Assembly: GCF_054482595.1 (NCBI RefSeq)
Contig: NZ_CM137008.1
Direction: 5' to 3' (one strand)
DNA length: 64,000 nt
In this document: positions 1-64,000 of the stretch, piece after piece
Position numbering within the stretch: position 1 is the first letter of the stretch
Layout: the number at the start of each line of letters is the position of its first letter
Notes under the pieces: generated by a model
What the model was told of the DNA's origin: nothing
Databases searched by the model: none
What the model saw: only the letters and a program-made list of their open reading frames with translations
Program-made: the position numbers and the translations under genes

Positions 1-732
1 TGGATCGCGCTTTTCACTTATATGGTGATGAGTGCGGTGATGCGTTCTCCACACGCCAGTGGTTTAAATCAAACCTTGCAGCACTACACTACTGAACATA
101 ACTCTATTGCTGATACTTTTAATTTGTCTGTGTGGCCGTTGGTTGCCGTTTTGCTGGTGATAACGCTCTGGGTGGTGATGAAAGAGTTGAAGAAGCCAAA
201 ACTCAAAGTCGCGACCTTACCGCCGCGCCGAACCGGGATCGCTCATATTCTGTTTGAAAAACGCTGGCATCCCTTTGTCACTGCTGTACTCATCGGTTTG
301 ATTGCGCTTTTAGCCTGGCCCCTGAGTGAAGCAACCGGACGCATGTTTGGGTTAGGAATCACTTCCCCAACGGCCAATATTCTGCAATTTCTGGTCGCGG
401 GTGACGTGAAATACATTAACTGGGGCGTTTTCCTGGTGTTAGGGATCTTCGTGGGGTCATTTATTGCAGCCAAAGGGAGCCGTGAGTTCCGCGTTCGCGC
501 AGCTGATGCACAAACAACATTACGTAGCGGGTTAGGTGGTGTACTGATGGGCTTCGGTGCCAGTATTGCAGGTGGTTGCTCTATCGGTAATGGACTGGTT
601 ATGACTGCAATGATGACCTGGCAGGGCTGGGTTGGCCTTGTATTTATGATTCTCGGTGTCTGGACTGCGTCCTGGCTTGTGTATGTTCGACCGCAGCGTA
701 AGGCGCGACTGGCGACTGCTGCGGCAAATTAA
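1..732 (+). CDS. yeeE: YeeE/TsuA-type thiosulfate/sulfur transporter, C-terminal part (5' end outside window)
   Basis: ORF 22..732 in frame from position 1; multi-TM protein with GGCSIG motif; followed by yeeD as in E. coli. Confidence 0.8.
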   Translation, partial: WIALFTYMVMSAVMRSPHASGLNQTLQHYTTEHNSIADTFNLSVWPLVAVLLVITLWVVMKELKKPKLKVATLPPRRTGIAHILFEKRWHPFVTAVLIGLIALLAWPLSEATGRMFGLGITSPTANILQFLVAGDVKYINWGVFLVLGIFVGSFIAAKGSREFRVRAADAQTTLRSGLGGVLMGFGASIAGGCSIGNGLVMTAMMTWQGWVGLVFMILGVWTASWLVYVRPQRKARLATAAAN

Positions 733-745
733 GTAAGGTGTAAAG

Positions 746-973
746 ATGGCGATTAAAAAGCTGGATGTGGTGACGCAGGTCTGTCCGTTTCCACTCATAG
801 AAGCAAAAGCAGCACTGGCAGAAATGACCAGCGGCGATGAGTTGGTAATTGAGTTTGATTGCACCCAGGCAACAGAAGCAATCCCACAATGGGCGGCAGA
901 AGAAGGACATGCCATCACCGATTATCAGCAGATTGGCGATGCTGCGTGGAGCATCACCGTTCAAAAAGCCTGA
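746..973 (+). CDS. yeeD: TusA-like sulfurtransferase YeeD
   Basis: 75 aa, CPFP motif (VCPFPLIEAK) typical of TusA family; adjacent to yeeE. Confidence 0.85.
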   Translation: MAIKKLDVVTQVCPFPLIEAKAALAEMTSGDELVIEFDCTQATEAIPQWAAEEGHAITDYQQIGDAAWSITVQKA

Positions 974-984
974 CCCAACATTGT

Positions 985-1008
985 CCTCCGCCGTATCAGC
1001 GGCGGAGG
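985..1008. terminator. Hairpin between convergent yeeD and sbcB, putative bidirectional terminator
   Basis: Inverted repeat cctccgccg / cggcggagg with 6-nt loop between two convergent stop codons. Confidence 0.5.
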
Positions 1009-1015
1009 CTTCAAA

Positions 1016-2443
1016 CTAGACAATCTCTTCCGCGTACTGCCAAAGCGCTTTTAACAGCGCCACTTTTTCTTTATCGTCGGCATACTGCTGCGCCAGCATC
1101 TGAATCTCTTCTGCATAGCCTTGTAAAAACTCGGGTGTGAATACCTGGCGGCGGTGCTCCAGCCAGCGTTGCTGCTCGGCATAATCCAGCGTCCCCGGGA
1201 AGTTGCGCGCCCGATAATTGAACAACAGCTTTTCAATCCGTTTATCGACAAAAGTGATATCCAGTGCCGGTAAATTACGCGGCTCGGTTTCCAGCACAAT
1301 TTTCATTGCTGCACGATCGGCGTCACTGAAAAAGCCGTTATAAAGCTGTGCATCCACGTTATCTGAAGGCGTAAACGGTTCGGCTTCCGCGAATATCGCC
1401 ACCACTTTTTCGCGCACTTGCGGATTTTCACGCAGAATTTTCAGGTTATCGAGGCAATGCTGACGATTAATTCCCAGTCGGTCGGCATCTTCCGGGCGTA
1501 GCGTATTCGCCTGGGCCAGCACCGGACATTTATTGATGTGCACCAGCTTAACCGGAACGGCGGCGTTATCGCCAAGATCGGTTTTTGCGGTATATAAACG
1601 CTCGCGCAATGTGTCGCTATCCAGTTCCAGTAATGGCGAAATGTCTCCTGCCAAATCCACCATAATTACGGCATTGCGATTTTCAGGATGCCACGCCAGC
1701 GGTGCCACCCAGCTGGTGTTGCCGCGCCATGCCCCAAACATTCCGGAAACGTGCACCAGGGGTTTCATCTGCGGAACATCAATCAACGCCATCAGTTTGT
1801 GTTTATTACGATGGGTAAAGAGATAATCAAACAGGCGTGGCTGACGCGTTTTTACCAGCTTTGCCATCGCAATAGTGGCGTACACATCAGCCATCGCATC
1901 GTGGGCGTTGCTATGTTCAATACCATTCGCTTTGGTTAAATGCTCAAGGCGAAAGCTCGGTAGACCGTCATCATTTTCAGGCCAGTTTATTCCTTCCGGG
2001 CGCAGGGCATAACAGGCACGCATAACATCCAGTAAATCCCAGCGCGAGTTATCATGCTGCCAGCTCCAGGCGTAAGGATCGTAGAAATTACGATAAAAAA
2101 CGTTGCGTGTGACTTCGTCGTCGAAACGCACATTGTTGTAGCCCAGAATACAGGTCTTCGGTACGGTAAAAAGCGAGTGAATACGGGCGGCAAACGCGGC
2201 TTCGTTTTCTCCTTTCGACCGTGCTTCCTGCGGGGTAATACCGGTAATTAATACTGCTCCAGGCTGGGGTAAATAGTCATCAGCGGGCTTGCAGTAAAAG
2301 ACTTCGGGTTCGCCGATGACATTGAATTCGCTATCGGTGCGAATGGCTGCGAACTGTGCAGGGCGATCTAACGCGGGGTGCGTGCCAAAGGTTTCGTAAT
2401 CGTGAAACAAAAAGGTAGATTGTTGCTTACCGTCATTCATCAT
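1016..2443 (-). CDS. sbcB: Exodeoxyribonuclease I
   Basis: 475 aa from internal start MMNDGKQQSTFLFHDYETFG (track ORF 1016..2515 has 24 extra N-terminal codons); exonuclease I sequence recognised. Confidence 0.93.
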   Translation of the reverse strand: MMNDGKQQSTFLFHDYETFGTHPALDRPAQFAAIRTDSEFNVIGEPEVFYCKPADDYLPQPGAVLITGITPQEARSKGENEAAFAARIHSLFTVPKTCILGYNNVRFDDEVTRNVFYRNFYDPYAWSWQHDNSRWDLLDVMRACYALRPEGINWPENDDGLPSFRLEHLTKANGIEHSNAHDAMADVYATIAMAKLVKTRQPRLFDYLFTHRNKHKLMALIDVPQMKPLVHVSGMFGAWRGNTSWVAPLAWHPENRNAVIMVDLAGDISPLLELDSDTLRERLYTAKTDLGDNAAVPVKLVHINKCPVLAQANTLRPEDADRLGINRQHCLDNLKILRENPQVREKVVAIFAEAEPFTPSDNVDAQLYNGFFSDADRAAMKIVLETEPRNLPALDITFVDKRIEKLLFNYRARNFPGTLDYAEQQRWLEHRRQVFTPEFLQGYAEEIQMLAQQYADDKEKVALLKALWQYAEEIV

Positions 2444-2645
2444 TAGGTTAAATCCGTTATTTCTGCTGTCTGCCAGAGTATCAAATATCACCGTGCTAAT
2501 CAGCTTTAGCGCCACAATTTGGCAGCGAGTGGCAACAGATCATGTCAGATAAAAATGAGAGGGTAGTCACATTTTCTTGCACTTTATTCCAGCCAGTTCA
2601 TAAGTATTTCCGTAAAAAGAACAGCTATTTGAAACTCCTGAGGGT

Positions 2646-3818
2646 TTGCTGTTGAAACGCCGTCTTATTATTGCTGCTTCTTTGTTCGTTTTTAACTTAT
2701 CGTCTGGTTTTGCGGCGGAAAACATTCCTTTTTCACCTCAGCCTCCAGAGATTCATGCCGGGTCCTGGGTATTGATGGATTACACCACCGGTCAGATCCT
2801 CACCGCGGGTAATGAGCATCAACAGCGCAATCCCGCCAGCCTGACAAAGCTGATGACGGGTTATGTCGTGGATCGCGCTATCGATAGTCATCGCATTACG
2901 CCAGACGATATTGTCACCGTGGGGCGCGATGCGTGGGCGAAAGATAATCCGGTGTTTGTCGGTTCTTCACTGATGTTTTTGAAAGAGGGCGATCGCGTAT
3001 CGGTACGTGATTTAAGCCGTGGTTTAATTGTGGATTCCGGAAATGACGCTTGTGTTGCTCTGGCTGACTATATTGCCGGTGGGCAACGGCAGTTTGTTGA
3101 AATGATGAACAACTATGCCGAGAAGCTGCATCTCAAGGATACGCATTTTGAAACAGTGCATGGTCTGGATGCACCTGGCCAGCATAGCTCGGCTTATGAT
3201 TTAGCTGTGCTTTCTCGCGCTATCATCCACGGCGAGCCCGAGTTTTATCATATGTACAGTGAGAAAAGCCTCACCTGGAACGGTATCACTCAGCAAAACC
3301 GTAACGGGTTATTGTGGGATAAAACCATGAATGTTGACGGCCTGAAAACGGGTCATACTTCTGGTGCCGGGTTTAATCTCATTGCTTCGGCTGTAGATGG
3401 GCAGCGTCGTCTCATTGCAGTGGTAATGGGGGCTGACAGTGCAAAAGGTCGTGAGGAAGAGGCAAGAAAATTACTGCGTTGGGGGCAACAAAACTTTACT
3501 ACGGTGCAAATTTTGCACCGTGGGAAAAAGGTCGGAACGGAACGCATCTGGTATGGCGATAAAGAAAATATCGCCCTGGGAACGGAACAAGAGTTCTGGA
3601 TGGTGCTACCGAAAGCCGAAATTCCACATATCAAAGCCAAATATACCCTTGATGGTAAAGAACTCACCGCGCCAATTAGCGCCCATCAGCGGGTAGGGGA
3701 AATTGAACTTTATGACCGTGATAAACAGGTGGCGCACTGGCCGCTGGTTACCCTGGAATCTGTCGGGGAAGGCAGCATGTTTTCCCGGCTGAGTGATTAT
3801 TTCCACCATAAGGCCTGA
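2646..3818 (+). CDS. dacD: D-alanyl-D-alanine carboxypeptidase (PBP6b)
   Basis: 390 aa, signal peptide, SxxK (ASLTKLM), SGN and KTG motifs; synteny sbcB-dacD-sbmC. Confidence 0.9.
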   Translation: MLLKRRLIIAASLFVFNLSSGFAAENIPFSPQPPEIHAGSWVLMDYTTGQILTAGNEHQQRNPASLTKLMTGYVVDRAIDSHRITPDDIVTVGRDAWAKDNPVFVGSSLMFLKEGDRVSVRDLSRGLIVDSGNDACVALADYIAGGQRQFVEMMNNYAEKLHLKDTHFETVHGLDAPGQHSSAYDLAVLSRAIIHGEPEFYHMYSEKSLTWNGITQQNRNGLLWDKTMNVDGLKTGHTSGAGFNLIASAVDGQRRLIAVVMGADSAKGREEEARKLLRWGQQNFTTVQILHRGKKVGTERIWYGDKENIALGTEQEFWMVLPKAEIPHIKAKYTLDGKELTAPISAHQRVGEIELYDRDKQVAHWPLVTLESVGEGSMFSRLSDYFHHKA

Positions 3819-3936
3819 CCTTTCTTTTGCAGCAGACTGGCAGGAGTGCGAGTCTGCTCGCATAATCAACACTCATTCCTTGTGGTTTTAATATTGCAAC
3901 TATACTGTATATAAAAACAGTGTTAGTGGAGGCGTC

Positions 3937-4410
3937 ATGAACTACGAGATTAAGCAGGAAGATAAACGTACCGTTGCAGGTTTCCATCTTGTTGGCCCGT
4001 GGGAGCAGACGGTAAAGAAAGGTTTTGAGCAGTTGATGATGTGGATAGATAGCAAAAATATTGTGCCGAAGGAGTGGGTTGCTGTCTATTACGACAATCC
4101 GGATGAAACACCCGCCGAAAAATTACGCTGCGACACCGTCGTGACGGTACCGAATAACTTTACGCTCCCCGAAAACAGTGAGGGCGTCATTCTGACAGAA
4201 ATTTCAGGTGGTCAGTATGCGGTGGCGGTGGCTCGTGTAGTCGGTGATGATTTTGCTAAACCCTGGTATCAGTTCTTTAATAGCCTCTTGCAGGACAGTG
4301 CCTATGAAATGTTACCAAAGCCCTGCTTCGAGGTTTACTTGAACAATGGCGCGGAAGATGGGTACTGGGATATCGAAATGTATGTTGCGGTGCAGCCAAA
4401 ACATCACTAA
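3937..4410 (+). CDS. sbmC: DNA gyrase inhibitor SbmC/GyrI
   Basis: 157 aa, recognised SbmC sequence; synteny. Confidence 0.9.
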
Positions 4411-4607
4411 TTCATCTCAGGGCGGTGTGTTGACGCGAAGACCACTCTTTTTTTGAAAGTGAAAAGAGTAAGATGCGCCTTTCAATTTTTTCGCTCCTGC
4501 CGGGAAATTACACTGTTCCCGGTTTGTCCGTCGGATAATTCAGAGGCGCGCCTTCTGGCCGACAGATGAGTTATGAGCGCTTTTAATCTTCATTACGGAG
4601 TTTCTGT

Positions 4608-5666
4608 GTGCGTGCCGATAAGTCATTAAGCCCGTTTGAAATCCGGGTATACCGCCATTACCGCATTGTGCATGGTACTCGGGTCGCGCTGGCATTCCTG
4701 CTCACTTTTCTCATTATCCGCCTGTTTACTATCCCGGAAAGCACCTGGCCGCTGGTCACCATGGTGGTGATTATGGGGCCAATCTCGTTCTGGGGGAACG
4801 TTGTCCCTCGTGCCTTCGAACGTATTGGCGGTACGGTGTTGGGTTCGATTTTAGGTCTTATCGCTCTGCAACTGGAGTTAATTTCGTTACCGCTGATGTT
4901 AGTCTGGTGCGCGGCGGCGATGTTTCTTTGCGGTTGGCTGGCGCTGGGCAAGAAACCGTATCAAGGATTATTGATTGGGGTGACGCTGGCAATTGTTGTG
5001 GGTTCCCCGACAGGTGAAATTGATACGGCGTTATGGCGAAGCGGCGATGTGATCCTCGGCTCTTTACTGGCAATGTTGTTTACCGGTATCTGGCCACAAC
5101 GCGCGTTCATCCACTGGCGCATTCAACTGGCGAAAAGTCTGACCGAGTATAATCGGGTCTATCAATCGGCATTCTCACCGAACTTACTCGAACGCCCACG
5201 TCTGGAAAGCCATCTACAAAAACTGCTGACCGATGCCGTGAAAATGCGTGGGCTGATTGCGCCCGCCAGCAAAGAAACCCGTATTCCAAAATCGATATAT
5301 GAAGGTATCCAGACCATTAATCGCAATCTGGTTTGTATGCTGGAGTTGCAAATCAATGCATACTGGGCCACGCGCCCCAGCCATTTCGTGTTATTGAACG
5401 CGCAAAAACTTCGTGATACCCAGCACATGATGCAGCAAATACTGCTGAGCCTTGTTCATGCGCTGTACGAAGGTAATCCGCAGCCGGTTTTTGCCAATAC
5501 GGAAAAATTGAACGATGCTGTGGAAGAGCTGCGTCAGTTGCTGAATAACCACCATGACCTGAAGGTTGTGGAAACACCAATCTATGGTTATGTGTGGCTG
5601 AACATGGAAACGGCACATCAGCTTGAGTTGCTATCGAGTCTGATTTGCCGGGCCTTGCGCAAATAA
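4608..5666 (+). CDS. yeeA: Inner membrane protein YeeA (FUSC-like)
   Basis: 352 aa, GTG start, N-terminal TM helices; synteny with sbmC and yeeX. Confidence 0.85.
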   Translation: MRADKSLSPFEIRVYRHYRIVHGTRVALAFLLTFLIIRLFTIPESTWPLVTMVVIMGPISFWGNVVPRAFERIGGTVLGSILGLIALQLELISLPLMLVWCAAAMFLCGWLALGKKPYQGLLIGVTLAIVVGSPTGEIDTALWRSGDVILGSLLAMLFTGIWPQRAFIHWRIQLAKSLTEYNRVYQSAFSPNLLERPRLESHLQKLLTDAVKMRGLIAPASKETRIPKSIYEGIQTINRNLVCMLELQINAYWATRPSHFVLLNAQKLRDTQHMMQQILLSLVHALYEGNPQPVFANTEKLNDAVEELRQLLNNHHDLKVVETPIYGYVWLNMETAHQLELLSSLICRALRK

Positions 5667-5837
5667 TTCCTGAACTTCAGAATCATCTTGCTGCTGCTTC
5701 GATTCAGCAAGGATAAAGGGTATGATAGTGAAAAGGGATAAAAGCATTGTCATCTGCGGCAGCTATGAGTAATGTTGGCCCTAACGAATAGCGGTTGCTT
5801 AAACGAATCCGACTCTCACATTATCAGGGGTATAAAA

Positions 5838-6167
5838 ATGGAAACTACCAAGCCTTCATTCCAGGACGTACTGGAATTTGTTCGTCTGTTCCGTCGTAAG
5901 AACAAACTGCAACGTGAAATTCAGGACGTTGAGAAAAAGATCCGTGACAACCAGAAGCGCGTCCTGTTGCTGGACAACCTGAGCGATTACATCAAGCCAG
6001 GGATGAGCGTTGAAGCAATCCAGGGCATCATCGCCAGCATGAAAGGTGACTATGAAGATCGCGTTGACGATTACATCATCAAAAATGCCGAGCTCTCCAA
6101 AGAACGCCGCGATATCTCCAAAAAGCTGAAAGCTATGGGCGAAATGAAAAACGGCGAAGCGAAGTAA
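5838..6167 (+). CDS. yeeX: UPF0265 protein YeeX
   Basis: 109 aa from internal ATG ([14 protein letters not shown]...), track ORF 5772..6167 is N-terminally extended. Confidence 0.85.
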
Positions 6168-6184
6168 TTCCTGTTTTATTCAAT

Positions 6185-6205
6185 GAGGGTTGCCCGGCAA
6201 CCCTC
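6185..6205. other. Hairpin downstream of yeeX (possible terminator)
   Basis: Perfect inverted repeat gagggttgcc / ggcaaccctc; no clear T-tract. Confidence 0.35.
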
Positions 6206-6267
6206 AGTGCTCATTGATTCTTATCTGTGTATCACCGTCATCATTCTCATCTGAGAACCTATCGAAA

Positions 6268-6480
6268 TTAGCGACAGCCTTCTTCTGTATGCAGCAAGGC
6301 AAAAACTTCTGTAACTCCATTGTTATTAACCGCACTGGTTACTAACACGTTGTGCGCTCCAGCTTCCCGTAACCAACATTTCACCAAAGATGTTTGTTCC
6401 ATACTGGCTAAATCTGCTTTGGTTACTACTCCAATGACCGGGTGATTCATGGCCCGGTAGGGCGTTTTTACCTCTAATTC
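6268..6480 (-). pseudogene. EutP/PduV-type GTPase C-terminal fragment (yoeF-like remnant)
   Basis: C-terminal part of track ORF 6268..6624 (...NHPVIGVVTKADLA...) resembles EutP/PduV C-terminus; no N-terminal G-domain present. Confidence 0.4.
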
Positions 6481-6690
6481 CTGCTTCAGCGCTGAGATTC
6501 CTGCTTGTTGCCGGAAAAGCAGGCACCTGCCGTCTGAACGGTATCGATCCGGAAGCGTATCTGCGCCATATTCTGAGCATACTGCCGGAATGGCCCTCCA
6601 ACCGTGTTGACGAACTCCTGCCATGGAACGTAGTTCTCACCAATAAATAAGCGTCAATACGGTGCTCCGTTGACGCTTACTTTAATCCGT
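6480..6690 (+). mobile_element. IS66-family remnant: 3' end of transposase (TnpC) plus terminal inverted repeat
   Basis: Translation ...CRLNGIDPEAYLRHILSILPEWPSNRVDELLPWNVVLTNK* is a typical IS66 TnpC C-terminus; followed by hairpin-like terminal sequence ending cgcttac. Confidence 0.6.
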
Positions 6691-7064
6691 TTTCTGAGCT
6701 TAGATTTTTCTGTTCCTACCCAGACCGTGGATTTGGAATTCATTTTTTGTCAGGTCAATGCTAATCGTTAAAACGGCCATAACGCACCTCCACTGGAAGG
6801 TTTATCAGTAATATCCTACCGTTGCTTCATGGTCGGGGCGTCCATTCCATTATTATCGGTTTTCCTTTCTGTTTATAAATGAAAACGCCAGCTGTATTCA
6901 GGCTGGCGTCAGGGGAAATGAAGCCTGTTGAGTGAGATTCACCGGTTCTGGTGCAGAAGCTGCAGATGGCGCAGGGTAAGGACATCTTCTCTTGCCTGCT
7001 TAATACAGGACAACAGTGCTGTTTCTGTGGTTAATGGCACTATACCCTGCATCACTGCATTGTC

Positions 7065-7259
7065 TTACAGCAACTGGTGAGGGCTGGCATAAGTTGCCGG
7101 TGTTTCGGTAGAGTCACGGTCATCCACCACGCGGAGTGAATAACCGTTTTCAGCGGCCTTATTAATCAGTTCAGTGATATTAACACCATCAATGTCAACG
7201 ACAATGTGCCCCATATCCAGCGCCTGTACGTTAACGCTGTCGGCTTCCAGTGTCATCAT
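7065..7259 (-). CDS. yeeW: YeeW-like small protein of CP4-44-type islands
   Basis: 64 aa ORF immediately downstream of toxin gene, as in CP4-44. Confidence 0.55.
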   Translation of the reverse strand: MMTLEADSVNVQALDMGHIVVDIDGVNITELINKAAENGYSLRVVDDRDSTETPATYASPHQLL

Positions 7260-7629
7260 TTCGCCTCCGGATACTTACCCAGGGTAATGTTATTTACCGT
7301 TCTGTAATTGTCGCGGGTCATCAGGCCGGTCGCCCTGCGAGCCCGGAGGATATCGATGCTGTTTATTAACTGAGAGCGGGTACAGGCGCTGAATCCCGGC
7401 TGGTCGGTAGCACCAGCGCGTATTTTTCCACGAGAAAGTTCACCGCATCACACAGTGAAATGCCTGCCTCAATATGCTGCTCAATCACACGTTCATCGGC
7501 AAAAGGTGTGTCATTCTGTGTGAGGCCATAGTGCTGGTCCAGCAGTCGGGACAGCAGTATCTGCCAGATTTCAACAGGAGACGGGCGAGAACTGGCCGCC
7601 TGCCCGGGTAATACAGGTAATGTTTTCAT
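7256..7629 (-). pseudogene. cbtA: CbtA/YeeV-family type IV toxin, frameshifted
   Basis: Track ORF 7366..7629 matches CbtA for residues 1-73 then diverges; canonical C-terminus ([17 protein letters not shown]...YPEAK) is encoded in another frame, consistent with a 1-nt deletion. Confidence 0.7.
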
Positions 7630-7717
7630 ACTGAAGATTTTCCTGATATGCAGATATAAAAATGGAAAAGTGGCGTGGTGAAAACACCAGGCCGTAGCAG
7701 AAGGCTATTCTGGAGAG

Positions 7718-8086
7718 TTAATTTTTCATTTCGGGCGTCGGATAAACAGCCAGATAAACGTAACCACAACTGCTGAGGGTATCGGCTTTGCAGGTCAGCC
7801 CTTTTGCATACAGCGTGACGGTATGCTGATGGCGGGGATTCAGTTCACCGCTGGTGAGCATGAGTTCCAGTTGTTTCATCAGCAGCGGAAAGGCCTGGTC
7901 CAGGTGGTACGCATCTGCATCGCTGAACAGGCCTCTGATACCGGCGCGGTCGGCAAGGTAATGCAACCGGTTACCCTCCTGCACCAGACGTGCCCCGAAA
8001 CAGGGCGTCACGGTGCAGGGCAGCCCCCACCAGGGGCGGTCGTGATTGTCGTCGGGAAGTGTTGTCCCGGGGAGTGTGTCTGACAC
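7718..8086 (-). CDS. cbeA: CbeA/YeeU-family antitoxin
   Basis: 122 aa, recognised YeeU/CbeA sequence, directly upstream of cbtA. Confidence 0.85.
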   Translation of the reverse strand: MSDTLPGTTLPDDNHDRPWWGLPCTVTPCFGARLVQEGNRLHYLADRAGIRGLFSDADAYHLDQAFPLLMKQLELMLTSGELNPRHQHTVTLYAKGLTCKADTLSSCGYVYLAVYPTPEMKN

Positions 8087-8159
8087 GATAAAATCCTTAC
8101 AGAAAATCGGCTAAGAATGGTCCGGTAGTGGCGATAATTCTGCTCATCAGAATTCCCAC

Positions 8160-8381
8160 TCAGTTCAGGGTGACGCTCATCAGCCGGACATACGGACCAA
8201 AACTGTCCTTACGGCGTTCAGCAAACACGGCCAGCACACCGGGAATATCCTGCACTTCACGACCGGTATACGCTTCAGCACTGCCGTGCCAGCGGTATTT
8301 ACCGGTACAGAACGGAAAAAGACGGGATGTCGGATGTTGTTGGTGAATACGCATGGCTTCACCACGGGTGATAATTTTCAT
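8160..8381 (-). CDS. yeeT: DUF987 protein YeeT
   Basis: 73 aa, conserved island backbone gene upstream of antitoxin. Confidence 0.8.
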   Translation of the reverse strand: MKIITRGEAMRIHQQHPTSRLFPFCTGKYRWHGSAEAYTGREVQDIPGVLAVFAERRKDSFGPYVRLMSVTLN

Positions 8382-8443
8382 AATGGGATACCTCTGAAGA
8401 CAGAAGATAAAAGTGAAAACAGGTGTGATGTGGTTGTGAAGGG

Positions 8444-8935
8444 TTAAAGCAGACCATGTTCGGCAAAGGAGAAAACCTGGTTGCCACCGACTATCAGATG
8501 GTCCGGCACCCGGATATCCACCAGGCCCAGTGCCTGTACCAGACGTTCGGTGATAAGCCGGTCTGCCTTACTGGGTGTGACTTCACCGGACGGGTGATTG
8601 TGTGCCAGTACCACGGCAGCGGCATTGTGGTACAGGGCGCGTTTAATCACTTCCCGGGGATGGACTTCCGTGCGGTTGATGGTGCCGGTGAAGAGGGTTT
8701 CACCGGCAATCAGCTGATTCTGGTTGTTCAGATACAGCACCCGGAATTCTTCACGCTCCAGTCCCGCCATGTTCAGAATCAGCCATTCCCGTGCTGCACG
8801 GGTGGAGGTGAAGGCCACGCCGGGTTCATGAAGATGGCGGTCCAGGGTTTTCAGGGCCCGTTGAATGAGGCTGCGCTCGCCGGGCGTCATCTCTCCGGGC
8901 AGAAAGGAAAGTTGTTGCATTGTGCTTCTCTCCAT
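8444..8935 (-). CDS. yeeS: RadC-like JAB-domain protein (YeeS family)
   Basis: HNHPSG JAMM motif; alternative start at Met6 (MQQLSFLPGEM). Confidence 0.85.
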   Translation of the reverse strand: MERSTMQQLSFLPGEMTPGERSLIQRALKTLDRHLHEPGVAFTSTRAAREWLILNMAGLEREEFRVLYLNNQNQLIAGETLFTGTINRTEVHPREVIKRALYHNAAAVVLAHNHPSGEVTPSKADRLITERLVQALGLVDIRVPDHLIVGGNQVFSFAEHGLL

Positions 8936-9415
8936 TCAGTCGATGATGCGCATAATGGCGCTGCATTCCGGATGCTGCAGGGCGTAATCCCGCAACCGGT
9001 AATAATGGACCGTCATGGCATAATTCTCCGTACGACAGGCATGATGACTGTACGTCATCAGACAGGCGGCAATACCGGCGGCTTCCGGGCTCATTTCTGC
9101 GCGGTTACCGTTCATGGCATTGAACAGTACCCATGTTTCGTCATCATCGTCATCCGGTTCGGGTGCCATAAATGCCCCGCCGTTGTTCAGGGTGTACAGA
9201 TTCCAGATACCACCGCAGTAGTCTTCGCACAGACGGTCCATCCAGCCGAAGACACGGGGCTCCAGGGTCACCCACTGTGGAATGAGGCCAAAATGCTGCG
9301 GCCAGAAGCTGATGCGCTGTTCATCAGGGACGAGGCTGGCAACCAACTGAGGCGGATTATTCTCTGGTGTTGTAGCTGAATAAATTGTGGGGGTATTCTG
9401 AGAAACGGTTTTCAT
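8936..9415 (-). CDS. Antirestriction protein (ArdB/KlcA-like)
   Basis: 159 aa with acidic stretch EPDDDDDETW; position between DUF932 and radC typical of CP4-type islands. Confidence 0.7.
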   Translation of the reverse strand: MKTVSQNTPTIYSATTPENNPPQLVASLVPDEQRISFWPQHFGLIPQWVTLEPRVFGWMDRLCEDYCGGIWNLYTLNNGGAFMAPEPDDDDDETWVLFNAMNGNRAEMSPEAAGIAACLMTYSHHACRTENYAMTVHYYRLRDYALQHPECSAIMRIID

Positions 9416-9496
9416 GAGATAACTCCTTAAATAACAAATAAATGTGTGTTTTTCAGGAACGAAAGCTGAATGATTCCCTCACTCAGGGAAACGGCA

Positions 9497-10315
9497 TCAG
9501 CGCAGGCTCTCCAGCATCGTTTCTGCCATCACCCACAATGCGCGATTGAGCTTAATGTCGGTATCAATGCTGTGAATGGCCCGGGTATGGATACGTTTTC
9601 CTTTTGCACTGCGACCGGAAATCCCGCCTTTCAGCATATTCTCCTGGATGGTCTGATATGCGCTCCACAGGTCCTTACCGTAATCCTCCCGGCGTCGCGG
9701 CGTCAGAATGTCGGCGGTGGTGACGGGCTGATGTTCGTCACCATAACGGTAAGTCAGTGCCGCCTGTGCCAGCGCCTGGCGTGCCGGTGGCGGCAGGACC
9801 AGCGACTGCATGGCATCACGCTTCTCCTCTATCCGGTCAAACACGCCCACCACCTCGTAAGCCCCTTCGATAACTTTCTCCACTACATTTCCCCGGTGTG
9901 GAACACGCACTTCCCCCAGAGACTGGCCACAGACGCACCCGTTCTGGCAGACGAACCTGAAGTAACCCGGCAGCATCTGGTAGCTGGAGGTACCGTCATG
10001 AGAGTTGAGCAGAATAATTTCAGGGACATGTTCTCCGTTTATCTCTCCGGCCCGCCGCAGACGCAGCATGTGTTTTGTGTATCCCCGGCGGCCCGGGTCG
10101 CGCACACGGGTCTGGCAGGCGAAGAACGGCTGAAAGCCTTCCCGCTGCAGATTTTCCAGGACGGTAATGGTGGGAATGTACGCATACCGTTCACTGCGGG
10201 AGGTATGCCGGTCTTCCCCAAAAATACTGGGTACATAGTGCATCAGTTCTTCGTGTGTCAGCGGACGGTCACGGCGTATCTGGTTTACATGACCAAAACG
10301 ACTTGCTAATCGCAT
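9497..10315 (-). CDS. DUF932-family protein (YfjQ/YafZ-like)
   Basis: 272 aa; conserved island backbone gene upstream of antirestriction gene. Confidence 0.7.
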   Translation of the reverse strand: MRLASRFGHVNQIRRDRPLTHEELMHYVPSIFGEDRHTSRSERYAYIPTITVLENLQREGFQPFFACQTRVRDPGRRGYTKHMLRLRRAGEINGEHVPEIILLNSHDGTSSYQMLPGYFRFVCQNGCVCGQSLGEVRVPHRGNVVEKVIEGAYEVVGVFDRIEEKRDAMQSLVLPPPARQALAQAALTYRYGDEHQPVTTADILTPRRREDYGKDLWSAYQTIQENMLKGGISGRSAKGKRIHTRAIHSIDTDIKLNRALWVMAETMLESLR

Positions 10316-10351
10316 GATTTGCTCCTTATGAATGAGTTAGCGGTATAAATG

Positions 10352-10381
10352 AAAAAGCTGCGTCTCCCGGAGAAGACGCGG
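10352..10381 (-). terminator. Rho-independent terminator ending the cargo region
   Basis: Hairpin gcgtct(loop)agacgc followed on minus strand by T-run; downstream of secreted-protein gene. Confidence 0.5.
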
Positions 10382-10525
10382 CCTGACGGGTGAAATGAAT
10401 AAGGTTTATTGTCTGAGAGGCCTTTCACTGGCGAGCCACGCATTAAGCGGCTTTCCGGTAACAATGGCTGGGGCTGTATTTACCTTTGATATTAATAATG
10501 TGCAGAGAAACGCATGGTTTACTCC

Positions 10526-10936
10526 TTAGATTTTAAGTTTGTCCTGGGCTACAACGACAGGTTTTCCGGATGTGTCGATGACTCCTACCGTCGGTACGCC
10601 ATTTTTGATTTCGAAGAACGGTTTGTTGCTACCTGAGCACAGTTGATTGTCCCCGTATTCAATCATTTGTGCTTTCCCGGTTTTCAGGTTAACTACCGAG
10701 ACAGTGTAGTCGTAGCACCAGGCACCACCACGTTCAAGCACGAAAACATAGCTGTTATCTTTATAGTTGAACTGATTCTTTGTCTGGCAATTCATACCGT
10801 CAATCTCAGTACAGGAAAACGCTTCTGTAGTATTAACGTATTTGATGTTATTTGGCAGTTTTACTTGTTTCGCAGTAGCGAAGACAGAGAACAGAATAGT
10901 TACAGCAACGAGTAAAGTTTTGATAAAAGTTTTCAT
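10526..10936 (-). CDS. Small secreted protein of unknown function (4 Cys)
   Basis: 136 aa, N-terminal signal peptide MKTFIKTLLVAVTILFSVFATA, four cysteines. Confidence 0.6.
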   Translation of the reverse strand: MKTFIKTLLVAVTILFSVFATAKQVKLPNNIKYVNTTEAFSCTEIDGMNCQTKNQFNYKDNSYVFVLERGGAWCYDYTVSVVNLKTGKAQMIEYGDNQLCSGSNKPFFEIKNGVPTVGVIDTSGKPVVVAQDKLKI

Positions 10937-10951
10937 GATAGACTCCTTAAA

Positions 10952-11440
10952 TTAGTTAACCGCAGCTACGTAGTTTTTCACCAGATACGCGAATTCATGC
11001 ACGCCAATTTCACCGAACCAAACCAGGTAGGCCGGGTCATCTAAACCAAAGTAACGGTAGCCAACAACTTCATGGGTTTTTGGGTTATAGAGTGTTACGA
11101 TAAAGTCCCAGCCGCAGGTATTGGCTTTGCAACCGTCGCCCTGGAGCCAGACTGTACCGTTAATGTTTACTGGCGTGATACCTCCACCAGGGCCATCCAT
11201 ATAGCCGCCTTTACCGAACATGCCGCTCAGTCCGACCGGTTTTAATGCTTTGTCGATAGCGGCTTTGTAGGTAGCGTCACCTTCGTACAACTCGTACGTT
11301 GATGGACACGCTCCAGGTTGTTCAGCCCAGGCTTCCGGGTTACAACTAAGTGCTTGTTTTACGGTAGCCGCTTCTGCGTTAAAGTTAAAGCCCGTGAACA
11401 GAACCGCCAGAAATAACATAAGGGTATGTAAACGTTTCAT
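10952..11440 (-). CDS. Secreted protein, possibly Ivy-like (C-K-x3-C loop)
   Basis: Internal start MKRLHTLMLFLAVLFTGFNFNAEA (signal peptide); motif GCKANTCGW resembles Ivy CKPHDCG loop but lacks His; track ORF 10952..11743 is N-terminally extended. Confidence 0.5.
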   Translation of the reverse strand: MKRLHTLMLFLAVLFTGFNFNAEAATVKQALSCNPEAWAEQPGACPSTYELYEGDATYKAAIDKALKPVGLSGMFGKGGYMDGPGGGITPVNINGTVWLQGDGCKANTCGWDFIVTLYNPKTHEVVGYRYFGLDDPAYLVWFGEIGVHEFAYLVKNYVAAVN

Positions 11441-11728
11441 TGTAAATATTCTTCCGTTGTAAATGGCGCTGGAAAATTTCTCATCAGTGAAACCTTCCGG
11501 AAGTTTCCCCCCCTTGTATGATGTATATCGCCAGTATTTTATTTCATCCCGGCTGTAATTTTTATATTCCCCGGCACGTGCAATAACGCTGACCAGAGAT
11601 ATAAGGCTCATTAATAACTTTACAGGTAATTTCATAATTAAATTTCCAGTGAGTGAATTGACAGGTGAGGGGTAAAACTTTCTCTCAGGTAATATATATC
11701 TGAAAATATTTTCAATAACACCAGACAG

Positions 11729-11755
11729 GAAAAACACCACCACAGGCGGTGGCGT
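11729..11755 (-). terminator. Putative Rho-independent terminator after patatin gene
   Basis: Stem ccacc / ggtgg with 6-nt loop followed on minus strand by tgttttt. Confidence 0.45.
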
Positions 11756-11770
11756 TTCTTTGGGGCGTCT

Positions 11771-12841
11771 TTATTTAATCCGGGCCATCGCGTTTCTCAG
11801 TGCCAAATCTGCCTCTTCCGTTATATCCAGGCTTTTCTGCAATACCGCCTCTGACCGGGTCAGTGCCTGACGTGCTGCCAGCGGTTTCCGGATATGCTCC
11901 ATCGCCAGCATCGTGTCTTCATAGCCCTGCTGACGCCAGGCGTCGGTATGTGCCGATGTAAAACTGAGCAGACCGCCGCTGTTGCCACCATCACCTGCAT
12001 ATTTCAGCCTTTTCCGGGGACGGATCTCAAGGATTGTGGTGTCCGGAAAAGCCTGGCGATCCCATAAAGAACCGTCACTCAGATGCGTCACAATCACCAT
12101 ATTGCATCCGGCATCGACCAGAGGCGTCACAGGGGTATTTCCCTGCATATTTCGCCATCCTCCCATACCACCATCACCGAACATTGTCCCCTGAACCTCA
12201 CGGGGACGGAACAGCAGGGGCAGCGCGGCTGACGCAAGCAGAGCCTCTTTCTGCTGTCCGCGGGGCAGGCTCTGGATATGCTGAAAAACGGCGTTTTTCG
12301 TGGTTCCGACACCCAGTTCAGCACGAATGCAGTCAATAATATCCTGCATGCCCCCTTCTGTGGGGTACAGCGACACATACAGCGGTAGCCCGTCTGCCAG
12401 AGCATCAGTATCAAGATAATGATCCATCAGCGCTGTCAGGGGCTCATCTGACAACAACGGCTGAGCCATCAGATTGTCAAACCCGTTGATTGTCGATATA
12501 TGGCGAAGAAGCGTCGTAAGCAGTGCTCCTGCACGTCCGGGGATCTGGCAGAGGTTCATTGCCTGGAACAATTTTTTCAGCAATGAAAAGTAAACCAATC
12601 TGTTTACCGACAGCACCTGATTATTCCCCAGATGATCCCAGAGCGCCTCCAGGCGTACGGCAGCTTCTGACAGATCGGGAGAGGCCGCGATAATGGCACC
12701 ATTGAATGCGCCAATGCTGGCCCCTGAAACCATGCTGATCTGTGTACCACACTCTGCCAGTGCCTTAACCACTCCCGCCTGATAAGCGCCCACCGCCCCG
12801 CCACCGGACAGCACCAGCCCCGTTTTCATTTCTGTACTCAT
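11771..12841 (-). CDS. Patatin-like phospholipase
   Basis: GGGAVGAYQAG oxyanion-hole motif, GASIG (GxSxG) nucleophile, DGG motif (FGDGGMGG); start overlaps upstream stop (ATGA). Confidence 0.85.
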   Translation of the reverse strand: MSTEMKTGLVLSGGGAVGAYQAGVVKALAECGTQISMVSGASIGAFNGAIIAASPDLSEAAVRLEALWDHLGNNQVLSVNRLVYFSLLKKLFQAMNLCQIPGRAGALLTTLLRHISTINGFDNLMAQPLLSDEPLTALMDHYLDTDALADGLPLYVSLYPTEGGMQDIIDCIRAELGVGTTKNAVFQHIQSLPRGQQKEALLASAALPLLFRPREVQGTMFGDGGMGGWRNMQGNTPVTPLVDAGCNMVIVTHLSDGSLWDRQAFPDTTILEIRPRKRLKYAGDGGNSGGLLSFTSAHTDAWRQQGYEDTMLAMEHIRKPLAARQALTRSEAVLQKSLDITEEADLALRNAMARIK

Positions 12842-13743
12842 GCAGCCCCCTTCTGAAATATTTCATCGACCATACTTTCAGAGAGGCGTTCTGCAGAGCA
12901 GAGGCGAGGCATGCGAACCGGTAAGTGTTCTGCAGCCTGCGTGGTTGACCAGATCACCGGATGCTGCTCTTCACTGCACCAGTCTCCCAGCCAGTTAATC
13001 GCGTCATGCCACTCGTTATCTGCCTGCTCCCGGCCCTGACCACCAAGCCAGTCCAGAGTGTTCAGACGCACGGTTGCACTACCGCCACTCTCCTGTGCCA
13101 TCTGCGTTAATGCTTTATGTCTGAGAATATCCAGTAGCTGGTTAACCTGGCCTGTTTCGCCCTGACGTATCACATCACCAAACGCGCCCCAGCGAAGCTC
13201 TTCAAGTGCCACATAACAACGTCCGGCAGGGGAAAATGACGCATATCGCCCGGCGCTCCACCATGAGAATATCTGCTCAAGATGTAACTGCGCCCGCTGA
13301 ACCTGGTCAACACGGTGGAGTTTTTCTTCAAGATGATTCAGTTTATGGTGAACCTGATCGGCCAGGGTGAGTAACTGCTCCCGCGTATCTGCGGAATAAT
13401 GCGCCAGCCTGGCTGTATCACTGACCAGTGAACTGACCCTGTCGTTTACCCGGGTAATCGCGTAGTTTGTGGTGGCAAGTGACGTTGTCATCTCCGTCAG
13501 CCAGCGCAGGGACGCCTCAACGCCCTGTGCAAGCGACGCATTGATGGCATTCTGCCGTGCAGCGCCTTCGCCGGTCAGCCCCTCTTTTAAACGCCGGAAG
13601 AACGTGCGCTCTCCGGCCGTGCGGATATGCTCCTGTGCAACATCGATTCCGTTTGCGAAATCAACCACAAATTTTTCAGGAAGACAGGTGAGTACCTGAC
13701 ATACCCGGTTATCAGCAATTTGTTGAATAAATGGTGAAGTCAC
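12838..13743 (-). CDS. Hypothetical coiled-coil protein, middle gene of operon
   Basis: 301 aa, helical/heptad-rich, no recognised domain; ATGA overlaps with both neighbours. Confidence 0.7.
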   Translation of the reverse strand: MTSPFIQQIADNRVCQVLTCLPEKFVVDFANGIDVAQEHIRTAGERTFFRRLKEGLTGEGAARQNAINASLAQGVEASLRWLTEMTTSLATTNYAITRVNDRVSSLVSDTARLAHYSADTREQLLTLADQVHHKLNHLEEKLHRVDQVQRAQLHLEQIFSWWSAGRYASFSPAGRCYVALEELRWGAFGDVIRQGETGQVNQLLDILRHKALTQMAQESGGSATVRLNTLDWLGGQGREQADNEWHDAINWLGDWCSEEQHPVIWSTTQAAEHLPVRMPRLCSAERLSESMVDEIFQKGAA

Positions 13744-16136
13744 AGCATTGTCTCCAGCTCTTCCCTCAGCGCCTTACTGTCAGTAATGAGCTCAGGAACC
13801 CTTTCATTTAATGCCTGAAGTCGCCCGGTAAGTCGTTCCTGCGCCTGCTGATCGCGTTTATGATCCTCAGAGCTCTGAATCAGCGTGTTACGCAGTTGTT
13901 CAACTTTCTCCCTGAATGCGCAGAAAAAGGCATCGATTTCCTGGCGGACGGGCTGGTTAATATCCTGCTCAATGGATGCCTGCAGCTCCCCGAAATATGC
14001 CCGGGTCAGTGACATAACTTCCTCTCTGACCTTGTTGATATTGATCACGCTGCGACTCACATCCTCGTCATAGTTTTCCCAGCCCAGGTCACTGGTGCCA
14101 AACCATCGACAAACGGTTCCCCATACGCCACTCTGCCGACGGCGACGGGTGACGGTCTCCGTTCTTTCCTCCATAAGCGCACTCAGATTTATTTTTACCG
14201 CGAGCCGGGTCTGTAACTGGCTGACTGCCGGAAAACTGATTTTTACGGTAAAGCCCTCATCCTCCAGGCGGGCATTGATGCGACCGGCAATGTTTTCTGT
14301 GGCGTACAGGGCCGTGCCACGAAAACCTGTTTCAATCCCGCTGACGATTTTCTCCAGCTCAGGCCGGAACTGTGCTTCAGCCTCACGGTGCAGGCTGGTC
14401 ACGGTCGATTCGATTTGCGTCATCAGTTCAAGGGCTTCCCTGCGATCACTGAATTTTATTTCGGGGCTGTCCGGGGCAAAATCTCGTTTCCTGTAATCCT
14501 CCCGGCCCTGGTTGTTGATACCGGACCATTGAGAAATTTTCCCCCATAATCCGGACTGAGACCTTCGTTGTTCTGCGTCTTCTTCCTCCAGCATTTGCTG
14601 TTCTTTGCGTTTACCGCTTCTGAAATAGTCATTCAGCTCCTCTTCCAGTGAGGTGCAGACCCCCGTCAGTAATTCCCGGGTTTTAGTATCGATCTCCTCC
14701 ATGGCCATTCTGACATCAGTGGTCATCTGCTCCTGACAGTCCGCGATTTCCCGGATATCCGCAAGCAGGCTGGTGATATGCGACTGCAGTGACTGAATGC
14801 TTTGCTGTAGCCCCTGATGGCGTAACAACAGGTATTCACTGATATTTTCTGCATTCTGCATCAGTTTTGCGGCGGCAGAGTCAACCGCCAGTGCCGCAGC
14901 TCTGGAATGTGAGCTCTGTATGACTTCCGTTATCAGTTGATCGATAAGTGAGCCTTCCCACAGGTCTGTCGCCCCTTCAGTTGCCAGTTCACTGTCTTTA
15001 CAGACGTATTCTTTTTTCATGCAACCGAAGGCACCTCTGATAAAATCATCGACCCAGGCTTCATCAACAGGAAGGGTTCCGTTTTTCCGTAACTCATGAA
15101 GCGCACGGTTAGCCAGGTATGCCTGGCGTGAGGATCCGGGATAAACGCGGGAGGCGGGCAGCACATCGCTGTTCAGCATTGCCGGAACTTTCTGGCGTAC
15201 GGCATCTGCCCCATCGCCATTGCGGTCTTTCTCATCAAATTTATTGACCAGTACAAACAGGCGGCCGGCTGATACGTCAGCAATGGCATTAAGCTCTTTA
15301 CGGACGTCTTCATCCGCTTTTGAGTTCATCTGGGTGTAATCCATCACAGCCAGAACCGCAGAGGCTTTCTGCAGTTGATCCCGCATCATCACTTCCATCT
15401 GCGGTTGTCCGGCCTCATTAGGGCCGGGGGTATCCAGCAGTGTGAGTGTTCCCTGGCATGCATCCATCCCCACCAGATGGCTGAATTCCACGTCGATCAC
15501 CGGCAGTTTCTGCACTTCTGCGTATTCATCAAAAGGAAATTCAGTCCCCATTGCCGCAGCAAGACGAACCAGATCGTTTAACGATGCCAGTCCGGTAAAG
15601 ATTTCCTCCTCCCCGTGGTATTCATTTTTGAGCCAGCCATCATCCGTCAGAATATCCAGCAGTTCGCGGGTATCCCCGGTTTGCTGCAGGGTCTGTGCGA
15701 CCTGCTGTCCTGCCGGGGTGGCGAGTTTTTCCTGCAGTGTGATTAATAAATTGCGGACAGGCTGAATATGTTCCAGATGGAGAACCGGCTCAGTTTTTCC
15801 GGGAACGTGGCGGATGAGCGTCGGTACAGAGGTCATGGGGCGGTTACGGTTAGGCAGAATTTCCTGCCCCACAATGGCATTGATGGTGGTTGATTTGCCT
15901 GCTTTCATCGTGCCGACAACAGCCAGCACCATCTCCCTGCGGGCGGTTTTGATTTGTTCGCCCTCCAGCTCCTCAATTCTTTTCAGTGCTTTCTGTTTAT
16001 CAAAAAGCAGTCTGTTTTCGTTCTTACTGTCAGATAACACATCTGGCTCCTCAACCATTTGCCGGAGCAGATTAATGTTCAGTTGCAAAAGTCGGTCGGC
16101 TTCATCACAAAGCAGGGCGATGTTCTTTTCGTGCAT
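13740..16136 (-). CDS. Dynamin-like GTPase (bacterial dynamin family)
   Basis: 798 aa; G1 GTMKAGKST, G3 DTPG, G4 NKFD, long helical C-terminal region. Confidence 0.85.
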   Translation of the reverse strand: MHEKNIALLCDEADRLLQLNINLLRQMVEEPDVLSDSKNENRLLFDKQKALKRIEELEGEQIKTARREMVLAVVGTMKAGKSTTINAIVGQEILPNRNRPMTSVPTLIRHVPGKTEPVLHLEHIQPVRNLLITLQEKLATPAGQQVAQTLQQTGDTRELLDILTDDGWLKNEYHGEEEIFTGLASLNDLVRLAAAMGTEFPFDEYAEVQKLPVIDVEFSHLVGMDACQGTLTLLDTPGPNEAGQPQMEVMMRDQLQKASAVLAVMDYTQMNSKADEDVRKELNAIADVSAGRLFVLVNKFDEKDRNGDGADAVRQKVPAMLNSDVLPASRVYPGSSRQAYLANRALHELRKNGTLPVDEAWVDDFIRGAFGCMKKEYVCKDSELATEGATDLWEGSLIDQLITEVIQSSHSRAAALAVDSAAAKLMQNAENISEYLLLRHQGLQQSIQSLQSHITSLLADIREIADCQEQMTTDVRMAMEEIDTKTRELLTGVCTSLEEELNDYFRSGKRKEQQMLEEEDAEQRRSQSGLWGKISQWSGINNQGREDYRKRDFAPDSPEIKFSDRREALELMTQIESTVTSLHREAEAQFRPELEKIVSGIETGFRGTALYATENIAGRINARLEDEGFTVKISFPAVSQLQTRLAVKINLSALMEERTETVTRRRRQSGVWGTVCRWFGTSDLGWENYDEDVSRSVININKVREEVMSLTRAYFGELQASIEQDINQPVRQEIDAFFCAFREKVEQLRNTLIQSSEDHKRDQQAQERLTGRLQALNERVPELITDSKALREELETML

Positions 16137-16189
16137 TATTTAACCTTCCTAAGACGCATTTTCATGACAACCACGGAGGAGGTCATTCA

Positions 16190-16270
16190 CTACAAACGAT
16201 CGTTTATAACGATCGATATGATAGTAACGATCGATGTATTCTATTAACTTGAGAAACACAACGCAAGGGG
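16190..16270 (-). promoter_or_regulatory. Sigma70-like promoter followed by three clustered GATC sites (agn43-type Dam/OxyR switch candidate)
   Basis: On minus strand: -35 TTGCGT, 17-bp spacer, -10 TAGAAT, then GATC at about 16229, 16211 and 16198 within 35 bp; RBS aggaagg before dynamin ATG. Confidence 0.55.
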
Positions 16271-16353
16271 ACAACCCGGGTATGGCTGCGTTTGCATAGT
16301 GTTTTCATGGAGTTAAAAATCTGTAACAACAGCCTGGTACATCACCACCGGGT

Positions 16354-17265
16354 TCAGAAGAAAATCCAGTTCCATACCGCGCGGGCAACAGAGACCACCG
16401 AGTCACGGACGGCGCGCAGAACCGTGCGTGCAACAGAGGCAATGCAGACGCTCTCCGCCGTGTCAAATATCCGGTCCACCGCACCGGTAAACTGTTCACG
16501 GGCCTGAGACCGGACAGACTCCGTGCGCAGCTCGTCCTGCAGGCGGGTCATCAGGGGACTGGCGGCATGGTCGGGAAGTGCTGTCATGAGCGCACTGACC
16601 AGCGTATCCAGTTCCCAGCCGGTGCGGGCCGATACGGCAACAACCCGATGTACGGGCCGGAACAGACGGAATACCGCCTCCGTTTTTTCGCGAATGTTCT
16701 GTGCCTGTGCGGGAGAAGGCTGAATACCGGCCATATCCCATTCATGGCAGGGCTCCGTTTTATCGGCCTGCATCACCACAAACAGTACCCGCTGATGTCC
16801 CCGGTGCAGGATGTGTCGCCAGAAATACTCATCCACAGACAGGGCACGGTCATCGGCTTTAATCAGCCACAGTACCAGGTCCAGTTCGGGCAGAATGTCA
16901 CGGTACAGGGCTTCATACTCTGCATCCCTGTCCCGGCTCTCGCCCACCCCGGGCAGGTCAGTGATAACCATGCTGTGACCATGGCCATTCAGACGGAAGC
17001 GCTGCACTTCCCGGGTGCCGGCGTGAACATCACTGACCGGGGTGACCTCCCCCTGAAACAGCGCATTACAGAGTGAGGATTTACCGGCCCCGCTTTTCCC
17101 CATAATGCCAATCACGGGTTCGTGACTGGTGAGTTTGCGCAGATGTTCCAGGATGTGACGGGAAAGTGAGTAAGGCAGGGAGGAGAGCGGTTTTTCGATT
17201 GCCTCAATGGCATCAGACGGATTCATACATGTATTCCCGGTGAAAAAAGACAAAACCCCGCGCAC
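16354..17265 (-). CDS. yeeP: YfjP/YeeP-family GTPase
   Basis: P-loop GIMGKSGAGKSS, DLPG, recognised YfjP/YeeP-like sequence; alternative start at MNPSD (17226). Confidence 0.8.
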   Translation of the reverse strand: MRGVLSFFTGNTCMNPSDAIEAIEKPLSSLPYSLSRHILEHLRKLTSHEPVIGIMGKSGAGKSSLCNALFQGEVTPVSDVHAGTREVQRFRLNGHGHSMVITDLPGVGESRDRDAEYEALYRDILPELDLVLWLIKADDRALSVDEYFWRHILHRGHQRVLFVVMQADKTEPCHEWDMAGIQPSPAQAQNIREKTEAVFRLFRPVHRVVAVSARTGWELDTLVSALMTALPDHAASPLMTRLQDELRTESVRSQAREQFTGAVDRIFDTAESVCIASVARTVLRAVRDSVVSVARAVWNWIFF

Positions 17266-17309
17266 CGGAAAGGTGGCGGGGGATTCACGGAAATAATATC
17301 TGTCTGAAA

Positions 17310-18473
17310 TTATCTGGAATCGATTTGGCTGTTCTGCCTGGTTGCCACCAAATCATGGTACGCCTGCTCAATCATTTCATTCAGCAGTTTTTTTGGGAGG
17401 ACACCACGACTTCGGGCAATACTTTCAAGCTGTTTGTGGATTTTTCCGGACAGTTTCAGAGGGACGGAACCATCAGCACGTTCATCACGCCTTTTTTGTT
17501 GCTCCCGGGCACTTTTCAGCTCATCAAGAAGAATCGCTTTATGCTGAATCCTGGGGGCCTGGAAGGAGACCTGCGTAAACTTCGCTCTGTTCCGTCTGGG
17601 ATTACTTTCCAGTAAAAACTGTACCTGTTGCTCATTCCAGCCCTCCCAGTTATCAAACGTGGCGCAGGCAAACCAGTATTTCTGCTCCGGGGTAAGGGGA
17701 TTCAGCGGGGTTCCCACACACCGGACCTGCATGGCGTTCCATAACCAGTCACACTGTTCACTGTCCCTGCTGTCCACCCACGAAAAGGGGGAGGGGTAAT
17801 CATTGTTTATGCTGGCCCATTCAGAGAATACTGAGTTGATAATCGTCCTCGTAGCCTCTGGTCCGGATTTCAGCAGGTAACTGGAGCAGAACCATATAAT
17901 TTCACGGTAGATTTTATCCGGATGCACGGTGCGCATCGGCTTTTCTCTGGGACCGGCAATCTTCGGTTGCGATGGAAACCCCGTGGCAAACCGCAGATGT
18001 TCCGGGGGCATTCCTGAACGTTTTTCAGGAATGGGTGTGAGTCCTGCGTTTCTGGTCTTTTCCGCTTGTCCGGTATTGCCTCCGGCCGGAGTGTTGTCGG
18101 GAGTATCTTCCGGAGGCGAGGTGTTTTCATTAGTTGGGGGAACAACAGCAGAACTGTCCATCTCCGGAATGGGTTGAGGGGCATAATCACTGTGGTAGCC
18201 AGGGGAAAGCGTTAAGTCCCGAAGGGTGACATCAGGTTCCGGGCAGTGAGTGCCACCGGGAGTGAACGGGAGTTGTTGCTTTTGGGAGAAAAATGTATTG
18301 TGAATGCGGGTATACAGCTGGAACAGAAAAAAATAAGATGCCCGTGGTTCTTTTTTTAACCACTGTGTATATTCCTCTATGGCACCGAGCTGTTGTTTGT
18401 GCCGTTTTACAGCATCGATATACGGACAGCTGGTGCAGATATCATCCAGTTCCTTTCCCACAATACACCTCAC
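17310..18473 (-). CDS. Hypothetical protein with Pro/Thr-rich low-complexity linker
   Basis: 387 aa ORF upstream of GTPase on same strand; central stretch PPTNENTSPPEDTPDNTPAGGNTGQ; no recognised domain. Confidence 0.55.
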   Translation of the reverse strand: MRCIVGKELDDICTSCPYIDAVKRHKQQLGAIEEYTQWLKKEPRASYFFLFQLYTRIHNTFFSQKQQLPFTPGGTHCPEPDVTLRDLTLSPGYHSDYAPQPIPEMDSSAVVPPTNENTSPPEDTPDNTPAGGNTGQAEKTRNAGLTPIPEKRSGMPPEHLRFATGFPSQPKIAGPREKPMRTVHPDKIYREIIWFCSSYLLKSGPEATRTIINSVFSEWASINNDYPSPFSWVDSRDSEQCDWLWNAMQVRCVGTPLNPLTPEQKYWFACATFDNWEGWNEQQVQFLLESNPRRNRAKFTQVSFQAPRIQHKAILLDELKSAREQQKRRDERADGSVPLKLSGKIHKQLESIARSRGVLPKKLLNEMIEQAYHDLVATRQNSQIDSR

Positions 18474-19591
18474 CTGCTTTTCTCACATTTGCAGATTTTA
18501 AAAAAGCAAACAAAAACCTCCGTACATGATGTACAGAACAATCTACCAGGTAGTGGCGTCAGAAAACCTCCGGGCCGCCTGCACTTTCCGGAATGCGCCG
18601 GTTATGAAAAACCGGAAATTCAGTCTCTGTTGTAAGATGTACCCTCTGATACTACGTTTTCTCTGTGTATTTAACTCACTGTATTTATTGTCTTTTTAAG
18701 CTTGACTAATATTCTCCGGTCATAGTGTGCCGGATACACATCCCGTAAACTTCTCATTTTTATATAAAAATACCTGCACTCTCTTCAGCGCATCTGTCTC
18801 CTTTAAGTAAAAAATGTTTTTACGTATTGCTGTAAATTCATTTTAAATCAGTATATTACCTTGATATTGCTGTCTCCTGGTTTGATGCGTAATCGTTCTG
18901 CCTTTCTGGATGATTCTGGTGCTTCCGGGTGCATTCTCCTCTGCACATGCAACAGTTCGTCATCGCCACGCTCCCAAAAAGCATATAAAAACGAATCGAA
19001 TTTGATATTTTTTTCAATCGTTTTTCATAGGAATTTCGTAGGGTATTCTCCGCTATAACCTCCATATTTGCTGTCTTTTTCTTCATAAATCGTATGCAAT
19101 GTAGCCTGTCTGTCAAGACCTCTTCTCTGCTGTTGAGGAGACGATCTCATTTTTGGTCTTTTCCGGGAGAGAGGCTGTCAGATGAGCGAGCCGGATATAC
19201 TGTCAGAGGTACACCCCGTAGCAGACCTGTGCTCCCATTTCCGCGATCCGGAACCAACAACACCCTACGGTTAATACCATTTGAAGCGTCAGGTACTGCA
19301 GGAAGTTCCCCCCTGCGCGGACATCGGTTCCTGCCGACATCTCACAATACGGCCAGACTGTCATGCAGTAACACCCGCATGCGGTCTGCGGTTTTAAGCG
19401 CACTCTCCCGTTTTCAGTGCATCGATAATGCGTCATAGTAAGTCTGGGGGAAGTTACGGAATGCCTGTTAAGTGGTGCCGTGGGTGGAGACAGCTTACTT
19501 TTCTACAGCAACTGCAGTCATTCAGGATGATCAGGAGATATTCTGTCAATGTCACGATCCTGCCATTTTCGTACCCGCTAAGATACTTCCG

Positions 19592-21951
<2,360 letters not shown>

Positions 21952-22813
21952 TTTGTGGCCAGTCTTTCTGGCTGGCGGTTCAGGGGATGTTTTCTGGTTA
22001 TCGTGTACCACAAAGCAGGGATATTGCCCCGATAGTCACATTTCAGATTGATCGCGGTCTGAAGATGTGGCACTGAGGTAACGTGCTGGTGTCACTGGTA
22101 TTGCTGAAGTTATGGTTTTTCGGGGTCAGGTGAGCCTGTTGTGTGTATGCTTTTTGTTCAGGTCAGAGGGGGACTGTGTGGACAGCGGCTTTTGTCTCCG
22201 GGCATTCACGCCTGAACGATGAATGCGATTTTCAGCAATATTTGTCTTTGTGACACTCTCTGGTTGAGAAGCTAATGCGCGCCCCTGTTTCCACAGAGAA
22301 TGAGGCTTGCCATCAGCCGAAACATCAGTATTCCACGCCATACAGACGGCGCCTGACCATGTGCTGATGCAGGTAAAATGTTTCACTACAACTGTTCGGG
22401 TTGCTATGCAACGAAACAGCGATTCTCACGATCTTTAACTGCAACGTTTTTCCGCCTGAAAGCTGACTGCCTCCTGCTGAGGTGGGAGGCTATGATTCAG
22501 TGCGTTTATAGTCTCCGGGGTATGCATGTACCGGAGCATACCATTTCTGGTGGATAACAAGCCGGCACATTCAGACTGCAGTGAAGATGGAGGCACCTGG
22601 TTGTGAAGAACGTTTCTGCCCGTGGCTGCTTCGCATCATCAATGGTATTCATACCCGCTCAGAAATGACCGGGTGCTGAAGCCCTCCGTTATCGCGCAGT
22701 ATAATGACGTATATGATCTGTGGACGAGTGAGCGGCGTGCCTGATGTACGCCGCTATTACTGTATTTTACCACAGGGCTGGTTTTCTGCTGCCAGCCCTG
22801 TGGTTCTCAGACA

Positions 22814-23431
22814 TCAACTGTGAGCGGCATCAACCGATGTACGGTATGCCATAAGCACGTACTGATCCATCAGATTTGTCAGTGGTTCACTCTGACCCTG
22901 ACGTGCAATGATCCATTGCTCCAGATCTTTTTCTGATTTGTGTTTCAGGTTTTTCGTCCAGTCGTCAAGGCTGTTTCCGGTCATTAAGTCAAGCCAGCAG
23001 AGCCAGACCAGTTTGAGACGTAACTCCGTGCCGCCAAACTGACGGAAGAGGCTGATCAGTTTGTTTGCCAGAGAATGTTGCTTCAGGCGCTCACATTCAG
23101 ACAGCAGGATCCCTTCCAGCATCGGATGATGAACCAGCAGGTGTTCGCTGGTGCATAAATTCACCACCAGATCATCATCCAGGGACGGGGAGCTCCGTTT
23201 GTCCGGACCATAAATCAGCCGGTGCAGACTCTGGGGAACGATGGCAATCTCCGGTTTTTCGCCATTGAATGACACCCACCCGGGCGTCAGATTATGGAAA
23301 TAGTAGATATTCGGATGACACACGCCCCATGATACGGCGTGCCGGGTGAAGCCGGTCAGCCATTTCTGGTAGTTTTCATGGAGCAGCTCGTAACGGGTCT
23401 GATACTGTTGTTTCATTTTCATATTCCTCAC
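22814..23431 (-). CDS. Hypothetical protein (island backbone, downstream of alpA)
   Basis: 205 aa ORF, GTG start, no recognised domain. Confidence 0.5.
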   Translation of the reverse strand: MRNMKMKQQYQTRYELLHENYQKWLTGFTRHAVSWGVCHPNIYYFHNLTPGWVSFNGEKPEIAIVPQSLHRLIYGPDKRSSPSLDDDLVVNLCTSEHLLVHHPMLEGILLSECERLKQHSLANKLISLFRQFGGTELRLKLVWLCWLDLMTGNSLDDWTKNLKHKSEKDLEQWIIARQGQSEPLTNLMDQYVLMAYRTSVDAAHS

Positions 23432-23509
23432 GGGGGATAACAGGCAGCAGAGCGCCGCCGGCAGGCCGGAGATTGCGTCTGCTGTGGGCGAAGGGTTAGT
23501 GGTTAAAAA

Positions 23510-23716
23510 TTACAGACGGGACTGTGCAATACGCGCCTGCAGCCAGGCTTCCACTTCACTTTTCAGCCAGCGGGAGCTGCGCCCCATTTTGATGGGCGCA
23601 GGAAAGCCCCCATCTTTGATGAGTTTGTCAAACCACTTATCGGTAAGGCCGGTCAGTTGAGTGATAAACGCCATGTCGACCATCTGGTCATCCATCAGCG
23701 AAACTGGGGTAGCCAT
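23510..23716 (-). CDS. alpA: AlpA-family phage transcriptional regulator/excisionase-like protein
   Basis: 68 aa from internal Met (MATPVSLMDDQMVDMAFITQLTGLTDKWF...); track ORF 23510..23920 is N-terminally extended through a poly-G tract. Confidence 0.8.
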   Translation of the reverse strand: MATPVSLMDDQMVDMAFITQLTGLTDKWFDKLIKDGGFPAPIKMGRSSRWLKSEVEAWLQARIAQSRL

Positions 23717-23880
23717 GAGAATGTTCCTCCGGATGTTGTTAAACCAGCCGGTGTGGTCATGAAAACAGCGCGCCACCTTCACCGGCATAACAACCGGGGA
23801 GAAACGTAAAAAATAATCGGGAATGTGGCTGTCCGGAGATAAACGGGGGGATTGCGATGGCAGAGCCGTAGCGGAATCCC

Positions 23881-23894
23881 GGGGGGGGGGGGGG
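23881..23894. repeat. Homopolymeric G tract (about 14 nt) upstream of alpA
   Basis: Run of 14 G on plus strand about 165 bp upstream of the alpA start. Confidence 0.6.
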
Positions 23895-24845
23895 TTGCGA
23901 AAAGATGCTTCCGCACGCACGCGCGATAAAGAGGGGATAGTTTTCGTGAGGACAGGGAGAGAAGCAGGCGTTCTGATAATTGCAGAGTTGTTTTCGGAGG
24001 TGGTTACAGTGAGTCAGCCCGTTCCTGGCGAGCAGGAGACTGATATCACCGATGGGATAAGGTTGTCTGATTGGTATTATAAATATAAGAAGTCATCAGA
24101 GAGTAACGTAAAGGATTTGCCAGAATAACCTAAGAGAGTAAATCTCTCCGGTAACAGAGCGCTGTGAAGCATTCTGTATTAGAGTGCAGATACATGAACG
24201 CTGATGCGTAAAATCAGCAGTGACACGCCAGCTCCCCCTATGCCCATTCCTGTATAAGACATGAACTGAGTGTATTAATGCTTCTGCCCTGAGACTGAGC
24301 CGGTGAGTGAGGGGCTGAGAAATCCCTCTTGACACAGCTCTAACCAGAAATACTTCCCCGGTTGTTGCGGTGCGTCCGGATCCCCGATAACGGAACACTA
24401 AGGCTGTATTGCGGGACACCGGGTAAGTAGCAGCCCGTAAGGCGTTCTGTCAACGCCAGAAAAAATGATTTCCCACACGCGTTATAGACTCACTCCTGTG
24501 GACCTGGAAGCCCGTAACTCTGCGGTTGCCCACTGACTGACGGAACTGACCGCAAATTTTACGAGTGCGTGCTGGGCTTCAGTCTGGTCACCTGAGCGTT
24601 CGGTAACGGAGGCGCGGGCGGTAATAGGCTGATTTTCAGGTATTACCGGCTTACAGCGTGTGGTTGATATTGAGGGGCTGTGAGTTTCGCGTATTTGTCA
24701 GAAACCCAGACGAGTTTTCCTGTATGGGACGAAATAAGGCAGCGGCAATACCTGGAAAAATTTAATATGGTATGAAGGAGAACCTGTCGGTTACGCTTAA
24801 TATACCCGGTACACTGTCAGCTCAGGGGATACATGAACCGTTATC

Positions 24846-25049
24846 TCACCAGCTACACAGTATATACACACTGACGCTGACAGTAGTCAGCAGGACCACA
24901 ATAATCAGTGCCAGCAGTATGGTAACGATACGGTCTGTATTCCGGTAATAGCCGAAGGGGTCGACAGAACCACAATACGGGCAACACACTGTATTATGAG
25001 TAATCGCGTTTCCACAGTCCCTGCACTTCTTTTTGCGTATCACCATCAC
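24846..25049 (-). CDS. Small zinc-ribbon protein with C-terminal TM helix
   Basis: 67 aa: CRDCGN...CPYCGS then hydrophobic IVTILLALIIVVLLTTVSVSVYIL. Confidence 0.4.
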   Translation of the reverse strand: MMVIRKKKCRDCGNAITHNTVCCPYCGSVDPFGYYRNTDRIVTILLALIIVVLLTTVSVSVYILCSW

Positions 25050-25209
25050 TCCCTCCTCACAGCCTTACCCGTAACCGGTTTTTTACATTAAAAAAACAAC
25101 GCTGAAAATTCAACCGTCAGTCCGGAGACGACCGTTCGGGTTATCACAGAGTGCCTGAGACAGTGTCCTGCCGGAGGTCACTTCAGGGACTCTGCGCATT
25201 TTTTACGAC

Positions 25210-25815
25210 GTGGCTATTCCGTATGAACCATACGGAGATTTAACCATGACCTACAAATACAACCCCTTCTGGCAGCAACGTATTCGTGAGACGGTGCGGC
25301 ACGCACTGAATGTTCATCCCCGCCTGACGGCATTGCGGGTTGACCTGCGTTTCCCGGATGTACCGGCAGCAACGGACGCAGCTGTGATATCCCGCTTCAT
25401 CAATGCCCTGAAAGCCCGAATCGACGCTTACCAGAAACGTAAGCATCGGGAAGGTAAACGCGTGCATCCCACAACCCTGCATTACGTCTGGGCCCGGGAG
25501 TTTGGGGAGTGCAAAGGTAAAAAACACTATCACCTGATGCTGCTGGTTAACCGGGATACCTGGTGTCGTGCCGGTGATTACCGTGCTCCGGGATCACTGG
25601 CCGGGATGATTAAACAGGCGTGGTGCAGTGCCCTGGGAGTGGATGTCGGGTGCCATGCCACGCTGGTGCATTTCCCGGCCTGGCCGGCGGTGTGGCTGGA
25701 ACGCGATGATGACACTGGCTTTCAGCAGGTGCTGGAACGTGCTGACTATCTGGCGAAGGAACATACCAAAGCTCACTGCACCGGTGAGCGCAATTTTGGC
25801 TGTAGCCGGAGTTGA
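25210..25815 (+). CDS. YfjJ/YagK-family protein (inovirus Gp2-like)
   Basis: 201 aa resembling YagK/YfjJ family of CP4 islands; alternative start MTYKYNPF at 25246. Confidence 0.65.
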   Translation: MAIPYEPYGDLTMTYKYNPFWQQRIRETVRHALNVHPRLTALRVDLRFPDVPAATDAAVISRFINALKARIDAYQKRKHREGKRVHPTTLHYVWAREFGECKGKKHYHLMLLVNRDTWCRAGDYRAPGSLAGMIKQAWCSALGVDVGCHATLVHFPAWPAVWLERDDDTGFQQVLERADYLAKEHTKAHCTGERNFGCSRS

Positions 25816-26068
25816 GCACGACTGGCGCGCCAATACCCGGCAAACCAAAAGTATGGGTTGTTGTCTGGCGGCAACGATGTATCCACTCGCCCACTGACTG
25901 TTTTTTACGTCAGTGTTCCATTGTGTGACAACCACAGTGCTGTAACAGCAACCAGCCTGCTTTACCCAAACTCCAGTCCAGATTTTAACTGAACCGCCAT
26001 TCACACCCTGACCACGCTGCCCGTACCGGGACGGCTGTTGCCTGCGTGTCGTCTGGCGGCTGAGGAAT

Positions 26069-26476
26069 ATGACTATGTACGCAAAATCCTTTATCGCTCT
26101 TGATGGCAACGGACGTCTGACGGGCGCCCGTACTGCACAGGCCGCACCTTATGCTAACTACACCTGCCACTTGTGTGGCAGTGCACTCAGATACCATCCG
26201 CAATACGACACTGAACTTCCCTGGTTTGAACACACTGACGACAGGCTGACAGAGCACGGTCAACAGTGCCCTTATGTCAGGCCGGAGCGCAGAGAAATAC
26301 AGTTGATTAAACGTCTGCAGCAATTCGTACCGGATGCCTTACCCGTGGTGCGTAAAGCCAGCTGGCACTGCAGACAATGTCACCACGATTATTATGGGGA
26401 GCGGTACTGCACACACTGCCAGACCGGAGGATTCAGTATTCCCCGGACAACTCAGGAGGAAATATGCGAATTCTGA
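26069..26476 (+). CDS. Cys/His zinc-ribbon protein, CoiA-N-terminal-like motif
   Basis: 135 aa; CHLCG...PWFEHTD and WHCRQCHH...CTHCQTG motifs. Confidence 0.5.
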   Translation: MTMYAKSFIALDGNGRLTGARTAQAAPYANYTCHLCGSALRYHPQYDTELPWFEHTDDRLTEHGQQCPYVRPERREIQLIKRLQQFVPDALPVVRKASWHCRQCHHDYYGERYCTHCQTGGFSIPRTTQEEICEF

Positions 26477-26871
26477 ACTGTTATATGGCGAATGACAGCA
26501 AAGGCCATTTTGTTACGGCGAAAGAAGCAGCGAAGCACAACCGCCAGGACGTTTTGTGCTGTGTGTCCTGTGGATGCCCGTTAACACTTCAGCGGGGCAA
26601 TGACGGACAACCACCGTGGTTTGAACATGACCAGATGACTGTCGCTGAGAAAATCCTGCTGCGATGCACCTGGCTTGACCCGGCAGAGAAAGAGGCCCGT
26701 CGTTTGCATCTGCAGGGTATGACGGTTCCGGATTATACGGTGAAGGTGAGAAAGTGGTTTTGTGTGATGTGTGACGAAAATTATGAGGGGGAAAAGTGCT
26801 GCCCGAGTTGTGGTACCGGGGTATACAGCAGGGAGGGGGGGCAGGAGGGCAACTGGAAGGATAGGAACTGA
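26464..26871 (+). CDS. Cys/His zinc-ribbon protein, tandem paralog of preceding gene
   Basis: From internal Met with RBS aggagg; CCVSCGCPL...PPWFEHDQ and WFCVMCDE...CCPSCGTG; overlaps upstream gene by 13 nt. Confidence 0.5.
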   Translation: MRILNCYMANDSKGHFVTAKEAAKHNRQDVLCCVSCGCPLTLQRGNDGQPPWFEHDQMTVAEKILLRCTWLDPAEKEARRLHLQGMTVPDYTVKVRKWFCVMCDENYEGEKCCPSCGTGVYSREGGQEGNWKDRN

Positions 26872-27099
26872 GCGGTTCAGTCGCGGAAATCAGTTGCAGA
26901 GCTGTAATGATATCTCCGGGAGTGCTGCGTTGGTAGGGGCATCCCGGGATAGAGAAATTTTAGCACTTTGCCCTGAATGATTGTAGACGTCCCGAGTACT
27001 CGTACCGGTCTGAGTTATTACAGTTAGATATTCACTTTTTCTCCCGCATACTTCACATCTGTCAACGACGGATGAAAAGTGGTTCTTCCGCAACCTGGG

Positions 27100-28800
27100 T
27101 GGAAGAAAATGGATGAAACTTTCTGGCGAACAAGGATCTAAGCTGTTTTAAGTTATGGGCAACGCAATGCACTCTCTTAAGACACTTCTACAGTTACCTT
27201 GCGGATGGCGATGCAGTCGACAAATTATTAGCTCTGACGGTATAACCCTCCATCTCCACGGAAAACGCAAAACAGCACAATGTCCTGAATGCTTTAAGCG
27301 TAGCGACTCTGTTCATAGTTGTCGTCGGCGCCGGATACAGCATCTACCCTGCTCAGGGCAGACGCTATGGCTTGTATTTTCCGTCCGCCACTGGTACTGC
27401 CGTAACCCGGCTTGTTCACGTAAAATTTTTGCCGAGTCGCTTGCTCCCTTCGCCAGTTCACACCAGCAGTCTTCACAGGCGTTACAAAATTAACAACGTC
27501 AACTGGGATTAATAGCTGGAGGTGAGGCTGGAAAACGGGCTGCAACGGCAGTGGGTCTCCGTTGCAGTGCTGATACTCTTCTTCGCAGGCTTATCAATAC
27601 CCCGGAGACGAAACAGTCAGGCGCGCCTCATGTCGGTATTGATGAGTGGGCGTGGCATCGGGGCCACTGCTGCGGTATGTTAATAGTCAATCCTGATACT
27701 CACCGTCCCCTCGTCCTGCTTCCCGGCCGTGATCAGCGTACGCTGGCGACCTGGTTCAGAAAATATCCGGAAATACAGGTTGTCTCGCGTGATCGCAGTG
27801 GAGTCTATGCGACAGCAGCACGTGAAGGTGCACCTCAGGCCAGACAGGTGGCCGATCGATGGCACCTGCTAAAAAATATTGGTGATGAGCCTGAACGAAT
27901 GATGTACAGACATATGCCTCTGATACGTCTTGTTGTCAGAGAGTTATCACTGAAGAAATCACCTGAGCCAGAAATATCTGTGCCTGTAGCATCGCTCCGT
28001 CGTCTGGAACGCCTTAAACAGCACATCCGCAAAAAACGGCATCAGCGTTGGACAGAGGTTATGGCCCTGCATAACAAGGGATGTAGTTTCAGGGAAATAT
28101 CCCGTATTACAGGCCTGTCGCGAGTGACAGTCAGTCGCTGGGTGGGTTCAGGAACATTCCCTGAAATGTCAACCAGGCCTCCAAAGCGAGGGCTTCTGGA
28201 CCCATGGAGGGAGTGGTTAAAAGAGCAACGAGAATGTGGTAATTATAACTCCGGCCGGATATGGCGGGAAATGGTGGCCAGGGGGGTTACAGGCAGTGAA
28301 ACCATCGTCAGGGATGCTGTTGCCAAATGGCATAAAGGCTGGATCCCACCGGTTACTACTGCCGCAAGACTTCCTTCAGTGTCACGGGTAAGCCGCTGGT
28401 TGATGCCCTGGAGAATAATCAGGGGTGAAGAAAATTATGCTTTCCGATTTATTAGTCTGATGTGTGAAAAAGAACCGGAGTTGAAAATAGCGCAGCAACT
28501 GGTACTCGAGTTCTACCGTATTCTGAAAACCTAAAATAAATCACAGCTAAGCAGCTGGTTCACTCGGGTCCACGAAAGCGGCTCAGCAGAACTTCGGTGC
28601 GTAGCTGCGGGGATGGAAGCTGATGCTGCGGCTATATGTGAGGCAATCAGCAGTCGCTGGAGTACTGGTGTTGTCGAAGGTCATGTAAATCGCCTGAAGG
28701 TGCTGATACGCCAGATGTATGGTCGAGCCGGACTTGAACTACTTAGGCGGAGGGTAATGAGTCCACTGGCATGAAAATCTTCACCTAGGTTGAGGAAGAG
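27100..28800 (+). mobile_element. ISL3-family insertion sequence, degenerate
   Basis: Transposase split over three frames (27155..27493, 27551..28534, C-terminal ...VNRLKVLIRQMYGRAGLELLRRRV ending about 28774). Confidence 0.6.
27155..28774 (+). pseudogene. ISL3-family transposase, frameshifted
   Basis: N-terminal zinc-finger part, DDE core and C-terminal tail lie in different frames. Confidence 0.6.
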
Positions 28801-28817
28801 CCACTTTTGCACTGTTC

Positions 28818-29146
28818 GTGACAGTATGGCCTTTATGTACTCACTTTGTTACCGGTAGCTGGATCATCACTACCGTGCCGCAAATGGTGGTGAACAGCAT
28901 CAATTGTGGAATGAATGTTGCCGAAGCGACCAATGCGCCTCGTTTCCACCATCAGTGGTTGCCGGACGAGCTGCGTGTTGAAAAGGGTTTAGTCCGGATA
29001 CGCTCAAGCTGCTGGAAGCAAAAGGTCAGAAAGTGGCGCTGAATGAGGCGATGGGCAGCACGCAAAGCATTATGGTTGGGTCGGATGGTGAGTTGTACGG
29101 CGCATCCGACTCGCGCTTGGTGGATGATTTAACGGCGGGGTATTAA
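28818..29146 (+). pseudogene. ggt: gamma-glutamyltranspeptidase 3' fragment
   Basis: ...ATNAPRFHHQWLPDELRVEKG then, in another frame, ...GSDGELYGASDSRLVDDLTAGY* matching Ggt C-terminus; about 100 codons only, frameshifted. Confidence 0.7.
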
Positions 29147-29185
29147 TTGACATCCCCCGGCGCAATGTGCCGGGGGATAATGGTT

Positions 29186-30220
29186 TTATGCGGTCAATAA
29201 TCGTCCGGGATTATCGATACAGAGTTTTTTGAGGATCGTTTTATCGACGCCGCGCTCCGCCAGATAGGCCAGAAAAACATCTGGAACAAATCCCCAGCCA
29301 TTACCGCCATTTTTAGCCCACATTTGTTTAAGGAAGACATCGTGGCTGAGAACAAGCTGATCGGCGTATCCCAACTCAATGAGATGAGCGACGGCATCGG
29401 CAGTCTCCTGCACCCCTGGCGCTATTCCCTCTTTCGGGAAGGTAATGTCTAGGCCAATCATGTCGAATTCCAGCCAGACACCTTTATCAAGCATTTTCCG
29501 CTGATACGCCACGTCTTTTCCTGACGGATCCGAGTGTGCGAGAGAGACTTTATTTGGCGAGACGCCCATTTCACCTAACACAATGTCGAGTACTTCATCA
29601 CCGCGACGAAGCCAGCCCGGCATGTGAATATTCATCGCCACATGAGGATTGTTAATCTGTGCCAGCGAGGCAGCCCGCAAGCTGTTATGCTCGGCTTCGG
29701 TAAATGTCGGTGAGACACCTATTTCACCGATCATTCCGGCACGAATATCCGTATCGCCAATCCCTTGATTCAATTCTTTATCGATCGTTGTCGCTAGTTC
29801 ATCAACCGTTTTATGAATTCTCTGGCTTTCAAATTTTTCCAGGTAGGGACCGGAGGAAGCAACAATATTCAGACCTGTTTTTAATGCGACTTCTCGTAAT
29901 GCCTGCGCATCTCGTCCGATAGACTCAGACCCTGTGGCATCAACAATGGTGCGACCACCGAGCGAGATAAAGTTATTAATTTCGAAGATCACATCTTCAA
30001 TAGGTTTGCGGTCCATATTATCAGCGCAGCAATAAGGATCGTGTTTTAATGCCCACTGGATTTCTGCCGTGACTTTTTTATCAACAAGCCGTTGTGAAAA
30101 AGGATAGCAAGGAGCATCCACAACAGAGGAAAGATCGTTGAACAGATGTTCATGAGGAAGTGTTAGCCCCATATCTTCACGGGCGACGGGGCCCGTCACA
30201 GTTTGTAGATAATCTTTCAT
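29186..30220 (-). CDS. Phosphotriesterase-family metal-dependent hydrolase
   Basis: 344 aa, PHEHL motif near N-terminus, PTE/TIM-barrel amidohydrolase features. Confidence 0.75.
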   Translation of the reverse strand: MKDYLQTVTGPVAREDMGLTLPHEHLFNDLSSVVDAPCYPFSQRLVDKKVTAEIQWALKHDPYCCADNMDRKPIEDVIFEINNFISLGGRTIVDATGSESIGRDAQALREVALKTGLNIVASSGPYLEKFESQRIHKTVDELATTIDKELNQGIGDTDIRAGMIGEIGVSPTFTEAEHNSLRAASLAQINNPHVAMNIHMPGWLRRGDEVLDIVLGEMGVSPNKVSLAHSDPSGKDVAYQRKMLDKGVWLEFDMIGLDITFPKEGIAPGVQETADAVAHLIELGYADQLVLSHDVFLKQMWAKNGGNGWGFVPDVFLAYLAERGVDKTILKKLCIDNPGRLLTA

Positions 30221-30222
30221 GA

Positions 30223-31188
30223 TTATACCTCCATTTTCTTCATTGTTTTCGAGGCTCTGTATTCCGGAATAGTGGTAACAATTGCACCGACCAGTGCAAA
30301 CAGTGTTCCGATGATCGTGACCAGATAAACGGTATTGCCCAGCGATGGAATTAATACGTCAATCAATACTGATCCCAGTAACTGGCCCGCCGTTGAAGCA
30401 ACCCCCAGCATCAGTAACCCAAGACCTCTGACCAAAATGGCCATTAAACCGATAGACATTAGTCCAAGCGGGCCGCCAAGATACATCCACCAGACATCTG
30501 GTAATTGAACAGTGACGTGCCCTAATGCGACACGAATAGCTAGCGCTGTGCCTAAAACACAAAATCCAACGATGAAATTCCAGGTGATTGAAACCAGCAT
30601 GGATCCCGTAGCTTCAGCTACTTTTGCATTTCCAGCGGGCTGCCATCCTGCAAGCAAACCAGCTAAGAACGGAAGAATGGCAAGTAAAATGAAAGAGGTA
30701 GAATGCCACTGCGGTGACACAACAAAAATCGTAGCAATAACCGCAAATAATGCACCGATGATGCGATAAGGGGTAAAGTATTTTTTCTCGTCGACACCGA
30801 TACCAAAGCGATCGCAAAGTAAACCAGACAGCAATAGCGCGGAGATCAGTGCGGTCTGAAACGTTGCGACCCCGAGTGCGCTGGCTGATGCGCCTTCAGA
30901 AAATACCACCATCGCTCCACAGAGACCGGCAAACCAGTTCCAGAGAGGAACTTTTCGGTTTTTAATCAGAGAAGGAATTGCCGCAAATTGTTGCCGGGTT
31001 TCTTTTCGCGCCATAATAATAAAAAACATCACGACTAAACCACTGGCAAAGGAGATAACTGCGCATGCATTACCGTCCTGTAACCAGTGACCTAATTGAC
31101 CATTCACCGCTGATTGCATAGGGGAGAGCATACCCGCAAGAATCGTGGCAAGCATCCATAAGGGAGTTGAGTACTTATTCTTTTTCAT
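30223..31188 (-). CDS. DMT-superfamily membrane transporter
   Basis: 321 aa, about 10 predicted TM helices, two-repeat architecture. Confidence 0.65.
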   Translation of the reverse strand: MKKNKYSTPLWMLATILAGMLSPMQSAVNGQLGHWLQDGNACAVISFASGLVVMFFIIMARKETRQQFAAIPSLIKNRKVPLWNWFAGLCGAMVVFSEGASASALGVATFQTALISALLLSGLLCDRFGIGVDEKKYFTPYRIIGALFAVIATIFVVSPQWHSTSFILLAILPFLAGLLAGWQPAGNAKVAEATGSMLVSITWNFIVGFCVLGTALAIRVALGHVTVQLPDVWWMYLGGPLGLMSIGLMAILVRGLGLLMLGVASTAGQLLGSVLIDVLIPSLGNTVYLVTIIGTLFALVGAIVTTIPEYRASKTMKKMEV

Positions 31189-31244
31189 ACATCAATCCTT
31201 CTATTATAGTAAATGGAGTAACTGGTGTTACCCCATTATTATTA

Positions 31245-32003
31245 TTATCTTGCAATATGAGTCAGTATATTTACCCACAACGCGGTATAGAACGGCCAGG
31301 ACATAAACTGCTGTGTACCCCAGTGCGGTGAACAGTCACTCATAAAGCAGGCTATTTTCCCGTTGTGATAGTTACCAAAGACCAGTAATGGATCGTTGTT
31401 TATTGTTAATACCACCTCAGCATTTTCTTTAGCGATCGCCCGGTTATAACCTAGGAAAAAAGGATATTCAGAGAACCCTTTAATAACCGGATGGTCAGGT
31501 TGTGATGGCTGTGCAATAACCCCCTCTGGTTTTTCGACACGATCGTCACCATCTAACATCGTAACCGGGAGCACATCAGCCAGAACTGTATTTTTATAAT
31601 TGGCTTTTGCTTCAATTCCCATGAATGAGAGATAGCCGCCAATCATCAATAACCCACCACCGTTATTCACATATTCTTTAATCAGTTCGAGAGCGTTTGG
31701 TTTTATGCGAAGCTGATAAAAAGTATCATTTTGTAGCAGGAAAGTATTACTACCAATATCACTAATAACGATGGCATCATATTGTTCTAACTGTGCCACA
31801 TCTTCAGGGAAGGCAATTTGTACCGTATGTGCCGGCATATAGGTGACATCTACCTGACTATTTTTCAGACATTGGAGTAACCAGGTCGCACCTTCTTCAT
31901 ATTTACTTGAGGTAAAACTGTCATATCCTTTTGAATGAATCATATGAATATGCCAGGATTCTCCAATAAAGAGCACCTTTAGTGATTTTTTGGTGTTATT
32001 CAT
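31245..32003 (-). CDS. Hypothetical cytoplasmic protein, possibly glutamine amidotransferase-like fold
   Basis: 252 aa; family call is weak, by recalled similarity only. Confidence 0.45.
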   Translation of the reverse strand: MNNTKKSLKVLFIGESWHIHMIHSKGYDSFTSSKYEEGATWLLQCLKNSQVDVTYMPAHTVQIAFPEDVAQLEQYDAIVISDIGSNTFLLQNDTFYQLRIKPNALELIKEYVNNGGGLLMIGGYLSFMGIEAKANYKNTVLADVLPVTMLDGDDRVEKPEGVIAQPSQPDHPVIKGFSEYPFFLGYNRAIAKENAEVVLTINNDPLLVFGNYHNGKIACFMSDCSPHWGTQQFMSWPFYTALWVNILTHIAR

Positions 32004-32016
32004 TCTCTGTCCCTTC

Positions 32017-33231
32017 TTAATGCGTAAAAATAGTTTGCTGATAATGTATACTCTGAATTCGATGTATCACAGATTCATGTTCAGGCATGTCGGAAGCATT
32101 GCTTGTCTCCACCGCCAGGGATGCAAAGGCGCTGGCATAACACAGTGCTGATTCCAGTGATTTTCCTTTCGCAAGTCCTGATGCCAGAGCGCCGTTAAAA
32201 GCATCCCCGGCTCCTGCCGTATTTTTAACGACCGCTGGAAACGCTGGCGAATGAATGAATTTTTTGCCATCAAATGCGAGTGAGCCCTTGCTACCGAGCG
32301 TGATAACCGTGTTTTTTACCCCTTTATTGTGGATAGCTTCTGCAGCTCGTTTAGCTGATTCAAGATCGTGTACGTCTATGCCGGACAGTAAACCAGCTTC
32401 TGTTTCATTGGGGGTGATATAATCAACATCCTGAATAAGTTCGTTGACGATATCATTATAGGGTGCCGGGTTAATAATGACCGGGATACTGTTTTTTTGC
32501 GCCAATGTGATCGCTTGTTGCAGAGCGGTATAATTTGTTTCGAGCTGCAGAAGTATGACATCAGAATTAATAATCGCTTCTTTCTGAATAGTTATTTCAT
32601 CGGACGACATTGTCATGTTGGCACCGGGATAGATCGCAATAACATTATCGCCAGTACCTTCATTAACAAGGATCGTGGCAGTTCCGGTTTGCGTTTCTTT
32701 CGTTTGATAAATTATACTTTTATAAATCTTAGACGAATTCATAAAGTTGATCGCATAATCACTAAAGTGATCTGTACCTACTTTTGTTATGAAATAAACA
32801 TCAGTATCGGCAAAGCTTGCTGCCAGCGCCTGGTTACAACCTTTTCCCCCCGGTGAAAATATAAAATTACTTGCCAGAAGCGATTCTCCGATAGTGGGAA
32901 GCCTCGGCAAATAACTGATGATATCAACATTAAACGAACCAATAACGCATACTTGACTTTTCATAGTTGAGTGGCCTTTTTTTATTCCCTGGGCTGTATC
33001 ATAATTTTCAAGCGCATAAGCGATTTCATTTTTCGCAATAGTATCAAGCGAGTCTAGGACGATAAAAGCACCGCCATGACATCGAGTCAGATAGCCAAGT
33101 CTGGCAAGTTCATTAAGATCTGATCGAATAGTTTCTTTCGTTACATTGAGGCTATTGGACAGATCGGATACTTTTACAGAACCGAATTTACTGAGTCGTT
33201 TCAATATTTCATGATGGCGTTCAAATTTCAT
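32017..33231 (-). CDS. DeoR-type HTH regulator fused to PfkB/ribokinase-family sugar kinase
   Basis: N-terminal DeoR HTH, C-terminal PfkB motifs (GGKGCNQA, ...AGAGDAFNGA). Confidence 0.75.
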   Translation of the reverse strand: MKFERHHEILKRLSKFGSVKVSDLSNSLNVTKETIRSDLNELARLGYLTRCHGGAFIVLDSLDTIAKNEIAYALENYDTAQGIKKGHSTMKSQVCVIGSFNVDIISYLPRLPTIGESLLASNFIFSPGGKGCNQALAASFADTDVYFITKVGTDHFSDYAINFMNSSKIYKSIIYQTKETQTGTATILVNEGTGDNVIAIYPGANMTMSSDEITIQKEAIINSDVILLQLETNYTALQQAITLAQKNSIPVIINPAPYNDIVNELIQDVDYITPNETEAGLLSGIDVHDLESAKRAAEAIHNKGVKNTVITLGSKGSLAFDGKKFIHSPAFPAVVKNTAGAGDAFNGALASGLAKGKSLESALCYASAFASLAVETSNASDMPEHESVIHRIQSIHYQQTIFTH

Positions 33232-33339
33232 GCTTCACCTCACTTCAGTTACGTTAATATCTGTCGATGTATATTGATGTGATAATCACCATAAAGTGGC
33301 GGGGAAAAGCAAAAAAAATCAAAAATAGCCGGAGAAAAG

Positions 33340-33500
33340 GTAAGCGTTAATGGAGAATCATATTGATGCTTATTTATTGGTGAGAACTACGTTCCATGGC
33401 AGGAGTTCATCAATACGGTTGGAAGGTTATTCCGGCAGTACGCTCAGGATATGGCGCAGATACTCTTCCGGATCAATGTCGTTCAGAAGGCAAGTGCCGA
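33340..33500 (-). mobile_element. IS66-family remnant: 3' end of transposase plus terminal IR (second copy, inverted relative to 6480-6690)
   Basis: Minus-strand translation ends ...VVLTNK*; terminal gtaagcg at about 33340; related but not identical to the first copy. Confidence 0.55.
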
Positions 33501-33842
33501 TAAGCCCATACAACAGTGCACTGCGCTCGCCGTCGAAGAACATAAAGTTTTTATTTCCGAGACAGATGGCACAAAGGGCTTTTTCCGCGGCATTATGTCT
33601 GCCTCCGCCTGACCGTCAACACTGTAATAACAGAGTGCGCCCCACTGATTCAGTACACAGCTGAACCATTCTCCCAGTCTGGATTTTTGGACAGCGTGGC
33701 ATTTTTCTCCACCATCCACGCATGCAGTGAGTCCAGTAACAGTTTGCTCTTCCTCTGCCTGACCACAAGATGTTCTGGTTCTGGCATACTGAATTTGGCC
33801 ACCTGAGCATAGGTAATATGCTCACCTTAGAACAACACAGAT

Positions 33843-34600
<758 letters not shown>

Positions 34601-34774
34601 GCAGCGATTTTCCCAGCGTGGTGCGTCTTTTGCATTTTACTGGTTCTGAGTTATCAATTATCTGTTCACTAATGACTACTCTAAAAAGTTGTATCAATTT
34701 AAGTGATATAGGGAGTCTGGAGATTCAGGGGGCCAGCCTAGGAACATTGGTTACATTTTTAGTTTCCAAACATT

Positions 34775-36175
34775 TTATTGTTCGAACTTCGGAGCAATCA
34801 GATTATCCAGATTGAATGTCTTCTCCCATTCTTCCTGTGTGAGTAGCTTACGTTCGACAACCACTATCTGATGGAGGGATTTGCCTGTATGGTATGCTTC
34901 GTGCGCCATTTCAGAACACACCTTATATCCCAGATGTGGCTTCAGGAGAGTCACAATACCGCAGGAATGCATTACCATCTCTGCAGTTCGATCGGAATTA
35001 GCTGTAATGCCATCAATGCATTTAGTTCGGAGTGTGTTACAGGCATTCGTCATCACCTTGAGTGAGGTGAACAGCGCAAAGGTGATGACCGGCTCCATAA
35101 CGTTAAGCTCAAGCTGACCAGCAGATGCCGCCAGCATCACTGTGGTGTCCAGCCCCTGAACCAGGAAGCAAGACTGGTTTGTTACTTCCGGGATAACGGG
35201 GTTAACCTTACCAGGCATAATGGAAGAACCCGGTTGCAATTGAGGCAGGTTAATTTCAGCCAGGCCGCAACGGGGGCCTGAAGCAAGCAGTCGAATGTCA
35301 TTACAAACCTTGGTAAGCTTCACAGAGAGGCTCTTCATGGCCGAACTGAGTGCAACATATGCACCACAGTCGCTTGTGGCAGCGATGAGATCTTCACTGT
35401 TCCTGAAATTAATGCCTGTGATCTGGGCCAGATATTTCACGGCTAAAGCGGGATAATCCGGGTGAGCGGTAACACAGGTACCAATCGCAGTAGCACCAAG
35501 GTTTACAACCCGCAGGTGTTCCTGTGCATTACGGATGACCCGAATTTCATCATTAATTGTAAAACCCCAGCCATGGAACTCCTGGCCGAGAGTCATTGGC
35601 ACTGCATCCTGCAGGTGAGTACGTCCCATCTTGAGCACTGTGCTGAACTCGTCAGCCTTTTTGTAGAATGCTCCTACGAGGTGTTCAACAGCTTCAAGCA
35701 ATACATTGCTTCGCAGCAGTAATGCCAGATGTAATGCTGTCGGATATGTATCATTGGTGGACTGACCAAAATTAGCATGGTCGTTTGGCGAAACGCGTTT
35801 GTAATCCCCTTTAACGCCACCAAGTTTTTCTGCAGCAAGATTGCAAATCACTTCGTTGCAGTTCATATTGGTTGACGTTCCGGCTCCCCCCTGAAGCCAG
35901 TCGGTCACAAACTGTTCCCGGTACTTACCATCAATTAATTGGTCGCAAGCCCAGATTAAAGCATCCGCAACATCAGCAGGAATTGTACCTAACTCCTTAT
36001 TAGCCATCGCAGCTGCTTTTTTCACATAACCGAAGGCAATGATGAAGAAAGGCTCCTGACTCATTGGCATTTCAGTGATATGGAAATTATCTTTTCCACG
36101 AAGTGTCTGAACACCATAATAGCAATCATCCGGAATTTCACGCTCACCAAGGAAATCGCTTTCAATACGAGACAT
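34775..36175 (-). CDS. Aspartate ammonia-lyase family protein (copy 1)
   Basis: 466 aa, fumarate-lyase signature GSSIMPGKVNP; about 99 percent identical to 55677..57077. Confidence 0.85.
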   Translation of the reverse strand: MSRIESDFLGEREIPDDCYYGVQTLRGKDNFHITEMPMSQEPFFIIAFGYVKKAAAMANKELGTIPADVADALIWACDQLIDGKYREQFVTDWLQGGAGTSTNMNCNEVICNLAAEKLGGVKGDYKRVSPNDHANFGQSTNDTYPTALHLALLLRSNVLLEAVEHLVGAFYKKADEFSTVLKMGRTHLQDAVPMTLGQEFHGWGFTINDEIRVIRNAQEHLRVVNLGATAIGTCVTAHPDYPALAVKYLAQITGINFRNSEDLIAATSDCGAYVALSSAMKSLSVKLTKVCNDIRLLASGPRCGLAEINLPQLQPGSSIMPGKVNPVIPEVTNQSCFLVQGLDTTVMLAASAGQLELNVMEPVITFALFTSLKVMTNACNTLRTKCIDGITANSDRTAEMVMHSCGIVTLLKPHLGYKVCSEMAHEAYHTGKSLHQIVVVERKLLTQEEWEKTFNLDNLIAPKFEQ

Positions 36176-36397
36176 AATATTCTAACTCCATTATTTGAAA
36201 ACAATGTGACAATAACAAATTGTTTAACCGGAGCTATGCTCTCGGAATTTGAATTCTTACATCATTGAAATAACATGTGATATCAATCTGTCAGAATTCT
36301 TCTGACAGTCAGTAACTGAATGCAGATTAACTGCCTGACTAATTATCAAATAGTAACTCTGTAACTACTTCCATAAAGAATGAAAATTATGATTCTA

Positions 36398-37696
36398 TCA
36401 GACCATCATTGGTGCAATCACAAACCCAAATGTCACTCCTGCAATAACACCACCCAACCCGGGTAGCATAAATGGGTGATTTAATAAATAATTGCCCACA
36501 CGGGTTGTGCCGGTAGTATCAAATTCCATCGCGGCGAGTGATGTTGGATACGTTGGAAGCACGAATACTCCCGTAACGGCAACATAAGATGCAAGAATTG
36601 CCCAGGTTGGTATGTTGAGTGCTACAGCCAGAGGAATAATTAACGGCGTAGTCGCTCCCTGTGAGTAAAGTAAAGCGCAGGTAAAAAAAAGAACTAATGC
36701 TAAAAGCATCGGATAAGTTTGTAAAATATCACCGGCGATATCTTTGATCTCAGTTAAATGCGCATCAATAAAGGTGGTACCTAAGGTTACAATACCAAGA
36801 ATCACTGCCAGCGAACTCATTCCAGCACGAAATGTGGAGGTCAGAATAATGTCATCAGTAGACATCTTACACAGTATTACCATCAGGCAGGCAGCAGAGA
36901 GCATGCAAATAATAATAATATCGCGCGTTTCCATCGGTTTGCTGATATCAAAACCCGGACGCAATTGGGGGAATGCAGCAAGAATAACAATGGCGATCGT
37001 CGCCAGCATGAATAATCCGACGGAAAGCGTTGCACCAGGTTTGATGCTGTTATTATTCTCGTATTTTTGCACCAGACCTTTTTGCAGACGTTCAAGATAT
37101 ACTTCGTCATCTTGTAATTCACACCCCTGTCGGGAGGCGATAAAAGCAGCAACCATCGCGGCGACAAAAGAGGTGGGAAGGCATACCGACATCACCTGAA
37201 TAAAACTGACGCCATTAACCTCCATAATAGTGAGCATAGCTGCCATTGCGGCACTGATTGGTGAGCCAGAAATTGCAACCTGTGAGGCGACAACTGAGCC
37301 AGCGAGTGTGCGGGAAGGCCGGATACCGGACTCTTTTGCTACTTCAGCAATTACCGGCAGTGTGGAGAAAACAATAAACCCGGTACCGGCCATAATGGTC
37401 ATTAACCAAGTGATAATCGGTGCGATTATGTTGATATATTTTGGGTTACGTCGCATGAAATTACTGGCTAAACGTACCAGATAATCCATCCCACCTGCCG
37501 CCTGTAAGGCTGAAGCTGCCACAACTACGGTCATAATAATCAGGATCACATCGACTGGCGGTGATCCCATAGGCAGACCAAATCCCAGAGTCAGGATCGC
37601 AAGGCCAAGACCGCCGCATAAACCAATGCCGATTCCTCCCTGACGAATACCAAAAAATATTGCGCCAAGTACAACGATAATTTCCAGCCAAACCAT
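36398..37696 (-). CDS. Anaerobic C4-dicarboxylate transporter, DcuA/DcuB family
   Basis: 432 aa polytopic membrane protein with DcuA-like sequence. Confidence 0.8.
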   Translation of the reverse strand: MVWLEIIVVLGAIFFGIRQGGIGIGLCGGLGLAILTLGFGLPMGSPPVDVILIIMTVVVAASALQAAGGMDYLVRLASNFMRRNPKYINIIAPIITWLMTIMAGTGFIVFSTLPVIAEVAKESGIRPSRTLAGSVVASQVAISGSPISAAMAAMLTIMEVNGVSFIQVMSVCLPTSFVAAMVAAFIASRQGCELQDDEVYLERLQKGLVQKYENNNSIKPGATLSVGLFMLATIAIVILAAFPQLRPGFDISKPMETRDIIIICMLSAACLMVILCKMSTDDIILTSTFRAGMSSLAVILGIVTLGTTFIDAHLTEIKDIAGDILQTYPMLLALVLFFTCALLYSQGATTPLIIPLAVALNIPTWAILASYVAVTGVFVLPTYPTSLAAMEFDTTGTTRVGNYLLNHPFMLPGLGGVIAGVTFGFVIAPMMV

Positions 37697-37754
37697 GATG
37701 TTCTCCGTTGTAAATATAATCTTTGTAAAATAACTTTCTGGCTGTGATTTAGAA

Positions 37755-38474
37755 TTATTGAGTTAAATGTTGATCTTTTCCGATACGATTTTCATACCAT
37801 TTTATTCCTGCGCGAACGAGTGAAGCGGTTGAATCAATATAGCGTAAAGGTTGATCTTTAACGGCTTGTGACAGAATAATGGGAATTTCCGTACAACCAA
37901 GAATCAAGATCTCTGCTCCGCGGGAAAATAAATTTTCAGCCTGCTCTTCCATCAATTTTTGCGCATGTGTAACATTTCCCGCTTTAAGTGAATAAATGCT
38001 TTTCATCACATTTTTTTGGCCATCTGCATCCGGGGTGATATAGTTAAACCCTAACGATTCAATTCCTTTCTGGTATAATCCCATATACAGCGTGGCATCA
38101 GTGGCCAGGAGGCCAATTCTAGTTTTACCACAGACGCGAACTTCATCGACCGTAGTATCTATGATACTTAGTATATCAATATGGCAAGCATCTTTTAGTT
38201 CTTTAAACCAATAGTGTGCGGTATTACAGGGAATAACAATACATTCTGCTCCTGCATCTTCCAGTTTATGCATATAGTCACGCATAACGGGTAAAGGCGA
38301 GAGCCCGTTATGCATTAATGCATCGGTACGGTCAGGAATATCCGGGATAGAAGAAATAATTAAAGGTATATGTTCTTGATCTCGTTGTGCTGCTGTAAAG
38401 GTGACAAATTTATTAAATAAGTCGACAGTGGCGGCCGGCCCCATTCCACCGAGCACACCGATTAAACCTTTCAC
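37755..38474 (-). CDS. Aspartate/glutamate racemase family protein
   Basis: 239 aa; two catalytic Cys motifs (IPCNTAH, LGCTE). Confidence 0.8.
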   Translation of the reverse strand: MKGLIGVLGGMGPAATVDLFNKFVTFTAAQRDQEHIPLIISSIPDIPDRTDALMHNGLSPLPVMRDYMHKLEDAGAECIVIPCNTAHYWFKELKDACHIDILSIIDTTVDEVRVCGKTRIGLLATDATLYMGLYQKGIESLGFNYITPDADGQKNVMKSIYSLKAGNVTHAQKLMEEQAENLFSRGAEILILGCTEIPIILSQAVKDQPLRYIDSTASLVRAGIKWYENRIGKDQHLTQ

Positions 38475-38813
38475 AATACTTACCTCTCAGAAAATCAATG
38501 CTCATAAACTTAAAAAACCATTTCTCCTTTTTTAACAGTCTCTAAAGGCTATGAGAAATGCAATGATGTACAATGCAATGCAAGACTTGCATGATGTAGT
38601 TTTGCAATATACATGAACCATATACTATTGTTGCATGAAGACCTATCATAATGATGAAAATAAACGCTTTTGGGAGAAGTGTTAAACTGGTTTAGATACA
38701 GAAAACGAATGGATTATGCATAAAACGAATAACTTAAATATGCTATCTGCATTCATTACCCCGGTTTTCGGGGGGTATACTAACTAAAATTTGATAATAC
38801 TTGGATAATAGAA

Positions 38814-39713
38814 ATGAAAAATATAGAGACCAAATGGTTATATGATTTCCTGACACTGGAAGCCTGTCGCAATTTCTGTCAGGCAGCAAAAGATCGTAAC
38901 CTTTCACAACCAGCATTCAGCAGACGAATAAAAGCGTTAGAGTCAGCTATAGGTGTTGTTTTGTTCGATCGTACAACCTCTCCTTTACAATTAACTGAAG
39001 AGGGTAGGCTTTTTCACTCCCAGACACGCAGTTTAGTGCAACAGCTTGAATGCAATCTGAATGAGTTAGGGGGGGATAATTCATTCAATTTGCCTAATAT
39101 TAAGATTGCAGCTGCGCACTCATTATCCCTCAGCATGCTACCTAAACTTCTGCACTCACTCACCACCTTAGGCGGAGACTTTATCTATCATGTTGAGGCT
39201 ATTGATGTCGTCCAGGCCGTAAATACGTTACGAGAAGGGAAGAGTGACTTTATTATTTCATTTCGAGATGAGGAGTTTATGCAATCGCCATTTTGTTGTA
39301 TAAAACTGTTTGAATCTGAGTTGTATCCGGTATGTGCTGCTGATCAACAGGGAAAACCGATTTTCGATCTTACCAATTCACAGGCTCCTTTGCTCGACTA
39401 TACTCCAACTTCTTATATGGGCAGACTGGTTAATCGTCATTTGGCAGAACAGGGAGGGATAGCCGGACACACAATATTGGTATCTTCAATGAGTGAACTA
39501 CTAAAAAATATGGCACTCAATGGACTTGGTATTGCCTGGCTCCCTCTCTGGTCAATCGCGGATGAACTGAACACAAAACGACTTGTGTGTCCGTGGCCTG
39601 CTAAATGGGCAGTGCCTATTCAGGCTTATATTTATCGTATGGATACTCGGCTGAACAAAACGGCTGAACACTTTTGGACGATTTTACGAAATAACATTAA
39701 AGAGAATAGCTAG
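38814..39713 (+). CDS. LysR-family transcriptional regulator
   Basis: 299 aa; N-terminal HTH (QPAFSRRIKALE); divergent from racemase operon. Confidence 0.85.
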   Translation: MKNIETKWLYDFLTLEACRNFCQAAKDRNLSQPAFSRRIKALESAIGVVLFDRTTSPLQLTEEGRLFHSQTRSLVQQLECNLNELGGDNSFNLPNIKIAAAHSLSLSMLPKLLHSLTTLGGDFIYHVEAIDVVQAVNTLREGKSDFIISFRDEEFMQSPFCCIKLFESELYPVCAADQQGKPIFDLTNSQAPLLDYTPTSYMGRLVNRHLAEQGGIAGHTILVSSMSELLKNMALNGLGIAWLPLWSIADELNTKRLVCPWPAKWAVPIQAYIYRMDTRLNKTAEHFWTILRNNIKENS

Positions 39714-40222
39714 AAACATCGTGGACAGTTTTTGTTGAGCACGACAAATCCACGTTTTTCTGGGGGTGAAGGGGGGGAATTCGTTAAACTGGATGTCTTT
39801 TGCTTTAATCAGTTCATCTCCTTCAGGATAATTCTGGCCATTGAGATCACTTTGAGAGGTATTTTTTTCTCTTTTCACATAGTAAATAATAACATTGTTT
39901 AATTAATAACAGAAAATATACTAAAATCAATAATTGTAATAATAAATTATTTGTTGTCCCAGATAAGTTAAGTGTCATTAAAATGCTGGACAATCCTCGC
40001 GTAACGGTATTTAATGACTACAGCACGTTCCAGGAAAAGCAGTGGAAGCAAATATTGGTCATTATGTCGAAAACACCGGAAACGTACTCTATATTGTGTA
40101 GTCATTTATTCAAATGACAGCGTATAAACAAATTGATCAGAATCACATTTTTTTGTGAAAATCATTGTCGAGAGGCAACATTTCATAGTAAGTGTATCCT
40201 ACAGGTCATGTATAAAACCTAC

Positions 40223-40932
40223 ATCATGTAAACAAACTCATCGAATTGCACCTCCTGTTTGTGGAGGTGCTTTTTTGTGCACAGCTCCCCAGCCAGGCTG
40301 GGGGTTCCGGAAAGCTTTCAGTTTTGAGCCAGTTATTAAAACCTCTTTTGATTTGTTAAAACACCTTGCGGTATGGCAACAGCAAGTGTCAAACAAAAAA
40401 TCAAAAGGGGGACCCAATGGGGAACGAAAAGAGCTAGCGCACCCCGATGGAACTGTAAATATCACATAGTTTTTGCGCCAAAATACCGAAGACAAGTGTT
40501 CTACAGAGAGAAGCGTAGAGCAACAGGCAGTATTTTGAGAAAGCTGTGTGAGTGGAAAAGCGTACGGATTCTTGAAGCTGAGTGCTGTGCAGATCATATC
40601 CATATGCTTGTGGAGATCCCGCCCAAAATGAGCGCATCCGGCTTTATGGGATATCTGAAAGGGAAAAGCAGTCTGATGCTTTACGAGCAGTTTGGTGATT
40701 TGAAATTCAAATACAGGAACAGGGAGTTCTGGTGCAGTGGGTACTAAGTCGATACGGTGGGTAAGAACACGGCGAAGATACAGGATTACATAAAGCACCA
40801 GCTTGAAGAGGATAAAATGGGAGAGCAGTTATCGATTCCCTACCTGGGCAGCGCGTTTATGGACCGTGAGTAACGAAGTTGGATGCAAATGTCAGATCGT
40901 GTGCGCCTGTTAGGGCGCGGCTGGTAAGAGAG
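40223..40932 (+). mobile_element. IS200 (IS200/IS605 family) inserted in dgoT
   Basis: Left-end hairpin cacctcctgtttgtggaggtg; TnpA with HxH motif; dgoT reading frame runs into IS sequence at about 40932. Confidence 0.7.
40373..40870 (+). pseudogene. tnpA: IS200 Y1 transposase TnpA, frameshifted
   Basis: Track ORF 124 aa (WNCKYHIVFAPKYRR...DHIHMLVEIPPK); canonical N-terminus and C-terminus lie in other frames. Confidence 0.65.
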
Positions 40933-41391
40933 CCTTATAGGCGCATGACCAGACGTATAAAAACCAACGGCAGAAGCGCGTTCATGTTCCGGGAACCAGC
41001 TGGTCACCATCCGGTTATTGGTCGGGAAAGCGGGCGCTTCGAAAATACTGGTTATCGCGCGCAGACCAATTAATGACATTAATCCCGTGGCAAAGCCCTG
41101 GAATAACGTCGCCACTGACCAGCCAAATATCGCAATAAAATAAGTCACGCGTGAACCTACGCGATCTAAAAACCAACCGCCGGGGATCTGACATAGCGTA
41201 TAAAGCCAGGCGAAGGCCGAAAATACATAGCCCATTTCCGCTTTGGTAATGCCGAACTCTTCCTGAATATGGGCGGCAGCCACGGCCAGGTTAGCGCGGT
41301 CAACATAACAAATGACCACCGTAATAAAGATCATCACCAGCGTCAGATAACGCCGACGCCCCGGCTTTGCTGCATTAACGGGAATATCCAT
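40933..41391 (-). pseudogene. dgoT: D-galactonate transporter DgoT, 5' fragment truncated by IS200
   Basis: [35 protein letters not shown]... MFS N-terminal region; 3' part of gene absent. Confidence 0.8.
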
Positions 41392-41510
41392 AGCGAGCTT
41401 TCTCCTGATTTTGGGCATAGCGAAGCCGCTCACCATGCCCTGTAATTTACAGAGGGTTATATTTTTGTATTGCTGTTTTAGTGCCCGATGAGGGGCTTAC
41501 GTGGCAGGAA

Positions 41511-42659
41511 TTACCACTCTGCTACGCTGTTATCTTCATGACGCCAGAGCGGATTACGCCAGTCCGGGGCATTTTTACTGAACTCAATAACTTTAGCTTC
41601 GTCGATTTCCACGCCTAAGCCCGGTTTCGTTAGCGGTTTAAAGAAGCCGCCGACCATGCTGAAGTCCTCTTTGTTTTTCACAAAGTCGAGTAACTCCGCG
41701 CCTTTGTTGTAATGAATGCCCATACTTTGTTCCTGAAGTACGGCGTTATAGGAAACAAAGTCGATATGCAGGCAAGCTGCCAGTGCAATCGGTCCGAGCG
41801 GACAGTGCGGCGCAAGGGTCACGTCATAGGCTTCTGCCATTCCGGCAATTTTGTAGCATTCGGTAATACCGCCTGCGTGGGAGAGATCCGGTTGCAGAAT
41901 CGAAATACCACCCGCCTCCAGCACACGTTTAAAATCGAAACGTGAGAACATGCGCTCACCCGCCGCCAGTGGAATATGCGTTTGTGCCGCCAGTTTCGGG
42001 TAGTATTCGGCCTGTTCTGCCAGCACCGGCTCTTCAATAAACAGCGGGCGATACGGTTCCAGTTCTTTAATCAGTACTTTCGCCATCGGCGCGCTGACGC
42101 GACCGTGGAAATCAAGACCAAACTCAATCTGATTGCCAAAAGCTTCACGAATTTGTGCCACGGTGTTGACCGCCGCATCTACCGCGCGGGAGTTATCAAT
42201 TAGCCCCAGTTCTTCACAACCATTCAGTTTGAAGGTATCAAAACCGATTTCGCGCAGGATTTTTATTCCGTCGATAACATTCGCCGGACGATCGCCGCCG
42301 ACCCAACTGTAGGCTTTAATTTTGTCACGCACCAGGCCGCCCATCAGTTGCCAGACCGGCGAATTCAGCACTTTGCCTTTGATATCCCATAACGCCTGGT
42401 CGATCCCGGCAATGGCGCTCATCAGGATTGGACCTCCACGATAAAATCCGGCGCGATACATCACTTGCCATAAGTCATTGATGCGCGATGGATCCTGACC
42501 AATCAAATAGTCACCCAGCTCGTGAACTGCCGCTTCCACCGTACGGGCGCGGCCTTCGATCACGGGCTCGCCCCAGCCGACCACGCCTTCATCGGTTTCA
42601 ATTTTCAGGAACATCCAGCGGGGAGGTAAACGATACGTGGTAATTTTGGTGATTTTCAT
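41511..42659 (-). CDS. dgoD: D-galactonate dehydratase
   Basis: 382 aa enolase-superfamily protein; operon context dgoRKAD. Confidence 0.9.
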
Positions 42660-43273
42660 TGCACTGCCTCTCGATACGCCTTAACAAATGCTGCTGCCTG
42701 CTGCGCGGTGCGTTCTACGGACTGCCCGGCGCGATAGAGATCGCTGCCTAAGCCTGCCCCTGCACAACCTGCGTCTATCCACTGCGCCAGGTTTTCTGGC
42801 GTCACGCCGCCAACGGCAAAGACTGCGATGTCCGGTGGTAATACCGCTTTTAACGCTTTGATGTATTGCGGACCAAAAGCCGATGACGGAAATATTTTCA
42901 GCGCCTGAGCGCCCGCGTCGAGCGCGGTAAAGGCTTCGGTCGCCGTCGCGCAGCCGGGGCAAACGGTCATGCCGTAGCCCACCGCACGGCGGATCACTTC
43001 ACTATGGATATTGGGCGTAACGATGAGCTGGCAGCCCATCCTGGCGAGCACATCGACCTGTTCAGGTTTCAGTACCGTACCTGCGCCAATCAACGCCTTG
43101 TCGCCGTACGCATCAACGATGGCGGGAATGCTCTGCTCCCATTGTGGGGAATTCAGCGGGATTTCAACTGCGTCGAACCCGGCGTCAATCACCGCGCCAA
43201 CATGCACCAGCGCCTCGTCGGGCGTAATGCCGCGCAAAATGGCGATCAGCGGGAGTTTAGTTTGCCACTGCAT
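42656..43273 (-). CDS. dgoA: 2-dehydro-3-deoxy-6-phosphogalactonate aldolase
   Basis: 205 aa KDPG-aldolase family; operon context. Confidence 0.88.
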
Positions 43274-44135
43274 GAGCGATGCTCCTTATACCAGCCTGAA
43301 ATGCCTTGTCGCCCGCCACCACCGCCACGTCGCAACCCATCGCCTGAAAGGCTTGCTGGTAGCGCGCGGTCAGCGATGTTCCGGCGACAAGGGTGATGGC
43401 GTGTTGATGGGTCACATAGTCGCGCATACTGGCAACCTCTGCGCCAATCAACAAACCAGAGAGAAATTCGCTGACCTGTTCGCGGGGAAGCGTTCCCAGC
43501 ACATGCGAGGCGCGAACTTCAAAAAGCTGCGGCAATATGGCGGGCGCATTAAGGCCACGCTCAAGGCCAGCCGCGAAGGCATCGGCAGAGTTTTCCTGCG
43601 GCGGCAAACCTGCGCCAATCAATGAGTGATTTAACAGTAAATGATGTAATTCACCGGTCATTACGGTGCGAAAATCGTTGATTTGCTGGCTATCGGCCTG
43701 CACCCATTTGCAATGGGTTCCGGGCATAACATAAAGAGAGGAAGGAGCCAGAGCACGCGCGCCGATCAATTGTGTTTCTTCGCCGCGCATCACATTGTGG
43801 TTATCGTCATGAGAAACGCATAATCCGGGAATAATCCAGATATTGTCGCCAACCGACGTTAATTGTTCGCCAATAGACGAAAAACGGACAGGAACAGATA
43901 AATACGGCGCAACTTTCCAGCCGACATTGCTGCCAACCATTCCTGCCATTACCACTGGCGTTTTCTCTTCACGCCAGTCGGTCGTGACTTCTGCTAACAC
44001 CGCAGCCGGAGATTTTCCGTTCAGGCGCGTGACGCCTGCTTCTGATTGCCTGCTCTCCAGGCAGTGGTCGCCCTGATAAAGCCAGGCGCGCAGATTGGTC
44101 GATCCCCAGTCAATTGCGATGTAGCGAGCTGTCAT
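43257..44135 (-). CDS. dgoK: 2-dehydro-3-deoxygalactonokinase
   Basis: 292 aa; operon context. Confidence 0.88.
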   Translation of the reverse strand: MTARYIAIDWGSTNLRAWLYQGDHCLESRQSEAGVTRLNGKSPAAVLAEVTTDWREEKTPVVMAGMVGSNVGWKVAPYLSVPVRFSSIGEQLTSVGDNIWIIPGLCVSHDDNHNVMRGEETQLIGARALAPSSLYVMPGTHCKWVQADSQQINDFRTVMTGELHHLLLNHSLIGAGLPPQENSADAFAAGLERGLNAPAILPQLFEVRASHVLGTLPREQVSEFLSGLLIGAEVASMRDYVTHQHAITLVAGTSLTARYQQAFQAMGCDVAVVAGDKAFQAGIRSIAHAVAN

Positions 44136-44821
44136 GTGATTTCCTTTAACCTTCGTGTCGAGCTGGCGATCATGGTAAGCGCCGCCTGCTCTGCCGCATC
44201 GCCGTCCTGATGCCGTATCGCATCGAACAGCGCCTTTTGTTCCTGGAGCGTTTGCGGCATGTTGGCCTCATCACCCATCCAGGTTCGTTCAAATACCGCC
44301 CGCTGCAGCGAACTGATCGCAATGCTAAGTTGCTGTAACACCGGATTATGTACCGACTGCAGCACCGCCTCGTGGTAGCGAATATCCGCTTCGTTAAACG
44401 CTTCGCGGTCCTGATTGTTGGCAATCATCTCGTTCAGCGCCGATTCAATCTGCGCCAGATCGCTGGAAGTCGCGCGCTCTGCTGCCCAACGGGCAATCGC
44501 CGGTTCCACCAGATTTCGCACTTCGCTCATGGCACTGATAAGTCGTGGGTCGTAGTCGTTTTCCAGCACCCATTGCAGTACGTCAGTGTCGAGGTAATTC
44601 CACTGGTTACGCGGTGCCACAAACGCGCCGCGATAACGTTTCATTTCAATCAGCCGCTTCGCCATCAGCGAACGGAACACCTCACGGATGATGTTGCGCG
44701 AGGTTGCGAACTCCTCACAGAGCTCCGCCTCAGCCGGAAGCGGCGAGCCTGGCACGTATTTGCCGTGAACGATCTGTTTACCCAGCGTAATGACGATGCG
44801 ATCGGTTTTATTGAGAGTCAT
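44132..44821 (-). CDS. dgoR: GntR-family regulator of galactonate operon
   Basis: 229 aa, N-terminal GntR HTH, FCD C-terminal domain. Confidence 0.88.
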   Translation of the reverse strand: MTLNKTDRIVITLGKQIVHGKYVPGSPLPAEAELCEEFATSRNIIREVFRSLMAKRLIEMKRYRGAFVAPRNQWNYLDTDVLQWVLENDYDPRLISAMSEVRNLVEPAIARWAAERATSSDLAQIESALNEMIANNQDREAFNEADIRYHEAVLQSVHNPVLQQLSIAISSLQRAVFERTWMGDEANMPQTLQEQKALFDAIRHQDGDAAEQAALTMIASSTRRLKEIT

Positions 44822-45173
44822 GGAGAGTCCTTGTGCTCTGTATGTTCTTCTCTACTTTACCCCGATCGATGCATAACGCGGCAACTTTGTAGTACCAGCG
44901 TGATAACGTTCGCGTTTGCTGTGTGCGTAATGTAGTACAAGCTTATATTGCTGTACTACAATTTAGATCGCAAAAAGAACAATGCATAAAAAAATGACAT
45001 GCGTCGGGCAGAAATGGAAAAGGGATATCAGGCGCTAAACAGGAGGGAAAGAAGAGTATGCTTTCAACGACTTAGTACTCAGACAGCAGCTTTTCCAGCG
45101 TCAGCGATGCGAATGAGGTAGTTCTGATTCATGACCGTTTTTATAATCCGGCTATGATATTTTTACCACATTG

Positions 45174-45506
45174 TCAGCGCGTTAAGGCGTGATGTTTTTG
45201 GCTGACGCTAGCCCAGCTTACTAAGGAGCATTGCCAGCTGCGGGCGGGTAAAGGATACCCCGCCGTCACGTACCGCAAGCCAGATAAATTGCCTTCCTCC
45301 TGGCGCTTGGTGAAAAGACACAGACCATCAGCCCAGAATATTTTAACAGTGTCACCCCGTCGGCCTCGGAAGATAAACAGGTGGCCGAAGAAGGGATTAT
45401 AATTCAGCACATGTTGACCCTGTTTTCCCAGTCCGTTGAAGGATTTACGCATATCAGCTACCCCGGCAATGAGGCAGATACGGGTACCGGATGGTAGTGA
45501 GATCAT
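45174..45506 (-). pseudogene. IS66-family TnpB (orf2) remnant
   Basis: MISLPSGTRICLIAGVADMRKSFNGL...HLFIFRGRRGDTVKIFWADGLCLFTKR matches IS66 orf2; C-terminus divergent/truncated. Confidence 0.65.
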
Positions 45507-45940
45507 CGTCTCCTCCTGGCTAACTCACGGATTAACACCTTGAGCAGCTCTGGTGAAGGATTTTCCAACACATCATGTTACTGAGACGGAACTCAACCTT
45601 ACAGGAACTGACACTGACTGTGTTATGGGGGGAAATGGATAAAGATGGAGCAATAGACATCATCGTATTTTTCTGTTCATTCGGCGTTATCTCAACAGGT
45701 AATAATTTAACGCCAGCGTCAGAAGTAGTCGTTACAGGAAGACGCCGCGAAACAACACAGGTTCAGGAGAATAAGGTAGAGCGTCTATAGTCCTGTTTCC
45801 TCCATCTAGGATGTCTGATGGAAATTCATCAGATACACTAAGGATCCCCATAAAGTATTTTATTGGCACACATCAGACATCCTTTAGGTATCCAGCAAGT
45901 TATTGAACTATTGCGTCGTCTCGTTCAAACTTCTCTTTTA

Positions 45941-47238
<1,298 letters not shown>

Positions 47239-47665
47239 GTATCCTCTGCGATGCCGAAGTCGGGGTTCTACCCTTGAGCTCTTCCTTAAGCATGCCTATT
47301 CTGGATAGCATTACACTGCTTTGAGGGTATCCAGCAACGATAAGAACTGACTAGGGGGTGGAGTTCACCTGCTTCACAATTAGTAAGTTTGCTGTTATTT
47401 AGCTTATTATATGGCTCATCACTGTGACGTTTTTTAGCTAGGAAATGCAATGAAAATTGTGCAGACTAGTCTCTCCGAATCTGTTACTCAGCATCTTGCC
47501 GAGCGCATCCTGTGCGGCGAACTGCCAGCAGGTAGCGTGCTGCCTGGCGAAAATGAACTGGCAACAGTTTCCAGGGGTGGTTGAACTCCGCCTTCGCAAA
47601 ATAAGAGCTTGGCGAAGGATATCGTTACTGTGGCGCAGTTCACGATTTTCACGCTCCAGCGTCTT

Positions 47666-47923
47666 TCAGACGCTGACGTTCAGCGGTGGTGAGTCCACCA
47701 TCACCGCCCCCGGTATCCCACTCATGCTGGTTGTACACCAGACACGCAGAGTCTCCGGTGTACAGCCAATCTTTGGGACGATGGAACAAATTGCTGCCCA
47801 TTGGGAGTCATATTCGCCCTGATTTTCCAGAACCATACGAACTGTCCGTTGACGGACTTCGGGGGAAAAACGAGTATTTTTAGCCATCCTGTTTACCTCT
47901 TTCTCAGGGAATTTAGTCTCCAA
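47666..47923 (-). pseudogene. IS629/IS1203-like OrfA remnant
   Basis: [50 protein letters not shown] matches IS629 OrfA N-terminus, then diverges. Confidence 0.6.
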
Positions 47924-48480
47924 GATTTCCGGGGCGCTTCACTTAGTTATTAATTAAATACCCCCCCGTTTCTTAAGTGGATTTGTTTATTCACATCTCG
48001 TGAATATTAGAACATTATATGATTGTACATCCATATAGAGTTCCGAGGCAGAACGAGAGTGAATCATTGATTGATGCCAACCATAAGGTAATTATCTGGA
48101 AGAGGCCATAGTCTTCCGGAAGATATGAAAATAATATTTTCTTTTGTTCTGCGTCGTGTTATTTTTTCTTTGTCCGTTGGCAAGACGGATAGATAAATAT
48201 TAAAACAAACAGACAAGATTCAGCATAGTTTACCTTCCGTCCCCTGCATCCTGGGGATTTTTTTTACTCAGTGATGGTAATCATACAGCCACAGATAACG
48301 GGAGCGATGTGTATTTTTCGGATCCACAACAGGACTGTTTTGAACAGAGGTATATTTTCCAGCAGTGACTGTCACTGTGGTAGCAAAATAAATATCCTCC
48401 GGCATAGCCGGAGGTTTTTCAAATGGGTGATGCTGCCAACTTACTGATTTAGTGTATGATGGTGTTTTTGAGGTGCTCCA

Positions 48481-48756
48481 GTGGCTTCTGTTTCTATCAG
48501 CTGTCCCTCCTGTTCAGCTACTGACGGGGTGGTGCGTAACGGCAAAAGCACTGCCGGACATCAGCGCTATCTCTGCTCTCACTGCCGTAAAACATGGCAA
48601 CTGCAGTTCACTTACACCGCTTCTCAACCCGGTACGCACCAGAAAATCATTGATATGGCCATGAATGGCGTTGGATGCCGGGCAACCGCCCGCATTATGG
48701 GCGTTGGCCTCAACACGATTTTCCGCCATTTAAAAAACTCAGGCCGCAGTCGGTAA
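48481..48756 (+). CDS. insA: IS1 InsA
   Basis: 91 aa, recognised InsA sequence. Confidence 0.9.
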
Positions 48757-49178
48757 CCTCGCGCATACAGCCGGGCAGTGACGTCATCGTCTGCGCGGAA
48801 ATGGACGAACAGTGGGGATACGTCGGGGCTAAATCGCGCCAGCGCTGGCTGTTTTACGCGTATGACAGGCTCCGGAAGACGGTTGTTGCGCACGTATTCG
48901 GTGAACGCACTATGGCGACGCTGGGGCGTCTTATGAGCCTGCTGTCACCCTTTGACGTGGTGATATGGATGACGGATGGCTGGCCGCTGTATGAATCCCG
49001 CCTGAAGGGAAAGCTGCACGTAATCAGCAAGCGATATACGCAGCGAATTGAGCGGCATAACCTGAATCTGAGGCAGCACCTGGCACGGCTGGGACGGAAG
49101 TCGCTGTCGTTCTCAAAATCGGTGGAGCTGCATGACAAAGTCATCGGGCATTATCTGAACATAAAACACTATCAATAA
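48675..49178 (+). CDS. insB: IS1 InsB (normally expressed as InsAB' by frameshift)
   Basis: 167 aa, recognised InsB sequence. Confidence 0.85.
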
Positions 49179-49549
49179 GTTGGAGTCATTACCCGCTGCA
49201 GGTATAAAATGAAGGTTTTCTGATTTTTCAGGGGCTATTGCAGGCCCCTTTTTACATCATAAATAATGATATCACTTAATGTATTACAAAATGTTATAAC
49301 CAGGGATATTCCCAGAATTTATAATTTCCTCCTGTACTTTTCACCATGACACAGAAACGCTATACATCGCGGTATTTCTGCAGGGTACGGGCTGGATATG
49401 GGTAAGCGTCTCGGTAGAGAGACGGTTAATGAGTCTAAGAATTACTCTTCTTTTAGCTGTGAAATAAGGAGGCGTTAAGAATATTTATTAAATAAAGGCC
49501 CGCTTTTAAAATGGGCCTTAAGGGCAAGACGATGTATAAAATATTTTAT

Positions 49550-50581
49550 CTATTGTTCATAAATTGATACGATAGCTTTACCATCGTTGCCGATAGTTCC
49601 ACGATACATCCCTTCTGTATTGAAACTCATAGTATAATTACCATTCTTATCTAGAACAATGACACCACCACTACCATTAATGTTTTTAACTTCATCAAGC
49701 GCATTTTGAGCTGCTTCTTTCAATGGTGTATTTTTATATTTCACCTGAGCAGCAATATTGTATGCAGTTGAAGTTCTAATAAACATTTCTCCAGTACCTG
49801 TAGCAGAAACAGCAACGGTATTATTATCGGCATAGGTTCCTGCTCCAATTATTGGCGAGTCACCTACGCGTCCGTAACGTTTATTTGTCATACCTCCTGT
49901 TGATGTTCCAGCTGCCAGATTACCATCTTTGTCCAACGCGACTGCTCCAACAGTTCCATATTTATAGTCGTAGTTCTTTGGGGGGAGTAAAAGAGATGCT
50001 GATTTACCATTATGATCAAGGGTTATTTTTTCGTCTTTTAAAGCGTTCTGTAGCTGTTGCCAACGGAAATCAGTTTTGAAATATGCTGGCTCAACCATAA
50101 CTAAGCCTTGCTCTTTTGCAAATAGTTCCGCACCATTAGAGATCATTAATACATGAGGGCTTTTAGTCATAACTGCATAAGCAGCGTTTATAGGGTTTTT
50201 TATGGTCGTCACTCCTGCAACGGCTCCGGCCATTTTGGTTTTTCCATCCATAATTGCAGCATCAAGTTCGTTTTTGCCATCATGAGTAAAGACAGCGCCT
50301 TTTCCAGCATTGAAGAGGGGAGAGTCCTCCATAACATTAATTGCACGCTGAACAGCATCAAGGCTACTTCCTCCACTATTAAGCACAGCATACCCAGCAT
50401 TTAGTGCATCTGTTAACTTTTCTCTGTATTGTTTTTCTTGTTCAGGTGTAATAGTATCTTTTGTTATGGTGCCAGCTCCACCATGAATTACAAGGCGTAT
50501 TGGCGTTTGAGATTCAGCGTGAGCATATCCTATACACAATGCGAAGGCTGCCATTACTGTTATACCTTTTATTTTATTCAT
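49550..50581 (-). CDS. Periplasmic isoaspartyl peptidase / L-asparaginase (Ntn-hydrolase family)
   Basis: Signal peptide MNKIKGITVMAAFALCIGYAHA; Ntn-hydrolase motifs (GTVGAVALD); track ORF has 10 extra N-terminal codons. Confidence 0.8.
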   Translation of the reverse strand: MNKIKGITVMAAFALCIGYAHAESQTPIRLVIHGGAGTITKDTITPEQEKQYREKLTDALNAGYAVLNSGGSSLDAVQRAINVMEDSPLFNAGKGAVFTHDGKNELDAAIMDGKTKMAGAVAGVTTIKNPINAAYAVMTKSPHVLMISNGAELFAKEQGLVMVEPAYFKTDFRWQQLQNALKDEKITLDHNGKSASLLLPPKNYDYKYGTVGAVALDKDGNLAAGTSTGGMTNKRYGRVGDSPIIGAGTYADNNTVAVSATGTGEMFIRTSTAYNIAAQVKYKNTPLKEAAQNALDEVKNINGSGGVIVLDKNGNYTMSFNTEGMYRGTIGNDGKAIVSIYEQ

Positions 50582-50699
50582 AACTCCTCCTTTTGTCTGA
50601 AGTTTATACAATATAAATATTTAAACTTTTTCCATTATGTTTATTTGACTTCTATCAAAAAAAATTATGCTAATTCGATTTTGCAAAATTTAATTGCAC

Positions 50700-52005
50700 G
50701 CAAATAATATGCACATATTTTTTAGTGTAATGAGTGACTTTTATGGATAGGTTCCCGCTGACCTCTATCACCATACTTCCCCCCGCTTTCAGTAGGACAT
50801 CCGTGTCTGACTTTATATCGAGATTTCATGTGGAAGAGATAAATGCCGGACCTTGAGAAAGAAATATAACTCCCCAGTCTCGTTGAACCCTCTTGTTGAT
50901 CCACTTTTCAAGTACGTAACGATCCAAGTTCCGCCTGCCGTCCAAGGCGTTTGGTGAAGCAGCACGGTCCGTCACTGTCAGCCCACAACTTCCGCTCCCA
51001 CGGGCGCGCCACCGCGCTCTTCTTCTCATTCACCTTCTGTTTCAGTTTGCTCTCCACGAACGCCCTGATGTCCTTCAGCAGATGGTCGCCCGCTTTCCGG
51101 CTGCTTACGTAGATGTTGCAGTCGTCTGCGTAGCGGCAGAAGCTGTGTCCACGATGGCGCTTAACTGCTGCGCTATCGCCTGCTGGATAAGCCTGTCCAC
51201 CACCGTCGGGATGCCTAAGGTTCTCACGCCGCCATCCGGCTTCGGGATATCCATCCGGCGTATTGCCCGCGGCTGGTAGTTTCCGTCAATCAATACCTGC
51301 CATACGCTGCGCCAGTTCTTCTTCAGCCACGGTTTCAACTCCGCCACACCTTTGTTTTCCACCACGCGCTGATAAGCCAGCATCAGGTTTTCTCTCGTTA
51401 TCACCGCTTCCATCGTCAGCGGCACTTCCGCTTTCGTTTGCCCACCCGCCGCCGTGCTGATTTCAGCGCCATCATGCAGCCCTGACGGATACTGTCCGTC
51501 TCCTCTGCCGCTGGCCGCAGTTGCCTGCGCGTGTGCTTCATTAATCATCATCGGGTTCGGATGTCCTAATCACAGTTAATCATGTTCGGCCCTTCATGCT
51601 GCCGGTTTTGCAGCACTACTACGGCGTCGGCTGACTTCTGCCGCCCCATCCCGGCGCCTCACGGCACCGGTAGCACACTGGCAGGGCGACAGATCTCCCG
51701 GGGTAATTCACGCGACTTTCCTGCTTATGCCTGTCGGCTTTACGTCACAGCGTTCCGTGTGAGTATCGGGCTTTGGTGATTTGTGCCACCTTACCCTGCT
51801 GCGCCGCCTTAACCGCTTCCTGTTCGTCAGGCCAGCATTTTGCATCCGGCTTCCTTCAGATTTCACCTCGCGATGAACACCCTTGCCTTCCGCTAACACT
51901 TCCCCTCACCGGGTGTGTGGAGGACTTTCACCTCTTAGTCGTTCTTCAGCCACCACAGTTGAAGAACAGCGCCAGTCACGGCGCTACGCGCCATGCCCGG
52001 CGCAC
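50700..52005 (-). mobile_element. Group II intron fragment (5' domains plus truncated intron-encoded protein)
   Basis: Minus-strand GTGCGCC 5' consensus at about 52005; RT-like ORF 51105..51551; 3' part missing. Confidence 0.5.
51105..51551 (-). pseudogene. Group II intron reverse transcriptase/maturase, N-terminal fragment
   Basis: ...TRENLMLAYQRVVENKGVA...RRMDIPKPDGGVRTLGIPTVVDRLIQQA typical RT domains 0-2; truncated. Confidence 0.65.
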
Positions 52006-52196
52006 ATATGCAACGAGCGCCGATGTAAACGGCACCCGTAATATTTTAGCTGCAGGGCACGCCGTACTTGCCTGTAAAGAGATGGTGCAGTCAGGCCTTT
52101 TGTTTAAGCAGGAGCCCACCGAAATGATTCCGGCAATAGCCTGATTAGCAGGAATCCACATCCTTCTGGGCGTGGAGGATGACAATCTAAAACAAG

Positions 52197-53558
52197 TTAA
52201 TAAAAAATACCGATAATCGCAGAGTGAAAAACAAAACCAACTATCAGGGGTAAAGCAGTGCGTTTTACCACTTCGAAGGGAGTTATATTTGCTCCACTGG
52301 AAACCGCTATAACCACGCCAGATACGGGAGACATCGCACGCCCCATATGGGAAGCCTGCTGCATAGGCAGGATCATCGATATGGCATTCACGCCCATGCT
52401 GGCAGCGATTTGTGGTATCAGTTCAACAAAAGCCAGAAATGGCGCATTGCCCGATCCCATAATGACAGCTGCAGCCAGTGTAACCAGAGCAAAAACGATG
52501 CCCATCGCAAAAGGGGGTAACCCAACGTGCTCTGCCATCAAAATTAATTGATCTATCGCGCCAATGCTTTTAATCCCATGAGCAAACACACCTGCGGCCA
52601 CCAGTAAGCCCACCACGCCGGTAAATGCTGTCCCCATTCCTTTCAGGAAATGGGTAAACCCGTCACATACAGCTTTCAGATCACATTTACGGACCCATTC
52701 GATCAGCATGCAAATTGCCATTGAGATAAGAACAATCGTAATGATATTGAGATTAATTCCGGTGACAAAAATCTCCGATGAGCCAACGGCCATCAGGATC
52801 GGTAGCATAGGTAGCAGAGCATAATAAGCCGGCGTACTGCCTGCTTTTATGACCGTTGTCGTACCAATTTCATGAGGTAATGTTCCAGCTTTACGATCAC
52901 AGTGTTTCTGCCAGAAAAAGTGGCTGATACCGACAATCAGAACAGTCGCCAGAGCAGCAGGCCCCTGATGATAGACAACATACTCCACCACATCCATATT
53001 TACCGCTTCAGAGCCTCGTATGGCGTCAATGGCTGTCGGTGTGTACGCCACACCAAGAGAGGTGGCAATTACCCCTGCGGCAGACGCTGCTGACAGCCCG
53101 AGTCCGAGCATAATAGGAAACATGGTTCCCATCAGTAAAACAGCAAGTCCGGTAGCTGAGGGGATAGCCAGTTGAAGAAGACTGGCGAAAAGATAAGAGA
53201 AAAAAAGCAGAACATAGGGGGAACGTAATGTCCGTAATGGCCGGGTTACCACACGGACAACCGCTTCATTCGCACCGATATGGTCCATGTAATGCGCAAA
53301 TCCCATCAGGGTCATAATCATCAGACCGAGATCAGCCGCACGGGTACTGAATAAATTGCGCATGACTTCGAAAGGATCAAGAAAACTAATTCCTGTACCG
53401 GACACGCCCTTCGGTAACACTGTGCCCCAACCGGTAAACCAGGTACAAACCATCAGCGCAAGCCCGGCAATAAAAAGCACGGGTTCTGCACGATATCCTT
53501 TCAGGATTAAGCGAGCAACTATCACGATAACAAGAAGCGCGATAACAACTTTAATCAT
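52197..53558 (-). CDS. DcuC-family anaerobic C4-dicarboxylate transporter
   Basis: 453 aa polytopic membrane protein; DcuC-like C-terminal motif [25 protein letters not shown]. Confidence 0.8.
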
Positions 53559-54811
53559 GACTCACGATTCCCTGTGGTGAACCCATTGAATGTCTCCTGA
53601 ATGATGGCAATAACCACATCACTTGCCGCCCGAAGTGAACGGACTGGAAGATATTCATAGATAGAATGGAAATTATGTGCGCCGGTAAAAATGTTCGGGC
53701 AGGGTAATCCTTTTTGTGAAAGAACAGCGCCATCATATCCTCCACGCATCGCCACCGGTGTCGGAGTAATACCACATCGTTGGTAAGCTCGCAGTGCAAT
53801 GTCGATGGGATAATGCCCCTCTCCCTGCAGACTGTTAAAGACATTGGCGTACCGATCGCTCAGTTGGCAGATCACGCTTCCTTCTCCCCATAATGCACAA
53901 GCACTTTCTGCAAGCTGGCGTACAAATGTCTTCCGGGCGTGATATCCTTCCTCGCTGAAATCTCGTATATCCAGTTTTAGTACAGTTCTGGCACTGTTTC
54001 CCTGTAACTGTTTCACCCAATAATAGCCTTCGCGTCCTTCTGTATATTCAGGCGCTTCTCCTCCTGGCAACATCGAAATGAATTTGTGAGCCATCAAAAG
54101 AGAGTTCTTAAGCTTGCCTTTCGCTGACATAGGGTGTGCAGACTGGCCGGTAAAGATAATTTCTGCATCACCCGCATTCCAGTTTTCGTAAACAAATTCT
54201 CCAATACCGCAGCAATCCAGAGTGTAGCCAAAATCTGCGCCAAACTCTGAAACATCGAAGGCTTTGGCCCCCCGTAACCCCTGCTCTTCATCTGGCACAA
54301 ACCCAACTTTAACTTCTCCATGCCTGATTTCAGGATGAGAAATCAGAAATTGAAGTGCGTTCATTATGGCCGCCAGCGCCGCTTTATCATCGGCCCCCAG
54401 AAGGCTGGTACCATCTGTCACTATAAGATCATCGCCAATATAATTTTTGAGCTCCGGGAATTCACTCTCACGCAAATAAATATTCAGTTCAGGGTTCAGA
54501 CAGAGATCGCCCCCATTATAAGGTAATCGTTGCGCTTTTGTATCGGCTGTCTGTTCGGCACTGGTGTCCAGATGTCCAAAAAAGGAAACGACGGGGATTG
54601 TTTCGTCAGTATTTGCAGGGAGTGTTGCTGTTACGATAGCATTCTCTCTGAGAATAATATCCTCCATACCCAATGCTTCAAGTTCACTCACCAACAATTT
54701 CGCAAGTTTCATCTGACCAGGAGATGAAGGCATGATCCCTTTTGCGCCGTTTTCTCGTGAGGTAGTGGTATTAATTTTTGTATAATTGATAAAGCGTTCG
54801 ACAATATCCAT
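53555..54811 (-). CDS. Peptidase T-like tripeptidase (M20 family)
   Basis: 418 aa; M20 motifs (HLDT, GADDKAA, DEE); 4-nt overlap with dcuC start. Confidence 0.8.
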   Translation of the reverse strand: MDIVERFINYTKINTTTSRENGAKGIMPSSPGQMKLAKLLVSELEALGMEDIILRENAIVTATLPANTDETIPVVSFFGHLDTSAEQTADTKAQRLPYNGGDLCLNPELNIYLRESEFPELKNYIGDDLIVTDGTSLLGADDKAALAAIMNALQFLISHPEIRHGEVKVGFVPDEEQGLRGAKAFDVSEFGADFGYTLDCCGIGEFVYENWNAGDAEIIFTGQSAHPMSAKGKLKNSLLMAHKFISMLPGGEAPEYTEGREGYYWVKQLQGNSARTVLKLDIRDFSEEGYHARKTFVRQLAESACALWGEGSVICQLSDRYANVFNSLQGEGHYPIDIALRAYQRCGITPTPVAMRGGYDGAVLSQKGLPCPNIFTGAHNFHSIYEYLPVRSLRAASDVVIAIIQETFNGFTTGNRES

Positions 54812-55676
54812 TGAGATGCCTTCTTCAACATTTTCCAGATTTTAGGGACAGTTTATTAACACCTTCTGACTCTGAAGAACGTGAATTTATGCTATGTTCA
54901 GGCTGTCATTTTTCCAAGAGAGAAATGATAATTATGAAGAGCCTTTGCATGATTGAACATAAAATACAGACTCCATTACAGTATGGCGTTTTTTTAGCTT
55001 GTGATGATTAATGCCGTTACACCCTGAAAGACGATTTAGTGATCAAATCATCTAAAAATAATTAATCATAATGGATGTTAAAATCCATGATCTAACTCAA
55101 ATTACAAACCATTAAAGCGGAAGATGGAGTGGAAACATTACGTTTTCTACTCTATTCCAAGATTTATCAATTAGAAGTGCAATAACATTCCCGTGTAAAA
55201 ACTCTTATCTTAATAAGAATCACCATGAGTGACTATATCTACAACGCTGGAAAACCTAGCAGAGATATAGGTTTTCTATGGTGGTAAACAGGTTGTTTTT
55301 CTGAAGGATGTGACCAAACCGGGATGCTATTATAAAATAGTTCTACTTAATCATGATTTAAAAAATCAGCATTAATAATAAGTTTGATTGCGGAATTGTT
55401 TTTTTTGATCTTAATCATATTAGTGCAGCGTTATCTGCATATTTCGGGCTTTTACTGGTTATATTTGATTGCTAAATAACCCACTAATTTTAACGTTATA
55501 AAAATGTGCTTGATATCACGTTTTAAGTTTATCTTATTAGTTTAAATATATTCCATTAGATGGTAATGGTTATGTCATCTGGTGATTATAAGTATTCATT
55601 CTTAATGTTGGATAAGTGTTTTATGAAAACAATTTGTTATTGTCACATTGTTTTCGAAAAATGGAGTTAGAAAATT

Positions 55677-57077
55677 ATGTCTCGTATTGAAAGCGATTTC
55701 CTTGGTGAGCGTGAAGTTCCGGATGATTGCTATTATGGTGTTCAGACACTTCGTGGTGAGGATAATTTCCATATTACTGAAATGCCAATGAGTCAGGAGC
55801 CCTTCTTCATCATTGCCTTCGGTTATGTGAAAAAAGCAGCTGCGATGGCTAATAAGGAGTTAGGTACAATTCCTGCTGATGTTGCGGATGCTTTAATCTG
55901 GGCTTGCGACCAATTAATTGATGGTAAGTACCGGGAACAGTTTGTGACCGACTGGCTTCAGGGGGGAGCCGGAACGTCAACCAATATGAACTGCAATGAA
56001 GTGATTTGTAATCTTGCTGCAGAAAAACTTGGTAGCGTTAAAGGGGATTACAAACGCGTTTCGCCAAACGACCATGCTAATTTTGGTCAGTCCACCAATG
56101 ATACATATCCGACAGCATTACATCTGGCATTGCTGCTGCGAAGCAATGTATTGCTTGAAGCTGTTGAACACCTCGTAGGAGCATTCTACAAAAAGGCTGA
56201 CGAGTTCAGCACAGTGCTCAAGATGGGACGTACTCACCTGCAGGATGCAGTGCCAATGACTCTCGGCCAGGAGTTCCATGGCTGGGGTTTTACAATTAAT
56301 GATGAAATTCGGGTCATCCGTAATGCACAGGAACACCTGCGGGTTGTAAACCTTGGTGCTACTGCGATTGGTACCTGTGTTACCGCTCACCCGGATTATC
56401 CCGCTTTAGCCGTGAAATATCTGGCCCAGATCACAGGCATTAATTTCAGGAACAGTGAAGATCTCATCGCTGCCACAAGCGACTGTGGTGCATATGTTGC
56501 ACTCAGTTCGGCCATGAAGAGCCTCTCTGTGAAGCTTACCAAGGTTTGTAATGACATTCGACTGCTTGCTTCAGGCCCCCGTTGCGGCCTGGCTGAAATT
56601 AACCTGCCTCAATTGCAACCGGGTTCTTCCATTATGCCTGGTAAGGTTAACCCCGTTATCCCGGAAGTAACAAACCAGTCTTGCTTTCTGGTTCAGGGGC
56701 TGGACACCACAGTGATGCTGGCGGCATCTGCTGGTCAGCTTGAGCTTAACGTTATGGAGCCGGTCATCACCTTTGCGCTGTTCACCTCACTCAAGGTGAT
56801 GACGAATGCCTGTAACACACTCCGAACTAAATGCATTGATGGCATTACAGCTAATTCCGATCGAACTGCAGAGATGGTAATGCATTCCTGCGGTATTGTG
56901 ACTCTCCTGAAGCCACATCTGGGATATAAGGTGTGTTCTGAAATGGCGCACGAAGCATACCATACAGGCAAATCCCTCCATCAGATAGTGGTTGTCGAAC
57001 GTAAGCTACTCACACAGGAAGAATGGGAGAAGACATTCAATCTGGATAATCTGATTGCTCCGAAGTTCGAACAATAA
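55677..57077 (+). CDS. Aspartate ammonia-lyase family protein (copy 2)
   Basis: 466 aa, differs from copy 1 at 3 residues; GSSIMPGKVNP signature. Confidence 0.85.
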   Translation: MSRIESDFLGEREVPDDCYYGVQTLRGEDNFHITEMPMSQEPFFIIAFGYVKKAAAMANKELGTIPADVADALIWACDQLIDGKYREQFVTDWLQGGAGTSTNMNCNEVICNLAAEKLGSVKGDYKRVSPNDHANFGQSTNDTYPTALHLALLLRSNVLLEAVEHLVGAFYKKADEFSTVLKMGRTHLQDAVPMTLGQEFHGWGFTINDEIRVIRNAQEHLRVVNLGATAIGTCVTAHPDYPALAVKYLAQITGINFRNSEDLIAATSDCGAYVALSSAMKSLSVKLTKVCNDIRLLASGPRCGLAEINLPQLQPGSSIMPGKVNPVIPEVTNQSCFLVQGLDTTVMLAASAGQLELNVMEPVITFALFTSLKVMTNACNTLRTKCIDGITANSDRTAEMVMHSCGIVTLLKPHLGYKVCSEMAHEAYHTGKSLHQIVVVERKLLTQEEWEKTFNLDNLIAPKFEQ

Positions 57078-57232
57078 TTGTTCAGAATCTGTAAGAAGGG
57101 AGATCCGGCAGGGGATGGCGCGAATGAAAACGTATCAGTCCTCTGCCCGGATGTTTGTAAAAATACATTCCATAAGGCCTTTGTTGAGAGGAGCTCAGGG
57201 GTAAAGGTGTCTCACTAATTCGGGAGAGAATC

Positions 57233-58567
57233 ATGGATATTATCACTGTTCTTCAGATAGTGGTTCTGCTGGGGGCAATCTTTTTGGGTGTCCGTATGGG
57301 CGGGATTGGTATTGGTTATGCCGGTGGCATTGGGGTATTGATTCTGGGGCTTTGTCTGGATATGAAGCCTGGTAATATCCCCTGGGATGTGATTCTAATT
57401 ATTGCATCGGTAATTTCTGCTATTTCGGCCATGCAACTGGCGGGAGGACTGGACTATCTCGTTCAGGTCGCTGAACGAATTCTTCGTAAAAATCCAAAAT
57501 ATATTAATTACCTGGCTCCGGTTGTCACTTATGTGCTGACAATCTTTGCCGGTACGGGACATACTGCATTTTCAATGATCCCTGTAATTGTCGAAGTTTC
57601 CAAAGAACAAAACATTAAGCCCTCATGTCCGCTCTCAATTGCGGTTGTATCATCTCAAATTGCAATTACAGCATCACCTGTATCGGCTGCCGTTATCTAT
57701 ATGTCTGGCGTACTGGAAGGCTTTGGGTGGAGTTATCCAGTATTGCTTGGGATATGGTTGTTTACCACATTCGTTGGTTGCATGCTTACCGCATTTATAA
57801 TCAGTCTGATTTCTGACATGAAATTAGACAATGATCCGGTTTACCGGGAGCGTCTTTCCAAAGGACTCGTAAGCGCGCCAGTAAAGAGTGTTAACAAACA
57901 GCTCAAGCCTTATGCCAGACGATCTGTCGCAATTTTCCTTATTGGCGTCATCCTGGTGGTCCTTTACGCTTCGGCCATTAGCCCGACGCTGGGTCTGATT
58001 GATAACGTTGTTGTTAGTCGTGATGCGGCTATTATGAGTCTCATGCTACTGGTTGGCGGATTCATTACCCTTTTCTGTAAAGCAGATATAAACAAGATTG
58101 CGGACTCCTCTGTGTTCAAGTCAGGCATGGTTGCCTGTATCTGTGTACTGGGTGTGGCATGGTTGGGGGACACTTTTGTATCTGGTCATTCAGGAGAAAT
58201 TAAGGAGCTTGCCAGAACTACTGTATCCCAGTATCCAGCTCTTCTGGCTGTGGTATTTTTCCTGGCTGCGATGCTTCTGTATTCACAGGCTGCAACTGCC
58301 AAAGCTATCACTCCGGCTATTGTGACTGCATTGGGTATTACTGCAGCGAATCCGGATGACAGTTACATGCTGGTAGCTTCTTTTGCTGCTGTGTCTGCTT
58401 TATTTGTGTTACCAACTTACCCAACCCTTCTGGGGGCGGTGCAAATGGATGACACAGGAACGACCCGTATTGGTAAGTATGTGTTCAACCATGCTTTCTT
58501 TATTCCGGGTGTACTGGCTATTGCTTTCTCAGTGCTTCTGGGATTTCTTGTGGTGAGTATGTTCTGA
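57233..58567 (+). CDS. Anaerobic C4-dicarboxylate transporter, DcuA/DcuB family (divergent from 36398..37696)
   Basis: 444 aa polytopic membrane protein, DcuA-like. Confidence 0.8.
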   Translation: MDIITVLQIVVLLGAIFLGVRMGGIGIGYAGGIGVLILGLCLDMKPGNIPWDVILIIASVISAISAMQLAGGLDYLVQVAERILRKNPKYINYLAPVVTYVLTIFAGTGHTAFSMIPVIVEVSKEQNIKPSCPLSIAVVSSQIAITASPVSAAVIYMSGVLEGFGWSYPVLLGIWLFTTFVGCMLTAFIISLISDMKLDNDPVYRERLSKGLVSAPVKSVNKQLKPYARRSVAIFLIGVILVVLYASAISPTLGLIDNVVVSRDAAIMSLMLLVGGFITLFCKADINKIADSSVFKSGMVACICVLGVAWLGDTFVSGHSGEIKELARTTVSQYPALLAVVFFLAAMLLYSQAATAKAITPAIVTALGITAANPDDSYMLVASFAAVSALFVLPTYPTLLGAVQMDDTGTTRIGKYVFNHAFFIPGVLAIAFSVLLGFLVVSMF

Positions 58568-59054
58568 TTCTTGACCGAACGTAATTTCAATCTCCTGGCT
58601 ACCCGTCAATACGTATCCACATTGATTGGTAGCCCATTCAATCTTTAAGTATTGAGGTGCGCATTGTTACTTCGTTATAAATATTTTAGTGCAACATTTA
58701 TTATACGATTCTAATCAAAAAACATGATGGACGCTCATTGCTATTCTGAATGGGAGGTAATTAAACATTCTATTTACATTGATGTTTTCTACATCGATAA
58801 GAATATTTTTGATGAATGATGTTATCACGGAATGCGGTGTTTTTTTATCGATAGTTAATGTTGTTCGCCCACCTGTCAAGGAGGGATATTATATCCTGAA
58901 ATATAACAGTTTATCATCTTATTCTGGATGAGTTAATGACAAGTTAAAGAGAATGAATTTATTAAAACATATCATTATTAAGCAAATTTATAAGGCATTA
59001 ACTGTTCTATAGAAAAATACATGGTAAATATATTTCACAGTCCAGGAGGTAGAT

Positions 59055-60101
59055 ATGAATTTCTATAAAAGAACGGCACTTGCCGCACTGGTTATGGGTT
59101 TTAGTGGTGCAGCACTGGCATTACCCAATATCACCATTTTAGCAACCGGCGGGACCATTGCCGGTGGTGGTGACTCCGCAACCAAATCTAACTACACAGC
59201 GGGTAAAGTTGGCGTAGAAAATCTGGTTAATGCGGTGCCGCAACTGAAGGACATTGCGAACGTTAAAGGCGAGCAGGTAGTGAATATCGGCTCCCAGGAC
59301 ATGAACGATAATGTCTGGCTGACACTGGCGAAAAAAATTAACACCGACTGCGATAAAACCGACGGCTTCGTCATTACCCACGGTACCGACACGATGGAAG
59401 AAACCGCTTACTTCCTTGACCTGACGGTGAAATGTGACAAACCGGTGGTGATGGTCGGTGCAATGCGCCCGTCCACGTCCATGAGCGCAGACGGTCCCTT
59501 CAATCTGTATAACGCGGTAGTTACCGCAGCTGATAAAGCCTCCGCTAATCGTGGCGTACTGGTAGTAATGAACGACACTGTTCTGGATGGCCGTGACGTC
59601 ACTAAAACCAACACCACCAACGTAGCGACCTTCAAGTCTGTTAACTACGGCCCTCTGGGTTACATTCACAACGGTAAGATTGACTACCAGCGCACCCCGG
59701 CACGTAAGCACACCAGTGATACGCCGTTCGATGTCTCTAAGCTGAATGAACTGCCGAAAGTCGGCATTGTTTATAACTACGCTAACGCATCCGATCTTCC
59801 GGCTAAAGCACTGGTAGATGCGGGCTATGATGGCATCGTTAGCGCTGGTGTGGGTAACGGTAACCTGTATAAATCCGTGTTTGACACCCTGGCGACCGCC
59901 GCGAAAAACGGCACTGCGGTAGTGCGTTCTTCCCGCGTACCGACGGGAGCAACCACTCAGGATGCCGAAGTGGATGATGCGAAATATGGCTTCGTCGCCT
60001 CTGGCACGTTGAACCCGCAAAAAGCACGTGTTCTGCTGCAACTGGCTCTGACGCAAACCAAAGATCCGCAGCAGATCCAGCAGATATTCAATCAGTACTA
60101 A
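59055..60101 (+). CDS. ansB: Periplasmic L-asparaginase II
   Basis: 348 aa; signal peptide; TGGTIAG motif; recognised AnsB sequence. Confidence 0.95.
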   Translation: MNFYKRTALAALVMGFSGAALALPNITILATGGTIAGGGDSATKSNYTAGKVGVENLVNAVPQLKDIANVKGEQVVNIGSQDMNDNVWLTLAKKINTDCDKTDGFVITHGTDTMEETAYFLDLTVKCDKPVVMVGAMRPSTSMSADGPFNLYNAVVTAADKASANRGVLVVMNDTVLDGRDVTKTNTTNVATFKSVNYGPLGYIHNGKIDYQRTPARKHTSDTPFDVSKLNELPKVGIVYNYANASDLPAKALVDAGYDGIVSAGVGNGNLYKSVFDTLATAAKNGTAVVRSSRVPTGATTQDAEVDDAKYGFVASGTLNPQKARVLLQLALTQTKDPQQIQQIFNQY

Positions 60102-60108
60102 TAACCTC

Positions 60109-60129
60109 GCCCCGGTAACGTGCCGGGGC
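60109..60129 (+). terminator. Rho-independent terminator of ansB
   Basis: Hairpin gccccgg(taacgtg)ccggggc followed by TTTTAT. Confidence 0.6.
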
Positions 60130-60694
60130 TTTTATAGTATTGGTTTTAGGCAGTTTAATGAATAAAGTGACAGACATGAATAATGGGGACCATTTCAATA
60201 CATAATGGTTTTCTTGTACCCATGAAATGTGGTTAATTCCGGATTTATCGGGAGGGGCTTGTTAATGATATCCTGATGCTCATCGTGATGATGAGTAACA
60301 TTCATAAAATGTGCTTATCAAAAACCGTGGAGTATTACTTGGCAGATAGATGAGCGAATTCACAGTTGAATCCAGAGAAATAATATCCTCTGTTCACTGG
60401 TAGACCAATGTTGTTCCAGGACAAATTCATTCACGATAAAATTGCGGAAAAAACGGGCAGGATTGGTAACGAAGCATCCGGGAGAATATACTCTTTCTGA
60501 ACAATGGGGGAGTGCCATGCATCAGTGTAAATGTCAAAAAATCTGAAATCTTCCATATTTACCGCACATAACTATTCCCTGACCATACGTTTATCCTCTT
60601 AATATCCGGAACACACTCTCCAGAAATTATCGCACGATGAGTTTATTGTGATTAAGTAGATGTCATAATTATGGTAGATAAATGATTAAAAGGC

Positions 60695-61420
60695 TTACGG
60701 TTTTTCACTATATTTTTTAATATATGGGTAATATTGATGTCTTATCCAGTAACGATAAGCAGGGCGACCAGTGACACCACAGGAAAAATCAAATGCCAAT
60801 ATATGGCAACTTACCAGCCAGATGATATATTTTCTGCATGAGATTCTGGATATCTTAATACCACTGGCCAGTTCATTGAGTGTGAATTTTTTATGTTGAT
60901 GCTCATCAATCCACCTACAAATAATTCGCAATGTATCTGTTGACAGTCCTTTGGGTAAATGTCTTATTTTTTCTGTGTTCGGAATTATTTTGTGAGTTAA
61001 TAAATCCAGTTCTGATTGATTGAATATCTTCTGACTCTCAAGAAGAGTCTTTTTATGTTTCCATCGTGTAAGCGAATCAACCAAACGTGAGATATGAAAT
61101 GGCTTTATCAGATAATCAGAAACACCATAATGTAATGAATCTTTAATTGTCGCAGAGTCATCAGCAGCAGAAATTACAATAACATCACTTTTGCAATGAA
61201 TGCTATGAAGAAAAGGGAGTAAATCAAGTCCGTTATCTTTATTGATATAAAGATCAAGCAAAATCAAGTCAGCCAGTTTTTTATTTACAGATATAATTTC
61301 TTTCGCCTGACCAAGTGATAACGCTATGCCACAGCATTTAAATGCCGGGGTTTGTTCTACAATGCGACGAATCACATCAGCTACTAATATATCGTCATCA
61401 ACAATTAATACATTGTTCAT
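60695..61420 (-). CDS. Response regulator, CitB/DcuR-like (REC + HTH), orphan
   Basis: 241 aa; N-terminal MNNVLIVDDD receiver domain; no histidine kinase ORF adjacent. Confidence 0.75.
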   Translation of the reverse strand: MNNVLIVDDDILVADVIRRIVEQTPAFKCCGIALSLGQAKEIISVNKKLADLILLDLYINKDNGLDLLPFLHSIHCKSDVIVISAADDSATIKDSLHYGVSDYLIKPFHISRLVDSLTRWKHKKTLLESQKIFNQSELDLLTHKIIPNTEKIRHLPKGLSTDTLRIICRWIDEHQHKKFTLNELASGIKISRISCRKYIIWLVSCHILAFDFSCGVTGRPAYRYWIRHQYYPYIKKYSEKP

Positions 61421-62398
61421 TTTTCCAACCTAGCTTGCCAACGTAATACCTAAATCTATATAAATATTCTATATAGTGATTTAAAAATCAACCCTATTGT
61501 TACTTATGGAATTTAATTAACTTTCCCTGGGTTAGATATACTATTTAATATTTCCCCGTTAAAATAAAATGTGAAATTATTTTTGTTAAAAATTTTAAGA
61601 GGGAAATGGATTAGTTTTTTTTATCATTGGTTCTGTGTCATTAACTTTGGAGTTAGTAACTCTACTTCTAAGAACGTTTTTTGAAAAAACATTGCTTATA
61701 CTAAACATTATAGTAAAAAGAGTGACACCTGATCAACCTACAACAGTGATTACACCAGAGTGTATATCTCTGTATATTTTCTGTGACGAGTACAAAATAT
61801 CAAGTTAACCCACTCAGATCGTACAGCAGAACCTTGTAATTTCCACGCAACTCACTGATTGGAGATACATCTAATTTTTATTTCCATGGCTGAGATTACT
61901 AAGAACGTGTTCTGTTGTATTGTTATCCGTTTTTGTCAAACCATTATCACAGTTCATTCGGATATCTCTGATACTGATCTCCTCAGACCTGCATAATTAC
62001 AACTTCTGTTGGTTCCGCGTCACCAGGTAATCAACACCCAACTGTTGGTTCTGTCCTTGGACGGGAACACATGTTGGCAGGTAACTCCCATCCAGTGAAG
62101 ATAAATTTCTCAAAAGGCAACTACTCAGGCAAGTTCTCCTTTATGTTTATGCCTGATAATATTTTCCAGATCGTATAAGGCGTCGATACGTACAGAAGAC
62201 GTGGCACTCAGACTTACGCATCCCTGCTCTAACTTAACATAGTCTGCTATGATAGCGCTCTCTTTACCAATAAAGCTCGCTTATATATCAAAGATACCTT
62301 ATTAGGATAAACACAGCTAATAACTTGACAGTGATATCACATAGCACTCACACCAGATAAGTTTTCCGGTTGAGTTTTAGTTTTTGAAAGATTTAATG

Positions 62399-63055
62399 CT
62401 ATATTTTCTTTTCCAGTAAATGAACTCGCATTAACTCTGAAGCCATTTGGGCATCGCCTTTTTTGATATACGACAATATCTCTCTCTGTTTTGAAGCAGT
62501 ATCAAGGAAGTATTGACAATCATTATCCGGTAACGACTCTCTTGTTTTCTCAAAATAAGCGATTAACACATCAGAGAAAACCTGCAGAACACGATTACCA
62601 CTGGCCTGAAGCAAGAGCAGGTGAAAATCCCGATCATGTTGATCTGCTATTTGTGGATTGTCTGCATTTTCCTCAATCAATCTCAATTCATTTTCAAGTT
62701 TGGAGAGCATCGCTGGGAAAATTCGGCGTGTTGCCAGTGGAATGATCGCGCACTCAACTAAAATTCTGGCCTCTGTAAATTCCGAGATATCAAACCCAGA
62801 TAGATCAAACTGCATCAACAATTGGTCGTTAATACTACTCTGGCCAACGTTTTTTAACAGACTTCCTCTGCGAGGGGCTCGTTCAAGCATTCCCATTTGG
62901 ACGAGAGTACTAAGTGCCTGACGGACTTTATATCGGGAGGTGTTAAAACGAGTTGCAAGTTCCGTTTCTGTTTCTATACGGCCATCGGCTTTACGATTAG
63001 CTTCATCAAGCAAATAATCTTTAATAGATTCAAATAGTTCTTTTCTTTTATCCAT
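62399..63055 (-). CDS. GntR-family (FadR/FCD subfamily) transcriptional regulator
   Basis: 218 aa; N-terminal GntR HTH ([19 protein letters not shown]). Confidence 0.8.
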
Positions 63056-63262
63056 AATATACTCTGATTACAGCTCCTATCTATTCATAACTATAAATAA
63101 TATATTAAATTATATTTCTTTATATACTATCATAACAAATTTATTTATCATGTTTATTCGCACATTATGTGTAGACTGGCCCCCTGAATCTCCAGACAAC
63201 CAATATCACTTATTTAAGTGATAGTCTTAATACTAGTTTTTAGACTAGTCATTGGAGAGCAG

Positions 63263-63628
63263 ATGATTGATGTCTTAGGACCGGAGAAACGCAGACGGCG
63301 TACTACACAGGAAAAGATCGCTATTGTTCAGCAGAGTTTTGAACCGGGAATGACAGTCTCCCTTGTTGCCCGGCAACACGGTGTGGCAGCCAGCCAGTTA
63401 TTTCTCTGGCGCAAGCAATACCAGGAGGGAAGTCTTACTGCTGTGGCCGCAGGAGAACAGGTCGTTCCTGCCTCTGAACTTGCTGCCGCCATGAAGCAGA
63501 TTAAAGAACTCCAGCGCCTGCTCGGCAAAAAAACGATGGAAAATGAACTCCTTAAAGAAGCCGTTGAATACGGGCGTGCAAAAAAGTGGATAGCGCACGC
63601 GCCCTTATTGCCCGGGGATGGGGAGTAA
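63263..63628 (+). CDS. insC: IS2 OrfA (InsC)
   Basis: 121 aa from [26 protein letters not shown]; recognised IS2 sequence. Confidence 0.88.
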
Positions 63629-64000
63629 GCTTAGTCAGCCGTTGTCTCCGGGTGTCGCGTGCGCAGTTGCACGTCATTCTCAGACGAACCGATGACTGGA
63701 AAGATGGTCGCCGCAGCCGTCACTCAGATGATACGGATGTGCTTCTCCGTATACACCATGTTATCGGAGAGCTGCCCACATATGGTTATCGTCGGGTATG
63801 GGCGCTGCTTCGCAGACAGGCCGAACTTGATGGTATGCCTGCGATCAATGCCAAACGTATTTACCGGATCATGCGCCAGAATGCGCTGTTGCTTGAGCGA
63901 AAACCCGCTGTACCGCCATCGAAACGGGCACATACCGGCAGAGTGGCTGTGAAAGAAAGTAATCAGCGATGGTGCTCTGACGGGTTCGAGTTCCGCTGTG
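63586..64000 (+). CDS. insD: IS2 OrfB (InsD), 5' part; 3' end outside window
   Basis: GTG start, [38 protein letters not shown]...; partial. Confidence 0.75.

Follow-up and report, generated by a model that had tools for sequence, protein, structure and literature searches.

Among described systems, the closest to the regulator reported here is DcuS-DcuR of Escherichia coli, which is encoded at a core locus where dcuS and dcuR overlap by 4 bp and is present in 5415 of 5426 genomes (99.8%). L-aspartate and asparagine are important to gut E. coli, both as nitrogen sources and as precursors of anaerobic electron acceptors, and the core route for their use comprises ansB and the aspA-dcuA pair. 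FimZ and RssB are orphan response regulators of other families and are core genes; KguS/KguR of uropathogenic E. coli is a dicarboxylate two-component system that is borne on an island and has its own kinase. DcuA is described as an L-aspartate/succinate antiporter (PMC10634366), and intestinal nitrogen assimilation is the subject of PMC10936423.

We analysed a 64-kb stretch of DNA (hereafter the window) in which genes of the aspartate and asparagine route lie together with dcuR2, a second DcuR-family regulator. DcuR2 shares with DcuR a receiver, a DpiA-like winged helix, the phospho-acceptor residues and the recognition helix, but it is an accessory second copy without an upstream dcuS, its alpha1 and alpha5 helices are remodelled, and it is confined to E. 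coli. It resembles FimZ and RssB in having no adjacent kinase, and KguSR as an island regulator of dicarboxylate catabolism. It is a regulatory puzzle within the known DcuR kind and not a new kind of system, and we found nothing in the literature on the island or on an orphan DcuR.

A mosaic island for aspartate and asparagine catabolism

Searches with NCBIfam, Pfam and Rfam recovered every gene named in the first-pass annotation, as well as the group II intron fragment, and bear out its view of them as a catabolic cluster for asparagine, aspartate and peptides. The features, in window coordinates, are these:

49550–50581 (ORF 49550–50611), minus strand: iaaA-like isoaspartyl peptidase/L-asparaginase (Ntn hydrolase); NCBIfam NF007589 beta-aspartyl-peptidase, 346 bits, which falls under the equivalog cut-off
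50612–52196, minus: mobile-element debris, 55–58% GC, delimited from Rfam, composition and the RefSeq annotation of identical DNA
51105–51551, minus: truncated reverse transcriptase/maturase ORF, 148 aa, part of the group II intron fragment
51589–51877, minus: group II intron RNA domains D1–D4; Rfam RF02001 (140 bits, E = 1e-29) and RF01998 (72 bits, E = 1e-11)
52007–52144, plus: TnpB fragment, inside the debris
52197–53558, minus: dcuC2, DcuC-family anaerobic C4-dicarboxylate carrier, 44% aa identity to core DcuC
53555–54811, minus: pepT2, peptidase T (tripeptidase), 38% aa identity to core PepT
54812–55676, no strand: divergent control region between pepT2 and aspA2, AT-rich, 31% GC
55677–57077, plus: aspA2, aspartate ammonia-lyase paralogue (NCBIfam), 54% aa identity to core AspA
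57233–58567, plus: dcuA2, DcuA-type L-aspartate/C4-dicarboxylate carrier, 55% aa identity to core DcuA
59055–60101, plus: ansB2, second copy of periplasmic L-asparaginase II, distinct from core ansB
60695–61420, minus: dcuR2, orphan DcuR-family response regulator, 241 aa (NCBIfam DcuR equivalog, Pfam Response_reg)
61421–62398, no strand: non-coding spacer upstream of dcuR2, 978 bp, 35% GC, longest ORF at most 57 aa
62399–63055, minus: GntR/FadR-family regulator, first gene of a Citrobacter-like module

The iaaA-like gene carries a GTVGAVALD nucleophile motif, read from the sequence. Translated from the ATG at 50581, its N-terminus is MNKIKGITVMAAFALCIGYAHA followed by ESQ (leader MNKIKG...AHA before ESQ), and by eye this putative leader looks like a Sec signal peptide; RefSeq places the start at 50554, 9 codons further in. 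Since dcuC2 and pepT2 overlap by 4 bp, they probably form a single operon. The control region between pepT2 and aspA2 contains a putative FNR-like site, TTGATCTTAATCAT, at 55405–55418, in a block that is conserved in chromosomal and plasmid alleles; this and the CRP-like sites are consensus matches within AT-rich DNA. Structured RNAs found with Rfam at E ≤ 1 were limited to the group II intron domains.

The three predicted activities of the AnsB-DcuA-AspA route are encoded together, with HMM scores above subfamily or equivalog cut-offs. The island shares with the core route these activities, the order of aspA then dcuA, and an almost identical AnsB2, but AspA2 and DcuA2 are only 54–55% identical to their core counterparts and have their nearest kin in a gut bacterium with a GC content near 55%. 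One metagenome contig (55.6% GC) has an aspA-dcuA pair whose AspA and DcuA are 86.7% and 83% identical in amino acid sequence to those of the island, and the metagenome relatives of dcuA2 as a whole, at 82–89% aa identity, likewise lie after aspA; a DcuSR beside these relatives was sought as the donor two-component system and none was found. The aspartase had been recorded as a second copy, which it is, and more precisely it is a duplicate, at 99.0% DNA identity, of the sequence at 34775–36225 in the window. Similarly, ansB had been placed at the centre of the cluster; the gene is present there, but as a second copy and not as the core gene. Its DNA is 95–96% identical to core ansB over 59060–60133 only, and because the identity is confined to this interval the promoter region of ansB2 is foreign; a terminator-like hairpin follows the gene at 60109–60129. 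The island thus differs from the core route in joining ansB2 to aspA2-dcuA2 behind a foreign promoter region, and in adding the putatively exported IaaA-like enzyme, PepT2-DcuC2 and a regulator of its own.

At least 80% of a 15-kb query was found in about 199 of 5426 complete E. coli genomes and the regulator region in 222 of 5426, a share of about 4% (about 200–220 genomes). The chromosomal site is the cobU/tRNA-Asn region, amid IS debris, and five conjugative plasmids bear the island at 98.2% identity with an identical 978-bp gap. A divergent allele, present in 21 genomes, stops at an ISKpn26 insertion. GC3 of the island genes spans 0.26 to 0.57. On the right flank, the GntR module (GntR, two Dcu-family carriers and an ArgH-like lyase) has a counterpart on a Citrobacter chromosome, between copA and cueR, with 80% DNA identity; this homology begins at the final base of the GntR stop codon, and in the window an IS3 element breaks the module from about 63218. 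Patchy spread, uneven and atypical composition, association with tRNA and IS, and plasmid carriage together characterize the region as a mosaic, horizontally mobile accessory island and not the native ansB neighbourhood. Flanking repeats of a transposon-like cassette were sought around dcuR2, and no meaningful ones were found.

The regulator dcuR2 and its upstream spacer

DcuR2 scores 312.9 bits against the DcuR equivalog NF007750 (cut-off 262), the model covering residues 1–238. Its receiver matches Pfam Response_reg at E = 2e-17; the C-terminus matches Pfam HTH_64 alone weakly (E = 0.036), and the AlphaFold model (mean pLDDT 86) has a receiver domain and a winged helix in which a helix-turn-helix and beta-hairpin at 161–238 give the DpiA-like fold. 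Across a 23-sequence alignment of the CitB family, D8–D10, D56, S84 and K106 align with invariant or nearly invariant residues, and the residues that are invariant throughout, including D9, D56 and K106, are all kept.

The near-identical dcuR2 cluster is found in E. coli only. The next match is core DcuR at 57%, and a search of 5.8 billion proteins yielded no relatives between 57% and about 90% identity. DcuR2 is not any genome's sole DcuR; about 4% of genomes have it as an additional copy. A neighbour-joining tree placed both this protein and a kinase-less DcuR relative from Citrobacter amalonaticus on long basal branches, probably through long-branch attraction, and pairwise identity gradients were used instead; judged by these, dcuR2 derives from a dcuR of the Escherichia/Citrobacter type. 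Its GC3 is 0.27, against 0.60 for core dcuR. Of more than 1000 contigs and about 220 complete genomes, the great majority retain the full-length ORF, and between two alleles there are 16 synonymous and 13 non-synonymous differences (dN/dS 0.21, dS 0.11); on this comparison the gene is under purifying selection. Small ORFs downstream of dcuR2 are also kept between the alleles, but the block they lie in has diverged little as a whole, and they have no match to any family.

What dcuR2 lacks is the arrangement of the dcuSR operon: instead of dcuS, non-coding DNA lies directly upstream. The first-pass annotation had put this AT-rich stretch at about 950 bp; its character was correctly described, while its length is the 978 bp listed above. 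The spacer resembles nothing but the island itself when compared in distant-mode blastn with all plasmids and all E. coli genomes, and its best promoter-like match lies at 61736–61707 on the minus strand.

Searches for a kinase were negative throughout. With DcuS as a tblastn query, nothing better than E = 0.19 was found across the window; with DcuS and DpiB, the window and five island loci gave no match at E ≤ 0.1, and the complete plasmid pECY44-2 gave none at E ≤ 1. Pfam (three minus-strand frames) and NCBIfam (six frames) detected no gene remnant in 61421–62398, nor did NCBIfam (three minus-strand frames) detect a kinase remnant in the spacer between ansB2 and the regulator (60102–60694); the negative tblastn searches of the window take in the translated comparison of 61440–62400 that had been proposed for kinase remnants. 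No kinase gene lies beside dcuR2 or anywhere else in the window, in four chromosomal island loci or in the 31-kb island region of one plasmid, and no DcuS/CitA-like sequence is present in a 42-kb region of SMS-3-5. A kinase-bearing variant of the island was sought and none was found: the divergent allele ends at ISKpn26 and the plasmid versions share the gap. A divergent DcuS paralogue was also looked for in E. coli; the matches listed were all orthologs of at least 84% identity.

The regulator of CitB/DcuR type is therefore without an adjacent kinase, as had been noted, in the window, the island loci and the plasmid alike (tblastn, Pfam, NCBIfam), and neither a conserved ansB neighbourhood nor a kinase encoded nearby was found. 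Two explanations had been offered, deletion of the kinase or a true orphan. The former gains no positive support from the DcuS and DpiB searches or from the protein-family searches of the gap. The latter is favoured by the intact gene, the retained phospho-acceptor residues and the signature of purifying selection: an orphan with no kinase in its operon or mobile unit, apparently maintained by selection. An intact, selected gene with no detectable kinase remnant argues for a working orphan and not the scar of a recent deletion. As dcuR2 descends from dcuR, which normally lies in a dcuS-dcuR operon, its kinase may nonetheless have been lost anciently.

Docking helices and candidate phosphodonors

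Positions that are invariant among 13 DcuR orthologs are altered in DcuR2 at 5 of 7 sites in alpha1 and 3 of 6 in alpha5, as against 3 of 41 in the rest of the receiver (Fisher p = 0.0025 and 1.5e-4). At five alpha1 positions, which we take to be the usual specificity determinants as mapped from Spo0F, DcuR2 has L,V,V,R,I where DcuR has M,V,L,R,Y and DpiA has P,L,M,E,Y; most of the alpha1 changes are conservative, hydrophobic ones. The concentration of altered invariant positions in alpha1 and alpha5 could mean that the DcuS interface has been lost or retargeted. The C. amalonaticus orphan (P0054), which is 60% identical to DcuR and 46% to DcuR2, is likewise kinase-less, DcuR-derived, situated in an IS-rich accessory region and divergent in alpha1, but its substitutions there are different, and it lies upstream of a ydhYVWXUT-like oxidoreductase operon and not of Asp/Asn genes; a like pattern reached by other substitutions suggests relaxation more than a shared retargeting. 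The recognition helix, SR(V/I)SCRKY(L/I)IWL, is nearly unchanged between DcuR2 and DcuR, while the strand past it reads AFDFSCG in place of FTSIHYG. In the DNA-binding domain, DcuR2 departs from the orthologs at 15 of their 43 invariant positions, so its targets may differ from DcuR sites; no binding-site consensus was found in the text of the DcuS-DcuR paper.

With moderate confidence, we favour the reading that the locus is a mobile mosaic Asp/Asn island carrying an intact, kinase-less DcuR paralogue that is phosphorylated by a host donor, most likely DcuS. From what these gene families are known to do, AnsB2 in the periplasm and the putatively exported IaaA-like protein would convert asparagine and beta-aspartyl peptides to L-aspartate and ammonium, DcuA2 would bring aspartate in by exchange for C4-dicarboxylates, and AspA2 would yield fumarate and ammonium, the fumarate passing to the core fumarate reductase; DcuC2 would export succinate and PepT2 would cleave tripeptides. 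The island, as predicted from its genes, adds differently regulated anaerobic capacity for asparagine, aspartate and small peptides to some E. coli. DcuR2 would act as a phosphorylation-dependent transcription factor served by a host-encoded phosphodonor, for which core DcuS is the leading candidate, in view of its presence in nearly all genomes and of the residues at the five alpha1 positions. Through DcuS, aspartate and fumarate would then control the island promoters and possibly also the core DcuR regulon.

The clustering of changes in the kinase-docking helices alpha1 and alpha5 also suits a different reading, in which DcuR2 is functional and insulated from DcuS, acting on island-specific targets after phosphorylation by acetyl phosphate or another host kinase, or independently of phosphorylation. 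Acetyl phosphate is abundant in anaerobic or mixed-acid growth. The repetition of the pattern in the C. amalonaticus orphan, the altered strand past the recognition helix and the behaviour of the island as a unit on kinase-less conjugative plasmids are all consistent with insulation; the conservative nature of most alpha1 changes and the nearly intact recognition helix speak against it, and the retained acidic pocket, D56, conserved Ser/Thr position and K106 point to dependence on phosphorylation. We consider it a somewhat unlikely account.

A dedicated partner kinase that is unlinked, with its gene in another part of the accessory genome of strains that bear the island, seems very improbable, given that no DcuS/CitA-like sequence occurs in the window, the SMS-3-5 region or pECY44-2, that the plasmid-borne island moves without one, and that a travelling pair should have left regulator relatives in the empty interval between 57% and about 90% identity. 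The idea that dcuR2 is a decaying, functionless relic and the gap the leftover of its kinase draws on the very low GC3, on the long branch (57% to DcuR, against 89% between the DcuR proteins of E. coli and Citrobacter freundii) and on a few truncated variants. It is hardly probable when set against the predominance of full-length ORFs, the low dN/dS between alleles, the retention of all catalytic residues and the lack of protein-family signal in any frame of the gap.

Returning to the favoured reading, of an intact regulator served by a host donor, a tentative and rather doubtful extension is that kinase-less DcuR paralogues are recurrent adaptors on mobile islands of Enterobacteriaceae, their docking helix remodelled so as to tap host DcuS or be insulated from it, with E. 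coli and C. amalonaticus as two independent cases. If true, acquired anaerobic catabolic genes would be signal-responsive in any host without an imported membrane sensor. Conjugative plasmids carry the island between isolates from poultry, humans and the environment, and as a duplicated route under separate control it could contribute to fitness in colonisation. With its changes concentrated in the docking helix, dcuR2 offers a compact natural case of response-regulator evolution after kinase loss, and it prompts one to ask whether regulators acquired by horizontal transfer connect to core sensors.

Gene content and distribution of the island

The gene content of 49550-63055 was determined from a mechanical ORF list together with NCBIfam, Pfam and Rfam searches, which recovered every element named in the first-pass annotation, including the AT-rich non-coding DNA upstream of the regulator.

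Features of the accessory island (window coordinates)
49550-50611, minus: IaaA-like isoaspartyl peptidase/asparaginase
51105-51551, minus: reverse transcriptase stub of 148 aa (group II intron debris)
51589-51877, minus: group II intron debris, RNA domains D1-D4
52007-52144: TnpB fragment (RefSeq annotation)
52197-53558, minus: dcuC, overlapping pepT
53555-54811, minus: pepT, followed before the aspartase gene by a divergent AT-rich region of 865 bp
55677-57077, plus: aspartase (aspA2)
57233-58567, plus: DcuA-type carrier (dcuA2)
59055-60101, plus: ansB (ansB2), convergent with the response regulator gene
60695-61420, minus: response regulator of 241 aa, DcuR equivalog model (dcuR2)
61421-62398: non-coding gap of 978 bp, 35% GC, longest ORF at most 57 aa
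62399-63055, minus: GntR/FadR regulator, beyond the gap

RefSeq annotates the island genes, naming DcuR2 simply DcuR. GC3 runs from 0.26 (iaaA-like) and 0.27 (regulator) up to 0.57 (ansB2). The RefSeq iaaA-like CDS starts at M20 (MAAFALC...) and so lacks the charged beginning of what looks like a Sec signal peptide (50554-50611); in a plasmid record it starts at MNKIKG (50581), which would give a complete signal peptide ending in AHA, followed by ESQ. In E. coli the core IaaA is cytoplasmic.

The window is E. coli chromosome, and 15 kb from 49000 is 99.9–100% identical to several complete genomes. Among 5426 complete E. coli genomes, about 199 contain at least 80% of this query and 222 contain the regulator region. 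In SMS-3-5 and other strains the island lies in an IS-rich region adjoining cobU and tRNA-Asn genes, and the same island occurs at 98.2% identity on five conjugative plasmids, both of the two examined being of IncFIB/IncI type. Core ansB is present in every genome, and island strains carry two copies. The region is thus an accessory, mobile, mosaic island and not the ansB neighbourhood.

On the IncFIB/IncI plasmids the genes to the left of the island (MFS transporter, LacI regulator, nucleoside hydrolase and MgtC) move along with it, and on pECY44-2 (CP069703.1; 6705-11110 and 16566-37444) the island is close to a phosphite/phosphonate oxidation cluster (phnCDE-ptxD). Further upstream accessory genes in the window (29186-33231) encode a phosphotriesterase-like protein, a membrane protein, a 252-aa protein and a DeoR-ribokinase fusion.

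Separate histories of the island parts

Sequence comparison shows that the parts of the island have separate histories. The match of ansB2 to core ansB (95–96%) is limited to 59060-60133, which begins at the third codon and extends 32 bp beyond the stop. AspA2 and DcuA2 are only 54–55% identical to core AspA and DcuA, and 86.7% and 83% identical, with equal gene lengths, to an adjacent aspA-dcuA pair on a gut-metagenome contig of 55.6% GC, beside which there is no DcuSR-type system. The aspartase segment 55627-57077 is a 99.0% DNA duplicate of 34775-36225 in the same window, part of a second accessory cluster (34775-39713) that may be a D/L-aspartate utilisation unit:

34775-36175, minus: other aspartase copy
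36398-37696, minus: DcuA/B-family carrier, 49% identical to DcuA
37755-38474, minus: Asp/Glu racemase-like gene
38814-39713, plus: LysR regulator, divergent

The GntR gene belongs with two Dcu carriers and an ArgH-like lyase to a module native to Citrobacter, with 80% DNA identity to a chromosomal locus between copA and cueR; in the window an IS3 element (from about 63218) breaks the module directly beyond the GntR gene. The homology stops at the GntR stop codon (62399), and because it begins exactly there we rejected the gap as part of this module.

A divergent allele is found in 21 genomes (e.g. NZ_CP130667.1), where the block 59250-61535, which covers the 3' half of ansB2 and continues through dcuR2, differs by about 5% from the window and the remainder of the island is nearly identical. 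ISKpn26 lies about 115 bp upstream of dcuR2 in these genomes and the right part of the island is absent; the 115 bp themselves are about 16% divergent, which exceeds dS. Divergence falls to about 0.6–1.6% across 60445-61000, which takes in the 3' half of dcuR2 and roughly the 250 bp that follow it, against 5.7% in the receiver-coding half and 8.6% farther downstream. This stretch may be a recombination block; its small ORFs (e.g. MEDFRFFDIYTDAWHSPIVQKEYILPDASLPILPVFSAILS) are kept between alleles and match no family.

A DcuR copy without a sensor kinase

DcuR2 scores 312.9 bits against the NCBI DcuR equivalog model (cut-off 262). Within a collection of 5.8 billion proteins, near-identical sequences form a single cluster bearing E. 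coli names, and core E. coli DcuR follows as the next best match (57%). Since its identity gradient across other Enterobacterales is ordered as for E. coli DcuR, DcuR2 probably descended from an Escherichia/Citrobacter-type dcuR and then diverged fast. All positions invariant in 23 CitB-family members are retained, including D9, D56 and K106, and the AlphaFold model (mean pLDDT 86) predicts a standard receiver domain, with alpha1 at 11-23 and alpha5 at 110-129, and a winged helix at 161-238. The two alleles show 29 coding differences, of which 16 are synonymous and 13 non-synonymous (dS 0.11). Given a dN/dS of 0.21 and an ORF intact in both alleles and the plasmid copies, dcuR2 is maintained by selection.

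At the core locus dcuS and dcuR overlap. The first-pass annotation had reported no kinase beside the island regulator, and our searches agree. Core DcuS gave a best tblastn E of 0.19 in the 64-kb window, with no notable match in the gap; DcuS and DpiB had no match at E ≤ 0.1 in the window and five island loci, nor at E ≤ 1 in the whole 135.7-kb pECY44-2, whose annotation lists no histidine kinase. No kinase was revealed by Pfam in the gap's three minus-strand frames, or by NCBIfam (a library that should contain full-length DcuS and DpiB models) in all six frames of the gap and the three minus-strand frames of the spacer between ansB and the regulator. The gap has no sequence match outside the island, no Rfam match and no bounding repeats. 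On these negative searches DcuR2 is a true orphan within the mobile unit, as one of two earlier suggestions held; the other, deletion of the kinase, gains no support, and any kinase once attached to DcuR2 has left no surviving trace.

Docking surface, phosphodonor and physiology

Response regulators generally dock their kinases through alpha1 and the beta5-alpha5 region. At receiver positions invariant in 13 DcuR orthologs, DcuR2 is changed at five of seven in alpha1 (A11I, M12L, L16V, N17I, Y20I), three of six in alpha5 and three of 41 in the remaining receiver (Fisher's exact test, alpha1 vs rest p = 0.0025; alpha1 + alpha5 vs rest p = 1.5e-4). P0054, a kinase-less DcuR paralogue of Citrobacter amalonaticus that is 60% identical to DcuR and 46% to DcuR2, shares this localised alpha1 divergence (5/7, p = 0.004), although the substituted residues differ. 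Its gene precedes a ydhYVWXUT-like aldehyde-ferredoxin-oxidoreductase operon (in C. amalonaticus and metagenome contigs), at an IS-rich locus flanked by IS110, IS3 and IS21 fragments. The two are independent kinase-less orphans, and their localised divergence suggests that the DcuS-docking constraint has been relaxed or redirected in both.

Against a relaxed or redirected docking stand two observations: the five canonical specificity positions, placed on DcuR2 by a Spo0F-derived mapping, carry conservative substitutions (L,V,V,R,I, vs M,V,L,R,Y in DcuR and P,L,M,E,Y in DpiA), and core dcuSR is present in 99.8% of E. coli genomes. We rank cross-phosphorylation by DcuS as the likeliest of four readings. 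Activation without DcuS, through acetyl phosphate or another kinase, would accord with the altered alpha1 and comes second; an unlinked accessory kinase as partner is placed third. Loss of function, the last, is contradicted by the selection on dcuR2.

Kinase-less members of the DcuR family may be commoner than assumed. Tolumonas-type contigs encode 244-aa DcuR-like regulators, 49% identical to DcuR2, whose genes have an ABC transporter on one side, a gene pair for ApbE and a flavin reductase on the other, and no kinase next to them.

The island enzymes would form a route in which AnsB2 and the exported IaaA-like enzyme free aspartate in the periplasm, DcuA2 imports it, AspA2 converts it to fumarate and ammonium, serving fumarate respiration and the supply of nitrogen, and DcuC2 exports succinate, while PepT2 would cleave tripeptides. 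DcuA is described as an L-aspartate/succinate antiporter in PMC10634366. Upstream of aspA2 there is an FNR-like site with one mismatch (55405-55418), within a block that stays conserved where the alleles otherwise differ by 8%; another, also with one mismatch, is found upstream of the iaaA-like gene (50645-50658). Both sites are compatible with anaerobic control, but they are only consensus matches in AT-rich DNA.

Our literature search turned up neither a paper on this island nor one on an orphan DcuR. The system belongs to known kinds, the accessory metabolic island and the orphan response regulator, and the useful twist is a DcuR copy, with a remodelled docking helix, that moves on plasmids without a sensor.

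Follow-up and report, generated by a model that had tools for sequence, protein, structure and literature searches.

The spacer between the dcuC and isoaspartyl peptidase genes contains an inactive remnant of a class C (IIC) group II intron of the E.c.I6 family, located at positions 52005–50987 on the minus strand of the window, which is the whole 64-kb stretch of DNA that was analysed. We hold this identification with very high confidence, and no evidence contradicting it was met. The remnant extends from the 5′ end of the intron to a truncation point defined by alignments to full-length copies, and it retains 1019 nt of an element of ~1.85 kb. Its nearest kin are E. coli group II introns: E.c.I6 of CFT073 was aligned with it by blastn at 95.8% identity over 832 nt (51984–51177) and at 94.6% identity over 168 nt (51154–50987). 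Both values lie above the threshold by which introns are named E.c.I6, namely >90% nucleotide identity to the reference intron (PMC3522654). The element is a fragment of a member of the group II intron family and not a functional member. It is an ordinary one, and it was already catalogued in 2012 (Leclercq & Cordaux, PLoS One, PMC3522654). A sequence-only reading of the window had proposed a truncated group II intron between these two genes at 50700–52005. The Rfam matches, the reverse transcriptase (RT) fragments, and the precise 5′ end all bear out this proposal. Its interval holds for the intron at 52005–50987, but the lower ~290 bases are debris of IS66 and of a P1-like phage gene.

The ribozyme part, comprising domains I–III and the 5′ arm of domain IV, occupies 52005–51580 (minus strand), the limit at 51580 being approximate. 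In an Rfam scan of the whole 64-kb window, RF02001 (group-II-D1D4-3) matched 51877–51708 (minus strand) with 140.2 bits (E = 1.3e-29), and RF01998 (group-II-D1D4-1) matched 51673–51589 (minus strand) with 71.9 bits (E = 1.3e-11). The gathering scores are 32 and 35, respectively, and both matches span the full model length. A covariance-model search for intron domains, which the sequence-only reading had named as a check, thus detected domains I–IV (5′ part), with domains V and VI absent. The same reading had taken a GTGCGCC motif as the intron 5′ end. The motif lies at 52005–51999 (minus strand), and the conserved group II 5′ end GUGYG is present at the element boundary as GTGCG starting at 52005. 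The relatives used for alignment were those on plasmid pMADE-3 (L002), the EC13 chromosome (L003), CFT073 (L007), and plasmid pPK5074-91kb (L008). The G of GTGCG is exactly where homology with three independent full-length copies sets in, so the motif was correctly recognized, and upstream of it the four copies have unrelated flanks. Therefore, the mobile unit truly begins at 52005.

Just after GTGCGCC (51985–52005, minus strand), the remnant carries a 19-nt insertion relative to the CFT073 E.c.I6 reference. It forms a small hairpin (GCGCC-GGGCAT-GGCGC) and, as the alignments with L002 and L003 show, is present in the EC13 and plasmid copies as well as in the window copy. This insertion defines a subfamily and travels with the intron. 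The G+C content of the remnant is 55–59%, compared with 40–48% in the flanking genes.

The protein-coding part is broken into two pieces. A 148-residue ORF at 51551–51105 (minus strand) encodes residues 1 to ~135 of the intron-encoded RT, followed by a 13-residue out-of-frame tail. It matched the NCBIfam model TIGR04416 (group II RT/maturase) with E = 2.4e-22 and 79.5 bits over profile positions 2–93 of 353, which confirms the earlier view that this minus-strand ORF encodes the N-terminal part of a group II intron RT. Alignment to an E. coli intron protein, the intact 448-residue relative encoded by L008, gave 84% identity over residues 1–131, in accordance with the comparison that the sequence-only reading had suggested. 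The peptide encoded by the ORF is devoid of every catalytic RT motif. That reading had limited the protein to its first ~150 residues. The N-terminal RT is indeed present, but a second piece corresponding to residues 243–297 of the intact protein is also retained, in another frame, at 51153–50987 (minus strand). This 167-nt fragment matched TIGR04416 with E = 1.4e-9 and 37.6 bits over profile positions 207–257, and it is 86% identical to the intact intron-encoded protein (IEP). Both RT fragments score below the TIGR04416 cut-off, which is 300 bits. A YADD motif lies at 51132–51121 (minus strand), out of frame with the 148-residue ORF. Instead of a complete RT domain with motifs 0–7, the remnant has two partial TIGR04416 matches in two frames, which map to residues 1–129 and 243–297 of the intact relative. 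In RefSeq, both pieces carry the label "maturase"; one is given as an intact CDS and the other as a pseudogene.

Alignments to the full-length relatives located two internal deletions. A 24-nt deletion between 51350 and 51349 (minus strand) has removed the RT0 motif. The second, of 346 nt, has its junction at 51154/51153 (minus strand), as was also evident from overlapping blast segments against L008. It takes out residues ~130–242 of the 448-residue relative, corresponding to the central RT domain. The 148-residue ORF ends 13 codons past the junction because this deletion shifts the frame. Direct repeats are present at both internal deletion junctions; those bracketing the 346-nt deletion are imperfect, with the sequence CGTGGAyAmAGCTTCT.

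The lost 3′ portion amounts to ~40% of the intron and includes the end of the RT, the maturase domain, the 3′ part of domain IV, and domains V and VI. RF00029, which represents domains V/VI, had no match at gathering score in the 64-kb window and none at E ≤ 1 in 44000–58000, whereas it does match the full-length relatives of the remnant. A pattern search for the domain V sequence of the relatives found no occurrence in the window at ≤3 mismatches, and the 3′ half of the full-length copies had no blastn match there. No fragment of the remnant matched the GIIM (maturase) domain of Pfam. The sequence-only reading had stated that the 3′ domains and the rest of the protein are missing. This is right for domains V/VI and the maturase, but the two internal deletions and the kept YADD segment had escaped it. 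Judged from its sequence, the remnant should be incapable of splicing, of making an active RT/maturase, and of moving. Splicing would fail for lack of the catalytic domain V and the branch-point domain VI. Reverse transcription and mobility are likewise not expected because domains V/VI, the maturase, RT0, and the central RT are lost and YADD is out of frame.

The segment at 40278–40581 of the window, which was the one additional blastn hit of the full-length copies, was considered as a displaced half of the intron and rejected, since it corresponds to the IS200 that adjoins a plasmid copy of the intron. On the plus strand, it is an IS200 left end, with a full-length match to Rfam STnc490 at 40284–40407 (122 bits). 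An MFS transporter fragment ORF (40840–41436, minus strand) adjoins this left end.

The 5′ exon of the intron is itself a remnant of a mobile element. An IS609-like (IS200/IS605 family) remnant occupies 52006–52188 (plus strand) and consists of the last 45 codons of tnpB/insQ (52007–52144) and the right end, as defined by RefSeq and by alignments. The tail peptide is 78% identical to residues 358–402 of BL21 InsQ (E = 9e-22), and the right-end homology of ~44 bp runs to ~52188, nine bases from the dcuC stop codon. Homology to tnpB DNA begins at the base directly next to the intron junction. The intron is inserted antisense in the 3′ end of tnpB. Neither tnpA nor the rest of tnpB is present, and RefSeq labels the piece "TnpB, partial". 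A Pfam search with the tnpB tail, which is very short, gave no match.

A stem-loop in this 5′ exon, ACGGGTGCCG-TTTACAT-CGGCGCTCGT, has a 10-bp stem, is followed by TGCATAT, and ends 7 nt before the intron. Its folding energy is only modestly better than that of shuffled sequences (z = −2.1; 7 of 200 shuffles fold as well). The 5′ exons of the other copies also contain stem-loops: a terminator stem-loop in CFT073 (z = −9.8), a stem-loop in EC13 (z = −2.8), and an 11-bp perfect hairpin followed by TTATTGT in pMADE-3 (z = −5.3). In all four independently inserted copies, the stem-loop ends close upstream of the insertion point, and T(A/G)T, the ending shared by the four 5′ exons, would fit a short IBS1. 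Class C introns are described as inserting after terminator-like stem-loops (PMC1702495). The window copy, lying shortly downstream of a stem-loop, has the insertion pattern of this class.

The protein of the relatives points in the same direction. The intact 448-residue protein of L008 contains RVT_1 (96–302) and GIIM (318–396) domains of Pfam and no endonuclease domain; the GIIM domain falls past the truncation point of the remnant. Its best matches among solved structures are the GsI-IIC RT (2e-124), followed by 7UIM and 5HHL/5HHJ (the Eubacterium rectale and Roseburia intestinalis IIC RTs). The matches to LtrA (IIA) and to the intron maturase/RT of 6ME0 have E-values of 4.5e-39 and 3.9e-34, respectively. 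E.c.I6 was assigned to class C in the published survey (PMC3522654, Table S2). The probable membership of the remnant in class C rests on this catalogue, the protein similarity, and the insertion-site pattern. Among the characterized IIC introns are B.h.I1 of Bacillus halodurans, GsI-IIC, and the introns encoding the E. rectale and R. intestinalis IIC RTs. They have in common with the E.c.I6 relatives a compact intron, an RT without an endonuclease domain, and insertion after terminator-like stem-loops (PMC1702495). The characterized introns are complete and active, whereas in the window copy the catalytic core is missing, as is most of the protein.

The same locus in E. coli SMS-3-5 carries the catalogued fragment E.c.I6-tr1. 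The two loci are 99.93% identical over window positions 49194–55180 and share the gene order pepT, dcuC, tnpB tail, intron fragment, pseudogene, and isoaspartyl peptidase. E.c.I6-tr1 was described as a class C fragment of 976 bp with an internal deletion and a degraded region (PMC3522654, Tables S2 and S3), and its catalogued 168-bp piece corresponds to window positions 51153–50987. The published extent, defined by BLAST, misses the first 21 nt of the element, since the copy has the 19-nt insertion relative to the E.c.I6 reference. It also omits bases around the 24-nt deletion; the extent determined here is 1019 nt. The window differs from SMS-3-5 by an IS1 past the peptidase gene, and the similarity ends at 49194.

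Full-length E.c.I6 (1807 nt) is found in the selC island of CFT073, ED1a, S88, and APEC O1. The CFT073 copy resembles the remnant in its GTGCG start, its domain I–IV RNA, its RT sequence, and its insertion after a hairpin. Unlike the remnant, it keeps domains V/VI and the maturase region, occupies another insertion site, and is without the 19-nt 5′ insertion. Its ORF is also disrupted (PMC3522654), and our alignment revealed a deletion of ~85 nt in this copy. The plasmid copies (pMADE-3, pPK5074-91kb, and >150 E. coli plasmids) are 92.5% identical to the remnant and share the 19-nt 5′ insertion. Their insertion point is 7 nt past a perfect hairpin that lies downstream of bcsB, and in contrast to the remnant they are full length (~1875 nt) with domains V/VI present. 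In the pPK5074 copy, the ORF (L008 754–2100, 448 residues) is open but carries a separate in-frame deletion, of 42 nt, across the RT0 region. The intron ORFs of CFT073, EC13, and pMADE-3 are damaged by a deletion, a frameshift, or a stop codon. Thus every copy examined has some damage in its RT ORF, and that of L008 is the only open full-length IEP seen. The family may have largely died out in E. coli. On the plasmids, the bcsB terminator hairpin is followed by the IIC intron and an IS200 placed back to back. The last base of the intron (…CTACTCGAT) directly abuts the IS200 left end, which contains Rfam STnc490 and tnpA (L002 ~4877–5010; L008 ~2176–2482).

Downstream of the truncation point, the spacer continues with debris of other elements. 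Intron homology ends at 50987 with the sequence ...GGAGCGGAAGTT, and the intron is joined at a GTT microhomology to an internal scrap of ~45 bp from an IS66-family tnpB (50986–50944, minus strand), which was recognized by DNA similarity. Next to it lies a 213-bp, frameshifted 3′ fragment of a baseplate gene of a P1-like phage-plasmid (50943–50731, minus strand; 87% identity), labelled in RefSeq as "hypothetical protein, frameshifted, missing N-terminus". Pfam and NCBIfam searches with the reading frames of 50612–50986 gave no matches, and it was DNA similarity that identified these pieces. The spacer ends with the AT-rich leader of the peptidase gene. Over its 1.6 kb between dcuC and the peptidase gene, it is a stack of four unrelated mobile-element scraps. 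It is flanked upstream by dcuC (53558–52197, minus strand; Pfam DcuC, E = 3.8e-90) and downstream by the isoaspartyl peptidase/L-asparaginase family gene (50611–49550, minus strand; Pfam Asparaginase_2, E = 3.1e-118).

The segment comprising dcuC, the remnant, and the peptidase gene occurs in 218 of 5426 complete E. coli genomes with ~100% identity. A junction of dcuC and the peptidase gene free of the intron or of the debris was found in none of the 5426 genomes; in one island-bearing genome the peptidase side has been lost. Near-identity is uniform across the flanks and the remnant; therefore, recent common descent or transfer of the island, and not selection on the remnant, accounts for its distribution. 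Some E.c.I6-like sequence is present in 1237 of the 5426 genomes. It is a common intron family on E. coli plasmids, and it also occurs on plasmids of Pseudomonas, Klebsiella, Providencia, and others. In a survey of 90 Enterobacteriales genomes, 111 intron fragments (55 distinct) were found (PMC3522654), and truncated introns inside other mobile elements are therefore the norm.

We considered whether the remnant could be one half of a split functional intron, with domains V/VI and the maturase supplied in trans. Domains I–III look complete, and about a fifth of the E. coli genomes contain other E.c.I6-like copies. However, there is no 3′ exon context, and the break lies inside the RT ORF at the IS66 scrap rather than at a structured break in domain IV. 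Domains V/VI are nowhere in the window, and for SMS-3-5 the survey counts only E.c.I6-tr1, one other fragment, and one E.c.I4 copy (PMC3522654). Moreover, the host is a dead tnpB tail read antisense; therefore, nothing would need splicing. A split intron is, in our judgement, extremely improbable. The idea that the RT-like ORF derives from a non-intron RT, such as a retron or a DRT defence RT, draws on weak secondary NCBIfam matches to retron and Drt models (E = 0.016–0.12). TIGR04416 scores many orders of magnitude better with both fragments, ribozyme domains lie directly upstream of the RT ORF, and the DNA is 95% identical to that of a catalogued intron, in the full-length copies of which domains V/VI are present. 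We rejected a retron or defence RT on account of the TIGR04416 match, the adjoining ribozyme domains, and the identity to E.c.I6 DNA, and its probability is close to nil.

Co-option of the remnant, in which the domain I–III RNA or the 148-residue peptide would influence expression of the downstream isoaspartyl peptidase, was also considered. In its favour, every part shares its strand with the flanking genes, a search of 50400–52400 showed no terminator-like site on the minus strand, none of the 218 E. coli genomes with the island is without the remnant, and RefSeq lists the 148-residue ORF as an intact CDS. Against this, the ~100% conservation extends over the entire 4 kb including the flanks, which indicates common descent or transfer and not selection. 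Such a patchwork of four unrelated mobile-element scraps is what neutral decay typically leaves, a promoter-like site (50731–50704, minus strand) is located directly upstream of the peptidase gene, and the peptide has no catalytic RT motif. We therefore regard co-option as very unlikely. A related speculation is that the patch is not neutral, in that intact domain I–III RNA, co-transcribed between dcuC and the peptidase gene, would serve as a structured spacer modulating the expression or stability of the downstream message. Another is that hairpin-seeking IIC introns repeatedly hit the structured 3′ ends of tnpB genes and so inactivate IS605-family elements. These too seem very unlikely. An inactive remnant of a class C intron is the reading that we retain.

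We infer the order of events and a mechanism of retro-insertion from the observed identity, boundaries, deletions, missing domains, flanking remnants, and distribution of the remnant across genomes. In the most likely history, an IS609-like element of the IS200/IS605 family landed just downstream of dcuC. An E.c.I6-type intron would then have reverse-spliced into the antisense strand of the tnpB 3′ end, 7 nt past the DNA stem-loop. Illegitimate deletions between short direct repeats would subsequently have taken 24 nt, with RT0, and 346 nt, with the central RT, the latter causing the frameshift. At least one further rearrangement presumably removed the 3′ ~40% of the intron together with the remaining insertion sequence, and the stump would thereby have been joined to the 45-bp IS66 scrap and the P1-like phage gene fragment. 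The product was probably inherited passively with the island of pepT, dcuC, and the isoaspartyl peptidase gene.

The remnant has little importance beyond correct annotation. The 148-residue "maturase" CDS of RefSeq is a frameshifted stump rather than a gene, and the neighbouring "hypothetical protein" pseudogene is the P1-like baseplate fragment. The locus follows the textbook pattern of Enterobacteriales, in which introns arrive on or within mobile elements, undergo deletions, and survive as fragments (PMC3522654). The remnant can also be used as a strain marker for the ~4% of complete E. coli genomes (218 of 5426) with the island of pepT, dcuC, and isoaspartyl peptidase.

The flanking genes belong to an accessory cluster at 49550–58567, which contains the isoaspartyl peptidase, DcuC, an M20 peptidase annotated as PepT, a lyase, and a second transporter. 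The lyase is an aspartate ammonia-lyase-like Lyase_1 protein (55677–57077, plus strand), and the second transporter is of the DcuA/DcuB type (57233–58567, plus strand). This composition is suggestive of the catabolism of aspartyl peptides or aspartate. Just past the 3′ end of the peptidase gene lies an IS1 with InsA and InsB ORFs (48481–49178, plus strand); a DUF5339 gene is found in its place in the SMS-3-5 and 64EVA loci. Further away, a full-length, 150-bit match to the Rfam sRNA isrC (46049–46171, plus strand) is located directly upstream of an IS3-family transposase ORF with rve and HTH_21 domains (46184–47230, plus strand). A sub-threshold match to ALIL, the IS3 frameshift pseudoknot, was observed at 47551–47607 (minus strand). 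The isrC "sRNA" match may simply be part of the IS3-family element.

Follow-up and report, generated by a model that had tools for sequence, protein, structure and literature searches.

Two nearly identical genes for a putative aspartate ammonia-lyase lie in inverted orientation within an accessory island of Escherichia coli. Very probably, they are duplicates of an acquired aspartase gene that exchange sequence by gene conversion and, through reciprocal crossover, flip the DNA between them. The window (i.e., the whole 64,000-nt stretch of DNA that was analyzed) represents this island, which is present in about 4.5% of complete E. coli genomes and, judging from its predicted genes, appears to be devoted to the use of asparagine, aspartate, and C4-dicarboxylates. 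Recombination between the copies (gene conversion and inversion), the Sutterellaceae-like origin, and the existing public annotation of both copies go beyond the original prediction for this DNA.

Structure and surroundings of the inverted pair

A repeat search across the whole window revealed one long inverted pair, at 34775-36225 and 55627-57077, with 1451 nt per arm, 99% complementarity, and 19401 nt between the arms. Script-assisted alignment of the plus-strand arm 55627-57077 (arm B) to the minus-strand arm 34775-36225 (arm A) yielded 14 mismatches and 0 indels. The original prediction of a duplicated lyase gene with its second copy at this locus was borne out, and both open reading frames (ORFs) are intact. 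The predicted end position of 57077 was correct as well, while the second copy starts at 55627 instead of 55637, and the partner spans 34775-36225 instead of 34735-36215. Direct alignment of the arms together with 250-nt flanks showed that the flanks are unrelated to each other, so that the similarity of the arms is not due to chance. Identity begins abruptly 50 nt 5′ of the ATG, which places the GGAG ribosome-binding site within the repeat, and breaks off precisely at the TAA codon that closes the ORF. Each arm thus consists of a 50-nt leader and a complete, intact ORF of 466 aa. The arms and their neighborhood comprise the following features:

34669..34740, minus strand: left terminus of a degenerate IS2-like element of the IS3 family, marking the secondary 3′ flank of arm A
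34775..36225, minus strand: arm A, the partner, with 14 mismatches to arm B (repeat search, alignment)
34775..36175, minus strand: lyase copy A coding sequence, 466 aa (RefSeq WP_000086501.1 in related genomes)
36226..55626, no strand: segment between the arms, 19.4 kb here and 26-37 kb in other strains
36398-37696, minus strand: Dcu transporter, 432 aa, directly 5′ of lyase A and in the same orientation
37755-38474, minus strand: Asp/Glu-racemase family gene, 5′ of lyase A and in the same orientation
38814..39713, plus strand: LysR-type regulator (annotated hypT), transcribed divergently to the racemase operon and conserved together with the racemase-Dcu module
52197-53558, minus strand: dcuC-like gene, reading away from lyase B
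53555-54811, minus strand: pepT-like gene, reading away from lyase B
54812..55676, no strand: intergenic region from the pepT-like gene to lyase B, 865 nt, 30.9% G+C
55405-55418: FNR-like TTGATCTTAATCAT in the intergenic region 5′ of lyase B (consensus search, 1 mismatch; a lead only)
55627..57077, plus strand: arm B, 50-nt leader and complete aspartase-family ORF (repeat search, alignment)
55677..57077, plus strand: lyase copy B coding sequence, 466 aa (RefSeq WP_000086506.1, "aspartate ammonia-lyase")
57100..57155, plus strand: stable hairpin, then UUUGUAAAAAU, in the 155-nt lyase-dcuA spacer
57233..58567, plus strand: DcuA-like C4-dicarboxylate transporter, 444 aa
59055..60101, plus strand: ansB, island copy (periplasmic asparaginase II)

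The proteins encoded by copies A and B differ in 3 residues (I14V, K28E, and G120S). Seven more coding differences are synonymous, and three fall in the common 50-nt leader. The differences are unevenly distributed along the arms: 13 of the 14 are located in the first 510 nt, leaving one site in the last ∼940 nt (permutation P of about 2e-5).

Upstream of arm B, an AT-rich intergenic region of ∼850 bp had been predicted, in good agreement with the 865 nt found. Of the "divergent dcuA-like gene and ansB" expected downstream, both genes are present; the dcuA-like gene has diverged in sequence (55% aa identity to DcuA of K-12), but it is transcribed from the same strand and not divergently. The island ansB is 94.7% (nucleotide) and 98.3% (amino acid) identical to the core ansB of K-12. 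On the other side, the IS2-like end starts 35 nt beyond the lyase A stop codon, and the 34 nt in between have no match in the flank of arm B. A 72-nt similarity of the DNA just 3′ of arm A to 63172-63243 was considered as a remnant of a dcu gene; this reading was rejected, as the sequence is the left end of the IS2-like element.

Scans for promoters and terminators around both arms gave hits at or below the level of shuffled sequence and were therefore not used. Likewise, the 5 matches to the FNR consensus within the window were not above the 3.75 expected by chance. The hairpin in the spacer occurs downstream of arm B only and was not called by the terminator scan; it is possibly a partial terminator or an mRNA-stabilizing hairpin. 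An Rfam search of the 30- to 64-kb region found only isrC, STnc490, and group II intron domains (IS or intron associated), none of them in the arms.

The lyase and the origin of its two copies

By its sequence, the lyase is an enzyme of the aspartate ammonia-lyase family and a divergent member of the AspA family. Its domains were PF00206 (Lyase_1; 292 bits, residues 10-341) and PF10415 (FumaraseC_C; 52.5 bits, residues 407-460). The protein passed the NCBIfam model NF008909 for the aspartate ammonia-lyase subfamily (680.3 bits; cutoff, 510) and fell slightly below the strict aspA equivalog TIGR00839 (645.1 bits; cutoff, 681.2), a near miss that is consistent with a divergent clade sharing 54% identity with E. 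coli AspA. It stayed far under the cutoffs for fumarases (fumC TIGR00979, 460; cutoff, 665), and its best solved relatives are the aspartases 6WNG, 1JSW (E. coli), and 1J3U (Bacillus). The SS loop G316-S-S-I-M-P-G-K-V-N325 is kept and matches the signature GSSxMPxKxN, and residues T100-S101, S139-T140-N141, and T186-H187 align with their counterparts in 1J3U and 1JSW and do not vary among relatives. In AspB numbering, the substrate-binding residues are T101, S140, T141, N142, T187, H188, S318, K324, and N326. From family and context, the enzyme would be expected to convert L-aspartate to fumarate and NH4+. Since its amino acid identity to the core AspA of K-12 is only 54%, the lyase gene counts as a third member of the aspA family in these strains, foreign in origin and carried in two copies.

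The closest proteins outside E. coli, with 86-89% identity, belong to Duodenibacillus and other Sutterellaceae, and identity to named Sutterella species is 77-79%. On Duodenibacillus contigs, a 466-aa lyase is followed by a spacer of about 157 nt and then by a 444-aa Dcu transporter. Arm B exhibits the same arrangement of lyase, 155-nt spacer, and 444-aa transporter, and this transporter shares 82% aa identity with the neighbor of the Duodenibacillus lyase compared to 55% with K-12 DcuA. At the nucleotide level, identity to Duodenibacillus is only about 75%, and the G+C content is 60% there versus 47% here; a direct donor role of the Duodenibacillus genomes, which we had considered, was therefore rejected. 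For the racemase and the 432-aa Dcu transporter that precede arm A, the nearest relatives were found in Citrobacter (aa identities of 79% and 90%, respectively), Providencia, and another E. coli lineage, all of which carry a conserved unit of racemase and Dcu genes with a LysR gene but without a lyase. Because the lyase-dcuA-like junction follows the order seen in Sutterellaceae, and racemase-Dcu units elsewhere lack the lyase, the junction at arm B is ancestral and lyase A is secondary.

In TUM12357 and two other strains, the repeat includes another 461 nt beyond the stop codon, reaching into a truncated dcuA that is cut by an IS3-family element. An inverted duplication of the lyase gene with the 5′ part of dcuA, followed by IS trimming, would be the most economical history; it explains only in part why the repeat terminates precisely at the stop codon. 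According to this scheme, the second copy, once reaching into dcuA, would have been inserted, inverted, at the 3′ end of a racemase-Dcu operon under LysR control, and IS activity would have shortened it later. Positioned behind the racemase, the lyase would complete a putative self-contained operon leading from D-Asp via L-Asp to fumarate. E. coli has likely acquired a Sutterellaceae-type aspartate catabolic pair across classes, and this pair would have been joined to Citrobacter-type and Escherichia-type modules in an island for conversion of asparagine and aspartate to fumarate.

The single-copy allele of strain 1218KP is identical to arm B over the first 520 nt but differs from it at 18 positions in the final 931 nt. 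It might retain the 3′ part as it was before conversion; the whole island of this strain, however, is about 1.5-1.8% diverged. Chimeras of the lyase and core AspA (P0037 and P0043) were considered as a sign of recombination with core aspA and set aside as probable assembly chimeras (one metagenome-assembled genome and one partial record).

Sequence exchange and inversion among E. coli genomes

The locus of copy B (54800-60200) was covered to at least 80% in 221 of 5426 complete genomes, and that of copy A in 198. The arm itself was found in 247 complete E. coli genomes at 465 places; carriers comprised roughly 210-220 genomes with two copies, a few deletion derivatives that retain one, and about 12 in which just a 164-nt remnant is left. 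Usually, the island is located between the sbcB-dacD-yee region and cobUST/tRNA-Asn; in strain S1-IVC-02-A it adjoins tRNA-Phe, with an integrase. The listed carriers are mostly poultry and human extraintestinal isolates. In about 220 public E. coli genomes, both copies already carry an annotation, and both proteins are present in RefSeq as aspartate ammonia-lyase (WP_000086501.1 and WP_000086506.1, with the variants WP_000086499.1 and WP_072661840.1), and literature searches returned nothing on the island, the duplication, or the protein accessions.

Being nearly identical and inverted, the arms are substrates for homologous recombination, for which RecA would presumably be required. To follow exchange between them, the two arms of seven two-copy genomes and of the window (eight sequences in all) were compared at 13 diagnostic sites. 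The copies proved to be mosaics of A-type and B-type alleles, with switch points that vary by genome (after site 90, 134, 149, 176, or 383):

TUM1880 and EC7518, racemase-side copy: B-type beyond site 176
ST70, racemase-side copy: B-type beyond site 149
TUM12357, racemase-side copy: B-type beyond site 134
ECCNB20-2 and TUM12357, pepT-side copy: A-type beyond site 90
S1-IVC-02-A, pepT-side copy: A-type beyond site 383
FDAARGOS_1250, both copies: pure A-type, including the three leader sites (fully homogenized)

In FDAARGOS_1250, the same protein is encoded at both loci. Clustered differences together with variable mosaics are the signature of repeated gene conversion and not of independent mutation. 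A very recent simple duplication, after which the copies would have acquired random point mutations independently and with no ongoing exchange, would account for 99% identity and intact ORFs. Yet it fits neither the concentration of differences in the first 510 nt, nor mosaics that switch at different sites, nor the complete homogenization of one genome down to its leader sites, nor the inversion of the intervening segment in 17-18 genomes described below, and we consider it hardly credible.

Another reading, in which the copies have functionally diverged, would make one an aspartase and let the other act on a racemase-linked substrate (derived from cysteate or a D-amino acid). The copies do reside in different operons, and the racemase adjoining arm A passes the model NF052483 for the cysteate racemase CuyB (250.4 bits; cutoff, 190). 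In Bilophila, CuyB is genomically associated with the D-cysteate sulfo-lyase CuyA in the cuy locus (PMC11193023). Unlike in that locus, no CuyA-type sulfo-lyase was found next to the racemase of the island, whose neighbors are a Dcu transporter and the aspartase; the newer name "cysteate racemase" given by PGAP rests on a low model cutoff, and comparison with the Bilophila-type context does not support it. Moreover, the 3 residue differences between the copies are conservative, none affecting a catalytic or substrate position, and alleles move freely between the loci, up to the identical proteins of FDAARGOS_1250. Functional divergence therefore seems very improbable.

For inversion, the two synthetic junctions expected from a crossover within the arms were searched in all complete E. 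coli genomes. The junction of upstream-A, lyase, and downstream-B was intact in 18 genomes; three further genomes covered 89% of it, which are of the TUM12357 type and not inversions. The reciprocal junction of upstream-B, lyase, and downstream-A was intact in 17 genomes, all among the 18. Inverted genomes hence possess both reciprocal junctions, with no gain or loss of sequence, and make up about 1 in 12 (about 8%) of the carrier genomes. The annotation of EC7518, ST70, and S1-IVC-02-A shows unchanged flanks and, between them, reversal of the complete block, which runs from pepT and dcuC through dgoRKAD to the LysR, racemase, and dcu genes. Inverted EC7518 differed from noninverted TUM1880 by only 2, 0, and 1 single nucleotide polymorphisms (SNPs) in 8.2, 4.0, and 5.2 kb, respectively, and the two have in common a short interval of 19.4 kb marked by IS1. 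In inverted ST70, the interval is long, and this genome is nearest to noninverted FDAARGOS_1250 and TUM12357. These results indicated at least two independent inversion events. Since both 5′ flanks are inside the segment and all protein differences are N terminal, the protein alleles move with the segment.

Orientation was read from assemblies, and hybrid or short-read-scaffolded ones can place a segment flanked by 1.45-kb repeats the wrong way round. Accordingly, assembly artifacts might underlie the inversions or even the second copy, given that repeats exceeding short-read length can be mis-joined and that the chimeric proteins P0037 and P0043 in public data attest to mis-assembly around this gene. 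Against this stand the unrelated flanks and diagnostic SNPs, as well as the presence of both arms in roughly 210-220 assemblies of "complete genome" status, which many laboratories have contributed. The 17 genomes with both junctions clean come from many sources, include sets of related genomes (e.g., EC1515 and EC974), and represent inversions at two chromosomal sites. Altogether, an artifact appears quite improbable, and the preferred interpretation remains genuine crossover between the arms.

We further asked whether the flip is a selected, programmed switch resembling phase variation and not incidental homologous recombination. The 5′ flanks, which presumably bear the promoters, both lie in the invertible segment, the flip would decide which operon includes dcuA-ansB, and inversion has occurred at least twice independently. 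However, no recombinase or invertase is annotated beside either arm, and exchange points vary along the arms, as general recombination predicts; the flip is thus not a site-specific switch. In addition, only about 8% of carriers are flipped. We regard a programmed switch as unlikely; the flip is ordinary recombination between inverted duplicates, a new example of a known process.

Predicted consequences and comparison with known systems

Within this framework, nonreciprocal exchange (gene conversion) keeps the arms alike, above all in the 3′ 940 nt, and a reciprocal crossover between them flips the intervening segment of 19-30 kb. As both 5′ flanks, and presumably both promoters, are inside the flipped segment, inversion swaps the downstream partners. 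In the orientation of the window, the promoter region on the pepT side would read lyase-dcuA(-ansB), and the racemase-dcu-lyase operon would stop at the IS remnant; in the flipped orientation, racemase-dcu-lyase-dcuA-ansB are collinear. Because promoter and terminator scans remained at chance level and the spacer hairpin may limit read-through, such rewiring of operons is only something we infer. Functionally, AnsB would convert asparagine to aspartate, PepT-like and isoaspartyl peptidases would release aspartate, and the DcuA-like, DcuC-like, and other Dcu carriers would exchange aspartate, fumarate, and succinate. It is conceivable, though doubtful, that the duplicates are kept as a recombinational toggle, which would place racemase-Dcu-AspA and DcuA-AnsB in one LysR-controlled unit or, alternatively, AspA-DcuA-AnsB under pepT-side (possibly FNR-dependent) control. 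If so, clonal gut populations would hold both regulatory configurations for the use of aspartate, D-aspartate, and asparagine.

A well-known parallel is provided by tufA and tufB, which are homogenized by RecA-type gene conversion, while reciprocal crossover inverts the chromosome between them. These genes are essential, belong to the core genome, and are hundreds of kilobases apart, with inversion rarely tolerated; the lyase arms, in contrast, are accessory, foreign, and separated by 19-30 kb, and natural isolates maintain either orientation. Common to both systems is a near-identical inverted gene pair undergoing gene conversion and inversion, as described for the inverted tufA/tufB duplicates of Salmonella and E. 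coli (PMC5485169, PMC6735719).

The core aspA-dcuA operon resembles the arm B locus in having an aspartase gene followed by a DcuA-type transporter gene. The enzyme family is shared and so, presumably, is the physiology, which consists of uptake of L-aspartate and its deamination to fumarate. The island proteins are, however, only 54% (lyase) and 55% (transporter) identical to their core counterparts at the amino acid level and have their closest relatives in Sutterellaceae. Core aspA is also single copy and carries the AspX small RNA at its 3′ end (K-12 locus), unlike the duplicated island lyase. The aspA-dcu pair of Duodenibacillus/Sutterella matches the island pair in protein lengths and spacer (∼157 nt), with amino acid identities of 86-89% and 82%; it differs in being single copy and near frdAB.

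In E. coli, inverted copies of IS elements, rrn operons, or prophages likewise undergo homologous recombination, and strains differ in the reciprocal inversions that result. Here, by contrast, the repeats are a functional metabolic gene, and crossover restores two intact genes and swaps their operon partners. With fimS, hin, and the shufflons, the island has in common a segment bounded by inverted repeats, two orientations, and possible effects on expression; it is set apart by arms of 1.45 kb instead of tens of base pairs, no dedicated recombinase nearby, and variable exchange points.

Current understanding is not overturned by these findings. New are the origin of the copies, their concerted evolution, and the natural inversion polymorphism, whereas the annotation of both copies was already public. 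Natural isolates show a metabolic gene duplicate acting as recombination substrate within a genomic island. For annotation and pangenome work, it follows that WP_000086501, WP_000086499, WP_000086506, and WP_072661840 are not locus specific and that the surrounding synteny is polymorphic.

Location and mosaic composition of the island

In E. coli S1-IVC-02-A, the same island was found flipped, at tRNA-Phe adjoining yqgA-speC and accompanied by a tyrosine integrase. This site replaces the cobUST/tRNA-Asn region as the island's location, and the island must therefore have used at least two chromosomal sites. In positions 36226-64000 of the window and in two related loci (L001 and L002), metabolic modules of differing sources make up a mosaic island; they are listed here together with its remnants.

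Modules and remnants of the island
Module: Sutterellaceae-like aspA-dcuA
Module: Citrobacter-like LysR|racemase-dcu
Module: second dgoRKAD
Module: pepT-like and dcuC-like genes
Module: isoaspartyl peptidase
Module: two further Dcu carriers and an ArgH-like lyase
Remnant: decayed clbP/pks
Remnants: numerous IS fragments
Remnant: group II intron, 51589-51877

The ansB gene of the island (59055-60101) shares 94.7% nucleotide and 98.3% amino acid identity with the core ansB of K-12. Carriers thus hold two asparaginase II genes that are ∼5% apart, and the two copies constitute a further potential substrate for recombination between the island and the core genome.

Extent of the duplication and variant lyase alleles

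In E. coli TUM12357 (38442-40359 of locus L012), the repeat runs 461 nt past the lyase stop codon and on into a truncated second dcuA, which is cut by an IS3-family element. This 461-nt extension, present in three genomes, suggests that more DNA was duplicated at first than the present arms of the window contain.

A single-copy lyase allele was identified in E. coli 1218KP (14588-16038 of locus L013), whose first 520 nt are those of arm B (the repeat arm carrying lyase copy B), while 18 differences from this arm occur over the last 931 nt. The allele might retain the 3′ part that copy B had before conversion; alternatively, it may simply reflect the diverged island lineage of that strain. Two public proteins assigned to E. 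coli (P0037 and P0043) join residues 1 to 364 of the island lyase to the C terminus of core AspA at the conserved LELNVMEPVI motif. Both are probably assembly chimeras, but could also be products of recombination with core aspA.

Regulators and IS-associated features

The island encodes a DcuR-like response regulator with 57% amino acid identity to core DcuR, and no gene for a DcuS-like sensor kinase was found in the whole window. The regulator appears to be an orphan. The ∼1 kb upstream of its gene is noncoding and AT-rich. The 865-nt AT-rich spacer common to lyase B and the pepT-like gene contains TTGATCTTAATCAT, a palindrome of FNR-like sequence located 259 nt 5′ of the lyase B start; across the window, FNR-like sites were not more numerous than expected by chance.

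Regulatory, IS-related, and Rfam features
60695-61420 (-), DcuR-like response regulator
61421-62400, noncoding AT-rich region
55405-55418, FNR-like palindrome
34669-34740 and 63172-63243, short diverged repeat pair
33768-34151 and 45972-46363, short diverged repeat pair
46049-46171, isrC (Rfam)
40284-40407, STnc490 (Rfam)

Both repeat pairs (71 to 74% identity) belong to IS3-family (IS2/ISEc31-like) elements, of which they are ends or internal parts; one such repeat starts 35 nt past the stop codon that closes lyase copy A, and an IS2 left end is at 63172. The matches to isrC and STnc490, both Hfq-binding small-RNA families, overlie IS3-family and IS200-family elements here.
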